Assembly (NCBI GenBank): GCA_963808135.1
Contig: CAWEFA010000078.1
Coordinates: forward strand, 13,797-77,796
DNA: 64,000 nucleotides
Source: an uncultured Bacteroidota bacterium
GTDB taxonomy: Bacteria; Bacteroidota; Bacteroidia; Bacteroidales; DTGW01
Direction: 5' to 3'
The translations under genes and the position numbers were made by a program. This document shows positions 1 through 64,000 of this stretch, in pieces (the first letter of the stretch is position 1; each line of letters starts with the position of its first letter). The notes below the pieces were generated by a model that worked only from the letters and a program-made list of their open reading frames with translations, was not told the DNA's origin and searched no databases.

Positions 1-748
1 TTTCTTGAATTTCGGTCTCAACATTTTCAGGTTCTACCAAATTAATAGTGGACTCTATTTGTTTGCTTTCTTGTTGTTTTTTTTCTAATTCTCTTTCTTT
101 ACGTGATTTTTTTGGAGGCCTTGTACGCAAATTCATTGAATCGAGGTCGATTTTACCAACTATTTTGGGCTGTTCAATTTCTCCAGGTAATTCAACTGGT
201 ATATCTACTTCCTGTTCTTCAATTGTTTGTGATCTCGAAGTTTTTTTAGGTTTCTTTTTTGTTGACTGATCATCGATTTTCTCCTTAATTGATTCAGCTT
301 CTGAAATCTTTTCTTTAGTTTTCTGAGGTTTTGTAGTTTTATCTGGAATTTCTTCTTCGATATTTAATGGAACTTTTATGCCGCTTTTTTCCCTGATTTC
401 TTCCATTTCTTTTAACGACATTCCCAAGCGGGCTTCTTTAAGCAGAACTTCATCATCAATGTCGGCTTCTTCATCTTCAGCCGGATGCGTTTTTTCAATA
501 TCCTGTATGGTTATCGTTTCTTTTTTATCACGAAAAGATTGTAAATTCAGTTTTTCCGACTCCTTTTTTGCATTAATTTCCGAGCTGTACTCTTTTTCAA
601 GTACAACTACAATATCTTGGGAAACTTTAGTGTTGGGGTTATTTTCCACTTTGAATCCTTTCTTTTTAAGAAATTCAACAATTGTGGTTATGCCAACATT
701 AAATTCTTTAGCTAATTTACTAAGTCGCGTGGCTTTCTGATCGTTCAT
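1..748 (-). CDS. infB: Translation initiation factor IF-2, N-terminal part (runs off window)
   Basis: Manual minus-strand translation from ATG at 748 gives MNDQKATRLSKLAKEFNVGITTIVEFLKKKG, a typical Bacteroidota IF-2 N-terminus; rimP-nusA-infB synteny. Confidence 0.92.
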   Translation of the reverse strand, partial: MNDQKATRLSKLAKEFNVGITTIVEFLKKKGFKVENNPNTKVSQDIVVVLEKEYSSEINAKKESEKLNLQSFRDKKETITIQDIEKTHPAEDEEADIDDEVLLKEARLGMSLKEMEEIREKSGIKVPLNIEEEIPDKTTKPQKTKEKISEAESIKEKIDDQSTKKKPKKTSRSQTIEEQEVDIPVELPGEIEQPKIVGKIDLDSMNLRTRPPKKSRKERELEKKQQESKQIESTINLVEPENVETEIQE

Positions 749-815
749 ATTTCTTCTTCACATTATAAAGTCCTATTTTCTAAAATATTGTTAAAAATAC
801 AATGAAGTTTATTAT

Positions 816-2052
816 TTATTCGAATTCTGCCTTTAAAATTTTCATTACTTCTTTAATTGTCTCTTCTTCCAAATCGGTGCGCTTTACAAGTTCGTCAACA
901 CTGAGTTCTAAAACACTTTTAGCTGTATCGCAACCTATTGTTTTTAATTCATCGATAATCCAGTCTTCAATTTCATCAACAAATTCATCAAGGTTAACAT
1001 CTTCATCGTCTTCTTCCGATTCGCGGTATACATCAATTTCGAACCCGGTAAGTTGGCTGGCAAGTTTAATATTCAGCCCTCCTTTGCCTATTGCGAGAGA
1101 TACTTCTTTTGGGTTTAGATAAACGTTTGCTTTTTTGGCCGGCTCGTTAATTTTAATAGAAGAGATTTTTGCAGGGCTAAGCGCGCGCGTGATAAAGAGA
1201 CTGAATGTTGTTTGTAAAGTTTATTACGTCTATATTTTCGTTGCGCAATTCCCTTACTATTCCGTGGATGCGGGAACCTTTCATGCCTACGCATGCGCCA
1301 ACCGGATCGATACGTTCATCGTATGATTCAACTGCAACTTTGGCGCGTTCTCCGGGAATACGGACAATATTTTTAATTGTGATAAGACCATCGAATATTT
1401 CCGGCACTTCAAGTTCAAATAGCCTTTCGAGAAACACAGACGAGGTTCGAGACAAAATAATCAAGGGGCTGTTATTTCTCATTTCCACTTTAACAACAAC
1501 TGCCCTGATAGAGTCGCCTTTGCGGAAATAATCTGAAGGTATTTGTTCGGTTTTAGGAAGTATTAATTCATTGCCTTCGTCGTCAAGTACAAGTATTTCC
1601 TTTTTCCAAACCTGGTAAACTTCACCTGTAACTATTTCGCCTATCCTGTCCTTATATTTTCCAAAAATATTGCCTTTTTCGAGTTCCATTATACGCGAAC
1701 TGAGGTTTTGCCGTAAAGCTAAGATAGCCCGGCGTCCAAAACTTGCAAGTTTAACTTCGTCGGTAACATCTTCCCCAACTTCGTAATCATCGTCAATTTT
1801 TTTAGCTTCGGATAATGGAATCTGTATATTGGCATCTTCAACTTCCCCGTCTTTTACGACGTGGCGGTTACGCAATATTTCAAAATCGCCTTTATCAATG
1901 TTAATGATAACATCGAAATTATCTTCACTGCCGAAATGTTTTAGTAACATTCCCTTGAAAACATCTTCCAATACCCGCATCATTGTTGCCCTGTCAATAC
2001 TTTTCAGTTCCTTGAATTCTGAAAAAGTTTCAATTAAATTTAAATTTTCCAT
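816..2052 (-). CDS. nusA: Transcription termination/antitermination factor NusA (apparent +1 indel near 1195-1200)
   Basis: ORF 1177..2052 has NusA motifs (FGRRA, RIPGERAKVAV, DPVGACVGMKGSRI). Removing one base restores ..QLFITRALSPAK.. and continues to ..AEFE* at 816. Confidence 0.95.
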
Positions 2053-2072
2053 ATAGGATTTGTTAAGGTATT

Positions 2073-2540
2073 TTATTTAAATGATAATAATAATTTTGTG
2101 CTCTTTATATTTTCAAAACTTATAAAATGATTTTCGATAGTCTTTTGTTTCTTTTTGTCAGCTTTTTGTTTAAGGTTAATTTCAACTTCAACATTAATGC
2201 CTTTTTCGTCGACCGATTTTAATTTGGCTTTCGTTTTTATCCCGGTTTTAAAAAGAACTTCAACATCATTGCCGATATTTTTCTGATATTGTTGTAAAAC
2301 CCTGAACGGGTTGGTTAAACCGGGCGATGTTACTTCAAGGTCATAATCTTCATCATCGCGGTTTAGGCTTGATTCGATTGTTCTGCTAATTTCAGCGCAC
2401 TTATCAATAGCAATACCTTTATAATCATCAACAATGACATTTATTTTGTTGCCTGGTTTTACAGAAACATCTACAATAAATTGATTGTCCCTATCAATGC
2501 AGCTTTCAACAATTGCCTGTATGTGCTTTTTTGTTATCAT
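2073..2540 (-). CDS. rimP: Ribosome maturation factor RimP
   Basis: LEVTSPGL motif, 155 aa, directly upstream of nusA. Confidence 0.93.
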   Translation of the reverse strand: MITKKHIQAIVESCIDRDNQFIVDVSVKPGNKINVIVDDYKGIAIDKCAEISRTIESSLNRDDEDYDLEVTSPGLTNPFRVLQQYQKNIGNDVEVLFKTGIKTKAKLKSVDEKGINVEVEINLKQKADKKKQKTIENHFISFENIKSTKLLLSFK

Positions 2541-2558
2541 AAAAATTTTAGCAACAAA

Positions 2559-2580
2559 ATAGGGGACTTTTGTCCCCTAT
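2559..2580 (-). promoter_or_regulatory. Hairpin in the rimP leader
   Basis: Perfect stem ATAGGGGAC-TTTT-GTCCCCTAT about 20 nt upstream of the rimP start. Confidence 0.5.
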
Positions 2581-2677
2581 AACCTAAATCGTGTATCCAA
2601 TCGGCGGTAAAATTATAAAAATTTTGGTATAAAATGCAAATTTTTATCGAAATTACTAAATACCAGTGATATAAAAT

Positions 2678-3733
2678 TTATCTTTTTAAATATTGGCTCT
2701 CGTAATATTTCTCATAGTCCTTTGAAATAACATTATTGAGCCATTTTTCATTAGCAAGGTACCAATCGACTGTTTGATTGAGGCCTTCTTCAAATTTTAA
2801 CGATGGCTTCCATTGAAGCTCGCGTTGTATTTTGGATGAATCGATTGCATAACGCTTATCATGGCCGGCGCGGTCTTTTACAAAAGTAATCAGTTCTGCC
2901 GACGTGCCGGGTTTCCGATTAAGCTTGCTGTCCATAATTTTGCATAGCAACCGGATAAGGTCAATATTTTTCCATTCATTGTTTCCGCCTATGTTATAAG
3001 TTTCGCCTGTTTTGCCCTGGTGAAAAATTAAATCAATTGCTTTTGCATGATCTATTACGTATAACCAGTCGCGGATATTCTCGCCTTTTCCGTAAATAGG
3101 AAGGGGCTGGTTATTTTTGATATTGTTTATTGAAAGCGGAATAAGTTTTTCGGGAAACTGGTTTGGCCCGTAATTGTTCGAGCAATTCGATATTACAATC
3201 GGAAGTTTGTAAGTATGGTAAAAAGCCCTTACAAGATGATCGGAGCTTGCCTTTGAAGCTGAATAAGGGCTGCGCGGATCGTAAGCTGTAGTTTCAGTAA
3301 AAAAACCATTGCTTTCTAAAGAACCATAAACTTCATCGGTAGAGATATGATAGAATCGTTTGTTCTCAAAATTATTTTTCCAATTATCCAATGCAACATT
3401 CAACAATACCGTAGTACCGAGAATATTGGTTTTTATAAAAGCCATAGGATCGGAGATTGAGCGGTCTACATGCGATTCGGCTGCAAGGTGTATTATACCG
3501 TCAAATTTATACTTTGAAAAAAGTTCATTAATGTGATTCGAATCGGTAATGTCGGCTTTTTCAAAAATATAGTTTGGCTTTGAATCAACATCGGTTAAAT
3601 TTTCAAGATTTCCGGCATAGGTAAGCTTATCGAGGTTAACTATCCTGTATTCGGGATATTTGTTAACGAACAACCTTACAACATGCGAGCCGATAAACCC
3701 TGCGCCCCCCGTAATTAAAATGGTTTTATTCAT
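2678..3733 (-). CDS. rfbB: dTDP-glucose 4,6-dehydratase
   Basis: GGAGFIGS, LAAESHVDRS, ISTDEVYG and PYSASKA motifs. Confidence 0.95.
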   Translation of the reverse strand: MNKTILITGGAGFIGSHVVRLFVNKYPEYRIVNLDKLTYAGNLENLTDVDSKPNYIFEKADITDSNHINELFSKYKFDGIIHLAAESHVDRSISDPMAFIKTNILGTTVLLNVALDNWKNNFENKRFYHISTDEVYGSLESNGFFTETTAYDPRSPYSASKASSDHLVRAFYHTYKLPIVISNCSNNYGPNQFPEKLIPLSINNIKNNQPLPIYGKGENIRDWLYVIDHAKAIDLIFHQGKTGETYNIGGNNEWKNIDLIRLLCKIMDSKLNRKPGTSAELITFVKDRAGHDKRYAIDSSKIQRELQWKPSLKFEEGLNQTVDWYLANEKWLNNVISKDYEKYYESQYLKR

Positions 3734-3842
3734 TTATTTTTTTATTGAATACAAACCTACATGAATTTTGGAAAATTCTCAAATGTTGTTTGTGTTTTTG
3801 TTTAGTTAAACCTAAATGGCAAAAAAACGTTATCTTTGTTAT

Positions 3843-4046
3843 ATGAAAGAAACAAAATCAGTAAGGGAACAGATAGGCGAATATATGATTGATATTTCAA
3901 AATTAACCTTTGCTGGTGTTGTATTAAGTACTGTTCTCGAAGTTACTACAAACAAAGGAGTAATATTGCTGAGTGGAGTAATAGCTACATTAAATCTTGC
4001 AGTAATTGGCATGATATTGTTAAACATTAAAAGCAAAAAACAATGA
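3843..4046 (+). CDS. Small two-TM membrane protein (DUF6722-like)
   Basis: MKETKSVREQIGEYMIDISKLTFAGVVLS resembles small Bacteroidota DUF6722 proteins; a TATCTTTG -7 promoter-like box lies just upstream. Confidence 0.6.
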   Translation: MKETKSVREQIGEYMIDISKLTFAGVVLSTVLEVTTNKGVILLSGVIATLNLAVIGMILLNIKSKKQ

Positions 4047-4138
4047 TAGCTGAATATTTCTTCATAAGTCTTGCTGTTGTTAGCTTTATTGGATTGATAA
4101 TAACTATCGTCTACAAACACAAAATAGAACATAAGTAA
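4043..4138 (+). CDS. 31-aa single-TM peptide, below the ORF-track cutoff
   Basis: ATGA overlap with the upstream stop; MIAEYFFISLAVVSFIGLIITIVYKHKIEHK*. Confidence 0.5.
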   Translation: MIAEYFFISLAVVSFIGLIITIVYKHKIEHK

Positions 4139-4319
4139 ATTTTTGCATTGTTGACCTAAGTTAATACCAGCAAGCATATTTGAGAGCTTTCTCTATTGAG
4201 CGATGTAGCTAAAACATATATCGTTTCTGCTCGTTTATACTTCTACTATTTTGCTTTACATGAAAATAGGCGGCAACCTATAATGAAATATTCGACGGAG
4301 GCAGAGCCATCCGCCGAAC

Positions 4320-4452
4320 GAAGGTAGGAGGATTGGATTCTTATTTGCTAAATTGCCAAAAAATATCAATCCCCCTGCCCCCTTTTCAAAGGGGGACTTG
4401 CTTTGTTCTTGATTATATGAAGTTTACACATATATTATATCGAACTCACGTT
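4320..4452. repeat. Partial copy of REP/MITE-like element
   Basis: TCAATCCCCCTGCCCCCTTTTCAAAGGGGGA and terminal ATCGAACTCACGTT match the element at 49921-50113. Confidence 0.7.
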
Positions 4453-4515
4453 AATCAAGGTGCAGAATAAAAATATTTACAAGAACAAATCGGGAAATAA
4501 GCGTAACCTGAATCC

Positions 4516-4549
4516 AAAAAAAAAGTGCCCCGAAAGGCACCTTTTTTTT
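4516..4549 (-). terminator. Rho-independent, probably bidirectional terminator
   Basis: A-tract, GTGCC-CCGAAA-GGCAC stem-loop, T-tract; downstream of the 4582..5364 gene. Confidence 0.75.
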
Positions 4550-4581
4550 CATTTAAAACTAAAAATCTCATCGAAGTTGGA

Positions 4582-5364
4582 TTAACTTGATGGAATATTA
4601 CACCAGAAACGAACGTTGTCGCTTGTATGGCCGCTAAGTTTGCTGTAAGTCCAGTCCATAGCTGATTTCCAACCCATTGCACTGCTTCCGCTGCAACTGC
4701 TGTTGTTACCGTTACGATGAACGTCCCAGTAGCAACTTCCCCAATAGCTCTTGCAAGAACTCCAAACCGATACATCGCTGCTTCCGTTTGTACATTTGTT
4801 CCATAATGCAGAAGTAGAACCCTGGCCAACGCCAGCCATTCTTGCTTCATAGTAATTTAATTTTGTACGGCCTGCGTTGAAAGCATCACCTGATTTACCA
4901 TCACCATAAGAGTAATTGGTATTCATAAGTTCGGTTTCCATCATAGCTGCTGATTCAAAACTTTGGTTATCGCCAACAGCGCCTTTGTTACCACTAAGTC
5001 CGCTAACTGTATAGCAACCGCATGATACGCCGCTTGGGCAACTTACTGAGCCTGGGCAACCGCCTGATGAACTACTTGAACTTGAACTTGAGCTGCTTGA
5101 GCTTGAGCTGCTTCCGCAATAACTGCTTCCACATTGGCTGCTAGCTGCACCTGAACATTTTGTAACACAACTCTGGCTGTTTTCCCAACCCCAGTCACCT
5201 GTTGTTGCATTGCAGCAGAAAGGATAGCTACCGCATGTGCCACAAGATTTCAAACTCGAAGCTGTGGAAACGTTTTCCTTGCTACAACTTACAATCGTAA
5301 CAATCGATCCAATCAATATAACACTTGCAAGGATCGCACTCATTGACAAGAAAAATTTTTTCAT
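4582..5364 (-). CDS. Lipoprotein with CBM10, poly-Ser linker and GH134-like endo-beta-1,4-mannanase domain
   Basis: Lipobox IVSC; CBM10-like YPFCC..WGWENSQSC; long Ser linker; GH134-type motifs YTVSGL, AMMETE-x-YGDGK (Glu and Asp 12 residues apart), HRNG, DNVRFW. Confidence 0.8.
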   Translation of the reverse strand: MKKFFLSMSAILASVILIGSIVTIVSCSKENVSTASSLKSCGTCGSYPFCCNATTGDWGWENSQSCVTKCSGAASSQCGSSYCGSSSSSSSSSSSSSSSSGGCPGSVSCPSGVSCGCYTVSGLSGNKGAVGDNQSFESAAMMETELMNTNYSYGDGKSGDAFNAGRTKLNYYEARMAGVGQGSTSALWNKCTNGSSDVSVWSSCKSYWGSCYWDVHRNGNNSSCSGSSAMGWKSAMDWTYSKLSGHTSDNVRFWCNIPSS

Positions 5365-5696
5365 AAAATTTAAATAATTAAGTTAGTTAATAAATTTTTG
5401 TTTAAAAACAATTATTAATATTAATGCAAACTCTTAGTTCAAAACACCCAAAACGTATCAAAAAATGAAATCATTTTACAGCATGCTAAAATACATATAA
5501 CAAATTTGTTATACATTTCACGAATCAATTTGTTTCTATATGGATAATCAAAAATGAATAAAAAAATAATAAAATGGTATTTTATGATGTTCGAATATTT
5601 ATTTTAAATTAATTTTAAGATAAAATTGTGCTTTGTTTTTATTTGGTCGCTAATTTTTTTATAATTCATAACATCTTCTACCTGAAACAAAAAATT

Positions 5697-8600
5697 ATGA
5701 AAAGATATTTTTTCATATTATTTATAATCAATTTTTTTCTATTATTTACTGTTTTTGCACAAAAGCGAGATTTAAAATTTCAGCATCTTACCACAAAAGA
5801 AGGTCTTTCTTGTAGTGATGTGGTTTCTATAATCCAGGACAATAAGGGTTTTATATGGGTAGGAACAACGGATGGCTTAAATAAATTTGACGGATATTCA
5901 TTTAAAGTTTATAAGCATGACGACAATAATAAAATGAGTATTGGCAATAACAATATTTATTGCATGTATAAAGATTCAAAAGAACGCTTGTGGATAGGTA
6001 CTCAGAAAGGCTTAAGTATGTACAACCCGTCTTTAGACAATTTCACCAATTATATTTTTGATAAAAATTTAAATGAACAAAATATTTCATTCAACCGGGT
6101 AAGAGGAATTACAGAGGATAAATTACTTAACTTATATATTCTTAATGAAAAAGGCAGTATTTATAAATTTAATAATGATTCAAAAACATTTATAAAAATT
6201 TCAGAAATTAAAACCAACACCACTGCAAACTCCATATTGGCAGATGATAAGAACAATTTATGGGTAACAACAGTTGAAGGCCTGTTTTTATATGATCAAA
6301 AAGCAGGTAAAATTATCGGGTATAATAAAAAAGGCAATTCAAGTTTTTATATAAATGATTTTTGTTTGGGTTTATTATTCGATAAAAACCTTTTATGGAT
6401 TGGTACGGTTTCAGGTATAAAAGTTGTTAACCTGAAAACAAATGCAATTAAAGTCTTCAAGTCTGAATCTGAATTTGGGTCAATTGTTCTTAATATTTAT
6501 AAAGACCGTAAAAATAATATCTGGATCGCAGATGCCAAAGGATTGAAATTATATGATAAAATTTCGGATAAATTTTGGTCGTATGATAGCAGGCCGGACG
6601 ATAAATTCTCATTACAATCGCCGGGAGTTCATGCAATTTTTGAAGACAACCAGGGTAATCTTTGGGTTGGCTCGGTGTTGGGTGGAATTAATGTTGCATA
6701 CGCTGATAAAGCTTTTTTGCATTTAAGAAACACTATTGATTTTCCGCTAAACTTAACACGAAACATAATTTCCTCAATATTGGAAGATGAAAATGGGAAT
6801 TTATGGATAGGATCATTTAACCAGGGAATTGATGTTATAAACCTGAAAAACAAAACAAAAAAGCATTACGAACATATTGAAGGAGATCCGTATTCTTTAG
6901 GCCAGTCAACAATCAATACCATATTTGAAGACAATAAAAATAACATTTGGATAGGCAGCTTTAGTAGCGGGCTGCAACGATTTGATAAAAATACAGACAG
7001 ATTTATTTCCTATATTGATACTAAACTTTACCCCGAACTTCAGTTTCAAGATATCCGGTCAATCGCAGAAGACGAAGAGGGTAATTTTTGGGTTGTAACA
7101 AATGGGTGTGGCATAGCTAAAATCAATCCCATTACAAAAGAATTTCATCATTATAAAGAGCCTCAATTTATTTCTAACTGGGGATTTATCCTGTATATCG
7201 ATAGCGATGGGCATTTGTGGTTCGGATCAGCATTGGGTTTAGCGCAAATAAATGATGATGGTTCTTTAAAGAAACAATATATTTTTGACCCTAAAAACAT
7301 CAACAGCATTAGCAGCAACATGATAAGATGTATCATTGAGGATAGCAGGAAAAACCTTTGGATAGGAACAGAAGATGGGTTAAACCTTTTTATTAAGAAA
7401 ACCGAAAAGTTTTATTGTTTCTCTAAAAAAGATGGTTTGCCAAACAGTTCGATAAAAGCAATACAGGAAGATAATTCCGGCAATTTATGGATTAGTTCAA
7501 ACAAAGGCATTTCCAAGTTGAGTATTTTTTGGTCTGACGAATTATTTAAATTTAATATAAAGAATTTTGATGTTGACGACGGTCTTCAGGGAGATGAATT
7601 TATGGAGCGTTCTTCATTTAAAAGTAAAAAAACCGGACAACTTTTTTTTGGAGGCGTTAACGGAATTACTGCATTTTATCCTGATAATATCAAGGACAAC
7701 ACATATATTCCACCATTGGCATTTACCGATTTCAAGCTCTTTTATCATTCTGTTCCAATCGGCGCTAAAAATTCGCCATTAAAGAAACACATAAACGAAA
7801 CCGATCATATTGAGCTTAAACACTCCCAAAATGTTATTTCTATAGAGTTTACAGCGCTTAACTTTGTTGTACCCGAAAAAAACCAGTATGCGTACTTTCT
7901 AGAAGGTTTTGATGAAAAATGGTACTATGTCGGTTCTGAACGCAAAGCAACCTATACTAACTTAAGCCCCGGCAATTATGTTTTCAGGTTAAAAGCCTCA
8001 AATAACGATGGCCTTTGGAATGAGAAAGGCATCTCAATTAAAATCCATATAAAACCTCCTTTTTGGTTAACAGGCTGGGCTATTGCTTTGTATCTGCTTT
8101 GTATATTTTTGGTTACATACTATATATATAATATGATTGTGGCAAGGGAAAAACTCAAATCGGAAATAGCTTTAGAAAAGTTTGAAAAGAAAAAGGACCA
8201 CGATTTAAACCTGATGAAAATTCAATTTTTCACAAGTATTTCACATGAACTCCGAACCCCTCTTACTCTTATAATAGGCCCTTTACAAAAATTATTAAAG
8301 GAGGAATCATTTAATTCACAAATAAAGAATTATTTTAGCCTTGCATACAGGAATGCCCAGCGGCTATCAAGGTTAGTCAATCAACTTTTAGATTTTCGAA
8401 AATTAGAAGCCGGTTTTATGAAACTGGAAGTTTCAAATGACGATATAGTGAGATTTGTAAATGTAATTGCAGCCAGCTTTAACTATATTGCCTCGCAACG
8501 AAATATTATTTACACGGTTCAATCCTCTATTGAATCGCTTCAGGCATGGTTCGATCCGGACAAGCTGGAAAAAATACTAAACAACCTTATATCAAATGCA

Positions 8601-9806
8601 TTTAAATATTCCAGCAATGATGGCGAAATAACAATTAACCTTTCAGTCGGAAATTATCCTCTCAAGTTGGATCAGCAAATGTTTTTTATTATTAAAGTTG
8701 AAGACAAAGGAATAGGTATTCCTAAAGAATCAATGTCAAATTTATTCACGCTATTTCACCAGGTTCATGACCATAACCCGTCAAATACAGAAAGTACGGG
8801 AATTGGCCTGGCCCTTACAAAAGAACTTATTGATATGCATAAAGGATACATAACCGTTGAAAGCGAACTTAACAAAGGAACGAGCTTTACTGTTTATTTG
8901 CCTTTTGAAAAAAATTGTTATAGCCAGAATGAAATAACAGAGAAAAATATTGACCTGTATGAAAAAACGGATAATGCAGAATTTTATACAATCAAGAGCG
9001 ATCAATCAAAAAATACTAATAAAATAAACTATGAATTACCATTGGCGCTTATTGTAGAAGATGACGAAGACGTACGATATTTTATTAAAGATTCTTTATC
9101 AGAATCGTTTCGGGTTATTGAAGCCTCCAATGGCGATCAGGGATATTCACTTGCAATAATGGAAATCCCCGATTTAATAATTTCAGACATTATTATGCCT
9201 AACTCAGATGGTTTTGTACTCTGTAGCCGTTTAAAAAGCGATGTTCGAACCAATCATATTCCGCTTATAATTTTATCTGCAAAGCATGCTGAAGAAAACA
9301 AAATAAAGGGATTCGAACTTGGGGCAGATGATTATATCGCCAAACCTTTTAACGCCGATGTTCTTTTAGCAAGAGCCAAAAACCTTGTGGGTTCACGATT
9401 AAAGTTAAAAGAAATTTTTAATAAAACAGAAGGCTATATAACTGAATTGAGCAACTTAAATAAAAGGGATAAATTATTTATTGATAAAGCCATCCAAATT
9501 GTCGAAAGCCATCTGTCGGATATTAATTTTGACAGCATAATTTTTGCATCTGAAATGGGGATGAGCCGTTCGCAACTATACCGTAAATTTGAAGCAATAA
9601 CCAATCAGACATTATATGATTTTATTCGAAATATAAAGTTTAAAAAAGCAATTGATATATTAATCCGTGAAGGAAAAACGAGCGCTGAAGCAGCATTTGC
9701 AATAGGGTACACAAAACCGACAAATTTCACACGGGCTTTTACACAACACTTTGGCGTAACACCTTCGGAATACGTAGCAAATTATAAGAAAAAGAAAAAC
9801 AGATAA
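5697..9806 (+). CDS. Hybrid two-component system (beta-propeller sensor, Y_Y_Y, HisKA, HATPase, receiver, AraC HTH)
   Basis: Reg_prop repeats (IWVGTTDGLN), TYTNLSPGNY, SHELRTPL, GIGLAL, DIIMP, C-terminal AraC; likely start MKRYFF at 5697. Confidence 0.95.
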   Translation: MKRYFFILFIINFFLLFTVFAQKRDLKFQHLTTKEGLSCSDVVSIIQDNKGFIWVGTTDGLNKFDGYSFKVYKHDDNNKMSIGNNNIYCMYKDSKERLWIGTQKGLSMYNPSLDNFTNYIFDKNLNEQNISFNRVRGITEDKLLNLYILNEKGSIYKFNNDSKTFIKISEIKTNTTANSILADDKNNLWVTTVEGLFLYDQKAGKIIGYNKKGNSSFYINDFCLGLLFDKNLLWIGTVSGIKVVNLKTNAIKVFKSESEFGSIVLNIYKDRKNNIWIADAKGLKLYDKISDKFWSYDSRPDDKFSLQSPGVHAIFEDNQGNLWVGSVLGGINVAYADKAFLHLRNTIDFPLNLTRNIISSILEDENGNLWIGSFNQGIDVINLKNKTKKHYEHIEGDPYSLGQSTINTIFEDNKNNIWIGSFSSGLQRFDKNTDRFISYIDTKLYPELQFQDIRSIAEDEEGNFWVVTNGCGIAKINPITKEFHHYKEPQFISNWGFILYIDSDGHLWFGSALGLAQINDDGSLKKQYIFDPKNINSISSNMIRCIIEDSRKNLWIGTEDGLNLFIKKTEKFYCFSKKDGLPNSSIKAIQEDNSGNLWISSNKGISKLSIFWSDELFKFNIKNFDVDDGLQGDEFMERSSFKSKKTGQLFFGGVNGITAFYPDNIKDNTYIPPLAFTDFKLFYHSVPIGAKNSPLKKHINETDHIELKHSQNVISIEFTALNFVVPEKNQYAYFLEGFDEKWYYVGSERKATYTNLSPGNYVFRLKASNNDGLWNEKGISIKIHIKPPFWLTGWAIALYLLCIFLVTYYIYNMIVAREKLKSEIALEKFEKKKDHDLNLMKIQFFTSISHELRTPLTLIIGPLQKLLKEESFNSQIKNYFSLAYRNAQRLSRLVNQLLDFRKLEAGFMKLEVSNDDIVRFVNVIAASFNYIASQRNIIYTVQSSIESLQAWFDPDKLEKILNNLISNAFKYSSNDGEITINLSVGNYPLKLDQQMFFIIKVEDKGIGIPKESMSNLFTLFHQVHDHNPSNTESTGIGLALTKELIDMHKGYITVESELNKGTSFTVYLPFEKNCYSQNEITEKNIDLYEKTDNAEFYTIKSDQSKNTNKINYELPLALIVEDDEDVRYFIKDSLSESFRVIEASNGDQGYSLAIMEIPDLIISDIIMPNSDGFVLCSRLKSDVRTNHIPLIILSAKHAEENKIKGFELGADDYIAKPFNADVLLARAKNLVGSRLKLKEIFNKTEGYITELSNLNKRDKLFIDKAIQIVESHLSDINFDSIIFASEMGMSRSQLYRKFEAITNQTLYDFIRNIKFKKAIDILIREGKTSAEAAFAIGYTKPTNFTRAFTQHFGVTPSEYVANYKKKKNR

Positions 9807-9808
9807 AA

Positions 9809-10834
9809 TTATTTCTTTTGAAGATATTTTTCCCAATTCCATGCCGACAACAAGGTTTCTTCGGGAGTTTTTTCAACTTTCCAGCCAAGTTCTTTATTGG
9901 CGTATGAAGTGTCGGCCCAAACTTTTTCAATATCGCCTGCCCTGCGGCCTACAACTTTATATTTAAGGTCAATGCCTGTAACTTTTTTAAAAGTATTAAT
10001 TATTTCTAAAACAGAAAATCCATTTCCAGTGCCAATATTAAAAATTTCATACGAGGCTTTATTTTTATTGTTTAACAACCTGTCGAGTGCTACAACGTGT
10101 GCTTTTGCGAGGTCAACAACATTAATATAATCCCTAATGCAATAACCGTCGGGGGTGTTGTAATCGTTTCCGAATACTTTAAGTTCATCACGAAGGCCAA
10201 TTGCAGTTTGGGTAATATATGGGACAAGGTTTGCCGGCACGCCTAAAGGCAATTCGCCGATTAAAGCGGACGGGTGGGCGCCTATTGGGTTAAAATACCG
10301 CAATGAAATAGCTTTGAGTTTCTTATTTACCGCTAATACATCATTTATAATTTCTTCGCTGATTTGTTTTGTATTTCCATAAGGCGACAGGGCTTTTTTT
10401 ACCGGGGCTTTTTCGGTTACCGGTAGTTCATCGGGCTGCCCGTAAACCGTACATGACGAAGAAAACACGATTGAAGGCACATTATATTTTAACATTCCTT
10501 TAAGCAAATTAATTAGCGAAACCAGGTTATTCCGGTAATATACAAGCGGCAGTTCAACCGATTCGCCAACAGCTTTATTAGCGGCAAAATGAATAATTAT
10601 TTCAAGCTTTGGATATTTCTCGAAAAACCGGTTTACTTTATCATTGTTGCAAAGATCGAATTGCTCAAAAGCAGGCCTTATGCCTGTAATTTTTTCTATT
10701 CCGTCAAGCACTTCGATTTTCGAGTTCGACAAATTATCGATAATAATAACTTCATAACCTTCGTTTATAAGTTCAACAGTAGTATGCGAACCTATATAAC
10801 CCGTTCCACCTGTTACCAAGACCTGTTTTTTCAT
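9809..10834 (-). CDS. galE: UDP-glucose 4-epimerase
   Basis: GGTGYIGSH, KAVGES, PYGNTK, LRYFNPIGAHPS. Confidence 0.95.
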   Translation of the reverse strand: MKKQVLVTGGTGYIGSHTTVELINEGYEVIIIDNLSNSKIEVLDGIEKITGIRPAFEQFDLCNNDKVNRFFEKYPKLEIIIHFAANKAVGESVELPLVYYRNNLVSLINLLKGMLKYNVPSIVFSSSCTVYGQPDELPVTEKAPVKKALSPYGNTKQISEEIINDVLAVNKKLKAISLRYFNPIGAHPSALIGELPLGVPANLVPYITQTAIGLRDELKVFGNDYNTPDGYCIRDYINVVDLAKAHVVALDRLLNNKNKASYEIFNIGTGNGFSVLEIINTFKKVTGIDLKYKVVGRRAGDIEKVWADTSYANKELGWKVEKTPEETLLSAWNWEKYLQKK

Positions 10835-10992
10835 TTATAAATTTGCTTTTACATCTAATTACAATTAATAACATAATTGGTTTAAATAAGAATTTTAACT
10901 GAATAATCCACGAAGTTAATAAACGTATGAATTTATCTATGCTATGTCTTATCAAAATTTTATTACATTTGTTTTCAAATAAATTCTAATTA

Positions 10993-11996
10993 ATGGACTT
11001 TGACCGGATTATACAAGATACTTAATCAGGTTCAATTCTGTAACGGTAGCAGGTTTAGGCACTTTCTCGCTGGATTATATTCCGGCTGAGATATACCGTT
11101 TCAATAATCGTATTACACCTCCATCGTGCCAGTTGGTTTTTAATGAAAATTTTGATGGTTCAGACAATTTATTAATTAAAGCCATTTCTGAAGAATATGA
11201 TATGTCTGAGGTTGATGCACGTTCTGAATTAGAAATTTGGGCAAAAAAAATAAAAGAAAACATAGAGCAAGAAGATCAGCATAAAATAAATGAAATTGGA
11301 TTACTAAAGAAAGAGGATGGCAAAATTAGTTTTGAAGCTGATTTAAGCAGCCCGATATTTGCTGAAAATTATGGCCTTGAAACTGTGAATATTCCTTTAA
11401 TTGAAATTGAAGGAGATATAATAACCACCGATGTTGGCAGGCCGGCATATAATTATACTCCTGTTCATGCAAATAGCTGGAGAAAATGGGCTTTATTAGC
11501 CGCCGCTATAATAATTATTGGGACATTGTTTGTGGTTTCTTATCAGAGAAACTATTTGCAAGCCGGTATAAAATCATTATCGGAGTTCATAAATACGAAT
11601 AATTATTTAACAAAGCTGAGAAATGGTTTTAATGGGTACATTTCCGGCAATGTTGATGCAGACAAATTGAAAAGGGAAGCTTTACGATATTCGGAAAATT
11701 TTAAAAAATCAAAGGGCACAATTAGTTCAAGCGTTCAACCGTCGTCTGGACGAAAAGTTTTGAGATATTATTTAATTGCCGGAAGTTTTAAAACAATGAA
11801 CAGGGCTGAGAAGCTAAAATATGAACTTACTTCTAAAGGTTTTTCCCCCGAAATACTTGTTTTTAATGATAGTATTTTCAGGGTTTCCATGTTGTCTGAT
11901 ACAATACGCCGTAAAGCTGTGGATGAATATATCAGGCTTACTTCTGAAGAAAACAATTATAAACTTTGGTTTTTCAGCCAGCTGACTTCAAAATAA
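10993..11996 (+). CDS. HU-like N-terminal / TM / SPOR domain protein (apparent indel near 5' end)
   Basis: The frame extends upstream of 11133 (VTVAGLGTF..ITPP, HU-CCDC81-like); central TM; C-terminal YYLIAGSFK..RA SPOR motif; ATG at 10993 is out of frame. Confidence 0.7.
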
Positions 11997-12008
11997 CAAC
12001 TAATCAAT

Positions 12009-13843
12009 TTACTCAACCGTAACAGATTTGGCAAGATTTCGAGGCTGATCGACATTGCATCCGCGCATAACCGCAATGTAGTACGATAACAATTGGAATG
12101 GTATTACAGCAAGTAAAGGAATTAGCGGTTCAATGGAATTTGGGACTTCTATAGTATAATCAGCTAAATTTTTTATAATCTTATCGCCTTCAGATACCAC
12201 AGCAATGATAATCCCGTTTCTTGCTTTAACTTCCTGTATATTGGATACAATTTTTTCATACGATTTGTCCTGTGTTGCAACAAAAACAACAGGCATCCTT
12301 TCATCAATCAAAGCAATAGGCCCGTGTTTCATTTCTGCTGCCGGATAGCCTTCAGCATGGATATAGGAAATTTCTTTAAGTTTTAACGCGCCTTCCAATG
12401 CAACCGGGAATAAATATCCCCTTCCCAAGTAAAGGCAATTGGAAGTATTTTTAAAAAGTTTGGCTAATTTTTTAACTTCTTCACTTCTGTTCAGAATAAG
12501 TTCTATCTTTTCAGGAATCATTGATAATTCCAAAACTAATTTATTAAACGAACTGTCAGAAAGCACATTTCTTTTTTTGCCAAGAAGCATAGCCATCATT
12601 GCAAGTACAGTAACCTGGCAGGTAAATGCTTTTGTTGAAGCAACGCCGATTTCAGGCCCTGCATGGGTATAAACGCCTGCATGGGTTTCGCGCGGGATAC
12701 TTGAACCAACCACGTTACAAATTCCCAAAACCGTTACTCCCTCGGTTTTGGCAAGCTGAATTGCAGCTAATGTATCGGCCGTTTCACCGCTCTGGCTTAT
12801 GGCAATAACAATATCGTCGGGAAATAAAACCGGGCTTCGGTAACGAAATTCTGATGCATATTCAACTTCTACAGGTATCCGGGCAAGTTCTTCAAAAAGG
12901 TATTCGCCTACCAATCCTGCATGCCAAGATGTGCCACAGCCTATGATAATTATCCGTTTGGCATTTAATAATTTTGGCATTACTGAAAACAGGCCGCCAA
13001 GATGGATATTGGGTATTTCATTAATATCCGTCCCCTGAAAGTATCGAGGATAGCGCGGGGCTGTTCGAAAATTTCTTTAAGCATAAAATGTTCGAAGCCA
13101 TTTTTTTCTATTTCGTCAACATCAATATCAATTTTATGTATTTTGGGTTTAATTAAATCATTGGCAAGTGTTTTTAATGTCAATTCATCTCTTTTTATAA
13201 TAGCAACATCGTTATCATTCAGGTATATCACGCTGTTTGTGTGTTCAACTATCGGGGTTGCATCGGAAGCTACGAAATATTCGCCTTCGCCGACACCAAT
13301 TACAAGTGGGCTTCCTTTACGTGCAGCAAACAATTTATCAGGTTCTTCGGAACACATTATTACAAGTCCATAAGCCCCTACAACTTTTGTTAAAGCGAGG
13401 CGTATAGCTATTTCGGCTGTAACATTGCCTTTTATATAAATATATTCGATTAGGTTCACGAGTACCTCAGTATCGGTTTCGCCAACAAAATTATATCCCC
13501 TGTCCACAAGTCTTTTCTTTAATGGGGCATAATTTTCAATAATGCCATTGTGGATAAGAACAAATTTTCCGTTCATTGAAGCATGGGGGTGTGCATTTAT
13601 ATCATTAGGTTCGCCGTGGGTTGCCCAGCGGGTATGGCCTATTCCAACAGATCCGCTAATATCTTTACCGTTTATAAATGTTTCCAGGTCGCTTACTTTT
13701 CCTTTGCATTTATATATTCTTGGTTTTCCGTTGAGAAGAGAAATACCAGCTGAATCGTATCCCCGGTATTCTAACCTTTTCAGGCTGTTAATTAAAATTG
13801 GATACGCTTCTTGTGAACCTATGTACCCGACAATTCCACACAT
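12009..13843 (-). CDS. glmS: Glutamine-fructose-6-phosphate transaminase (split by indel near 13020)
   Basis: MCGIVG, GHTRWATHG in the 5' ORF; SQSGETADT, AAEMKHGP, PRNLAKSVTVE in the 3' ORF. Confidence 0.95.
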
Positions 13844-13845
13844 AA

Positions 13846-15210
13846 CTAATTTTTATTAAATGTTAAATAATTTATATTGAGCCGAATATTCTTGCCTCTT
13901 TTTATAATTGTACTGGATAAAGTATAATTTGAAGATACAGGTTCTATCAGTAATTTATCAACATCTGTAATTCCATTAAGATATTCCTGCACATACTGGG
14001 AGATATTTAAAATGTATACGCCTCTTTTTGTATCCGGTAAACCATTAACAAATCCATCATAGAAAGGTTTAAATGCGGTTGAATAATTCGTAATGTTTCC
14101 ATTTTTATCTAAAGTTCTTAAAACAAGTTGTGTTGAAAATGGCATTCTGCTTGTAATATTTGGTATATAACTGCTATAAAAAATTGTGTCGTAAGGAATA
14201 ACAAGTTCTGCTTTAGTTACATCAAAAAGTTTATTTTTATACCTATTTTTTAAATTTTCAAGCCCGGCCATATTAAGCTCTGCCTGAACTCCCTGGGCGC
14301 TTTGAATAAACAACACCGAATCATTTTTAGTACCATTAAGATTATCATAAATTTTTGTATTAAGATAATTAAAATGATTTAATAAATTGGCTTTCGGGTA
14401 AAAATATTCATTATTATAGAGATATGATGAAAACCCGAATTCAATATCATCCTTATTCCCAGATTCATTTAGGCTGGTATCTTTTAATGAGTGAAAATAA
14501 AGGATCATGTTATTTTTCAGCGAGCCATCATTTGCCAGAGCATCCATGTTATATGTGGCAACTGCTCCGGGGCCGGGCGTTCTTTCGGGCAGAAAATAGA
14601 AACCGCAAAAGAATCCTGCATTTATAAGTTTTTTTCGAAAAACGAAATCATTGGAAACAGTTACTGAGTCCAATAAATTTAATAATTGCTGGGCGTATTT
14701 TAATGGCAGTGTAATTTGGATCGGGGAAACGCTAAAATCAACAGATATTTCGACAAGTGCATGTTGTCGTAAACGTAAATCATTGCTATAAACTGTAGTT
14801 TTTGATAATGTGTCCAGTATTTGGAAGATTTTTAATTTAATCCATCCTTTTCCACCTTTGAAATATTCATAATTAAGTGTTATAAACAATGAATCGGCAA
14901 TTTTTTTGGTTTTGTAATTATGTAATGGGGTCAGCGGTCTAAATTCAGTAACCAAAGATGCATTCAAAGCCCCGAATATTATATCATTATAAATGCCTAA
15001 CATAATTGTATCCCCTTTTGGGAGCGGTTCATTCAAGCTTGAATAAACATTGCTGCTTGGAATATTTATTGTATCATTTGAGTTTACGCTAATAAGTTCA
15101 TTTGACGGCAATAAACCAAGTCCCATGTTAGTAGGATTGTCATTGCACGAAATAAAAAACTGGATAGCTGAAATTGTTAATATAATTGAACATAAATTTG
15201 CAAAACGCAT
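13846..15210 (-). CDS. DUF4270-like lipoprotein
   Basis: Lipobox FISC; conserved Bacteroidota position between the glycogen-synthase-like gene and glmS. Confidence 0.7.
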   Translation of the reverse strand: MRFANLCSIILTISAIQFFISCNDNPTNMGLGLLPSNELISVNSNDTINIPSSNVYSSLNEPLPKGDTIMLGIYNDIIFGALNASLVTEFRPLTPLHNYKTKKIADSLFITLNYEYFKGGKGWIKLKIFQILDTLSKTTVYSNDLRLRQHALVEISVDFSVSPIQITLPLKYAQQLLNLLDSVTVSNDFVFRKKLINAGFFCGFYFLPERTPGPGAVATYNMDALANDGSLKNNMILYFHSLKDTSLNESGNKDDIEFGFSSYLYNNEYFYPKANLLNHFNYLNTKIYDNLNGTKNDSVLFIQSAQGVQAELNMAGLENLKNRYKNKLFDVTKAELVIPYDTIFYSSYIPNITSRMPFSTQLVLRTLDKNGNITNYSTAFKPFYDGFVNGLPDTKRGVYILNISQYVQEYLNGITDVDKLLIEPVSSNYTLSSTIIKRGKNIRLNINYLTFNKN

Positions 15211-16022
15211 TATTGCTCTCCTAGTATCTTATCGTAAAACATTGAATATTCATCAATATAAAACTCAGAAGATTTGTAATCGAGATATGGAACTTTAGTT
15301 TTTTTAATATAATCGTTTAGTTCCTGAGGTATAATTTCACTTCCATAAATAACCCCGTCGGAGTATTGAACGGCTAATTTGATTAAATTATTATACGTAG
15401 GTTCTTTTAATATTTTAATATCAGCATCATTAATGTTTTCATAAATAATTTTACCTGCAAAATTTTTGCTGAACTTTGAACCGAAACCATTGTCATAAAT
15501 TGAATAAATTATTTTCGATTTTGAAAATAGAGGTTCGTCAATGTACGATTTCTTAATGTAAATTGGTACTAAAGCCGAGAACCATCCGTGGCAATGAATA
15601 ATGTCGGGCGACCATCTGAGCTTTTTTACAGTTTCAATAACGCCCCTGCAAAAAAATATGCTCCGTTCATCGTTGTCGGAAAAATATTTTCCATTTTCGT
15701 CCGTGAATATGGCCTTACGCTGAAAATAATCTTCGTTATCGATGAAATAAACCTGCATCCGGGCTGATTGAATTGAAGCTACTTTTATGATTAACGGATG
15801 ATCGGAATCGTTAATGATTAAATTCATTCCCGAGAGCCTTATAACTTCATGGAGTTGGTTCCTTCGCTCATTGATACAACCGAACTTAGGCATAAATGTA
15901 CGAATCTCCCTGCCTCTCTCTTGTATTCCCTGCGGAAGGTTACGTGCAACAACTGACATCTCAGTCTCTGAAAGATAAGGCATAATTTCTTGCGAAATAT
16001 ATAATACCTTTACACTTTCCAT
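15210..16022 (-). CDS. Glycogen/starch synthase catalytic-domain protein (Glyco_transf_5)
   Basis: RTFMPKFGCINERRNQLHEVIRLSGMN, PDIIHCHGW; divergent from panC as in other Bacteroidota. Confidence 0.88.
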   Translation of the reverse strand: MESVKVLYISQEIMPYLSETEMSVVARNLPQGIQERGREIRTFMPKFGCINERRNQLHEVIRLSGMNLIINDSDHPLIIKVASIQSARMQVYFIDNEDYFQRKAIFTDENGKYFSDNDERSIFFCRGVIETVKKLRWSPDIIHCHGWFSALVPIYIKKSYIDEPLFSKSKIIYSIYDNGFGSKFSKNFAGKIIYENINDADIKILKEPTYNNLIKLAVQYSDGVIYGSEIIPQELNDYIKKTKVPYLDYKSSEFYIDEYSMFYDKILGEQ

Positions 16023-16149
16023 TTATTACATTTTACCATAATTACTACAAAATTACTAAAAAATATCAATATTCAGTTACATTGAATTATTCCGGTAATT
16101 ATGAGTTTGACGTAAATCAGGGAAAATTAAACACTTATTGAAATATACT

Positions 16150-16157
16150 TATATTTG
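16150..16157 (+). promoter_or_regulatory. Bacteroidota primary-sigma -7 box (TAnnTTTG) upstream of panC
   Basis: TATATTTG 12 nt before the panC ATG. Confidence 0.6.
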
Positions 16158-16168
16158 CAAAATTTTTT

Positions 16169-17012
16169 ATGAAGGTAGTTAAATATAAAAGTGAGCTCAA
16201 TGAATTGCTCGGTTTGGTTCGGGAGAAGGGGCAGAAGTGTTGGGCTCGTGCCAACAATGGGAGCGCTTCATGAAGGACACCTTTCACTTTTCCGATATTG
16301 CCGCAATGAAAATAATATATCGGTTGCAAGTATTTTTGTAAATCCAACCCAATTTAACGATCCAAATGATTTTAAGAATTATCCGAGAAATTTGGATAAG
16401 GATATTGGCATAATTGAAGCTGAGAAGTTTGATTACGTTTTTTGCCCTGGAGCAGATGAAATGTACCCTGAACCAGATGAAAGGGTTTTTGATTTCGGAA
16501 AGCTCGGTAATGTTATGGAAGGCAAATTCAGGCCAGGCCATTTCAATGGTGTTGCCCAAATTGTTACAAAATTATTTGATGCAATAAAGCCTCATAAAGC
16601 ATATTTTGGGGAAAAGGATTTTCAACAGCTCACTATAATTAAATATTTAGTAAAGACATTGGAATTGCCGGTAAAAATTGTGCCTTGTCCAATAATACGT
16701 GAAACTGACGGACTGGCTATGAGTTCAAGGAATGTTTTACTAAGCGCTGATGAACGCAAAAATGCGCCGTTAATTTTCCAAATATTAACAAAAGCAAAGG
16801 CTTTGCAAATTGATTATAGTACCAATCAACTTATCGATTGGGTAATTGAACAAATCAACCGGAACCCGTTTTTAAAAGTTGAGTACTTTGAAATTGTTGA
16901 TACTAAAAATTTACAGCCCGTAACCAGTTGGGATGAAAAGTGCGGAATAATTGGCTGCATAGCAGTTAAAGCTGGCAACGTGAGGCTTATTGACAATATT
17001 AAATTTAATTAA
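16169..17012 (+). CDS. panC: Pantoate-beta-alanine ligase (extra G in GGGG run near 16228)
   Basis: VPTMGALHEGH, FVNPTQF, RPGHFNGV, GLAMSSRN; true start MKVVKYK at 16169 is one base out of frame. Confidence 0.95.
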
Positions 17013-17134
17013 TGCCTAAACATTGATTGATGAAATGTTATTTATAATTTTGGCATTTCCGAAAGCTGATTATAAAAATAAATTGTTTAATTTTTATAAT
17101 TAAGTTTATCGGTTTAACAATATATTTATAAAGT

Positions 17135-17488
17135 ATGTGGATTGAAGTATTGAAATCGAAAATACACATGGTTACCGTTACGGAAGCAAATCTTTATTAT
17201 GTTGGAAGCATAACTATTGACGAAAACCTTATGGATGCTTCGAACATAATTGAAGGTGAAAAAGTGCAGGTTGTGAACATAAACAATGGCGTACGTTTCG
17301 AAACTTATGTTATTAAAGGTTTGCGCGGCTCCGGGCAAATTGCCCTTAACGGCCCTGCCGCACGGTTGGCATTAGTTGGCGATGTTGTTACTATTATGTC
17401 GTACGCAACTTGTGATTTTGACGAAGCTAAAAAATTCAAACCTTCAATTATTTTCCCTGACAGCGCATCAAATAAACTAATTAAATAG
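17135..17488 (+). CDS. panD: Aspartate 1-decarboxylase
   Basis: [19 protein letters not shown]. Confidence 0.95.
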
Positions 17489-17495
17489 AAGTTCC

Positions 17496-18503
17496 TTGAA
17501 AAAATTAATTATTAACATCGTTCAGTATTCAATATTTTTAGGCTTAAGTATAGTTTTGCTTTATTTTGCTTTAAGGAATATTGATTTTAAACATCTGTTG
17601 GAAAGCATTAAAACAGCAAGGTATCAATATGTTTTTATTGCTTTTACATTTGGTTTTATAGCAATTTTTGTAAGGGCTTATCGCTGGACTATTATGATTG
17701 AGCCTTTAGGCTTTTATCCTAAATTAAGCAACACGTATCATGCTTTGGTAATTGGCTATACTGCCAATTATGCATTTCCGAGAATTGGAGAAGTTACGCG
17801 TTGCGGGGTTTTAAGCCGGACTGAAAGAATTCCTGCCGATGCCTTATTGGGTACCGTAATTTCTGAAAGGATAATTGATGTATTAACTTTGCTTTTTCTA
17901 ACGTTTATAACCATTCTTATTAAATTAAAGTTTTTCGGCTCATTTTTTTCCGACAAAGTATTCGTTCCTTTAATTGAAAGAATAGGAGGGAGTTTGCATT
18001 TTTCTTATTACGTTTGGGTTGCTTTGCTTATTTTCCTAGCAGCTTCAATAATCCTAATTTATACATTCCGAAAAAAAATACTCAGTATTGTATTTGTAAA
18101 AAAAATTGGAAAAATCGGGAAAGGCATTTGGGGTGGGACGAAATCTGCTTTGAACATAAAACGAAAAATTGCTTTCATTTTTCATACTTGTTTATTATGG
18201 CTGTTATATACTTTAATGACATATTATTTCTTATTTTCATTAAAACCAACTTCTGAACTGTCAATGCTCGATGCATTATTTATTATGTTAGCCGGCGGAT
18301 ATGGCATGGCTGCGCCAGTTCAGGCCGGTATTGGGGCTTACCATGCTATTGTTGCGTTAGCCCTTTCAATTTATTTCATATCATGGAACGACGGCATTGC
18401 ATATGCATTAATAAGCCATAGCGCGCAAGCAATAGGTATTATAATATTGGGCGGGATATCGGCAATTATTTTATTTTTAAAAAAGAAACAGGTGAACGTC
18501 TGA
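17496..18503 (+). CDS. Lysylphosphatidylglycerol synthase TM-region (UPF0104) membrane protein
   Basis: RAYRW, PRIGEVTR, GTVISERIID; multiple TM helices. Confidence 0.85.
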   Translation: MKKLIINIVQYSIFLGLSIVLLYFALRNIDFKHLLESIKTARYQYVFIAFTFGFIAIFVRAYRWTIMIEPLGFYPKLSNTYHALVIGYTANYAFPRIGEVTRCGVLSRTERIPADALLGTVISERIIDVLTLLFLTFITILIKLKFFGSFFSDKVFVPLIERIGGSLHFSYYVWVALLIFLAASIILIYTFRKKILSIVFVKKIGKIGKGIWGGTKSALNIKRKIAFIFHTCLLWLLYTLMTYYFLFSLKPTSELSMLDALFIMLAGGYGMAAPVQAGIGAYHAIVALALSIYFISWNDGIAYALISHSAQAIGIIILGGISAIILFLKKKQVNV

Positions 18504-18646
18504 CATTTTTTTATCGTTAATTCTTTCCGGAAAATATCTCGTTGTTTTATTATAAAGAAAGAAAAGTGTTTAACTAATAAATAAAGCGAACCAATTAGAA
18601 AAAATTAAAATTAATATCTTTAATCAATATTTAAGTTTTAATTGCT

Positions 18647-19135
18647 ATGAACAATAAAGAAAGGGTAAAAGCAAAGATTTTATCAGATATAGAATTAAAC
18701 CGTGTTTTGGCAAGGGCAAACCTGAAAGGGAAAAAGATAGTGTTCACTAATGGATGCTTTGATATTATTCACCGCGGGCATATTGAATATTTAATGCAGG
18801 CTGCCGATTTAGGCGATATTCTTATTGTTGGGTTAAACAGCGATTCTTCAGTAAAAAAAATCAAAGGGGCAAAACGGCCAATACAGGATCAAACTACCCG
18901 CTCAAAAATGCTTGCCTCGTTGAGCTATGTCAGCTATGTAATACTCTTCGATGACGAAACGCCTTACAATTTAATCCAATCAGTCCAACCCGATGTTCTT
19001 GTGAAAGGCGGCGATTATAAACCCGAAAATATTGTTGGGTACGACATTGTTACAAAAAAAGGGGGACAGGTAATTACAATTCCCTTTTTTAAAGGCCATT
19101 CAACCACGGAACTTATAAATAAAATTTCAAAATAA
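18647..19135 (+). CDS. rfaE2: D-glycero-beta-D-manno-heptose 1-phosphate adenylyltransferase
   Basis: FTNGCFDIIHRGH, VGLNSD, LVKGGDY. Confidence 0.88.
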   Translation: MNNKERVKAKILSDIELNRVLARANLKGKKIVFTNGCFDIIHRGHIEYLMQAADLGDILIVGLNSDSSVKKIKGAKRPIQDQTTRSKMLASLSYVSYVILFDDETPYNLIQSVQPDVLVKGGDYKPENIVGYDIVTKKGGQVITIPFFKGHSTTELINKISK

Positions 19136-19235
19136 TTTTAATTCAGCTATTCGTTGCTGGTTGCATATTGATTTTCTTTGGTTTTATATTTAAAAATAAG
19201 TTCCTGAAATTTTATGACCCGACAATAATTTTAGC

Positions 19236-20597
19236 ATGTCCAAAACAAAAACCAGGTATGTTTGTCAGAATTGCGGGGCCGAATCGCCCAAATGGCTTGG
19301 GCGGTGCAGTTCATGCGGCGAATGGAACTCATTGGTTGAGGAATTGGTTGTTAAAGAATCAGGCAGGGGTTCTGATAAATTTTCAGGGAAATCGACAAAA
19401 CCAATTCCCATCACACAAATACAATTTAATGAAAACAAAAGGCTTAATACGCTGAGCGAAGAATTGAACCGCACCCTCGGCGGCGGACTTGTTCCCGGTT
19501 CAGTTGTTCTGCTTGGCGGCGAGCCGGGCATAGGAAAATCAACGCTTGCTTTACAATTATCGTTGCGCTTAGCCAATATTAAATCGCTTTATATTTCAGG
19601 CGAAGAGAGCGCCGAACAAATAAAACTCAGGGCACAGCGATTGGGCATAGAGAATGAAAATTGCAATATACTTTGTGAAACTTCGCTCGATAACATAATT
19701 TCTATCATTGAAAATTTTGAGCCTGGCCTCGTGATTATCGATTCTATTCAAACCCTTTTTGCCGATTATATTGAATCATCTCCGGGAAGCGTTTCACAAA
19801 TCCGGGAATGTGCCTTACGTTTGTTAAAACTGGCTAAAAGCAGCGCAATTCCAGCAATCCTAATAGGCCATATTGTAAAAGACGGAAGCCTGGCTGGCCC
19901 GAAAGTACTTGAACATATGGTTGACACTGTTCTCCAGTTTGAAGGTGACAGGCAATATTTATACCGTATTCTCAGGGCTACAAAAAACCGCTTTGGTTCA
20001 ACTTCTGAAATAGGAATTTTTGAGATGCAAAGCGAAGGACTTATTGAAGTTAAAAATCCTTCTGAAATCCTTATTTCACACAGCGACGAAAAATTGAGCG
20101 GCATAGCAATAGCGGTTACGATTAACGGAATACGCCCTTATCTTATTGAAACGCAGGCGCTGGTTAGTTCGGCGGTTTATGGCACGCCGCAGCGATCATC
20201 GACAGGTTTTGATACCAGGCGTTTAAATATGTTGCTTGCAGTGCTTGAGAAACGGGCGGGTTTTCGCCTTGCAATAAAAGATGTATTTTTAAATATGGCT
20301 GGCGGCATAAAAGTCGACGATCCTGCTATCGACCTGCCTATAGCGGCAGCTATTCTTTCTTCAAATGCCGATATGGTTATTTCCAATAAAACTTGTTTGT
20401 CAGGTGAAATCAGCCTTTCCGGCGAAATTCGTCCGGTTTACAGGGTCGAACAGCGGGTTGCCGAAGCGGAAAAGCTTGGCTTCGAGAAAATTATTATTTC
20501 AAAGTCCAATCAAAAAAATTTGAAAAATTATTCAAAGAAAATAGAAATCGTTTATATTAATAAAATTGAGCAATTGCCTAAAATACTATTTGTTTAA
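19236..20597 (+). CDS. radA: DNA repair protein RadA/Sms
   Basis: C4 zinc finger, GEPGIGKST, KNRFG motif. Confidence 0.96.
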   Translation: MSKTKTRYVCQNCGAESPKWLGRCSSCGEWNSLVEELVVKESGRGSDKFSGKSTKPIPITQIQFNENKRLNTLSEELNRTLGGGLVPGSVVLLGGEPGIGKSTLALQLSLRLANIKSLYISGEESAEQIKLRAQRLGIENENCNILCETSLDNIISIIENFEPGLVIIDSIQTLFADYIESSPGSVSQIRECALRLLKLAKSSAIPAILIGHIVKDGSLAGPKVLEHMVDTVLQFEGDRQYLYRILRATKNRFGSTSEIGIFEMQSEGLIEVKNPSEILISHSDEKLSGIAIAVTINGIRPYLIETQALVSSAVYGTPQRSSTGFDTRRLNMLLAVLEKRAGFRLAIKDVFLNMAGGIKVDDPAIDLPIAAAILSSNADMVISNKTCLSGEISLSGEIRPVYRVEQRVAEAEKLGFEKIIISKSNQKNLKNYSKKIEIVYINKIEQLPKILFV

Positions 20598-20694
20598 AAT
20601 TTTGGGCGTTGATTGTTAAAAAATATTTAAATAAAAACTCTTCAATTTTGTTTATTCCTTTGTATTATTGCAGTGGCCTTCAAATAATGAGATA

Positions 20695-21171
20695 ATGGCT
20701 AATATAGAAAATTCAGAGGATTTTGTCATTCTTCCTTCATACGTGCCGGCATGTGCAGTATTTCCAATTACCCCGCCAGCTATAGAAAGCGGTTATGTTT
20801 ATAATTTTACAACAAGTTCAGGGCTTTTATACGAAGTCCGCTTTGCGCCGAAAAAAGACAAAATCCTGGAAATGATTGTAAACTTTACGGTTCTGAGCGA
20901 TGAATTCGAACATGATTACCCGGTAACCAACCGGGGGGAATTGTACGGTGTAATTGCATCCGTAATTGAAATAATTAAAATGTTCCATCGGCATCATAAT
21001 TTTACAATTTCTTACGAATTTTCAGGCGAGTTCAAAGAGAATGAAAATAAAGAAAACGATATAACCAGCATTCGGTCGCGCTTATATTTGCGATATGCAG
21101 GCAAAGTGCTGAATAATAATTGGGCTCCTGAGCTTTTAGGGAATAAAGTAATTTTGAGAAAAAAACATTGA
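20695..21171 (+). CDS. Hypothetical protein
   Basis: Intact ORF filling the intergenic space; start uncertain (TTG 20668 or ATG 20695). Confidence 0.6.
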   Translation: MANIENSEDFVILPSYVPACAVFPITPPAIESGYVYNFTTSSGLLYEVRFAPKKDKILEMIVNFTVLSDEFEHDYPVTNRGELYGVIASVIEIIKMFHRHHNFTISYEFSGEFKENENKENDITSIRSRLYLRYAGKVLNNNWAPELLGNKVILRKKH

Positions 21172-21174
21172 TTT

Positions 21175-22870
21175 ATGCCGCTACTTGAGGTTAATAATTT
21201 AACCGTTGCATTTGGAAAAGATAAATCAAAAGTTGCAGTCGATAAAATTTCATTTACACTTGAAGAAGGCGAAACGCTCGGCGTTGTTGGAGAATCAGGT
21301 TCGGGTAAAACGCTTACAGGTTTGTCTGTTATTGGCTTGGTCCCGTCTTATGCAAATACATCAGGTGAAATTTATTTTTACTCAGGTTTAAAAAAGGAAA
21401 ATCTCCTTCAGCTTCCTGAAAAAGAAAAGAAAAAGTACAGGGGCAAAATTATCTCGATGATTTTTCAGGAACCAATGACTGCTTTAAATCCTGTAATGTA
21501 TTGCGGAAAACAAGTTGAAGAGGTTTTAAAAATTCATACTTCTTTAAATAAAAGTCAGAGAAAAAATAAAGTTTTAGAACTTTTTACCGAAGCGCTCCTT
21601 TCAAACCCAATTGAAACTTATTATAAATATCCGCATCAGCTATCAGGCGGACAGCGGCAAAGGATAATGATTGCAATGGCTGTTGCCTGTAATCCGAAAA
21701 TATTAATTGCCGACGAACCAACCACAGCGCTTGATGTAACCACGCAGCAAAGTATCCTCGATTTATTAGGCAATTTAAAAGCGCGTTATAATATTTCAAT
21801 AATTTTTATTTCACATGATCTGGCAGTAATATCAAAAATTTCAGATAAAATAATTGTATTAAGCAATGGCAAGCAGGTTGAATATGGAACGGCTTCACAA
21901 ATAATCAACCAACCTAAGGCTGCTTATACCCGGGGATTAATTGCATGCAGGCCCAGGACGGACGTCAGGCTAAAACGGTTGCCCGTAATTGACGATTTTG
22001 TTAATAAAACCGATAACCAGCCGTTGTTCGAATGCTATTTCTACCAATGAACGAAACGATGCACAAAAAAAAATATATTCCCAACCGCCTGTAATTACTA
22101 TAAACAACCTCAATGCTTATTTTAATTCGGGATATAGTTTTATGGGAAAGCCGATAAAAAAATTTCATGCTTTAAAAGAAATAAAATTAGAAGTGTGGAA
22201 AGGTGAAAGCGTTGGATTGATTGGGGAATCGGGAAGCGGGAAAACAACCTTTGGCAGGACGCTTATGCAATTGATTGATAATTATGAAGGAAGCATAATA
22301 TTCCGGAACAAAAACATTTCAAACATAAAAGGCCGCGCACTTACCGATTTCAGGAAGGCAGTTCAATTGGTATTCCAGGATCCTTTTTCATCGCTTAACC
22401 CGAACCATACAATAGGATATTCAATAACCGAACCGATGATTGTCCATCGTTTATTCAAGAGTGCGAATGAAAGAAAAAAAAGGACGCTTCAACTTATGGA
22501 TATGGTAGGCATCAACGGCCAATGGTTTAGCCGGTATCCGCATCAATTATCGGGAGGGCAACGGCAACGAATTGCCATTGCAAGGGCGCTGGCGCTTCAA
22601 CCTGAAATTTTAATTTGCGACGAATCGGTCTCATCTCTTGATGTCTCCATCCAGGCACAAATTTTAAACCTTTTAAACGATTTGAAAAAAGAATTAAACC
22701 TTACGTATATTTTCATTTCACACGATATAGCTGTTGTAAAATACATGTGCGACAGGATATACGTGATGAAAGACGGCATGCTCATTGAAGAAGGCGAAGC
22801 GGATTCTTTATTTGCGAATCCTAAAGAGCCTTATACAAAAACCTTGTTTAATGCTGTAGTTGTTTCGTAA
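21175..22870 (+). CDS. Dipeptide/oligopeptide-type ABC transporter with two fused ATPase domains (indel near 22028)
   Basis: Two GESGSGKT / LSGGQRQR domains in overlapping ORFs offset by one base. Confidence 0.88.
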
Positions 22871-23061
22871 CATATTACAATATCAGTAATTAATGATTCT
22901 AATTTTTTTAGGTTTAAAGAAACAAGTAATTAAAAATTTATCAAAACTTTTATAACCAGGAACATAAAAAATATGTATAAGTTACATTGAAGTAAGCAAC
23001 AATATTTTTAGATTTGATTGTTTGTGCAAATTAAGTTTTTAAACTTTTTGACTAAAATTAT

Positions 23062-23086
23062 GAAACTATTCAATAAATCCGAATCT
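23062..23086 (+). promoter_or_regulatory. Putative ECF-sigma promoter GAAAC-N14-GAATCT
   Basis: Same boxes and spacing recur at 25333-25357. Confidence 0.55.
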
Positions 23087-23106
23087 ATATATTAGGTGCA
23101 TTAAAG

Positions 23107-23730
23107 ATGGCAACGATTGAGGAGATAATAAAGGGATGTAAAAGATATAATAAAACTTTTCAACATCTTTTGTACGAGAAATATGCTTCAATAATGAAAA
23201 GTGTTTGCTTTCGATATTTAAATAATGCCAGCGATATTGAAGATGTTTTGCAGGAAGGGTTTATAAAGGTATTTATGAAAATAAACCAATATTCAGGCAA
23301 GGGCTCATTTGAAGGTTGGATGAAAAAGATATTTGTCAATGTTTCATTAAAACATAATTTATCCAATCAGAAACATAAAGGGTTTTTAAATTTCGATAAT
23401 TTAAAAAAATATGAAAATGAAGATCAATTCAATTTTACGGAAGAAAAATATGATTTGGACTTGGATTGTCGCGATGAAGATATGCCAAAGAATTATTACG
23501 ATGCTATTTCTTTAGCCGATTTAACTGAAAAGGAAATGCTCGAAATTATCAAAGGCCTTCCTGAAAAATTGGCGTTGGTTTTTAACCTGTATTACATTGA
23601 GGATTTTAGTCATGATGAAATTGCAGAAATATTGAGCATTGATATTGTTACATCACGCACCAGGCTTTTAAGGGCAAGAAATTTTCTCAAAAAGGGGTTA
23701 TACGAATTTTGTATGATGAAAAATCAATAA
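23107..23730 (+). CDS. ECF sigma-70 factor
   Basis: DVLQEGFIKVF, GSFEGW, FSHDEIAEIL; acidic insert between regions 2 and 4. Confidence 0.92.
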   Translation: MATIEEIIKGCKRYNKTFQHLLYEKYASIMKSVCFRYLNNASDIEDVLQEGFIKVFMKINQYSGKGSFEGWMKKIFVNVSLKHNLSNQKHKGFLNFDNLKKYENEDQFNFTEEKYDLDLDCRDEDMPKNYYDAISLADLTEKEMLEIIKGLPEKLALVFNLYYIEDFSHDEIAEILSIDIVTSRTRLLRARNFLKKGLYEFCMMKNQ

Positions 23731-23740
23731 TAAATGAATT

Positions 23741-24316
23741 ATGAAGAATGATCTTGATAATATTGATTTACTTGTTAAGCAAAAATTATCAAATATTTCA
23801 TTTCAAGTTACAGATGATGAATGGAGCATACTTAACAAAAAATTAAGCGTTAAGAATTTTTTAAAATTCAGTCCGTTCAATGTAAATATTTATTATGTAG
23901 TTCTTGTATCTGCTTTAGTTAGTTTTACTGGCTATTTGGCTATTCAATCTTACAGATTTCATACACAAAATAAATATTTAGAGAAGTCTATAAAAGCGAA
24001 TAATAAAATTGAAAAGCAATCCATTCAAATTGAACCGGTAAATAATTCATTAAAAAAAGAAATTACAAATAAGCCTTGTAATGTAAACAAGAAAGATTCT
24101 CATTCATCCAATACATTTCAGGAAAATAAACCTAAGACAGATTCTTTAAATAAATCTAAAATTATTTTAAAAGATACTGTTCAGGTTAAAACTGAACCTG
24201 TAATCAAAAAAGCGGATTCTGTTTTACAAAATAAGCCTATTAAGAAAAAGGTTTACATTAAAAAAAATCCGGTTATTATAAGGGATACCATTATAAATTA
24301 CAAAACAACCCATTAA
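23741..24316 (+). CDS. Putative anti-sigma factor (N-terminal cytoplasmic segment, single TM)
   Basis: Immediately after the ECF gene; DNIDLLVKQKL..W N-terminus, one TM, low-complexity tail. Confidence 0.55.
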   Translation: MKNDLDNIDLLVKQKLSNISFQVTDDEWSILNKKLSVKNFLKFSPFNVNIYYVVLVSALVSFTGYLAIQSYRFHTQNKYLEKSIKANNKIEKQSIQIEPVNNSLKKEITNKPCNVNKKDSHSSNTFQENKPKTDSLNKSKIILKDTVQVKTEPVIKKADSVLQNKPIKKKVYIKKNPVIIRDTIINYKTTH

Positions 24317-24372
24317 AATTTTTGCATATACACTTATGTATTATATTTGAAGGGAAATAAAAACCAAAATAT

Positions 24373-25284
24373 ATGCATGGGCGATTTTATCTGATAATCC
24401 TTATTATCAACCTAAACATATTGTCGTACAATGCTTTTGGATTAGAGTTAAATAATCCCAATTACTATAAAAGTTTATCCGACTCAATCAAGGATAAAAT
24501 GTTAGTTGAATATGACACCGTGGTTTTGCCGCCTGATACCATTCGAATAACAGATACTTTGACAATTGCATATAATACTGCCACCAATAATGACACTAAA
24601 GAAAAAACGCCAAAACTCAATAACAAAATCACAAAGAGTTTAAACCAGCAACATTCTTATACTTTTTCAATTTGCGTTTCTCCCTTCGTTACCGGGCAAT
24701 ATATATTTCCTGGAAAATTAAAAGATAGCTTAACATATCCGCGTAACCAGCCTTTGAATTATTATTATGAAATTTCGTCGGGGTTAAAGTTTAAAAATTG
24801 GTTTTATTATGCAGAGTTTCATTTTATAAGTTTCTCAGAGATTATTGGAAAAGGACAATCTGCTACATCGCCCGATACAATTGAAACTAACGATGAAATT
24901 ATTTATGGCACAAAAACGGTTCAATTAAAGAGCCAGATAAAAAATTATTTTTATTACGCAGGCATTCTCATTGGCGCAGGTTATGAACTGGAAAAGCGCA
25001 ACTGGATTTTTACCCCGCAGGCAGGAATTTCAATAAGCAGGCAATTGCCCGGCAAATCATACGAATTCGGTAATGGTATAAACATTAAAGAAATCCCGGA
25101 TGGCAATCAACCTGATTACTGGTTTTCCATATCATTATCTCCAGCGGTTGGATATAAGCTAACTAAAAATTTGCTGTTTTTAGTTTTGCCCGCATATGTT
25201 TACAATTTTTATGGAAAAAATGTTTACCCATTGACATACAGGCAAAATCTCAGGTTTGGCTTAGGATTGAGATATGAATTGTAA
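24373..25284 (+). CDS. Outer-membrane beta-barrel protein
   Basis: Signal peptide; amphipathic strands; C-terminal FGLGLRYEL. Confidence 0.65.
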   Translation: MHGRFYLIILIINLNILSYNAFGLELNNPNYYKSLSDSIKDKMLVEYDTVVLPPDTIRITDTLTIAYNTATNNDTKEKTPKLNNKITKSLNQQHSYTFSICVSPFVTGQYIFPGKLKDSLTYPRNQPLNYYYEISSGLKFKNWFYYAEFHFISFSEIIGKGQSATSPDTIETNDEIIYGTKTVQLKSQIKNYFYYAGILIGAGYELEKRNWIFTPQAGISISRQLPGKSYEFGNGINIKEIPDGNQPDYWFSISLSPAVGYKLTKNLLFLVLPAYVYNFYGKNVYPLTYRQNLRFGLGLRYEL

Positions 25285-25332
25285 ATTTCCACCCTTGTTT
25301 TTGTTTGAACTAAATTTTTTTTGATTTTTCAG

Positions 25333-25357
25333 GGAACGTTTTTCAATTTTTGAATCT
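25333..25357 (+). promoter_or_regulatory. Putative ECF-sigma promoter GGAAC-N14-GAATCT
   Basis: Matches the motif upstream of the ECF gene (23062-23086). Confidence 0.55.
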
Positions 25358-25436
25358 TATTAATAAATCTTATTAATTTAGATATTGGTTTTGTAAATTA
25401 TAGTTAATTAATAATAGCCTTTTTTATTTAAAATTT

Positions 25437-26921
25437 ATGAGAAGCAATAAAGTTGTGAAGCTAATATTTAAATGTTCAGTTTTTGGATTCCCAATGGCTG
25501 CCCTTTTTATTTTTTCTGCAATATCGTGCCAAAAAAACGCAATTATCAGCTCCTCATCGGATACATCCTTTGTTCAGAAAGGTTCGATAAAGAAAAAAGG
25601 GCAGCTTTCTTTTATTATAATGCCCGGAAATGTTAACCCAACCCAGAAAACTCATTCAATAAATCCCGGCATCAAATCCATAATAGTTAGTATTGAAGAT
25701 TTGAAAGGCAATAAAATTTGGAATTTAGACACAATAAAGCTTGGGAAAAGCGGAAATGATTATACGTGCTTTGATTCCATAAATGTAGGAAGTTACAAGC
25801 TAACGCGTTTTTTTGCGCTTGATTCAACCGGGACAATTGCATTTGCAACCCCATTGGCGAATTCTTCGAAAGCGGGTTTAGTTAATAATCCTTTGCCAAT
25901 ACAATTTTCAGTTATCTATAAACAACTTACAAGCATCTTGCCTGAGATTTTGAACGTTTATAAATCTGATACCAGTGGTTTTGGAATTTCTCCCGGATAT
26001 CAGGTAATAGATTCATTTAGTTTTTTAATAAGCGTTTCAGTTTTAAATTCTGTTACCCAAAGCTATGAGTTTACTGATGCATCCCTTACAATATCCGATG
26101 GAACAACTGATTTATATATTTTGCCGATTGCTGCCAAAATAAATCAAATAAGCATAAAAAGCGGTTTAAAAAGTTATACGCTTAAAGTTTCTAAAAGCGG
26201 TTTTGAAACATACACAAGTATATTTACAGTTGATTCGCTTAGAGCTTGTTATGCAAAACCATTGAGTATAACTTTACAGCCTTTAACTATTGATTTGACA
26301 GCAGGGCTAGTGGCCTATTACCCGTTTAACGGGAATGCAAATGATGAAAGCGGCAATGGAAATAATGGAACTGTTTATGGTGCTACATTAGCAACAGATA
26401 GATTTGGAAATGCAAATAAGGCTTATGATTTCAATGGAATCAACAATTTCATTGAATTTTCTAATAAATTTGATATCTTAACACGTACAATTGATTTGTG
26501 GTTTTACGCAGATGATGCTGATTATAGCAGTTCTTATGGAAGTATTTATCAATCAGATAACCAAAATTTATTATACGGAAATACAGGAGTTGCAATAAAA
26601 GATATTGGTGGTTTGAAAAAGTTGTTATTAACAATTTCCGGCGTTACCGATACTATCAATATAATTACAAATTCATGGAATAATCTTGCAATTACTGTAA
26701 ATGCCAATAAGGAGATAAACTACTATTATAATGGTATTTTAATTGGTAGCAAAACTTTTATTCAATATGTCAGTTCAGTTGATGGCTTAGATATTGCCAT
26801 AATTGGGTCAAGCAGACTTGCATATAACCAATATTTTAAAGGTAAAATTGATGATGTGAGAATCTACAACAGGGCATTGAGTAATAATGAAATACAATTG
26901 CTTTATAATGAAACAAAATAG
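25437..26921 (+). CDS. Lipoprotein with C-terminal LamG-like (concanavalin A) domain
   Basis: Lipobox AISC; GLVAYYPFNGNANDESGN..DRFGN..FKGKIDDVRIYNRAL. Confidence 0.85.
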   Translation: MRSNKVVKLIFKCSVFGFPMAALFIFSAISCQKNAIISSSSDTSFVQKGSIKKKGQLSFIIMPGNVNPTQKTHSINPGIKSIIVSIEDLKGNKIWNLDTIKLGKSGNDYTCFDSINVGSYKLTRFFALDSTGTIAFATPLANSSKAGLVNNPLPIQFSVIYKQLTSILPEILNVYKSDTSGFGISPGYQVIDSFSFLISVSVLNSVTQSYEFTDASLTISDGTTDLYILPIAAKINQISIKSGLKSYTLKVSKSGFETYTSIFTVDSLRACYAKPLSITLQPLTIDLTAGLVAYYPFNGNANDESGNGNNGTVYGATLATDRFGNANKAYDFNGINNFIEFSNKFDILTRTIDLWFYADDADYSSSYGSIYQSDNQNLLYGNTGVAIKDIGGLKKLLLTISGVTDTINIITNSWNNLAITVNANKEINYYYNGILIGSKTFIQYVSSVDGLDIAIIGSSRLAYNQYFKGKIDDVRIYNRALSNNEIQLLYNETK

Positions 26922-27117
26922 CAATAGAATTTAACATATTGATTTGTCTTCTGCTTTCTGGCTCAAAGCAAGATGAATTCTAACGCCACAAAATAGCAAA
27001 AAGTGTTGAACTTTACTATTATAAGGAATTTTTGAAATTTTTATCTTTTATTCCTTTGTCTTTTGTATATGAAGTTTCTAAATTATAACTTTACCGCTTC
27101 ATTTTTGAGGAATATAA

Positions 27118-28305
27118 ATGTTAGCATATTTCAAGAAATTTAAATTCTTTATAAGAATTCTAATTTATAGCAGTTTTAATTTTTGGTTTGATCTCATTTC
27201 TATTCTCATTATCTTCAGATCTGTTAGAAATATTTCAAAAAATTTTAATCAACAAAAAACAATAGGAATTATTTCAGACTGTTACTTACCACGTATTGAA
27301 AAAATAGCATATGGATTATCCAAATCCGGGTACAACATAATATTGTTTTGTAAAGATTCAAAACACTTTAGTAAAACTTTCTCTCAGATATTTACTTATA
27401 GAAGCCCAATGAAAGCCCACTGGCTTGCAAAACAGTTCAAGCCAATGGTATATCATATATTTTCAAGTTGGAATTTCGATACTTCATATTCTATAATAAA
27501 AAATAAACAACATCTGCCTTTGATTATATTCGATGATTATGATGTAATGGCTGGTATGGTTTTTAATGAATTTGCGAAAAAAAGGTATCCCGGGCAGTTA
27601 AGAAAAGAAAGAATGTGTCTTGAAAATGCTGACGGCCTTTGTTGTAGAAGTTTGGAAACACAATATGCTAAAAGATACCTAAATTACAATTATAAGGCGA
27701 AACGTATTTTTTTCCCGGAGTACATTTGGTCTCAGCCCCTAAAAAATAATTCCGAATCATCTGTAAATAAAAAAACGCTACTTTATATTGGAAACATAGA
27801 TCAAAGTCTTACAACCATTGTTTTGTCATTAAAGACTATTGGCTGGACTCTTGATATTTATCCGGCGCATATAGTAAAAACGGATAAATTTAGTTTCCCG
27901 GATAATGTGATCGTTCACAAAACCATCAATCCAAAAGATTTGATATTTACTATAAGTCAATACAATGTTGCCATTCAATTTCCAAGTAAAATAATCAGTC
28001 AAAATAAAAAAATATACACTATCCATAAAGATTATTATTCCGCTTCTGGAAAGGTTTTCGACTATATCGAGGCCGGCCTGAAAGTTCTTATATCGGACGA
28101 AATCCATCAGAAGTGGTTATTAAAACGTTATGGTGCAGCAATTGAAATTGATGAACTAAACCCACTTGAAGATATTGTAAAAAAACTTTCTACTTTTGAT
28201 ATTCATGATGCAACAGAAAATAAAACATTTGTAAGTACAGATTATTTAAATATAGAAAAACAGATAACCCGTTTGATTGTTTTTTATAATAATCTGACTG
28301 AGTAA
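27118..28305 (+). CDS. Glycosyltransferase-like protein (GT-B, divergent)
   Basis: C-terminal GKVFDYIEAGLKVL resembles the GT4 nucleotide-binding motif; first gene of the polysaccharide cluster. Confidence 0.6.
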   Translation: MLAYFKKFKFFIRILIYSSFNFWFDLISILIIFRSVRNISKNFNQQKTIGIISDCYLPRIEKIAYGLSKSGYNIILFCKDSKHFSKTFSQIFTYRSPMKAHWLAKQFKPMVYHIFSSWNFDTSYSIIKNKQHLPLIIFDDYDVMAGMVFNEFAKKRYPGQLRKERMCLENADGLCCRSLETQYAKRYLNYNYKAKRIFFPEYIWSQPLKNNSESSVNKKTLLYIGNIDQSLTTIVLSLKTIGWTLDIYPAHIVKTDKFSFPDNVIVHKTINPKDLIFTISQYNVAIQFPSKIISQNKKIYTIHKDYYSASGKVFDYIEAGLKVLISDEIHQKWLLKRYGAAIEIDELNPLEDIVKKLSTFDIHDATENKTFVSTDYLNIEKQITRLIVFYNNLTE

Positions 28306-28457
28306 GATTATTTTGAATGATGAAAGAACTTAAACTCATTGAAAAAATGATTCATTTGAAATGACGCTTCCTGTAAAGTTGGGAGCTAACATTACAATAC
28401 AAAATTATATTTATAATATTCCGTAATATTACATAAGGGTCAACTTTTTAAAATGCG

Positions 28458-29345
28458 ATGAAAGAAGAATATTCAGTTAAAACAAAAGAAGAAGCATTAT
28501 ATTTTAATCGAAAAGTTTATAATGGTGATTTTGGTTCAAATTATGACAAAACGCATAGTTTAAAATATACACATTATAGCCAAAGAATCTTTCAAAAGAA
28601 TGTCAAAGACATTATTGATAATCTCAGGAAGGCTAAGAATAGCCTAAACCTTATTGATATAGGCACCGGAACAGGGTCTCTATCATTGAATTATTATAAA
28701 AATATCAAGCCTTCAGATACGGTGACAAATGTTGACATTTCGAAAAAAATGATAGAACTCTTGAAATTGAAACTGACTCAGGAACAAATAAACCAGAGCA
28801 TATTTGTTATCGATGACGCTTACACTTTCCTTGCTAAATCTCAATTGAATTTTGATTTAATAGGTTTTGCAGGTGCATTACACCACTTCTATGACTACGA
28901 GAAAGTGATTGATATGGCTTGCAAAAATCTGAAACCATTCGGTTACTTATATATAGCGTTAGAACCGAAAATGAGCAATAACTACATTGAAAAAACCGTT
29001 ATAAATTATGAACATATTATTCAACGGTATAAGAAACGCCAGTTCAGTTTTACCCGTTGTATTATAAAAATTTTATATAATCCTTTTCATTTTTTAAACA
29101 ATTGGTTTTTGGGTAAAAGCGTTCAAGTTGATGTTCCGAATAGCAATCCTGACTTGGAAAAGTCTGAAGTTGTTACTTCTGGACTCGACCTTTATAGAGT
29201 GAAAGAAATATTAAAAACTAATGAACTCAGAATTATTAAACTTAGCAGCGGACCGGGTTATACTCATGTTTTCACTTATAGGTTAATGAATTTATTTAAG
29301 ATTAACAGTCATTTTCAGTTAATTGCCCAAAAAGAAGCTGTTTAA
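28458..29345 (+). CDS. Class I SAM-dependent methyltransferase
   Basis: IDIGTGTG, VDIS..M, ALHH. Confidence 0.85.
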   Translation: MKEEYSVKTKEEALYFNRKVYNGDFGSNYDKTHSLKYTHYSQRIFQKNVKDIIDNLRKAKNSLNLIDIGTGTGSLSLNYYKNIKPSDTVTNVDISKKMIELLKLKLTQEQINQSIFVIDDAYTFLAKSQLNFDLIGFAGALHHFYDYEKVIDMACKNLKPFGYLYIALEPKMSNNYIEKTVINYEHIIQRYKKRQFSFTRCIIKILYNPFHFLNNWFLGKSVQVDVPNSNPDLEKSEVVTSGLDLYRVKEILKTNELRIIKLSSGPGYTHVFTYRLMNLFKINSHFQLIAQKEAV

Positions 29346-29363
29346 AATTTTAATTAGCAAGAA

Positions 29364-30080
29364 ATGAAAACTAAAAGCATGGGTTTAAATACAAAGAACC
29401 ATTGGGAAAGGATTGGAAAGAGAACCTGGAAAGACTATAAATGGATATTAAACCATTGTATAAAATATTACGATTCAGATGAACCATTTGAAACCCTTGT
29501 GGACATTGGCTGTGGCAATGGAGAATTTCTCGAGACTTGTGTCCATTTTGGATTAAATGCAATCGGTATAGAAGCTGAAAAAGATGCTCTTATTACCTGC
29601 AAAAATAAAGGCTTGTCAGTCATTGCCCTGGATTTGACTTCACAAACTTATCCAATACCTGATAATAGTGCCTCAGTTGTTACATGCAGCCAATTATTAG
29701 AGCATTTAGGTAAAGAAGATGGTATCCATTTATTAAATGAAATTTATAGAATATTGAAAGTTAACGGGATAGTTTTGATATATTCACCAAGTTTTTATAA
29801 TATATCAGGTAGAACTATGCCTTTTCATTTACACTGCTGGAAACCAAAAGAATTAGAAATCGAATTGATTAAGATTGGTTATAAAAATTTAAAATTTTTA
29901 TTTGTTCCAATGCACTGGGCTCATTTATTAAAATATAAACCGGACCGGTACAACAGATTGACAAGAAAAAAACCAAATTGGTTGGGAAAATTTTTATCAA
30001 TTTCAATATCCGGATTGTATTTTCTGACTAAAGCGAAAATATTATCAGGCAATACAGGTTATATTGGATACAAAAAGTAA
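29364..30080 (+). CDS. Class I SAM-dependent methyltransferase
   Basis: VDIGCGNG, LLEHL, RILKVNG. Confidence 0.85.
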   Translation: MKTKSMGLNTKNHWERIGKRTWKDYKWILNHCIKYYDSDEPFETLVDIGCGNGEFLETCVHFGLNAIGIEAEKDALITCKNKGLSVIALDLTSQTYPIPDNSASVVTCSQLLEHLGKEDGIHLLNEIYRILKVNGIVLIYSPSFYNISGRTMPFHLHCWKPKELEIELIKIGYKNLKFLFVPMHWAHLLKYKPDRYNRLTRKKPNWLGKFLSISISGLYFLTKAKILSGNTGYIGYKK

Positions 30081-30189
30081 AGAATATTCTATAATTTTAA
30101 TGACCTAACTGAAATATTTTTTCTGATTATATTGATTATTATGAATTTATAATGTTTAATTTCGGTTAAAGTAAAAAAATAATTATATA

Positions 30190-31179
30190 ATGAAAGCTAT
30201 AGTAACAGGAGGTTGCGGTTTTATTGGGAGCCATCTTACTGAGATGCTGTTAAACGATAACCATGAAGTTATTGTTATCGATAACCTTTCGACAGGCAGG
30301 TTATTAAATATTCAACATTTACAAAATTTTAAATCTCTTAAGTTTGTTGAAGTTGATGTAGCTGATTTTCAAAAGATAGAACCATATTTTAAAAAAGTTG
30401 ATTGGATATTTCATTTAGCCGCTTTGGCAGATATAGTACCTTCAATTGAACAGCCTCTAGCTTATCACCATTCAAATGTAAATGGAACCATCTCTGTTTT
30501 AGAAGCATCAAGAAAAAACAATATTAAACATTTGATTTATGCTGCATCATCCTCATGCTATGGAATTCCCAAAGTGTATCCTACCCCCGAAAAGAGTTCT
30601 ATTAGTCCGCAATATCCTTATGCATTAACCAAAAATCTTGGTGAACAATATGTGATGTTTTGGAACAAGTTATACAAGTTACCTGCAACATCATTAAGAT
30701 TTTTCAATGTCTATGGTCCAAGATCGAGGACATCAGGAACTTATGGCGCAGTATTTGGAGTATTTCTGGCACAAAAGCTTAATAATAAACCATTTACTGT
30801 TATCGGCGATGGTTCCCAGACACGTGACTTTACCTATGTTACTGACATTGCTTCTGCATGTATCGCAGCTTCGAAAAGCAATAACGCTATCGGACAAATA
30901 ATGAATGTTGGTAGTGGCAATACTTACAGTATAAATTTGCTCACTAAATTACTTGGAGGAGAAGTAATCTATATTAAAAAACGGCCTGGAGAACCCGATT
31001 GCACATTTGCCGATATTTCAAAAATAAAAAAGGTGCTTGACTGGAAACCTGAGGTGACTTTTGAACAAGGTGTAAAAAATATGCTTGATAATATTAATTA
31101 CTGGCGGGAAGCGCCATTGTGGAATCCTGCAAATATTGAAGTTGCGACCCAAGACTGGTTTAAGTATTTAGGAAAGTAG
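30190..31179 (+). CDS. NAD-dependent epimerase/dehydratase
   Basis: GGCGFIGSH, YPYALTK, FNVYGPR. Confidence 0.9.
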   Translation: MKAIVTGGCGFIGSHLTEMLLNDNHEVIVIDNLSTGRLLNIQHLQNFKSLKFVEVDVADFQKIEPYFKKVDWIFHLAALADIVPSIEQPLAYHHSNVNGTISVLEASRKNNIKHLIYAASSSCYGIPKVYPTPEKSSISPQYPYALTKNLGEQYVMFWNKLYKLPATSLRFFNVYGPRSRTSGTYGAVFGVFLAQKLNNKPFTVIGDGSQTRDFTYVTDIASACIAASKSNNAIGQIMNVGSGNTYSINLLTKLLGGEVIYIKKRPGEPDCTFADISKIKKVLDWKPEVTFEQGVKNMLDNINYWREAPLWNPANIEVATQDWFKYLGK

Positions 31180-31183
31180 ATAA

Positions 31184-32710
31184 ATGAAAAATAAGATTGT
31201 TACTTTAAATGAGCTTGAAGAAATTTCTAAAAAGCTTAAAAAACAAGGATTAAAGATTGTTCATTGCCATGGAGTCTTTGATTTAATACATCCTGGACAC
31301 ATAAAACATTTTGAAGCTGCTAAAAAATTTGGAGACTATCTAATTGTTACATTAACCGCAGATAAATATGTTAATAAAGGTCCTGGCAGACCAGTATTCA
31401 ATGAAGTTTTAAGAGCCGAGACGATTGCTGCATTGCAAATAATAGACTTTGTTTCAATTGTTCATCATTCTCTTGCATTGACTGCCATAGAAGCAATAAA
31501 ACCAGATTTTTATATTAAGGGTCAGGAGTATAAAAATTCTGAAGATGATATTACGGGTGGAATAATTGATGAGAGAAAAAAAGTTGAGGAATTTGGTGGA
31601 AAATTAGCATTTACGGAAGAGGTTGTTTTTAGTTCAAGCAAATTAATAAATCGCTTCATTGACAATACAAATGAAAATGTAAAAGATTATCTAAAACAAA
31701 CAAGGGAAAAAGTAAGTTTTGATAAATTAATAACAGATTTCGAAATGATTTCAAAACTTAAAGTTGCCATTATAGGTGAAATAATACTGGACGAATATAT
31801 ATTTGTCACGCCTTTAGGTAAAGCCTCCAAATCAACAACTATTACAGCCAAAAGATTAAACGGCGAATTATATGCAGGGGGAGTACTGGCAGTAGCGAAC
31901 CATGTCTCTAATTTTGTACAGGAAGTTAAGTTAATATCAACTTATGGATTAAATTTTGGCAAAAATTATCTGAGCTTTATTAAAAGTAAACTCAATTCCA
32001 ATATTAAATTTGAAGGAATATTTACTCCTGATCGACCTACTATCTTAAAAAGAAGATATGTTGATAACACATTTAAGCATAAAATATTTGAAATAACAGA
32101 AATTGATGATATTCCGTTGAATTCTGAAATCAATGAGCAGTTTATAAATAAATTAAAAGATATTGAAAAAAAATATGATTTATTGATAATTGCTGATTTT
32201 GGGCATGGTATGATTAACAATGATTTGGTAAATATTTTAACTAAAAAAGAGATGTTTATTTCTGTTAATGCTCAAACTAATAGTGCAAATAATGGTTTTA
32301 ACCTGCTCTTAAAATATTCGAATTGCGATTACTTTTCAATTGATGAAAATGAAGCAAGATTAGCGACCCATGATAAATATACTGATATTGATTTATTGCT
32401 TAATCAGCTTATAAAGAAAACACATGCAAATATTGCTTCTATAACCTTGGGAGTCATGGGTACAATGGTTGGTGAGAAAAGTAATACTTTTTCTATTGCC
32501 CCGGTTTTATCAAATGAAGTAGTAGATACTATTGGTGCAGGGGATGCTTATCTTTCCATTACATCATTAATGGCAAAAAACGGCAATACCCCTGACGAAA
32601 TTGCTTTCGTTGGTAATGCAGTAGGAGCTATGGCCGTGAGGATTCTTGGGAATAAATCATATATCGAAAAAGTACCCTTATTAAAATATCTCAAAACATT
32701 GCTAACCTAA
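31184..32710 (+). CDS. Bifunctional nucleotidyltransferase + PfkB sugar kinase (HldE-like, reversed domain order)
   Basis: N-terminal HGVFDLIHPGH; C-terminal DTIGAGD PfkB signature. Confidence 0.85.
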   Translation: MKNKIVTLNELEEISKKLKKQGLKIVHCHGVFDLIHPGHIKHFEAAKKFGDYLIVTLTADKYVNKGPGRPVFNEVLRAETIAALQIIDFVSIVHHSLALTAIEAIKPDFYIKGQEYKNSEDDITGGIIDERKKVEEFGGKLAFTEEVVFSSSKLINRFIDNTNENVKDYLKQTREKVSFDKLITDFEMISKLKVAIIGEIILDEYIFVTPLGKASKSTTITAKRLNGELYAGGVLAVANHVSNFVQEVKLISTYGLNFGKNYLSFIKSKLNSNIKFEGIFTPDRPTILKRRYVDNTFKHKIFEITEIDDIPLNSEINEQFINKLKDIEKKYDLLIIADFGHGMINNDLVNILTKKEMFISVNAQTNSANNGFNLLLKYSNCDYFSIDENEARLATHDKYTDIDLLLNQLIKKTHANIASITLGVMGTMVGEKSNTFSIAPVLSNEVVDTIGAGDAYLSITSLMAKNGNTPDEIAFVGNAVGAMAVRILGNKSYIEKVPLLKYLKTLLT

Positions 32711-32717
32711 TATTACA

Positions 32718-33287
32718 ATGATTGAAAAATACCTGGCATTATTTAATGATCTTATAAAAAGCATTGTTATTAGCAACAATGATGGGAAAACATTAAACTC
32801 AGAAAGTGCAATAAGCATTATCTCTAACGAATTTAATAAAATTAAAATAATAAATGGGACATTGTACCTCATAGGAAATGGAGGCAGCAGTGGTATCGCT
32901 TCACATGCTTCGGTTGATTTACTGAACACCTGTAAAATTAAAGCTTACCCATTAACAGATAATAGCCAACTTACCTGTTTTGCCAATGATTTTGGCTATG
33001 AAAATGTTTATAGTAAACTACTAGAAAATGTTTTAACTTCAAATGATATTTTAATTGCAATAAGCAGTTCGGGCTCGTCTAAAAATATTATAAATGCAGC
33101 AAATATAGCCCATCAAAAAAACACATTTATTTTAACCCTTTCAGGCTTTAAACCCGATAACCCACTCAGGCAATATGGAAATATTAATATTTGGCTTAAT
33201 TCAAATCATTACGGAATGGTTGAAATCGGGCATGCATTAATTTTGCATTATATTACAGATAGTTTTTCTAATTTATCTTTGATTTAA
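32718..33287 (+). CDS. gmhA: SIS-domain phosphoheptose isomerase-like protein
   Basis: GNGGS, ANDFGYE, ISSSGSSKN. Confidence 0.75.
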   Translation: MIEKYLALFNDLIKSIVISNNDGKTLNSESAISIISNEFNKIKIINGTLYLIGNGGSSGIASHASVDLLNTCKIKAYPLTDNSQLTCFANDFGYENVYSKLLENVLTSNDILIAISSSGSSKNIINAANIAHQKNTFILTLSGFKPDNPLRQYGNINIWLNSNHYGMVEIGHALILHYITDSFSNLSLI

Positions 33288-33437
33288 TGTGCAATAAATT
33301 TCGGTAAGAGGTTTATGTACACAATGGAAACTCTACAATTATGCATTATTTAACTGCGAAATTATCTTTACTAGAAAACCATTTAAGCACATGACAAATA
33401 TAATCAATCCGGAAAATCAAAAGAATAGCATTATTTT

Positions 33438-34934
33438 ATGTTAAGTAACATCAAGTCGGTTTTAAAAAACACCTTTATATATGGCTTAGGCAACTTATCG
33501 ACTAAGATAATAGGACTAATTTTATTGCCGCTGTATTCTACACATTTAAGTATTGAGGAATACGGAGTAATGAGTTTATTAGAAGTTTCATCACAGATAT
33601 TGGTTGCCCTATTTGGTTTGGCGCTTTTCCAGGCTTTTTTCAGATGGTATTTTGACAAAAACTATATTGAAAAACGAAATTCGATTTTTTATACCACACT
33701 AATTTCTCTTGGCTTTTTGGCATTATGCATGGTTATTGGCCTTTCTTTTTTCTCAGGAAAATTCTCAATAATATTACTTAATTCAGCGCAATATTCATTT
33801 ATTATTAAACTTATGATTGTATCGGCCGGTTTGGATATTATTTTCCAGTCGCCTAATACGCTTATAAGGCTGCAGGAGAAACCAATATTATTTTCTACTG
33901 CCAATATTATTAAATTGGTTACAAGTTTAATGCTTACTTTGCTGTTTTTACTTCATTATAAACAAAAAATTGAAGGCATATACAAAGCTCAGTTAATAGG
34001 ACAAATAATTTACTTACTATACCTTTCACGCTATATCCTGAAAAATATTACTCCGATTTTTGAAAAGACGATACTTTATGAAATGCTTTCATTCAGTTTT
34101 CCGTTGATGTTTTCAACAATTGCAGCCATAGTTTTAAATATGTCCGACAGGTATATATTATCATTCTTTGGAACGATGAAAGATGTTGGGCAATATTCAC
34201 TGGGTTATAAAATGGCAAATACAATTTCTGTTTTTATTCTTGGTTCAATAAATATGGCATTGACTCCAATGATTTATAAAATGATAGATGCCCCAAACAG
34301 GATGCGCTTTTACTCAAAATTGATGACTTATTACGCATTTGGCCTTATTATTGTTATTCTTGGAATGTCTTTTTTTGGAAAAGAAATTATAAAATTCTTT
34401 GCAAGAAATCCTAATTATTGGAACTCATACAAAGTTATACCCATCATATCATTTGCAATTTTGTTTACCATGCTCAAAGATACCTCTATGACTGGATTGC
34501 AGATAATGAAGAAATCAAAAATTATAGCAACAATAGTAATAACGGTCTCTTTCCTGAACATAATCCTTGATATTGTTTTTATTTCTCTTTTTAAAACAAT
34601 TGGGGCTGCGTATGCCACGCTTGCCTCACAATTAATATATTTTGTACTGATTTTATTTTTTGCACAAAGGGTATATCCAATTCCTTACGAATTGCTAAAA
34701 ATATTTAAAATGATAATTCTGGGTATAATTCTATATGTCTTAGCTTCGTTTACAAATGATTATTCGCTGATAATAAGGTTAACGGTTAAATCGTTTCTGA
34801 TACTAACATATCCAGCGATTTTATACTTTTTCAGGTTTTACGAACCTATTGAAATTGATAGGATTAAGGGCGCTATTAACAAATGGAGAGACCCAGGTAC
34901 CTGGAAAACATTAATTAAAAAAATACAGTTATAA
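33438..34934 (+). CDS. wzx: Wzx-type oligosaccharide flippase
   Basis: ~500 aa multi-TM protein, LPLYS..LS.EEYG N-terminal pattern, inside the cluster. Confidence 0.85.
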   Translation: MLSNIKSVLKNTFIYGLGNLSTKIIGLILLPLYSTHLSIEEYGVMSLLEVSSQILVALFGLALFQAFFRWYFDKNYIEKRNSIFYTTLISLGFLALCMVIGLSFFSGKFSIILLNSAQYSFIIKLMIVSAGLDIIFQSPNTLIRLQEKPILFSTANIIKLVTSLMLTLLFLLHYKQKIEGIYKAQLIGQIIYLLYLSRYILKNITPIFEKTILYEMLSFSFPLMFSTIAAIVLNMSDRYILSFFGTMKDVGQYSLGYKMANTISVFILGSINMALTPMIYKMIDAPNRMRFYSKLMTYYAFGLIIVILGMSFFGKEIIKFFARNPNYWNSYKVIPIISFAILFTMLKDTSMTGLQIMKKSKIIATIVITVSFLNIILDIVFISLFKTIGAAYATLASQLIYFVLILFFAQRVYPIPYELLKIFKMIILGIILYVLASFTNDYSLIIRLTVKSFLILTYPAILYFFRFYEPIEIDRIKGAINKWRDPGTWKTLIKKIQL

Positions 34935-35357
34935 TTTATTTTGGAAAACAAATTATTGGTTTTGAAAACTTTTAGTAATTTAAAGCATTTGATGGTTTTA
35001 TACCTTTTGGTAATAGAAGAGCTTCAGATTTTTTTTGTAAAAAAATATTAGAAATTTTACAAACAATGTGAATATTAAATTTTGAAAATCGGTTTCATCG
35101 TGAAATGGAATTTTAGACATATTTTTTTATTTGCAATCATAATCCGATTATCGATGGAACCATTCGCAGTACTTGTTTAGCAGCAATTTTTATTTTTATT
35201 GTTATTGGTCTTAAAGTTTCAGATGATTTAAATGTCACATTTTTTTCAATGGTCAGAAAAGCAGGTGAACTTTTTAAAAAGATTTAACAAATGATTTACA
35301 AGCTAATTAAAAAGCCAGCTTTCACAAAAAAGGTTTAATCCAAAATATTATAAATTA

Positions 35358-36578
35358 ATGACATATCGATTTGTCAAAATATCGAATTACTATAATGATT
35401 TATTAAGGAGTTATTATCAGAATAATCCGGAATTAATTAATTTCTCATATCAACAACAATATGACCATTTCATGAAACAGGATTTTGGTTGGTCGGATTA
35501 TTTTAAAATACATTTGAATAATATTGGCGTTGAAGCATACGAAATTATTGGTAATGGAAGCCAAATGCAAAAAGCCTGGGCAAAAGAACATGGATTTGAA
35601 TATAATAATGAGCTTATTATACAACAATTAAAAATATACAACCCCGATGTTCTTCTGGTTCACGATTTTAATATGCTTACTCCAGCTTATATCAGGAGAT
35701 TAAAAAACGAATTACCAAATCTCAAGCAATTAATTGGTTATTGTTGTTCACCATTTTCAAAAGACAACCTGGAAGTATTCAGATGCTATAATTATATTCT
35801 TACTTGTTCCCCATTGTTTGCAGGTATATTCGAGGAAAACAATATTAAATGCTACTTATTTCCACATGGTTTTGAAAGTTCACTTGCCGAAAAGGTTTCA
35901 AAAACCGACAGTTCAAAGGAAACAGATTTTATTTTTATTGGTTCGTTTATTCAAAGTTCAGATTATCATGATGAAAGAATAAAAATTATTGAAAGCTTAA
36001 TTAAAGAAAAAATTGAATTGCAAATTTATTCGAATATAAAAGATGAAAAAAATGCCAATTTAATATTGAGACAAGTGGATTATATGATTGCACAAATATT
36101 AAAGAAGCTTAAATTACAATCGATCGGACAAAACATTCAGTTAATTAATAAAGCAATGACTCTTAATGCTATGCCAAAGAAAAGCAGGTTCTCTAATACT
36201 TTTTTAAGCAAAGTGATAAAACAACCATTATACGGACTGCAAATGCTAAATGCAATTGCCGGGGCAAAAATCGGATTTAATATTCACGGTGGGATTGCTG
36301 GGAATTATGCAGCCAATATAAGAATGTTTGAAGTTACGGGTGCAGGCACTTTACTTTTAACAGATCACAAAAAAAACATCCGTGATTTTTTTGAGCCCGA
36401 TTATGAAATAATAACTTATAGCTCTTTTGAAGAGTGTATTGAAAAAGTCAGGTGGTTGCTCAATAACCCGGATAAAACAAATGCAATTTCGAAGGCCGGT
36501 CAATTAAGATGTTTGAAAGATCATAGCATTAAGAACAGGGTAGAACTACTTCACGAAATTATAAAGGGCAATTTTTAA
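35358..36578 (+). CDS. CgeB-like glycosyltransferase (Glyco_trans_1_2)
   Basis: NIRMFEVTGAGTLLLTD C-terminal motif. Confidence 0.8.
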   Translation: MTYRFVKISNYYNDLLRSYYQNNPELINFSYQQQYDHFMKQDFGWSDYFKIHLNNIGVEAYEIIGNGSQMQKAWAKEHGFEYNNELIIQQLKIYNPDVLLVHDFNMLTPAYIRRLKNELPNLKQLIGYCCSPFSKDNLEVFRCYNYILTCSPLFAGIFEENNIKCYLFPHGFESSLAEKVSKTDSSKETDFIFIGSFIQSSDYHDERIKIIESLIKEKIELQIYSNIKDEKNANLILRQVDYMIAQILKKLKLQSIGQNIQLINKAMTLNAMPKKSRFSNTFLSKVIKQPLYGLQMLNAIAGAKIGFNIHGGIAGNYAANIRMFEVTGAGTLLLTDHKKNIRDFFEPDYEIITYSSFEECIEKVRWLLNNPDKTNAISKAGQLRCLKDHSIKNRVELLHEIIKGNF

Positions 36579-36647
36579 TTTTAACTTGTTTGTTATAAAT
36601 TGTAAAATTTGCAATTCTGTTACAAACAAATAAAGGAGAAATAACAA

Positions 36648-37565
36648 ATGAAACTTTATCAAATTAAAAAAGCAATAAAATTAATTGGCAATTTAATTAC
36701 AATGAATTTCCGGGCCAATAATGAAACAGCATTGCTGGCTTTAGGCGCGATGCTTTCCAAACAACAATGGCTAATGAATTCCAACAACATTAATGATTAT
36801 GAATTTAAAATTTTTAGTCAATTTGGCGATGACGGAATTATTCAGTATTTAATAAAAAACATTGCAATAGAAAATGAAATTTTTATAGAATTTGGCGTTG
36901 AAAATTATCTGGAATCAAATACGAGATTTTTGATGATGAACAACAACTGGACCGGCTTTGTAATGGATGCTTCTGAAGCGGCAATGAAAAGTCTCCAAAA
37001 TCAAAATTGGTATTGGAAATATAATTTAACTCAAAAAGCCATTTTTATTGATAAGGATAATATTAACGAATTATTAGCAAATACAGGATTTTCAAACATT
37101 GGCTTATTACATATTGACCTCGATGGGAATGATTACCATATATTTAATGAAATTGATTTGTCAAAATTAAATCCATCGATAATTATTCTGGAATATAATA
37201 GTGTTTTTGGAAAAGAAAGGCCAATAACAATCCCATACGATAAAAATTTTAACAGAACAAAAGCACATTATAGCAATTTATATTTTGGGGCTTCGTTGCC
37301 GGCGCTCAATTTTGCTGCATCGAAAAAAGGATATTCTTTAATTGGCTGTAATCTTGCAGGTAATAATGCTTATTTTATCAGAAAAGATTTATTGAATGAA
37401 AAAATAAAAGAAATATCAGTTGAACAAGGGTTCAGAGATAATAAATTTAGAGAAAGTAGAAATAAAGACTATACTTTTTCATATCTTGCAGGAAAAGAAA
37501 GGCTTGAAATAATTAAAAGTCTTGAAGTATTAAATGTGGTAACTAATAAAAAGGAAATATTATAG
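36648..37565 (+). CDS. Conserved polysaccharide-cluster protein, methyltransferase-like
   Basis: FSQFGDDGII, IEFGV, IDLDGNDY, YFGASL. Confidence 0.65.
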   Translation: MKLYQIKKAIKLIGNLITMNFRANNETALLALGAMLSKQQWLMNSNNINDYEFKIFSQFGDDGIIQYLIKNIAIENEIFIEFGVENYLESNTRFLMMNNNWTGFVMDASEAAMKSLQNQNWYWKYNLTQKAIFIDKDNINELLANTGFSNIGLLHIDLDGNDYHIFNEIDLSKLNPSIIILEYNSVFGKERPITIPYDKNFNRTKAHYSNLYFGASLPALNFAASKKGYSLIGCNLAGNNAYFIRKDLLNEKIKEISVEQGFRDNKFRESRNKDYTFSYLAGKERLEIIKSLEVLNVVTNKKEIL

Positions 37566-37569
37566 AATA

Positions 37570-38683
37570 ATGGCCAATAAAAATTATCCGGTAAGCGAGA
37601 CAAACCTAAATGGCAATGAATTAAAATACGTTACAGATGCAGTTTCATCTTCATGGATATCATCGAATGGGAAATATATTGATCTTTTTGAAAATGAATT
37701 TGCCAATTACTTAGGCGTTAAACATGCCATTGCTGTATCTAACGGAACTGTTGCTATTCATCTCGCCTTGCTTGCTCTGAACATTGGGAAAGGGGATGAA
37801 GTAATTGTTCCAAACCTTACTTACATAGCAACAGCAAATGCTGTGAGTTATGTGAATGCAACACCTGTTTTTGCAGATTCAGAAGCCGATACATGGAACA
37901 TTAATCCTGAATGTATTGAAAAACTTATTACGCCTAAAACCAAAGCAATCATTCCGGTGCATTTATATGGCAATCCTTGCAACATGGATAAAATTGCTAC
38001 CATTGCAAAAAACCACAATCTTTACATTATTGAAGATGCTGCAGAAGCTATAGGGAGCCAATATCATGGGAAGAAAACCGGAAGTTTTGGACTTATTTCA
38101 ACCTTTAGTTTTTATGGAAATAAAACCATTACTACCGGAGAAGGCGGTATGGTTGCTACCAACGATGATGAATTGGCATCGAAAATAAGGCTTTTTAAAG
38201 GCCAGGGCATGAGCTTTACCAAACGTTATTGGTTTGATGTAATAGGCTATAATTACAGGATGACGAACATGCAGGCAGCTATCGGCCATGCGCAAATGGA
38301 AAGGATCAACGATTTGGTAAACGCAAAAAGACAAAATGCGCGTCACTATAATCGTTTCTTAAACGACATTGATCAGTCTGGTTTTACCTGTAGAATTACC
38401 TGGTACTATCAATACCTATTGGATGTATTCCATTGTACTTAAAAATAGAACAAGGGAGGAACGCGAACGGTTTGCAAACAGGTTGAAAGAATTTGGAGTT
38501 GATACACGCCCATTTTTTTATCTTATGACCGAGATGCCTCCTTACGTTAACCATAAAAAAGATGCTTGCCCGAATGCCTTTAAACTTGCTCAACAGGGTC
38601 TAAATCTGCCAAGTTCGACATTACTGAAAGAAGAAGATATTCAGTACATTTGTGAAAGTATTAAGAAATGTTTAATCTCGTGA
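37570..38683 (+). CDS. DegT/DnrJ/EryC1/StrS aminotransferase, perosamine synthetase-like (indel near 38373)
   Basis: VHLYG, EDAAEA, SFYGNKTITTGEGG, GYNYRM; C-terminus (GLNLPSS) is in the +1 frame. Confidence 0.9.
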
Positions 38684-39306
38684 ATAATTTACTAAAAAAA
38701 AGGATAATCATTCATGGTGGCGGAGGCAATACAAGAACCATAATTGCTGTTCTCAAAAGCAATGGAATAATGGATGAAATAATTTGCATCGACAAACCTC
38801 TTGTTGCAGATGAAACTATTTTAGGCGTAAAGGTTTTTGAAAAAATTGCTTTTGCAAATTCCGATATCCATTTGATTTCTTATGGCGACAATCAGCATAG
38901 GGCAGAGGTTTACAATGAATTTAAAGAAAAGACCTTTTGCATAGGGAACTGTATTGCAAGTGATGCAATAATTTACAGTAAATCAATTTCTGCTAACGAA
39001 AATTTACAGGTATTTAACCGGGTATATATTGGTCCGGATGTAATAGTGGGAAATAACAACATTATCAATACCGGCGCAATTATTGAGCATGAAGTTACAT
39101 TGAAGGATCATTTACATATAGCGCCAGGTTCAGTTATTTGCGGTAGGGCAACCATTGGGAATTATGTTTTTGTAGGAGCAAATTCGGTGGTTCGTGATAA
39201 AATTTCAATATGCGACAATGTAACAATAGGAGCTGGTTCTGTAGTAATTAGTAGTATAGAAGAACCAGGCGTATATGTTGGCAATCCGGTCAGAAAAATC
39301 AATTAG
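38668..39306 (+). CDS. NeuD/PglD-type sugar acetyltransferase
   Basis: Hexapeptide repeats, INTGAIIEHE, IGAGSVV, VGNP. Confidence 0.88.
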   Translation: MFNLVNNLLKKRIIIHGGGGNTRTIIAVLKSNGIMDEIICIDKPLVADETILGVKVFEKIAFANSDIHLISYGDNQHRAEVYNEFKEKTFCIGNCIASDAIIYSKSISANENLQVFNRVYIGPDVIVGNNNIINTGAIIEHEVTLKDHLHIAPGSVICGRATIGNYVFVGANSVVRDKISICDNVTIGAGSVVISSIEEPGVYVGNPVRKIN

Positions 39307-39308
39307 AT

Positions 39309-40529
39309 ATGAAGATTGCTATTTATGCTGATATTCCTAACGGAGCTTATGGAGGGATTCAACAATATATTGAAAAACTTACAAAATCGTTAATTGAGAA
39401 TACGGATCATAAAATTTTAATTATCACAAACCGGGTTTTTTACGATCAATTCTTTAAACAATTTGAACAAGCTGATAATTTCAAAACATTAATTTCAAAT
39501 AATAAGCAAAAAATTTTTACTATTCTTTTTTATAATCGTTATTCAAGAATAATAAGCAGTTTAATCTTTAATAAAATTCTTTTCATCAGCAAGCTGTCTG
39601 AATATATTGGCAATATTAAGCCAGCAATATTAAAATACAAACCTGACGTTATCCATTTCCCTTTGCCAAATATGCAGGTTTATAATTGGGATATACCTGT
39701 AACAGTTAGCCTTCATGATCTTCAGCATGAATATTTTCCCGAATTCTTTAGTAAAACTCAATTATACTTAAGAAACCTTCACTTTAAAAAATCTGCCAGG
39801 GAGTGCAACCAGGTAATTGTTTCATTTGAACATGTGAAAAAAGACATTCATAAGATTTATCAAATCCCGCTTGAAAAAATCACCGTTACTTCTTTGGGAG
39901 CTGAAAACCGTTTTGAGCAAGTCGATATTATTTCGAAAGAAGAATTATTGAACCAATTTAACCTGCCTGAACATTTTATATTTTTCCCTGCACAAACATG
40001 GAAACATAAAAACCATATTACTTTATTGAAAGCCTTGGTTTTATTGCGTGAAGAGTATAAGAAGAAAATATTCCTTGTTTGTTCGGGAATGAAAAATAAT
40101 TACTTTTCTGAAATTAATAAATTTATCAAAGAAAATGCTTTGGAAAACCAAACAACATTTCTTGGGTTTATTTCTAACCGGGAATTATTTAGCTTATATA
40201 AATATGCCGATTTGGTTGTTATTCCTACTCTTTATGAAGCCGGATCATTTCCTCTTTTTGAAGCCATGAGCATTGGCTGCCCGGTTATTTGTTCAAATGT
40301 TACATCTTTGCCAGAAACTATTGGGGATGAACGATTTATTTTTAATCCATTATCGGAAGCAGAAATAGCGGATAAAATTCTTTATTTGTTAGAAGATGCT
40401 GAAATCAGGCAACAAAACATTAGGAATAGCTATAACCAAATCAAGAATTTTTCATGGGCTTTAGCAGTAAAAAATTTTGAGAAAGCCTACTCTAATGCAA
40501 TAGAAAATTACAAAACACATGGCAAATAA
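39309..40529 (+). CDS. Glycosyltransferase family 4
   Basis: HDLQH, PTLYEAGSFPLFEAM. Confidence 0.9.
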   Translation: MKIAIYADIPNGAYGGIQQYIEKLTKSLIENTDHKILIITNRVFYDQFFKQFEQADNFKTLISNNKQKIFTILFYNRYSRIISSLIFNKILFISKLSEYIGNIKPAILKYKPDVIHFPLPNMQVYNWDIPVTVSLHDLQHEYFPEFFSKTQLYLRNLHFKKSARECNQVIVSFEHVKKDIHKIYQIPLEKITVTSLGAENRFEQVDIISKEELLNQFNLPEHFIFFPAQTWKHKNHITLLKALVLLREEYKKKIFLVCSGMKNNYFSEINKFIKENALENQTTFLGFISNRELFSLYKYADLVVIPTLYEAGSFPLFEAMSIGCPVICSNVTSLPETIGDERFIFNPLSEAEIADKILYLLEDAEIRQQNIRNSYNQIKNFSWALAVKNFEKAYSNAIENYKTHGK

Positions 40530-41274
40530 CCGACCTTTAATTTCTTTTATAACGGTTGTATTCAATAGCGCGCAATATCTGGAAGCAACACTTTTAAGTA
40601 TTATTGACCAGACATTCCGTGAAATTGAAATTATAATAATTGATGGAGGTTCGACCGATGGCACCGTTGATATTATAAAAAAATATGAAACCCGCCTTGC
40701 ATACTGGATCAGCGAACCCGACAAGGGTTTATACGATGCTATGAATAAAGGATTGGCAAAAGCAACAGGCGATTATGTTTGCTTCATAAATTCAGGCGAT
40801 CAGCTATACTCGAACGAAATTATTGAAAAAGCTTTTGGAAATTTATCGACTCTGCCTGATATAGTTTACGGAGAAACTATGATAATCGATTTTCAGGGTA
40901 ATGAAATTGGGTTAAGAAGGCTAAAAGCCCCCGACAAACTTACTTGGAAATTGTTCAGGGAAGGAATGCTCGTTTGCCATCAATCGGTTTATGTGAAAAA
41001 AGAAATTGCACCAGAATACAATCTTCGTTATCGCATTGCTTCCGATTTCGACTGGGTATTAAAAGCGCTCAGGAAAGCCAAATCCATTCACAATACAGGG
41101 CTTATCCTTTCGAAATTTCTCGATGGCGGCATGAATAAACGAAATATTCCCCGTGCATTAATAGAACGGTTTCAAATTATGGTTTCCAATTTCGGTTTTT
41201 TCCCAACCTTATTCAGGCACATAGTAATCGGCACAAGGTTTTTCATATATTTCATCAGGCACAAAAGATTTTAA
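40519..41274 (+). CDS. Glycosyltransferase family 2
   Basis: IDGGSTDGT, SEPDKGLYDAMNKG. Confidence 0.92.
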   Translation: MANNRPLISFITVVFNSAQYLEATLLSIIDQTFREIEIIIIDGGSTDGTVDIIKKYETRLAYWISEPDKGLYDAMNKGLAKATGDYVCFINSGDQLYSNEIIEKAFGNLSTLPDIVYGETMIIDFQGNEIGLRRLKAPDKLTWKLFREGMLVCHQSVYVKKEIAPEYNLRYRIASDFDWVLKALRKAKSIHNTGLILSKFLDGGMNKRNIPRALIERFQIMVSNFGFFPTLFRHIVIGTRFFIYFIRHKRF

Positions 41275-41425
41275 AGCGCTATAAGTATTTACCAGCCGAT
41301 ATTTCCTGCTTCATTACATTTATTTTAAGCTTCGGATTCCATGTTGAATAAAGCATAGAACAATAATTTATTCAGCGCCTTTCCCAATTTTTTTAATCTA
41401 AATTGAAAAATAAAATCATTTCATT

Positions 41426-41455
41426 TGGGGGTTACAGCATTTATTTTCGTCATAT
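41426..41455 (+). promoter_or_regulatory. Candidate ECF-type promoter upstream of the tandem SusD-CTD gene
   Basis: TGGGGGTT-N10-TTTTCGTCATAT preceded by AAAATCATTT; same architecture as 45663-45692. Confidence 0.4.
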
Positions 41456-41570
41456 ACATAACAAAGTGTAATTTTTAATTTCCGGAAAATTAAGTTGGCT
41501 TTTGAAAATAATATGTCAAAGACAAAGAATAATTAATAAATGCAATGTTAGTTAGTTATTAATTTTGTTT

Positions 41571-41648
41571 ACCCCCCCTCCTTTAAAAAGTGGGCTAACC
41601 GGACAGAAGCCGCTATCCGGTTATTCCCCTTTTTTTAGGGGTTGGGGT
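41571..41648. repeat. Long GC-rich hairpin (REP-like) in the leader of the 41742 gene
   Basis: ACCCCCCCTCCTTTAAAAAGTGGG..AACCGGA..TCCGGTT..CCCCTTTTTTAGGGGTTGGGGT imperfect inverted repeat. Confidence 0.6.
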
Positions 41649-41741
41649 GAAAAACTTCAATTTAGCGTTTACATGATGCTGATTATTCTTTGACATGTAA
41701 TCATAAATGTTGTCATTTTTTAATAAATAAACTTTACAACT

Positions 41742-44700
41742 ATGAAAACAAAAACAACAAACTGTAAATTATTAGCAGTAATTATTTCAGCTTATTTGTT
41801 TTCTATTTGTGGAATAATGCATGCCAAACCATGGAAAGACAGGGTAGTAGATTCTTTGCAGCAATTTGTATTGCCAAGCCAATTTCTCTATGGGGTTAAT
41901 GAATGGGCTATTGGCGATTGTATGTCTGATAATGCCGAGCTTGGAGGCGCCGATCATTACGACCATGAACCCATGCAACAAATGTGTGCTTTCAATATCA
42001 AACCCGCTATGGAACCGGTATTTACATATTACCGATGGAACTATTTTGGTATCGGGCTTTGCAACCAATACCTGAAAAACTTTGGCAATATAAGTTCCCC
42101 TTCAGCGGCTGATAATGTTCAAAAGGGAGAAATACTTTTCCTGAGGGCTTTGTTTTATTTTAACTTAGTAAGGCTTTACGGGGGTGTACCCATTTTTACT
42201 GAAAGTGAACATATCAAAAGTTGATTCACTGAAAAGTACCTATTTCGAGCCTTTGTTTTGGCCTACTATTATTTCCGATACTCTCCATAAATCACGCAAC
42301 TCTGCCTCCGAAGTGTGGGGCATGGTTGAAACTGACCTCAATTCGGCAATTGGGTTACTCCCTTTGCGAAGCCTGATTGCTGAACCAAAGTTCCATATTC
42401 AAAAAGGAGCTGCCCAGGCATTGATTGTAAAAGCTAAAATTTATCAAAAGAAATGGGCCGAAGCGCTTACGTTTGCTGAAGATATTATCAATTCAGGCGA
42501 ATATGCACTTGAACCCAATTTTGCCAACTGTTTTAGCGTAGATACCAAATATGGGGCAGAATCGATATTTGAAATTGTTCGGCCTCCAATTAATGGAATT
42601 GATTATTTTAGAAGCATTTATTGGATTTCAGGGAACCAAAACGTTTATTGCAATCCAAGAAAAATGTGTTTAAGGTTAAAAACACAAGATATAAATATGG
42701 TGGATGGACGTGTTCAGGGTTATGCTAATTATTATGGTTGGGGTTTTAACTGTCCTACCGAAAAATATGTAAATTCATTTACACCGGGCGATCCGCGGTT
42801 AAAGTTAACCATAGCATCTCAAAATGACAGTATTGCTGGGATATTGACCCGGTTATAAATGATACTGTATGGGCATGGATTTTACCGCAAGTACAGTAAG
42901 CAATAGTCCCACAGGTTACAACTCGGCCAAATATATTGTTACCAATATTGACTGGAAAAACGGCGGATCTGATATTTATGACGACATTCAACATTCGGGA
43001 GGAATTAAAAACATACGGGTTATCCGTTATGCCGATGTATTATTGTTCGCGGCTGAAGCGGCTTTTCAAACCGGCGATAGCGTCACGGCGCTTCATTATA
43101 TTAACTTGGTGCGCACCCGTGCGCGGAACAGTGGTAAAACTAATCTTCCGGCCAACCTCGCCACACTTACTTTAGACGATATATATAACGAACGTTCCTG
43201 GGAGCTTGGCTCTGAAGGGCACCGTTATTTTGACCTTATTCGCACCGGCAAGGCATACGAAACATTAAACGGGTTGCATATTAATATGCTGGATACAATT
43301 AAAAATTTTGATTCTACAAAACATTACCTCTTCCCAATTCCTTTACAAGATTTGTTGATAAACAAAGGGGCGCTTTCCCAAAACCCCGGATACGATACAA
43401 CACAATCGAATTGCAACATAACCATTAATCCCTTGTTTGAGCACGATACAATCCTTGCCACAGTTGATACCTCAAAAACTAAAACATTGTCTTTATTACT
43501 AAATGTTTTGTGGAACAATAATTTTAATATAGACAACTTAATAAAAATCTATCTTACGCCTAAGTTCTCAGTTTCATGCAGCAAAGGAAAAATTAATAAT
43601 TGGCACATGGACTACCAAGAATTGGATGGCTATGTGAAAAATTTCCAATTTAATTCCACTTTTAATTATGAATACATGTACACTTCCGACTCCTTAAAAC
43701 TTCCCGTATTTCCGTTTACAGATAATATCATACTACATCTAAATAATTTTATAAAAGAATTTACCGATACTATTACAGTTATAATTAAAGAAAGCAAGAG
43801 GCCCCCTGATTATGATTCCTTAATTATGCCGACTTATGCATATTTTAATGATGCCGGGGTACACGATAAGTTCAATTATTCTTATTCGAAATTTGACAAT
43901 GAAATTTTACTCGATATGTTGACCGATGATGCTGAAAAAGGCAGTGGTTATGCACTTAATGTTAATACCAATTATAATGTTCTAATTGCCAGGAAATGGC
44001 TGAAAAATAAAAGTCTCTTTTTTCAAGATATAAGTTTGTCGCTTGCCGCAATAAAACAAGCAGACAGTACCATAAACCAGATAGAAAAGTACAAGAAAAA
44101 CTTTTCGGCCTACAATTACAACAGGTTAATGGGCGAAGCTAAGTTTATCCGGGGTTATTTTACTTTTTATTTAGCCAAACTTGCCGGTGGATATCCCCAG
44201 GTGATACATAATCCTAATATTAGTCTGATTGATAATTTCTATATTTCGGCAAATACCAACCCACGGGATATTTATAAAGATGTTGAAAACGATTTGAACG
44301 ATGCAATAGAATTATTACCGACAAAAAATGATTTTCTTACAAAGTTTAAAATTAGTCCTAACGGACGGGCTACAAAAGCTGCAGCCCAGTCATTACTTGC
44401 AAAAGTGTATATGATGGAAACCGGCTTTGGCTTTATTGCCGAAAATGATGGATGGAATAATGTTTATAACATTACTTCCGAAATTATTAATTCAGGCCAA
44501 TATACCCTGTTGCCAAACTATGCTATGATTTTTGAACCTGAGGGTGAATTCGGGAGCGAATCTGTTTTCGAAATTTATGCAGATAATTTAAATGAATTTA
44601 ATAAATGGGGAAATATTTCTTCCTTTCTCTGTGGCCCGGTATATTCTTTCAGTGTAGCGGCAAATGTCGCTAAAATTTCTTCTGGTCAGGGGAATGATAT

Positions 44701-45580
44701 TCCTTCCACTAATCTTAACCATGAATTTGAGAACGGCGATCCCCGGAGAAATAATACAATTATCGAGGATTCATCTATTCCTTACACATATCAATATTAC
44801 ATTTGGTCAACCGGATATTATAACCGAAAAGTTCTGACTATTGAACAACCGGATTCGTCCGGTCAAATTAGCCCCAACAAAAACAAACGGCTCATTCGTT
44901 ATGCCGATGTATTGCTTATGAATGCAGAAGCTGCTTTTCACTTAGGCAAAGATGATACTGCCCGGATGAGGGTAAACCAGGTAAGGCAACGCGCACGAAA
45001 CAGCGGCGACCCAAAGGGTTCAATTTATGGTTTGTATTCTTATCCGCCGGTAAACACAAACCCGGCTACTCTACCCGATGTTACAGCCTCAGGTCAAGAC
45101 CTTATGGAAGCAATTAAACACGAACGGCGCGTTGAACTTGCCATGGAAGGCCAACGGTTATGGGACCTATATCGTTGGGGCGAATACGAAGATGCAATAA
45201 AAACATTTGTGCCTGCTGATGCAGTTATGACAGATATTACGGCTGATTCTGTTATCTCAAATTTCAGGCAACACTTATTAAATGGCGTGCCTTCATTGGT
45301 TTATATTTTAACAGGTAAAACTGATATTGTAATAAACAATGCCTTTACTAGCCAAAACAACAAACTTTATTTATATCCAAATCCCGCAAAAAATGAGCTT
45401 AATATTGGCAATTCCACCGGGGATGTTTCGATAAACATTTTTGATGTTACCGGGAAAAAACTACAATCGAAAACTATTAAAAATGCGAAAGTTGATGTCA
45501 GCTCGCTTCAGAAAGGCTTATATTTAATAGACTTGCATGACAATAATGGTACGATATTTTATAAATTCATAAAAGAATAG
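41742..45580 (+). CDS. Tandem SusD-like domains + T9SS type A C-terminal domain (~1,280 aa after repairing indels near 42220 and 42835-42870)
   Basis: Sec/SPI-type signal (MHA|KPW); two SusD C-terminal motif sets (RYADVLL..AEA, ER.WEL/ERRVEL..EG.R..DL); C-terminal LYPNP..DVTGK..LQKGLYLI..KFIKE. Confidence 0.85.
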
Positions 45581-45601
45581 TTTTCTTTAAAATAAAATTG
45601 G

Positions 45602-45643
45602 GAGCAGGTTCCGGGATTATCCGGAAACCTGCTCTTTTTTTTT
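45602..45643 (+). terminator. Rho-independent terminator
   Basis: GAGCAGGTTCCGG..CCGGAAACCTGCTC followed by T9. Confidence 0.85.
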
Positions 45644-45662
45644 CAAAAAAATCATTTTTCCG

Positions 45663-45693
45663 TACGTGTTTTTGATTTGGTATTTGTCATAGG
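45663..45693 (+). promoter_or_regulatory. Putative ECF promoter for fecR-susC-susD
   Basis: TACGTGTTTTTGATTTGGTATTTGTC, identical 26-mer on the minus strand at 54529-54554. Confidence 0.7.
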
Positions 45694-45717
45694 AATTGAG
45701 ATAAAAAATTAAAAAAG

Positions 45718-46671
45718 ATGAAATCAGTAAATATTGAACTTCTTCAAAAATTTCTAAATAATGAAACCGATGATAAAGAGTCGGAAATAGTCATAAACTG
45801 GCTTAAGAAAAACAGGCTTAGCGAACAGGATTTAAAAAAACTCATTGAAATTCCTGAAAGCGTCCGTTTGTTCGAAATGATAGACCCGAAAAAAGATTGG
45901 CCGATAGTCCGAAGAAAATTATTCCCTAAGGAAAGGCAACTAAATGCAAGGTTTATTTTAAGGGTTGCAGCTTCGGTTGCTTTATTGCTGGGTATTTCAG
46001 AATTGCTGTTTCATTGGTACAATACGGCAAAGCAACCAATCGTATATTACAACTATAGCAACAATATAAATATTATAACGCTGCCCGATAGCAGTAATGC
46101 ATACCTGGAAAGAAATACCAAAATAGTTTATTACTCAAGCTATATTAAAAATCGTGAAGTAACGATAGATGGGAAAATATTTTTCGAAGTAAAACGGAAC
46201 GAACAAAAGCCATTTATTATAGCAGCAAAGGAGAGCAGGGTTAAAGTGCTGGGCACTTCATTTTCAGTTAATACGCAACAGAAATATACTGAAGTTATTG
46301 TTAATTCCGGCAAAGTAGCCCTTTATTCCAATGATAAAACAACCGATACGCTTATTCTTATAAAAGGCGACAAAGGCATATTTAGAAATCAGGAACATAG
46401 ATTGGAAAAACTAAAAAATGACGACCTGAATTATATTTCCTGGAAAACCCACGTCCTTACTTTCTGCAACACACCGATGAACCGGGTAATTTCTGATTTA
46501 GAAAGTTATTTCGGAATTAAAATATACCTTGAAAACCCTACGCTTTCGAAGCTTTGTTATACCTCCGGGTTTACCAATCCGTCATTAAAAGAGATTTTAA
46601 ATGAAATGGAACTGGTATTAAACATAAAGTGCGAGAAGAAAAATAACAATTTAATAATTATCAGTAAATGA
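45718..46671 (+). CDS. fecR: FecR-family anti-sigma factor
   Basis: RVAASVALL TM, LPDSS, FFEV, VKVLGTSF, DUF4974-like C-terminus. Confidence 0.9.
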   Translation: MKSVNIELLQKFLNNETDDKESEIVINWLKKNRLSEQDLKKLIEIPESVRLFEMIDPKKDWPIVRRKLFPKERQLNARFILRVAASVALLLGISELLFHWYNTAKQPIVYYNYSNNINIITLPDSSNAYLERNTKIVYYSSYIKNREVTIDGKIFFEVKRNEQKPFIIAAKESRVKVLGTSFSVNTQQKYTEVIVNSGKVALYSNDKTTDTLILIKGDKGIFRNQEHRLEKLKNDDLNYISWKTHVLTFCNTPMNRVISDLESYFGIKIYLENPTLSKLCYTSGFTNPSLKEILNEMELVLNIKCEKKNNNLIIISK

Positions 46672-49600
46672 GAATTTTTATACTTTTTATCTTCAGCTTT
46701 TTTATATTGCCAATTTACGCCCAAGTCTTTAGAAGACAAGAAAATTGTACTTCCTAATGACAATATTTCTATTGATAGTGTTTTCATCCTTTTGAAAGAA
46801 AAACATGACATTGTTTTTTCATACAACAGCTCGATCATAAAAAATAAAAAATTAAGGTTTAACAAAACAACCGTAACGGTTCTTGAAATCATCAAAAATG
46901 TTGCCGATGAATCCGGTTTAGATTATAAAATACAAGGCAATAAAGTAATTTTTTTTTCAAAAAAACAAAAATTCGTAATTAACGGGTCTGTTAAAGACGC
47001 TGAAACAGGCATAACATTGCCGGATGCAAATATTGCCGTAAAAGATTATAATTATAATACAATAACCGGGGCCGATGGCAATTATAAAATAATCCTCGAT
47101 CCGGGGTATTATACAATTGTTTTCAGTTTTATCGGGTTTAAAACAGAAAAAAAGGAAATTGAACTTAATAGTAATCTCGAAATAAATATTTCATTAGACG
47201 TGGAAATTAACTCTTTAGAAGAAGTTAAAGTAACCAAACAGCGGAACTTCTGGGGTAATATGAATATTGGGCGTAATATGAGTTCAATTGACTCAAAAAA
47301 GATAGAATTGCTGAATACCAATAATGCTGCCGATATTTTACAGGCAAGAATTGCCGGGGTATGGAGCTCTCAAACATCAGGCGCTCCCGGCGATCATCAG
47401 AAAATACTTGTCAGGGGGCTAAGTTCGCTTTATAGTTGCAGCGATCCGTTATATATTATTGATGGAGTGGCAGTCCCGTATCGTTAACCTTCATTCGCTG
47501 GGTATCGGCGATTTGAATGTGCATGATATTGAAAAGGTGACCGTTCTTAAAGATGCTGCTTCCACAGCGTTATACGGGTACCAGGGGGCAAACGGCGTTA
47601 TTATCATTGACACAAAACGTAAAAATGAAGAACATATTTCTTTTTCAATAAAAACCGGCGTTCAGTCCCTTCATAAGCGGTACGATTTAATGAATACAAA
47701 AGATTTTCTTTCAACTCTCGATGAAGCAAAAACCAGGATGACTCCTAATATTAGGAAGTTTTATCCCTTCTACACTGATTCATTGGCAAACACAAATTGG
47801 CAGAATGTTCTTTTTAGAGATGGAATTTCAAACGAATACCAACTTTCCGGTTCAGGGTCGGTGGGTAATACCAATTTCTATTTATCCGGTAATTATTATT
47901 CCCAACAGGGTATAATTGCCAATTCAGGTTATAAGAGATATTCAGTAAGCGCTAATTTCGGTAAAAACATTACAAAAAAAATATCAGTTGAATTTAATTA
48001 CAGGGGCAACATCCAGAAAAATAGCAATAACCTCGACCTCTATCTGGGAAATAACTTGATTGTTTTTGGTATAAATAAATCGCCCTGTTTGAAAGGCACT
48101 CCCGCTATATTTTACAGACAAAGTCGTAGTAACGATTTACCTGCTGTAAGAACATTTTATAATTATACTAATCCAAATTCAAATAGTTTATACCAGCATT
48201 TCGGCGATAGTATAACTACTGATTCCTTAATTAAAAGTAATATAAATACGCTTGATGCTTTAACAAACTCATTCAGTCTTACTGCAAAGTATTTCGTATC
48301 CAATAATATTTACTTCAATGCATCTTCCTCGGTTTCCTTAAGAGATAACCAATATATTTCAAATACGCCTGACAACTATATCAAAAGCATTGAACATTAT
48401 ATCCTGTTAAATCAGCAGTTAAATATTAATTATTCTAAAAGTATAAACGACCATGAATTCTTATTTGTAATGGGTTACAGAAATTATGCCGATAATGCAA
48501 ACTGGAACCTGGAATTCAATACGAAACAGGAATTATACTAATCTTCTGAAAAGCTCCCTGGCCTTTAATGGCGATAATGGCTCAATAACACGTATGATCC
48601 AATCGTTTGCAACACACATGAACTACAATTATAAAAAGAAATATTTTGTGTCATTCATTGTTAATCATGAGAATCTTAGAGTTAATAATCTTGTAAATAT
48701 TAGCGATTGGTTTCCTTCAGTAGCGTTAAGCTGGGATATTTCAAGAGAAACCGTGCTAAGTCAACTCAATTGGCTGAATCAATGCAGCCTGTTTGCCAAC
48801 TGGGGGATAGCTGGAAATTATCCCGTAAATGCCGTAGCAGGCGATTTTTATACAAATTATCAATATTACTTTCCCGATTCTGTTTATTCCGGCAAGACGG
48901 TTTCGCAATTTGCCAACCACTATCTGAAAAGTGAAAAATCCGATGAATATAATGTGGGAAATACTTTGCGATTATTCAATAATAAAATTTCATTGTCTAC
49001 AGATTACTATTATAAAATAAACAAAAATCTTATTATAATGCAGGATATCCCATATTATTACGAAGGCGGTAAAATGATGCTCAATATTGGGAAAATCCTT
49101 AACAAAGGATATGAATTCAATCTTGAACTTGAACCTGTTAACACAACAAATTTTATTTGGAATTCTGCTTTTATTGTTTCATTTAGTCAACAAAAAGTCA
49201 CTAGTGTTGGTGACCAAAAGCAACTTATATTTTACAGTAACGATGATTTAGTTCCTGAATTTATTATAAATGAGAATGAAGCAGCAGGAAATATAATCGG
49301 TTACAAATATTTGGGAATCTGGACAAGCAAAGATAATAATACAAATAATAAGCATATCATTCAACACTTGGGTAGCAAATTTTTTAAGAATGATACAACC
49401 ACAAATTATCTTAACGATAATGACAGGGTGATTCTCGGGAAATCGATGCCCGATTGCACATGGAGCTGGTCGAATACATTCGTGTATAAAAATTTCTCAA
49501 TTTATTTCCTGTGGTACGGAGTTGCAGGAGTCAGCAAATTCAATTCAACAAAAGCTGCTACATATATGGCTTGTACAAACAGGGGAATTAATAATTTTAT

Positions 49601-49907
49601 ACTACAAGCAAACAGAAAGGCTTTAGAAGATACTTTTTTTTACCAATCTTCTTATTTTGTTGAAAACTCCAGCTTTATCAGGCTTAAACAAATAACTTTC
49701 TCATATCTTATTCCAAAAAAAGTCATCAAGTATGGTGAATTAAAACTTTCAGTAAGTTTCGAAAATTTCTTAACTTTTACCCGCTATTCCGGCTACGACC
49801 CGGAAGCCAGCATATATACCGATAACAGTTTCTCGGACTTTGCGGTCGACCGGGGCGCTTACCCCAACACAAGGGCTGTTTATTTTACTATTAAATTTGA
49901 AATGTAA
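46668..49907 (+). CDS. susC: SusC/RagA TonB-dependent transducer with N-terminal STN extension (three apparent +1 indels near 46728, 47480, 48513)
   Basis: PLYIIDGV, LKDAASTALYG..GANGVIII, YSGYDPE, DRGAYP; starts with ATGA overlap at the fecR stop. Confidence 0.9.
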
Positions 49908-49920
49908 AAAAATGATATTT

Positions 49921-50113
49921 AATGTGAGTTCAACGTAATATGAATGTAGAAGTATTGAAAATGTTGATAGTAGCATTCCCCCTTGGTGAAGGGGGCTGGG
50001 GGATTGATGGTTTTTCCTAACTTTTAAAAATAATTCAATCCCCCAGCCCCCTTTTCAAAGGGGGATTAGCATAGTTCTTTTATTTACAATTAATTATGTA
50101 TCGAACTCATGTT
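49921..50113. repeat. REP/MITE-like element between susC and susD
   Basis: Terminal IRs AATGTGAGTTCAAC / ATCGAACTCATGTT enclosing inverted GAAGGGGGCTGGGGGATTGA / TCAATCCCCCAGCCCCCTTT arms. Confidence 0.75.
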
Positions 50114-50136
50114 GTTTAAATTTAAAAATTATAATT

Positions 50137-51717
50137 ATGAAACGTATGTATATTTTCTGTATCCTGTTTCTTCTTTTTAACTGCAAAAAAATATTTAAAG
50201 AAGATATACAAAATTCCTTTTCTTTAAAAACAACAGATGATTATAATGTTGCCATGACCGGTTTATATAACAGACTGTTTAATGGTGTTATGGCAAGCCC
50301 ATTATTTTATATTTATTCAATAGGAAATGAAGATGATTTGGGTGTTTTTAATGGGTCAATCAATTTTGAACCAGATAGCCCTTGCATTGCTTGTATTTAT
50401 AATTTAAATAATTATATCTATGTTTATAGTGGGTGTGGTATTAGTGTGTATGAACCGGAAAATCATGATTTTACTGAACCTTATAAGTATTTATTTCAAG
50501 CTATTGCATGCGCCAATAATATATTATCAAAAGCAGGGGATATTGGAAAGCTTCCCGAAGTTTATAAAAATTATATAGGAGAAGTATATTTTATAAGGGC
50601 ATATTGCTATTTCAGGCTTGTCAGAAATTATGGCCAGATACCGATTGTAGACAACCCTGATGTTAATTACACATTAAAAAAACCATCCTTTAGTGAAATA
50701 TATAATTTTATAATCAGCGATTTGCAAAAAGCTTACAATTTACTGCCTAATTCTAACAGTGAGGCAAGAATAAAATATGTAACGCCGCATCGTGGTTCCG
50801 CCAAAGCGTTGCTTGCCGAAGTTTACCTGACAATGGGCGGATATCCTGTTTATGATGCCAAAAAATATAACGATGCTGCAAAAATTGCAGGCGAGGTGAT
50901 TGATAGCGCTGCATATTTTGGATTTGGCCTAATGCCCGATTTAGCCGATTTATGGAACGGAAATAATGTAATGAATAGCGAAACGGTATTTTCATTTTAT
51001 TTTCTACCAACTTCCAAAAATGTAGGTGGAGGGGCTTATAATAGTGATGAAAATTTTTTTACTAACCAGTATGGTTGGAATCAATGGATTGGTTATCGTG
51101 TTCCTGCAGACTTTTATAATTCTTTTCCGAAAAGCTATAGAAAAGAAGCTACTTTCCAAACCCGAGGTTTTAAACATTGGCCATTTGATATGACGATTGC
51201 TCATTTGGATTCAATAACTTATTGTCGCATGATGTTCTATAAAAAATTTTATACTCAATTTTACATGAATGATGATGAATTAAGATTATTATCTTCTGGA
51301 ACCCTTCCAAGCTATAACGGTCATATTGTTTATCTTTTACGTTATGTACAAACATTGTTAACTTTCGCAGAAGCGAAGGCACGGTCAGGGGTAGTTGACA
51401 AAACCGCTTACGATGCGGTTAACCAGGTGCGCCGCAGGGCCAATAAAGCAGACTTGTTTTCACCTTCGCCTTATGACCTTACTCCCGGGCTTACACCACA
51501 ACAATTTGCCGATTCGGTAGTACAGGAGCGCGCATGGGAGTTATGCGCCGAACCCGAAGGCCGTTGGTACGATATTGTAAGGCTCAATTTGGTAAAAAGT
51601 TTGCCGAAAATTAAGCAAAAACAAGGCATAATAGTATATCCCATCATAATAGATACAACAACCTACTTTATCCCGATTCCTAAATTAGATAAAACAGTTA
51701 ATCCGAACCTGGAGTAA
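50137..51717 (+). CDS. susD: Canonical SusD/RagB lipoprotein
   Basis: Cys after short hydrophobic signal (LFNC); GEVYFIRAYCYF, AKALLAEVYL, ERAWELCAE, IPIP. Confidence 0.9.
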   Translation: MKRMYIFCILFLLFNCKKIFKEDIQNSFSLKTTDDYNVAMTGLYNRLFNGVMASPLFYIYSIGNEDDLGVFNGSINFEPDSPCIACIYNLNNYIYVYSGCGISVYEPENHDFTEPYKYLFQAIACANNILSKAGDIGKLPEVYKNYIGEVYFIRAYCYFRLVRNYGQIPIVDNPDVNYTLKKPSFSEIYNFIISDLQKAYNLLPNSNSEARIKYVTPHRGSAKALLAEVYLTMGGYPVYDAKKYNDAAKIAGEVIDSAAYFGFGLMPDLADLWNGNNVMNSETVFSFYFLPTSKNVGGGAYNSDENFFTNQYGWNQWIGYRVPADFYNSFPKSYRKEATFQTRGFKHWPFDMTIAHLDSITYCRMMFYKKFYTQFYMNDDELRLLSSGTLPSYNGHIVYLLRYVQTLLTFAEAKARSGVVDKTAYDAVNQVRRRANKADLFSPSPYDLTPGLTPQQFADSVVQERAWELCAEPEGRWYDIVRLNLVKSLPKIKQKQGIIVYPIIIDTTTYFIPIPKLDKTVNPNLE

Positions 51718-52187
51718 AAATCAAGATAATTCACACAAACATTACAATAAAACGGCTATTTAATTGCAAGCGTTTGCCGCCTATCAAAAGAGTTTCCTTC
51801 TTTCTTATTATTTCCTTTGATTGTTATTTTATTGTACTGACTTAGTTTCAGAATTGACCCAGTCATTTTGAATTCGGCCGGGTAATTTAGCAAAAACTAT
51901 ATAGAATCTAAAATGTAATTACACATAAATTCGTTAGGTTTTCATAATCTATCTGAAATAAATGTGTAATTAGTTTTCAAACTTTTTAAACTTTTTTACA
52001 GAAAGGTTCAAAAAGTTATAGGAAAATAATTGAAAGTATTTTTTAACGGTACGGCTTTGGCCAGTATCTGTTTCAGGACACTGACCAAAACTTCCGTTCT
52101 AAACTTTGATGAATGTACAAAATTTCGCATACCTCCTAACTCGCTATTGGCTGAAGCTATTGTTGGACACCGTGCCTTTTTAAAAAA

Positions 52188-54440
52188 TTATTTCTTAAAA
52201 ATCTTCTGAAAATATACACCCCGGCTGTTGCTAACCTCAATTAAATATAAACCAGGATTCATTTGCCCAAGATAAACCTGCCCGTTTGCATGGCTTACCG
52301 AAAGCACTTGCTTTCCTGTAAGGTCAAATACATTTGCCCACTCATCGCCATCGGCATTGGCTATGTATATGATGTTACCTGTTGGGTTAGGATAAAGGTA
52401 CTTACCGGATGGCTTGCTATTGTTGATTTCCTTAACCGAAACGACTTTCTTTGGCATAAATACAAGCTTAAAGGTATCGGTAATTGTATCCTGGTAGTCG
52501 TGCACATGCACAATAAGTTTATCAGTAAACGGGAAAGCCGGCCAACGATCTCCGTTTTGGGGGCTGTATTTATATTGAAGATAGTAAATTACAGGAAATA
52601 TATTAGGTTTATACTCGTCATTTTCATTTACCGTATTTACAAATTCAGTTATGTTGCCATAAACTGTTTCAACACTAATCGTGGGGACTATCCTGTATTG
52701 GTAGCATGAATCGAGGTTGAAGTAATTACTAAAAGATATAGTATTGGTTAACCCGCAATATTTCTTAGAGGTTGTGTCGATAATAGTAGTGAAAGTCCTG
52801 CCATTTTTAGTTTTGGTAATTTCAGGCAAAGTGAATTCATAACCAGGATTTTGGGTTAACATGCCCTTATTGCGCAAGATATCAAGATAAGGTATTGGGA
52901 AAAGATAATTCTTTGCCGTGTCGAACTTTCTTTTTTCCTTCCAAGTATAGTTGTAAAGTCCGTTTAAAACCGAGTCGGCTTTTCTGGTCCTGATAAGGTC
53001 GAAATAACGCTGGCCCTCGGTGGCAAATTCCCAGCAACGTTCATTGAGGATAGCGTTGTATGTAATTGAGGTTAAATTGGCCGGCGCACCCGCTGTGCCA
53101 TTATTCCTGGCGCGTGTACGCACCTGGTTAATATAGCCCAGCGCAGTGGCCGTATCCCCGGTATTTAAGGCTGCTTCAGCGGCCATCAGCAATACATCGG
53201 CATAGCGGAATATTACAATATCTTTGATTCCACCCGAATGTTGAATTGGTCTGGGAGTTTTTATTACCGACAAACGCCAATCATAAGGTGTTACAAAGTA
53301 TTTTCGCGGATAATATCCTGTGGGGCTTGGGGGATAACCCTCGTTGAGAAAAGTATCTTTAGGGAGTGCAATGCCAAGAAGATTTGTTTCCCACTTGAAT
53401 GTATCACCTTCTGCCAATACACTCAATTTGAGCCGTGGATCGCCGGTGGCAAATGATTTCACGTATCTCTCCGTTGGGCAATTTGAACCCCAGCCGTAAT
53501 AATTTTCTGTTTCAAATTTTCCATTAGCTTTAGTCTGATGCAACATATTTCTAATCGACAGGAAAACATTGTGGTTAGCGGCAATCCAATAATCTTGCAG
53601 ATCTTGTACCCATGCATATATAGGCGGCTGGTATAGCTCAAAAATGGTTTCCTTACCATACTTATTATTTGTAAAGAAAATAGTATCAAATTTGTTTTCC
53701 AATACATATTCGCCCGATTGGATAATGGTTTCGGCCAGAGTCAATGCCTCTTCCCATTGTTGCCGGTAAATTTTTATTTTCAGCAACAATGTTTGTGCGG
53801 CGCCCTTCGTTATTTTGTCAATCAGGCTTTCGGTGATCTGGCTCCTGAGAGGCAACTGTACTATTGCAGCGTTAAGGTCGCTTTCAATGTGGTTATAGAT
53901 ACTGTCGGCGTTTACTCTCGGCTTATGAAGGGTGTCGGATTGTATAACAGGCATCCATACCGACGGTCTCAATGATTTAATAGAATCAACATTCACGATA
54001 TTGTCTTCGCTAAACCAGGGTACACCGCCATACAGGCGAACGAGGTTAAAATACATAAGCGACCGCAAAAATAATACGGTGGCTTTTTGTTGCGCACCGG
54101 GCGCATTTGTTTTGGCCACCGCGAGGTATTGGTTGCAAAGGCCAATGCCAAAATAGTTCCAATGGTAATAGTTCCTTACCGGGTTCATCCATGATTTGAT
54201 ATTGCCGCGCATTATTTCTTCTAAATCGTCGCCATCACCAGAGGAGCCACCAGGGCCCTCGGCAATATCAGAACAGGCATCGCCAATGCTCCATTCATTT
54301 GCTCCGTATAAGTGCTCGCTGGGCAGCACATAGCGGAAAATTGAGTCAACAACCCTGTTATTCCAGGGTTTTCCTTGCAATTCTGATGAACACAAAGCCA
54401 TTATCACTGCAATTAATAAAGTGTAATGTTGGTTTTTCAT
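52188..54440 (-). CDS. SusD-like domain + T9SS type A C-terminal domain
   Basis: Intact 750-aa ORF; signal ending LQG|KPW; FLRSLMYFNLVRLYGGVP, RYADVLLMAAEA, ERCWEFATEGQRYFDL, QNPGY; C-terminal YLYPNP..FDLTGK..PGLYLI..KIFKK. Confidence 0.9.
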   Translation of the reverse strand: MKNQHYTLLIAVIMALCSSELQGKPWNNRVVDSIFRYVLPSEHLYGANEWSIGDACSDIAEGPGGSSGDGDDLEEIMRGNIKSWMNPVRNYYHWNYFGIGLCNQYLAVAKTNAPGAQQKATVLFLRSLMYFNLVRLYGGVPWFSEDNIVNVDSIKSLRPSVWMPVIQSDTLHKPRVNADSIYNHIESDLNAAIVQLPLRSQITESLIDKITKGAAQTLLLKIKIYRQQWEEALTLAETIIQSGEYVLENKFDTIFFTNNKYGKETIFELYQPPIYAWVQDLQDYWIAANHNVFLSIRNMLHQTKANGKFETENYYGWGSNCPTERYVKSFATGDPRLKLSVLAEGDTFKWETNLLGIALPKDTFLNEGYPPSPTGYYPRKYFVTPYDWRLSVIKTPRPIQHSGGIKDIVIFRYADVLLMAAEAALNTGDTATALGYINQVRTRARNNGTAGAPANLTSITYNAILNERCWEFATEGQRYFDLIRTRKADSVLNGLYNYTWKEKRKFDTAKNYLFPIPYLDILRNKGMLTQNPGYEFTLPEITKTKNGRTFTTIIDTTSKKYCGLTNTISFSNYFNLDSCYQYRIVPTISVETVYGNITEFVNTVNENDEYKPNIFPVIYYLQYKYSPQNGDRWPAFPFTDKLIVHVHDYQDTITDTFKLVFMPKKVVSVKEINNSKPSGKYLYPNPTGNIIYIANADGDEWANVFDLTGKQVLSVSHANGQVYLGQMNPGLYLIEVSNSRGVYFQKIFKK

Positions 54441-54523
54441 TTTTAAATATTTAATTATTTTAAACCATTTAAATTTCCCAAATAAATACTAATGCAATTA
54501 TCATGGCTAAAAGTATTTTTAAA

Positions 54524-54554
54524 CCTAAGACAAATACCAAATCAAAAACACGTA
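54524..54554 (-). promoter_or_regulatory. Putative ECF promoter for the SusD-CTD gene
   Basis: Reverse complement of the motif upstream of fecR. Confidence 0.7.
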
Positions 54555-54948
54555 TAGAAAAATTATTTTTTTTAAAAAAAATAATTAATTAAATTTTTAA
54601 TTCCGAACCTAATACCGATTTGCGTTCAAAATTACAATTTCACTGCTCCCGATTTTTTCAGGATTGTGAAATTGTTTTGAACGTCAATCGGCATTTACGA
54701 ATCTAAACAATCAAATGCGATGTTATCTTTTTGATTGCAGATTGGTATAAAATCATTGCTTCAAATTACCTTAAACCTGAATTTTTTGATTAACTTTTAA
54801 CTTGAGTTTTGATGATTGATTAATTTTGAAAATTCTTTTTTAGGATACAGATAATTATTTAAGTGCTCATAATAAAACCAATAGGTTGAAAATAAACTTT
54901 TTTAATAATATTCTAAATTGCCATTAGAAAATAAGATGAGGTTGATCT

Positions 54949-55491
54949 ATGGAAAGTAGTTTATTAAAAGGGATAAAGAATGGCGATGAATTGGCGTATA
55001 ATACAATTTTTAATCAATACTATGCTTTATTAACTTCGTTTGCTTTTAAGTATTTGAAAGATTTGGATGCTTCAAAAGAAATTGCCCAAAACACTTTTGT
55101 GAAATTATTTGAAAAGAGGGATTCAATTGAAATTACTACCAGCTTAAAATCATATTTATATAAAATTGTCCATAACTCCTGCATTAATTATATTAAAAGC
55201 AGGGCAATTGAAGCAAAACATTATTCCGCATTAGCTGGCGAAGTTGAAAATACTTCGGACTTTAATCGGTTCATTGAACAAACCGAAGAAGAATACAGAA
55301 TTTATAAAGCCATTGACCAACTGCCGGGAAAATGTAAATTGATTTTTAAACTCAGCCGTTTCGAAGGCAGGAAAAACAAGGATATTGCCGATGAACTGAA
55401 TATCTCGGTACGAACTGTTGAAACTCAAATTTCCAAAGCGATAAAAATCCTGAAATTGAATTTGAAATTTATCGTTTCAATTTTATTTTAA
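54949..55491 (+). CDS. ECF sigma-70 factor, Bacteroidota SusC/D-associated expansion type
   Basis: SLKSYLY..VHNSCIN, LPGKCKLIFKLSRFEG, IADELNISVRTVETQI. Confidence 0.93.
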   Translation: MESSLLKGIKNGDELAYNTIFNQYYALLTSFAFKYLKDLDASKEIAQNTFVKLFEKRDSIEITTSLKSYLYKIVHNSCINYIKSRAIEAKHYSALAGEVENTSDFNRFIEQTEEEYRIYKAIDQLPGKCKLIFKLSRFEGRKNKDIADELNISVRTVETQISKAIKILKLNLKFIVSILF

Positions 55492-56500
55492 ATCTGCTTT
55501 AGTAGTTTGATTATTAATGTTGATTTTCCTTCAATTGATTGGTATTTGCTAAAGCGTTCCACACCTGCGCTTACATATCGTTTGTACCAATAATAATGGA
55601 AACCCTTTGATGAAATTAAAAAGACAGAAACCCGAAGAAAATCCCAAGCTTCTGTCTTAACTGCAAATGTTATTTGGTTATCTTATTACTTCTTCTCAAA
55701 CTTAAACGAACTCTGATTGTTGTTGTCGGTTATCTTTGTGATATATATACCGCTTGCCAGCTGGCTGACATCAATCGAATTTTCCGAGGTATATTTATCA
55801 ATCATCAGTTGACCGGTAATGGAATATATCGAAATTTTTGCACTACCGGTAAGATTTTTAATGTGCAAAATATCTTCAACCGGATCGGGATAAATATTCA
55901 AAGGTTCGCTTGATAGCTCATCAATTTTTGTTTCCTTTTCAGTTATAGGAGCATTAGCTGCTGAAAATTCCGCACCGGCATCCTGGGTAACAATTATAGT
56001 ATTATCTGCAACACCAGTTGCCGATACCGTAACAGTTGCTGTTTGAGTTGTAGCGCCTGGATTGGCCGCTGCTGTTAAAGTGATGGTGGCATTACCAGAA
56101 CCTGCATTAACGCTTGAGGTAAGCCATATTTGATCGATAGCTATCGTCCACGAAGTGTTAGAGGTAATATTGAAAGTTGAAGTACTGTTAGCCGCAGCTG
56201 CTATTTCCAGCGTACTTGCAGATAAACTTAATGTAGCTGCAGCAGCCTGGGTAACATTAATGGTTTTTAGTAACGTGCCATTATCTGAAACGGTTATTGT
56301 TGCAGTTCTGTTTGCAATAGTTGTATTAGCCGTTGCTGTTAAGGTTACGAATGCATTGCCATTACCGGAAGCGGAACTCAGGGTTAACCATGGCTGGTTA
56401 CAGGTTATTGTCCATGATGTGTTAGAAGTAACCTTAACACAAGCAGTACTGTTAGCTGCAGCGCTAATATACAAACCACCTATGGATAATGTAGGTGGTC

Positions 56501-57701
56501 CTTACATTCAAGTTTCTAATGCAACTATTCAGTTTATATTTTTCAATTTAAAGATAATTACTTTTTTTCTTCGGGCAACATGCCATTGAAATATTAATAA
56601 CTCTATGTATTATAATATTTTAAAGGTAGAGTTATTAACATTTCAACAGCACATAACCATCATCATCTACAGTTTTTCAAAATATAGTTTTCAAAAACCT
56701 CTTTTGGTGTTTGCCAATTCAATACTTTTCGTGGGCGATTGTTAAGCAAATCCTGCACTTGCTGTATCTTTCCTGATGGTATTTCATTGAAGTCTGTTCC
56801 TTTTGGAAAGAAATCCCTAATCAGCATATTGGTGTTTTCATTGGTGCCTCGTTGCCAAGGACTATACGGACTTGCAAAGAATACTTTGATTTGTGTTTCT
56901 TTGGTAAACAATTTATGCTGGGCCATCTCAAACCCATTATCATGCGTTGTGCTCAAACGCATCTGTTCCGGCAGGGTAAGCATTTTCTCTGCAAATGCCC
57001 TGCGTACGGTAGGTGCGCTCCTGTCTTTTAACTTTACCAATAACGTAGTCCGTGTGGTTCGTTCTACTATGGACCCAATAGCACTTTTACCATCTTTCCC
57101 AATGATTAAATCGCTTTCCCAATGACCTGGAATCAACCGATCCTCTACCTCAGGTGGTCGCTCTGATATATCTATCCTGTCGGGTATCCTGCTTCGAAGT
57201 AGACCTCTACTCTCAGGCTTCCTCCTTTGGCCCTTTTGCTGTCGCAAATAGCTTATCAATTCCTTACGAAGCTCTTTCTTTGCCCATAGGTAGATGTATG
57301 TGTAGATGCTTTCGTGTAACACGTGATATCGCTTATTATGTTTATAAACTTGTCTTAATCGTTTTGATATTCGTTCAGGTGACCAATGTTGCTTGAGATG
57401 AAGTATTATCTTGTATTCAAGCAAAGGGTCTTTCTGTATCTTGCTCCCTTTGTGTTTTATTTTATTACCCTGAGTAGCATTCAACTGAGCTAATTCCGAA
57501 CGATATATCAAACCGCTATTACGCTCTATTTCACGATTTATTGTACTCCTCGGTCGGTTAAGTGTCAGGGCTATTTCTGACCGCTTTTTACCTTGACTTA
57601 GTAATAACTCAATTTTTACTCTTTCTTCATAACTAATTCTTGTGTATCCATTCATAGTGCAACTTTTTAGAATAAAGTTGCATTAGATATTTGAACTCAA
57701 G
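56501..57701 (-). mobile_element. IS30-family insertion sequence, 1201 bp, 3-bp target duplication GTC
   Basis: 26-bp imperfect IRs CTTACATTCAAGTTTCTAATGCAACT / AGTTGCATTAGATATTTGAACTCAAG; GTC at 56498-56500 and 57702-57704. Confidence 0.93.
56663..57655 (-). CDS. IS30-family transposase
   Basis: GHWESDLI, DNGFEM, PWQRGTNENTN, LNNRPRK. Confidence 0.95.
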   Translation of the reverse strand: MNGYTRISYEERVKIELLLSQGKKRSEIALTLNRPRSTINREIERNSGLIYRSELAQLNATQGNKIKHKGSKIQKDPLLEYKIILHLKQHWSPERISKRLRQVYKHNKRYHVLHESIYTYIYLWAKKELRKELISYLRQQKGQRRKPESRGLLRSRIPDRIDISERPPEVEDRLIPGHWESDLIIGKDGKSAIGSIVERTTRTTLLVKLKDRSAPTVRRAFAEKMLTLPEQMRLSTTHDNGFEMAQHKLFTKETQIKVFFASPYSPWQRGTNENTNMLIRDFFPKGTDFNEIPSGKIQQVQDLLNNRPRKVLNWQTPKEVFENYILKNCR

Positions 57702-59314
57702 GTCCTGCATCCTGTGTAACAGTAACGGTTACAGGTATTACCCCGAGTCCTGAAAAGGTTACGGTAGCTGTTCTGGGCTCAATAGTCGGGTTGGCTGTTG
57801 CTGATAAAGTTACGGTAGCATTGTTCAGGCCTCTGGCGGGGACTACGGTTAACCATGTTTGATTGCTCGAAGCTGCCCAATTGATATTGGAAGATACGGT
57901 AACTGTATTCTTATTGGCAATTGGCGGAATATCCAGCGAAGTGGGGGAAACATTTAAATACGGGGCATCCTGAACAACAATAACAGTTACCGGCGCTACC
58001 CCGGCTCCTGAAACGGTTACGTTAGCTGTTCTGGTGGCGCTGGCAGGATTGGCTGTTGCCGAAAGTAATGGTAGCATTACCCGAGCCTTTGGCGGCGCTT
58101 ACGGTTAGCCAGCTTTGGTTGCTCGAAACTGTCCAACTGACATTGGAGGTTATGGTAATTGTATTTTTGCTGGCAATAGGTGGAATATCGAATGAGGTTG
58201 GAGAAACATTTAAAAATGGCGCATCTCCTCCTGTCGTGGTTTTTAGAATCCTACCGTTAAAACCAACAGCATACCCTGTATTGGCATTGGTAAAAAAAAC
58301 AGAAAATAAATCTTGTGTTCCGTTTGTTTCATTTTCTTGATAAAACCAAGTAATTCCTCCATCGGTAGTTTGTAATATTGCTCCGTTCATACCAACAGTG
58401 TGCCCTGTATTGGCATCGGTGAATTGAACTGAACATAATTGTGGTATTCCACTTGTTTGTTTAGTCCAGGTAGTTCCTCCATCGGTTGTTTTTTTAATTA
58501 CATTAAGACCAACAGCGTATCCTGTATTGGCATCAGTGAAATAAACTGAAGTTATGCCAGTACCAACATCGTTTTTTTGTATTTGCCAATCAGTTCCAGC
58601 ATCGGTTGTTTTACAAAATAAATTACTTCCTGGCACTTCAAAATAGACACCAACAGCATATCCCGTATTGGCATCGGTAAAAAATATTGAAGTAAACTCA
58701 TAATCAGAATTAAAATTATTTGCAGGCGTCCAAGAAGAACCTCCATTAATTGTTTTTAAAATTAAACCTCTACCAACAGCATAACCATTATTGGCATCAG
58801 TAAAACAAATAGAGAATAAACTATTAATTGTACCACTTGTTAAAACTATCCAAGTAGTCCCGCCATTGGTTGTTTTTAAAATTGTTCCATTGGCACCATC
58901 CACATAACCTATATTGACATTAGTGAAAAAAACCGATCTTAAATCATTAGTTGTACCGCTTTTTAGTGAAGTCCAAGTGGTTCCGCCATTGGTTGTTTTT
59001 AAAATTGTTCCATTGGCACCAACCACCCAGCCAATATTGGCATTAATGAAATAAACCGAATACAATGAATTAGTTGTACCACTGGTTTGAGCAGTCCATC
59101 CGGAAGGTTGGGCAACTGCCTTCAACATATTATGCGGATTGCTGGTTTGAGCATGTACAAATATGCTGCAAAGGGCTATAAAACGGATAATAGTAAAAAA
59201 TTTTTTCATTTTAGTTTTGTATTAAATTATTAAATAAGGCATGTTTAACTATCAGGTATATAATTTCCGTAAAATGCAATATTAAAAATTATTTTTATTT
59301 CATTTCAAATTTTA

Positions 59315-60130
59315 GGTCATGGGTTAAAACGGCTGATTACTCCGTTTCCATATGTGCCACTTCTGTAATAATGCCTTTCTATGTACATTCCTATAACATT
59401 GTCATGAATGTCGGTATCTCTGGAATAACAGATGGTTTTTCGGTTTAGCCTTTTTATGTGTGTCCTAAAGTTTAGGTTTTTCCTTTCGATTTTCCAAGTC
59501 TGATCCTTGCCAATTACATGTTTATCTTCCGGCAGTAAGCTTGAATAAGCGCCCCAATCATCTGTATAGTAACGATTGATTGGGATATTGGACAAATAGC
59601 CTAATAGCGTTCTAAAATCTTCGTTTGTCCTTTTGCCATTGTGCCAGGCAAGTATTAACCCTGATTTCTTATCCATCGCATACCAAGTCCACCGCTGATT
59701 CCTTTTGTTCGCCACAAAACTCCAAAACTCATCCATTTCTGCTGTATAATATATAACAACATCAAGCCTTTCGAGCTGATTGGCCTCTATCATGTCAAGT
59801 ACGTATGGGTTTGTTTGTGGCGTTTTTTTTTAGCACCGACATCACGGTGTTTTTATTGATTTGTAATGTTCTGCTTATATCTCGGACTCCGCTACTATTC
59901 ATCGTAAGTTCGATTATTTGTTCTTTAATGCCTGGTTTTCGTGCATTGTACTTAAATTCATACTGGAAATATTTCTTGCATTTATTACAATGCCAACGCT
60001 GTGTTCCATTTCTATGACCGTTCTTTACTAAATCATCGTTATTGCAATTTGGACATGTTATGATATTGAAGTGCTTCATTGATGAGTTTTTCACAAATAT
60101 ACATCATTTCAGCCTATTTAACCCATGACC
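59315..60130 (-). mobile_element. IS1-family insertion sequence, 816 bp, 8-bp target duplication AAATTTTA
   Basis: IRs GGTCATGGGTTAAA / TTTAACCCATGACC; TSD at 59307-59314 and 60131-60138; insA (zinc finger + HTH) and insB (DEFWSFV, TDDW, IERKN) joined by an A-run slippery site near 59822-59832. Confidence 0.92.
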
Positions 60131-60144
60131 AAATTTTAGTTGCA

Positions 60145-60684
60145 ATGGGATTTACAAAAATATTTAGTTTAACATTGTCATTACATTTTATCGTGGCTAG
60201 TTTTGGACAGAGTTTCAAAAATTCCAATCAGGATTCAATAAAAATAACTGAGATTATAAAATGTCCTAAGATAGCATATCCAATAAAGGAAACAGAGATG
60301 TCAAACTATCAAATATGCTTTCGAAATATACTACCACCAAGACAGAAAATTACTAATAAAGATTATCTAGATACATATGACAAATGGGATCAACAACCCA
60401 AATATAAACAAATGGATAAGAGTGATTATGATTCAATAATATACTTTGTAAAGACATATGGATTATTGAATATAGATTTAAATTATTCAAAAGCTGATAC
60501 GACACAAGGAGAAATAATATTTAAAAGTGGTTCTTGTTCTCAAAGTTATTTAATAGAGACAAAAAATGATAAAATTAGTTTATCGATTTCTGGTGCATAT
60601 TGGTTTAAGTTGCCGTTAGTATTGAGAGATTTCGATGACTTATTTCAAAGAATAGCTGAAAAATATAGAATAGGAGATAAATAA
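60145..60684 (+). CDS. Hypothetical secreted protein (gene cassette 1)
   Basis: Likely start MGFTKIF with signal peptide; followed directly by an attC-like site. Confidence 0.65.
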   Translation: MGFTKIFSLTLSLHFIVASFGQSFKNSNQDSIKITEIIKCPKIAYPIKETEMSNYQICFRNILPPRQKITNKDYLDTYDKWDQQPKYKQMDKSDYDSIIYFVKTYGLLNIDLNYSKADTTQGEIIFKSGSCSQSYLIETKNDKISLSISGAYWFKLPLVLRDFDDLFQRIAEKYRIGDK

Positions 60685-60696
60685 AAAACAGCCTGC

Positions 60697-60827
60697 CACT
60701 AACAGCGTGTATAACCAATAGCGGTTGCAGAATGTTGCAAAATTTTTGTACTTTTAATATGTTTTTAGCGTGCAGACTGGTTAGTGCAAAAACATCCGCT
60801 ACTGGTCATACACGCGAACCGTTAGGC
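60697..60827 (+). other. attC-like recombination site 1 (131 bp)
   Basis: CACTAAC..GTTAGGC ends; arms GCGTGTATAACCAATAGCGG / CCGCTACTGGTCATACACGC. Confidence 0.75.
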
Positions 60828-60897
60828 CTAATTGAAGCGCGATTTGCCAAGGAGATAAATCAAATTTCAAAATTTATTATCTTTACAAAAAAAAGAT

Positions 60898-61080
60898 ATG
60901 CTTACAAAAGAAAAATTAAGTAAAACAGTAAATGAATTGCCAGATTCTTTTACAATAGACGAATTGATAGATCAATTGATATTTATTGAAAAAGTCGAAG
61001 AAGGAATTAAGCAATCTGAGTCAGGTAAAGTAATCTCAAATGAAGATGTCAAACTAATGATTGATAAATGGTCAAGATAG
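60898..61080 (+). CDS. Putative antitoxin
   Basis: 60-aa acidic protein (LPDSFTIDELID..KVEEGI..GKVIS) overlapping the toxin start. Confidence 0.75.
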   Translation: MLTKEKLSKTVNELPDSFTIDELIDQLIFIEKVEEGIKQSESGKVISNEDVKLMIDKWSR

Positions 61081-61367
61081 TTTGGACGGAGATTTCTATT
61101 GAAGACTTAAAAGAGATATTTGATTTTATAGCTGATGATTCGGCTAGATATGCGACAATTACAACACAAAAGATTTATCAAAGGGCACAAGAGATAATTA
61201 TCAATCCATATTTTGGTAGGATAGTTCCAGAATTTAATGATAAATCCATTCGAGAGTTAATAGAAGGCAACTATAGGATAATTTATAAAATTATAGATGA
61301 AATGCATGTTGATATATTACGAGTATTTCATTCAGCTAGATTATTAAAGAAAAAATCCATAAAATAA
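61068..61367 (+). CDS. RelE/ParE-family toxin
   Basis: IVWT..DLKEI, GRIVPE, RELIEGNYRIIY, ILRVFH. Confidence 0.9.
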   Translation: MVKIVWTEISIEDLKEIFDFIADDSARYATITTQKIYQRAQEIIINPYFGRIVPEFNDKSIRELIEGNYRIIYKIIDEMHVDILRVFHSARLLKKKSIK

Positions 61368-61376
61368 ATCAACTAT

Positions 61377-61507
61377 GCCTAACATCGGCTCATATAAAAT
61401 GCGGGTAATTGAGGGTTTGCAAGTTCAGTGGTTTCTAATTATATTTGTGTAGTGGAATTTATTCTGCAAGTAAATCTCGCACTTTACATAGCCGAGGAAC
61501 GTTGTGC
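61377..61507 (+). other. attC-like recombination site 2 (131 bp)
   Basis: GCCTAAC..GTTGTGC ends; arms TCGGCTCATATAAAATGCGGG / CTCGCACTTTACATAGCCGA with one unpaired base. Confidence 0.75.
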
Positions 61508-61525
61508 AACATACTGAAAACTGAC

Positions 61526-64000
61526 CTTGAGTTCAAATATCTAATGCAACTTTATTCTAAAAAGTTGCACTATGAATGGATACACAAGAATTAGTTATGA
61601 AGAAAGAGTAAAAATTGAGTTATTACTAAGTCAAGGGAAAAAGGGATCAAGAGGAAAAGTTGGGGGAATAAAAAAATCTAATTTCTTTGCAATAAAAATA
61701 CATGCAACAGAAAGAAGGATTAGATATAGCACAATTCGTATTGCCAGATGGCCTACTGGAATACTTTAACATAAACTATGTAAAGCAATCTCAAAAAGAG
61801 CTTTATATTTATTTAGAAGAAAAGAAAGATACTCCGCAGGAGTATAAAAGCGATAAGTTAACCTCCAAAGGCTTTTTCGAGGAAATCAAAGTACAAGATT
61901 TTCCAATCCGTGGAAAGGGAGTCTACTTATTAATCAAACGTAGGAAGTGGCTTAACGAAGATACAGGGGCTATAGTTAGCCGTAACTGGGAACTTGTGGC
62001 AAAAGGAACGCGAATGACAAAAGAATTTGCGGCTTTTTTAAAAGTTATTTCTCGATACCAAGCCAGTAAGTTGTAAAAGCGTAGGGGAATACTTTGGTGT
62101 TGATGGCGCTCAATTGGAAGAACAATACCGGGATTATATAAGCGATTTTCACACATGGGAACAATTATCACATGCCAATGAATGGATATTATTTGAAGAC
62201 AATATAGGCCCTTTCTTAAGTATAGATGAAACAGCGCTTTCTCAAGGCGAACTATACACAGTAATAACCAACAAAGAAGGCAAAGGTCGAAAAGGCACAC
62301 TGGTGGCCATGATTAAAGGGACCAATAGCGACACGATAAGGTCAATCTTAGAAAAAATACCTGCGCCCAAAAGGAACAAAGTACAGGAAATTACACTGGA
62401 CATGGCAGCAAACATGGAGAAGATAGCCCGCTTTAGTTTTCCTAAAGCAAGTTTGGTTACCGATAGGTTCCATGTGCAAAAACTGGCTTATGAAGCAGTA
62501 CAGGAGATACGCATACAATATCGTTGGCAAGCTATCGAACAAGAGAATAAAGAGATTGAACTCAGTAAAGAAACCGGCCAAAAGTATATTCCTGAGATAC
62601 TCGAAAATGGCGACACCTTAAAGAAGCTTTTAGCCCGAAGCCGGTATTTGCTTTTTAAACCCAAAGCTTCTTGGACGCCCTCTCAAATATATCGTGCAGA
62701 ACTACTATTCGCCAGATATCCACTGTTAGAAAAAGCCTATGGTTTGGCAATGCAATTAGGTACAATTTACAGTAAAACCAAGGATAAAGGAGTAGCTTTT
62801 TCTAAACTTGCTTTGTGGTATGAGAATGTGGAAAAATCGGGCTTTAAATCTTTCAATACCATTGCCCGATCTATAGAAGCCCATTACTTAACAATCCTCA
62901 ATTACTTTAATAATCGAAGCACTAATGCTTCTGCCGAATCATTCAATGCTAAGATTAAAGCATTCCGGTCTGCTTTTAGAGGTGTGAGAAATGTAAGTTT
63001 CTTCTTGTTTAGATTGGCCAATATTTATGCTTAATTTATTCCCCCCCAACTTTTCCTCTTGATCCGTAAAAAGCGGTCAGAAATAGCCCTGACACTTAAC
63101 CGACCGAGGAGTACAATAAATCGTGAAATAGAGCGTAATAGCGGTTCGATATATCGTTCGGAATTAGCTCAGTTGAATGCTACTCAGGGTAATAAAATAA
63201 AACACAAAGGGAGCAAGATACAGAAAGACCCTTTGCTTGAATACAAGATAATACTTCATCTCAAGCAACATTGGTCACCTGAACAGATATCAAAACGATT
63301 AAGACAAGTTTATAAACATAATAAGCGATATCACGTGTTACACGAAAGCATCTACACATACATCTACCTATGGGCAAAGAAAGAGCTTCGTAAGGAATTG
63401 ATAAGCTATTTGCGACAGCAAAAGGGCCAAAGGAGGAAGCCTGAGAGTAGAGGTCTACTTCGAAGCAGGATACCCGACAGGATAGATATATCAGAGCGAC
63501 CACCTGAGGTAAAGGATCGGTTGATTCCAGGTCATTGGGAAAGCGATTTAATCATTGGGAAAGATGGTAAAAGTGCTATTGGGTCCATAGTAGAACGAAC
63601 CACACGGACTACGTTATTGGTAAAGTTAAAAGACAGGAGCGCACCTACCGTACGCAGGGCATTTGCAGAGAAAATGCTTACCCTGCCGGAACAGATGCGT
63701 TTGAGCACAACGCATGATAATGGGTTTGAGATGGCCCAGCATAAATTGTTTACCAAAGAAACACAAATCAAAGTATTCTTTGCAAGTCCGTATAGTCCTT
63801 GGCAACGAGGCACCAATGAAAACACCAATATGCTGATTAGGGATTTCTTTCCAAAAGGAACAGACTTCAATGAAATACCATCAGGAAAGATACAGCAAGT
63901 GCAGGATTTGCTTAACAATCGCCCACGAAAAGTATTGAATTGGCAAACACCAAAAGAGGTTTTTGAAAACTATATTTTGAAAAACTGTAGATGATGATGG
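61526..64000 (+). mobile_element. Second IS30 copy, transposase interrupted by an ISL3-type element; right end beyond window
   Basis: Starts CTTGAGTTCAAATATCTAATGCAACT; 61572-61643 plus 63074-63994 nearly identical to the copy at 56501-57701. Confidence 0.92.
61644..63065 (+). mobile_element. ISL3-family (ISAon1-like) element, 1422 bp
   Basis: IRs GGATCAAGAGGAAAAGTTGGGGG / CCCCCAACTTTTCCTCTTGATCC; 8-bp TSD GGAAAAAG / GTAAAAAG; two ORFs (61702-62076, ~62114-63034; SIDET, DRFHV, AESFNAKIK) with TTTTTTAAAAG slippery site near 62034-62044. Confidence 0.9.

Follow-up and report, generated by a model that had tools for sequence, protein, structure and literature searches.

SusD-like proteins carrying a type IX secretion sorting domain flank a SusC/SusD locus in an uncultured Bacteroidota bacterium

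Introduction

SusD is the textbook surface lipoprotein that forms the lid of SusC. The SusE/F and SGBP-B proteins are likewise lipoproteins, with Ig-like or CBM-like folds and sometimes tandem binding modules, for which a role in surface capture of substrate for SusCD has been proposed. A TonB-dependent transporter can also be fed by a binder that is soluble or carried on vesicles, as with hemophores and released scavenger lipoproteins.

A locus of related layout is the mannan PUL of B. salyersiae, which reportedly encodes mannan-binding proteins and enzymes tagged for secretion by the type IX system (T9SS). Its binders with the tag are multidomain proteins of Big_2 type; a SusD-like protein of 76-80 kDa occurs in the vesicle fraction, and the passages of the preprint that deal with it state no sorting domain (bioRxiv 10.1101/2022.07.15.500217).

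Here, two genes (i.e. gene A and gene B) were analysed in a window of 64,000 nucleotides, this being the whole stretch of DNA examined, from contig C78 of an uncultured Bacteroidota bacterium. Their products resemble the SusD/RagB lipoproteins (PF07980, PF14322) in domains, fold and location beside susC but differ in having a signal-peptidase-I-like signal without a conserved lipobox Cys, in ending with a beta-sandwich linker followed by a T9SS sorting domain, and in not being encoded directly 3' of susC; one copy is a SusD tandem. As in the B. salyersiae PUL, insofar as the passages of the preprint describe it, proteins with a signal-peptidase-I-like signal and a TIGR04183 domain are encoded beside a SusC/SusD pair, whereas in the window locus it is a SusD that carries the tag. 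SusE/F and SGBP-B are similar in their proposed function but not in their folds, as genes A and B combine a SusD fold with a T9SS tag. Hemophores differ in both fold and export route, and the likeness lies in the proposed idea of a binder feeding a transporter.

Results and Discussion

Architecture of the two genes

Both genes encode a hydrophobic signal followed by a common mature start, KPW..RVVDS (Table 1). The preliminary description had recognised SusD motifs and a T9SS type A C-terminal domain (CTD) in both, and this was borne out by profile searches. Gene B scored above the Pfam cut-offs for SusD-like_3 (PF14322; 51.1 bits) and SusD_RagB (PF07980; 139.7 bits), as did the last ORF of gene A (i.e. 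ORF3; 47.7 and 227.4 bits), and both matched Por_Secre_tail. TIGR04183 was matched at 39.8 bits by residues 682-750 of 750 in gene B and at 49.5 bits by residues 835-903 of 903 in the last ORF of gene A (NCBIfam cut-off 23). An AF2 model of gene B had a pLDDT of 81.9 and a pTM of 0.80, superseding an earlier model from 9 sequences (pLDDT 42.9). Foldseek identified an all-helical, TPR-containing SusD fold (E 5.7e-22; target TM-score 0.79-0.81 to SusD-like structures), with the laminarin-binding SusD-like or SGBP-A structures 7kv3, 7kv4 and 6gcz as top matches (target TM-score ~0.8). A search of the ESM Atlas returned nothing beyond plain SusD clusters (score 0.82).

The earlier view of gene A as a single gene had to be abandoned: as assembled, it is split over four frame segments, and it has two SusD modules arranged in tandem. 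Three ORFs make up the gene (41742-42224, 42184-42858 and 42869-45580). A tblastn search with P0002, an intact 1278-aa paralog on contig C96 of the same genome that likewise has two SusD modules, aligned at 41742-42209, 42181-42834, 42837-42872 and 42884-45577 (i.e. C78 coordinates minus 13796), and the reading frame switches three times, close to 42200, 42835 and 42875.

Table 1. Features of the locus in window coordinates.
Feature	Position	Strand	Evidence or detail
Gene A, T9SS type A CTD protein with two SusD-like modules in tandem	41742..45580	+	ORFs, Pfam, TIGR04183, tblastn
Gene A signal peptide	~41742-41825	+	mature start KPWKDRVVDS
Gene A SusD module 1	up to ~43436	+	
Gene A beta-rich linker	~43437-43886	+	
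Gene A SusD module 2	~43887-45310	+	
Gene A CTD	45371-45577	+	
fecR-type anti-sigma factor (FecR + FecR_C)	45718..46671	+	Pfam E 1.7e-14, 9e-12
SusC/RagA-type TonB-dependent transporter, STN-like N-terminal extension, three frame changes	46668..49907	+	TIGR04056, Pfam
susD, canonical lipoprotein partner, 526 aa	50137..51717	+	SusD-like_3 4e-23, SusD_RagB 1.3e-15, signal LFLLFNC/KK
Gene B (P0001), intact SusD-like protein, 750 aa	52188..54440	-	Pfam, TIGR04183, AF2, Foldseek
Gene B signal peptide	54440-54372	-	mature start KPWNNRVVDS
Gene B SusD domain	54371-52836	-	
Gene B beta-sandwich linker	52835-52398	-	matches no Pfam family
Gene B T9SS type A CTD	52397-52191	-	
ECF sigma factor, Bacteroidota type	54949..55491	+	TIGR02985 162.5 bits vs cut-off 126.4; Sigma70_r2, Sigma70_r4_2
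T9SS cargo neighbour: Ycf48-like BNR beta-propeller, BACON domains, CTD	55686..59209	-	Pfam; TIGR04183 49.3 bits; PDB sequence matches to Ycf48

Lipobox and sorting domain

By sequence inspection, the signals of the two proteins end in MHA/K and LQG/K (slashes mark the sites). A Cys is present near the signal end in both (FSIC/G and MALC/S), with an atypical residue (I or L) at -1. Members of the close family have the cleavage sites A/K, A/Q or S/Q, and the Cys is not conserved among them. Because of the atypical -1 residue and this lack of conservation, the Cys was not taken as a lipobox; the earlier judgement that neither signal has a convincing lipobox can thus be kept, with the amendment that both signals do contain a Cys. 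The possibility that genes A and B encode lipoproteins also bearing a sorting domain was rejected on account of the same absence of conservation in the close family.

Among relatives, heuristic calls placed a lipobox Cys in none of the 20 sorting-domain SusDs as compared to 95 of 100 lacking the domain in a word-index search, and in 1 of 22 (an ambiguous case) as compared to 101 of 120 in an exhaustive search. Pooling of both searches gave 1/42 (the ambiguous case) versus 196/220, so that lipobox and sorting domain appear to exclude each other systematically and near-perfectly. A paralogous SusD of the same genome (contig C145) has the lipobox and no sorting domain. T9SS genes, whose absence would have refuted the proposal according to the preliminary description, are present in the genome, with GldK, GldN and PorV in single frames and GldM, PorU and SprA in pieces; Por_Secre_tail has 82 matches genome-wide. 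Judged from sequence, the products of genes A and B are very probably SusD-fold proteins exported through the T9SS without lipidation.

Gene order and neighbouring genes

Upstream of fecR comes gene A, and susD is followed by gene B in convergent orientation; the slot directly 3' of susC is occupied by the lipidated susD. The previously described bracketing of fecR-susC-susD by the two genes was confirmed as a gene order, with two corrections. Firstly, the STN domain assigned to SusC stays below the cut-off (E 0.006; 16.8 bits vs 28.4). Secondly, susC is frame-broken, consisting of three ORFs (46792-47487, 47459-48541 and 48486-49907) that cover TIGR04056 positions 2-162, 167-503 and 519-980 and carry Plug and CarboxypepD_reg domains (Pfam). 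A likely SusC signal peptide, MRIFILFIFSFFILPIYA/Q, starts from an ATG at 46668, overlaps the fecR stop and is in another frame, with frame changes located near 46725, at ~47478 and between 48491 and 48543. The ECF sigma factor gene lies alongside the bracketed genes, as previously described, 8.3 kb from fecR and not adjacent to it. The neighbouring propeller-BACON-CTD gene is split by an IS30-like element (~56500-57700) and a frame change near 58022-58077. In agreement with the preliminary description, Pfam detected no CAZyme or peptidase family across 41742-55491. No clear shared promoter motif was found upstream of gene A, gene B and P0002.

A lineage of SusDs with sorting domains

SusDs with a sorting domain cluster in few clades. 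A FastTree phylogeny built from 248 SusD domains shows 6 changes of the sorting-domain state, whereas 300 shuffles gave 36.8 changes on average and never fewer than 32; by this measure, the SusD-CTD proteins are a lineage and not an accident. Some sorting-domain relatives fuse the SusD module to CBM9, Big_12 (Ig-like), SprB repeats or DUF5018.

Further searches returned few examples. A metagenome scan with alignment A1 gave 26 loci, only one of which (L014, a 2.2-kb fragment) had the architecture, and a genome-contig scan with A2 gave at least 80 loci, those listed all being ordinary SusDs. A scan of genome contigs with P0001 found nothing. When 40 genomes of relatives were queried with P0001, the matches outside genome G000 ended by residue 583 of 750. 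Among the matches listed for profile A2 in 400 genomes of the phylum (best 2 candidates per genome), none outside G000 reached the profile end, and the 10 matches to P0022 in 250 genomes of the order all ended at residues 537-543 of 626. Among the genomes searched, the protein class was rare; it does recur in other bacteria. The preliminary description knew of no described system of this kind. Full-text literature searches yielded no paper on a SusD that bears such a domain, although some could figure among the T9SS cargo tabulated in PMC5831590 and in the B. salyersiae preprint; the architecture itself is already present in public databases, named plainly as SusD/RagB. The class seems undescribed.

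Proposed role and ligand

The fold, the sorting domain, the missing conserved lipobox, the T9SS of the genome and the gene order are all shown here, and from them we infer with moderate confidence that the products of genes A and B are exported, displayed on the surface or released by the T9SS, and serve as accessory binders that cooperate with the SusCD importer. The N-terminal lipid anchor of SusD would have been swapped for a type A sorting domain together with a Sec/signal-peptidase-I signal. The T9SS would then carry the proteins across the outer membrane and PorU would cleave the sorting domain, leaving the protein surface-fixed or released, with the beta-sandwich linker as a putative spacer. 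As extracellular accessory binders akin to surface glycan-binding proteins, they may collect a polymer, most probably a glycan, as substrate for the SusC, predicted to be under ECF-sigma/FecR control, and its lipidated SusD lid. A role as binding modules is suggested by the CBM9, Big_12, SprB and DUF5018 fusions of the relatives and by the paired SusD modules of gene A and P0002.

The ligand had earlier been proposed as possibly not a polysaccharide. Positive support for this was not obtained; the best structural matches are beta-glucan-binding SusD-like proteins, relatives have CBM9 or Ig-like fusions, and BACON domains are encoded next door. A peptide ligand is possible in view of a Met-zincin gene in the related G519 locus (see below).

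Linkage to SusC/SusD

The linkage comparison rests on two independent genomic contexts. Within this genome, two of the three SusD-CTD genes flank the same SusCD, one of ~9 SusC loci; rough arithmetic puts the chance of two genes falling within 6 kb of one of ~9 SusC loci in 3.5 Mb at less than 1 in 1000. The second context is that of P0032 (genome G519), a distant relative of the same clade (SH-like support 87) listed at NCBI as a Plebeiibacterium marinum protein. Its gene is 3.1 kb from a cluster of SusC, lipidated SusD and Met-zincin genes in which the canonical lipidated SusD directly follows susC, as in the window locus, and a beta-propeller-CTD gene is also found there. Linkage to susC is not obligatory, since intact P0002 lacks a susC within 12.5 kb upstream or in the ~0.8 kb downstream before the contig end, its neighbours being asparagine synthase, an oxidase and transposases. 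The linkage to susC/susD that the preliminary description expected of homologs was found for P0032 and not for P0002.

These observations bear on whether the proteins are instead free-standing T9SS adhesins or polymer binders that reuse the SusD fold with no tie to SusCD, the gene order being historical or a local rearrangement. The solitary P0002, the presence among the relatives of large multidomain T9SS proteins that contain CBM9, SprB repeats or Ig-like domains, the abundance of IS elements in the region and the separation of the sigma factor from fecR would all fit such adhesins. We nevertheless regard this as unlikely, given the flanking of one SusCD by two of three copies, the improbability of that placement by chance and the SusCD adjoining the distant relative.

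Frame changes and the state of the locus

Several genes of the locus read as broken, and the frameshifts of gene A and susC in the assembly could mean that this organism no longer has a working system. In that case gene A and susC would be pseudogenes in a decaying remnant, of which gene B, susD, fecR and the sigma factor gene would be what is left. This fits the three frame changes in each of gene A and susC, the finding of only 1 of ~9 SusC loci in a single frame, and an excess of overlapping-frame ORF pairs (89 per Mb, the 22 low-GC control loci having 35 per Mb). It also fits the expansion of IS30-like and IS1-like elements, with at least 15 near-identical full-length copies of the former in the genome and the neighbouring gene split by one. 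Against decay, however, porU and gldM, which are core genes for 82 T9SS cargo proteins, are split likewise, as is degT, pointing to consensus errors; rpoB is intact. The IS copies, at 99.4-99.8% identity, lie inside contigs, suggesting an indel-prone long-read assembly. Additionally, an independent contig of DNA run X1 (depth 2) has one base fewer at 47478, which removes the susC frame change there, X1 covering one of the six frame-change sites. This run contained 10% of sampled words at depth 2-3, runs X2 and X3 contained next to nothing, and no RNA runs containing the stretch were listed. On balance, decay is considered quite unlikely to be the explanation.

That the proteins are true alternative SusC lids, delivered by the T9SS to replace or alternate with the lipidated SusD and acting when released as a hemophore-like shuttle, is very unlikely: the full SusD fold is retained (target TM-score ~0.8 to SusC-capping SusD-likes) and the genes adjoin susC in two genomes, but the partner slot directly after susC is taken by a lipidated SusD in both loci, two SusD modules in tandem would not easily serve as a lid, and gene B shares only 26% identity with the resident SusD.

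Implications

Accessory binding for SusCD remains the favoured interpretation. A bolder extension, which we consider rather improbable, is that an old T9SS-exported SusD lineage, released or long-tethered, captures substrate remotely and docks on SusC in a form of 'glycophore' uptake, with tandem SusDs as multivalent collectors. Should the proteins be only adhesins built with SusD modules, the finding would reduce to a smaller point on domain reuse. Models of SusCD assume a lipid anchor, and a recurrent set of SusDs has a T9SS tag instead; the near-perfect exclusion of anchor and tag suggests that the SusD fold can work from another attachment, or from none. A single protein thereby links two hallmarks of the Bacteroidota, Sus-type uptake and type IX secretion, and P0032, from a culturable organism, offers a concrete test case of whether exported binders can feed SusCD importers.

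Layout and domain content of the locus

The features of the locus and of related regions of the source genome (3.50 Mb assembly of 159 contigs; completeness 86%, contamination 4.4%) are collected in the Table. The window corresponds to C78:13797-77796 of this assembly. Pfam assigned SusD-like_3, SusD_RagB and Por_Secre_tail domains to gene B. The last ORF of gene A (903 aa) contained the tail of a first SusD module, the whole of a second module and Por_Secre_tail. Both C-termini had been described as T9SS type A sorting domains (CTDs), and this assignment was borne out by TIGR04183 (39.8 bits for gene B and 49.5 bits for gene A; cut-off, 23). Gene B is organised as SusD-linker-CTD, and both gene A and its intact paralogue P0002 as SusD-linker-SusD-CTD. 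No Pfam family was matched by the gene B linker, a type that recurs between the two SusD modules of gene A. Gene B is not a recent copy of the resident susD, as the two products are only 26% identical. The three pieces of susC matched positions 2-162, 167-503 and 519-980 of TIGR04056, indicating that they jointly represent one complete SusC. A G+C content of ~0.40 was observed at 52001-54000 (gene B) and 56001-58000 (an IS30-like element), as compared to ~0.30-0.37 across most of the remaining 2-kb bins; this rise may hint at a foreign origin.

Features of the SusD-CTD locus and of related regions (window coordinates unless a contig is given)
Feature	Position	Strand	Remarks
GH134-family (beta-mannanase-type) gene	4455-5364	-	second ORF overlaps its end; may carry a further frame change
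DegT/DnrJ aminotransferase	37570-38683	+	in glycosyltransferase cluster; two overlapping frames, Pfam positions 5-260 and 273-359
gene A	41742-42224, 42184-42858, 42869-45580	+	three ORFs
fecR	45718-46671	+	
susC	46792-47487, 47459-48541, 48486-49907	+	three ORFs
susD	50137-51717	+	
gene B (P0001)	52188-54440	-	750 aa, intact
ECF sigma factor	54949-55491	+	TIGR02985 passed
T9SS cargo gene	55686-59209	-	Ycf48-like BNR beta-propeller, several BACON domains, CTD; split by IS30-like element (~56500-57700) and one frame change
IS1-family element	59317-60094	-	InsA and InsB frames
IS30-like element, another copy	~63066-64000		window end
porU	G000:C7:316-3631		three frames, N-terminus
gldM	G000:C78:9019-10645		two frames
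second broken pair (L003)	G000:C118:6640-11749		susC in three pieces (one in-frame TAG), susD in two; preceded by 640-aa protein with T9SS sorting domain
lipidated SusD	G000:C145:40164-42149 (L002:8164-10149)	-	orphan 661-aa lipoprotein; adjoins dnaB, no susC nearby; weak FN3-like domain at N-terminus

The gene B product was modelled with AF2 using a 116-sequence alignment (pLDDT 81.9, pTM 0.80). The SusD part was helical and confident, residues 540-680 formed a beta-sandwich of moderate confidence and the sorting domain was confident. Foldseek retrieved SusD-like structures, the best being 7kv3, 7kv4 and 6gcz (target TM-score ~0.8, identity 22-23%). As these are laminarin-binding SGBP-A or SusD-like proteins, the matches provide a weak lead towards beta-glucan as a candidate ligand.

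Signal type and sorting domain

Genes A and B encode hydrophobic signals ending in MHA/K and LQG/K (slash, putative cleavage site). The common mature start claimed for them in the preliminary description, KPW..RVVDS, was seen in both and also in P0002. Close to the signal end, both contain a Cys that is preceded by I or L (residue -1); in P0002 and its close family this Cys is missing or elsewhere, and the putative cleavage sites are A/K, S/Q or A/Q. Lipoboxes were assigned by a heuristic that required a Cys within positions 13-39, preceded by a hydrophobic heptamer and by a small residue at -1. In the 120 top-ranking word-index matches, a lipobox was present in 0/20 proteins with Por_Secre_tail (PF18962; 18 complete and two truncated N-termini) as compared to 95/100 without this domain, the five misses being three truncated N-termini, one failure of the heuristic and one record marked 'partial'. 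An exhaustive HMMER search supplied 142 further representatives. A custom HMM called a C-terminal sorting domain in 22 of them, 21 of which had no lipobox (P0138 being an ambiguous case and one of the 22 an ORF piece of the window itself), as compared to a lipobox in 101 of 120 without the domain. Por_Secre_tail was confirmed by Pfam in all nine long representatives scanned. In the source genome, the SusD of contig C145 shares 51% identity with module 2 of P0002; it carries a classic lipobox and lacks a sorting domain. Together with these counts, this lipidated, untagged relative indicates that lipid anchor and sorting domain are predicted to replace each other.

Gene neighbourhoods

Two of the three SusD-CTD genes of the source genome (i.e. 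genes A and B) flank one SusC/SusD pair. The third, P0002, has an asparagine synthase on one side and the contig end on the other, with transposases near and no susC. That the SusD-CTD proteins are adhesins unlinked to SusC/SusD is possible and, in our judgement, rather improbable. A distant relative, P0032 (30% identity with gene B; annotated by NCBI as a Plebeiibacterium marinum RagB/SusD protein), is present at 100% identity in genome G519, as the only SusD-CTD among 13 SusD matches. Its gene is convergent to, and 3.1 kb past, a cluster encoding an AraC regulator, a beta-propeller(DUF5050)-CTD protein, SusC, a lipidated SusD, a lipoprotein and a Met-zincin. SusC, lipidated SusD, a convergent SusD-CTD gene and a beta-propeller-CTD neighbour are common to the window and G519, a notable parallel between two loci of one protein clade.

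Broken reading frames

Gene A had been described as a single gene (41742-45580, +). Its SusD and CTD content stands and its single open frame does not: tblastn with P0002 (1278 aa, contig C96) produced four collinear segments (41742-42209, 42181-42834, 42837-42872 and 42884-45577), indicating three frame changes. A susC ATG at 46668 overlaps the fecR stop and opens a frame coding for a clean signal peptide, with a stop 29 codons on, and the STN-like extension runs on in the next frame; with two internal junctions, this break brings the frame changes in susC to three in all.

Such breaks could mean that the locus has decayed and is dead in this genome, which we consider unlikely. Decay would fit the finding that only one of the ~9 SusC loci of this genome can be read in a single frame, the frequency of overlapping-frame ORF pairs (89 per Mb as compared to 35 per Mb in 22 low-GC control loci of other genomes) and the abundance of mobile elements, with at least 15 near-identical full-length IS30-like copies, at least five IS1-like copies and one IS30-like copy interrupting a gene that adjoins the locus. 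However, the T9SS core genes porU and gldM, required for the 82 sorting-domain proteins of this cell, are split likewise, as is degT, a pattern that would fit assembly error as the source of the frame changes. Assembly error would also fit the IS copies of 99.4-99.8% identity sitting within contigs, which suggest that the assembly was made from long reads, and the intact rpoB. A 151-base contig from an independent DNA sequencing run (X1) has one base fewer at 47478, exactly at a susC junction, weak evidence at a depth of 2; dropping this base brings both susC pieces into one frame. SprA was represented by just two end pieces, on separate contigs.

Distribution and phylogeny

The exhaustive HMMER search returned 9726 matches at E <=0.001 and 118 at E <=1e-30. 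A sorting domain was present on approximately one-sixth of the best 150 matches, indicating a diverse class. Architectures included SusD-CTD (~570-635 aa), SusD-linker-CTD and proteins of 1100-1470 aa that carry SprB repeats and Big_7, Big_12, CBM9 or DUF5018. Two SusD-CTD proteins of ~995 aa, P0013 and P0017, are both reported from one 13,871-base metagenome contig, so paired SusD-CTD genes exist elsewhere too.

On a FastTree phylogeny of 248 SusD domains (39 tagged; rows with <380 profile positions and the three broken pieces of the window left out), the sorting-domain state changed six times, as compared to a mean of 36.8 and a minimum of 32 in 300 shuffles. The proteins of the window grouped with P0002-P0010, P0032, P0122 and P0129 in a single clade (SH-like support, 87). 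These results indicate that SusD-CTD proteins represent a few lineages rather than sporadic fusions.

No further carriers were found in 40 relatives (same genus included), in the matches listed for 400 genomes from the phylum (two candidates scored per genome) or in 250 genomes from the order (five scored per genome). Among 122 SusD ORFs of 119 collected loci, the sorting domain occurred only in the two of the source genome and one fragment. The SusD-CTD architecture is rare in species-representative genomes. Public databases already contain such proteins, named generically SusD/RagB. T9SS-tagged enzymes and binding proteins within PULs have been described (e.g. bioRxiv 10.1101/2022.07.15.500217), as have T9SS-linked CAZymes (PMC5831590); in the main article texts searched, no SusD bearing a sorting domain was found to be described.

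Proposed function

From their sequence features, the products of genes A and B would be exported by Sec, cleaved by signal peptidase I and recognised by the T9SS through their sorting domains. PorU would take off the sorting domain, followed by covalent linkage to surface lipopolysaccharide or by release, which is the established fate of type A cargo in other Bacteroidota. The fold and gene order suggest that the SusD module or modules may capture a ligand, which would be passed to the neighbouring SusC and its lipidated lid, the ECF sigma factor and FecR acting as regulators. That the SusD-CTD proteins are true alternative lids for SusC, or shuttles, is very unlikely. The whole chain, from Sec export through T9SS display or release to the supply of SusC, is the reading best supported by sequence features, fold and gene order, and is somewhat more probable than otherwise.
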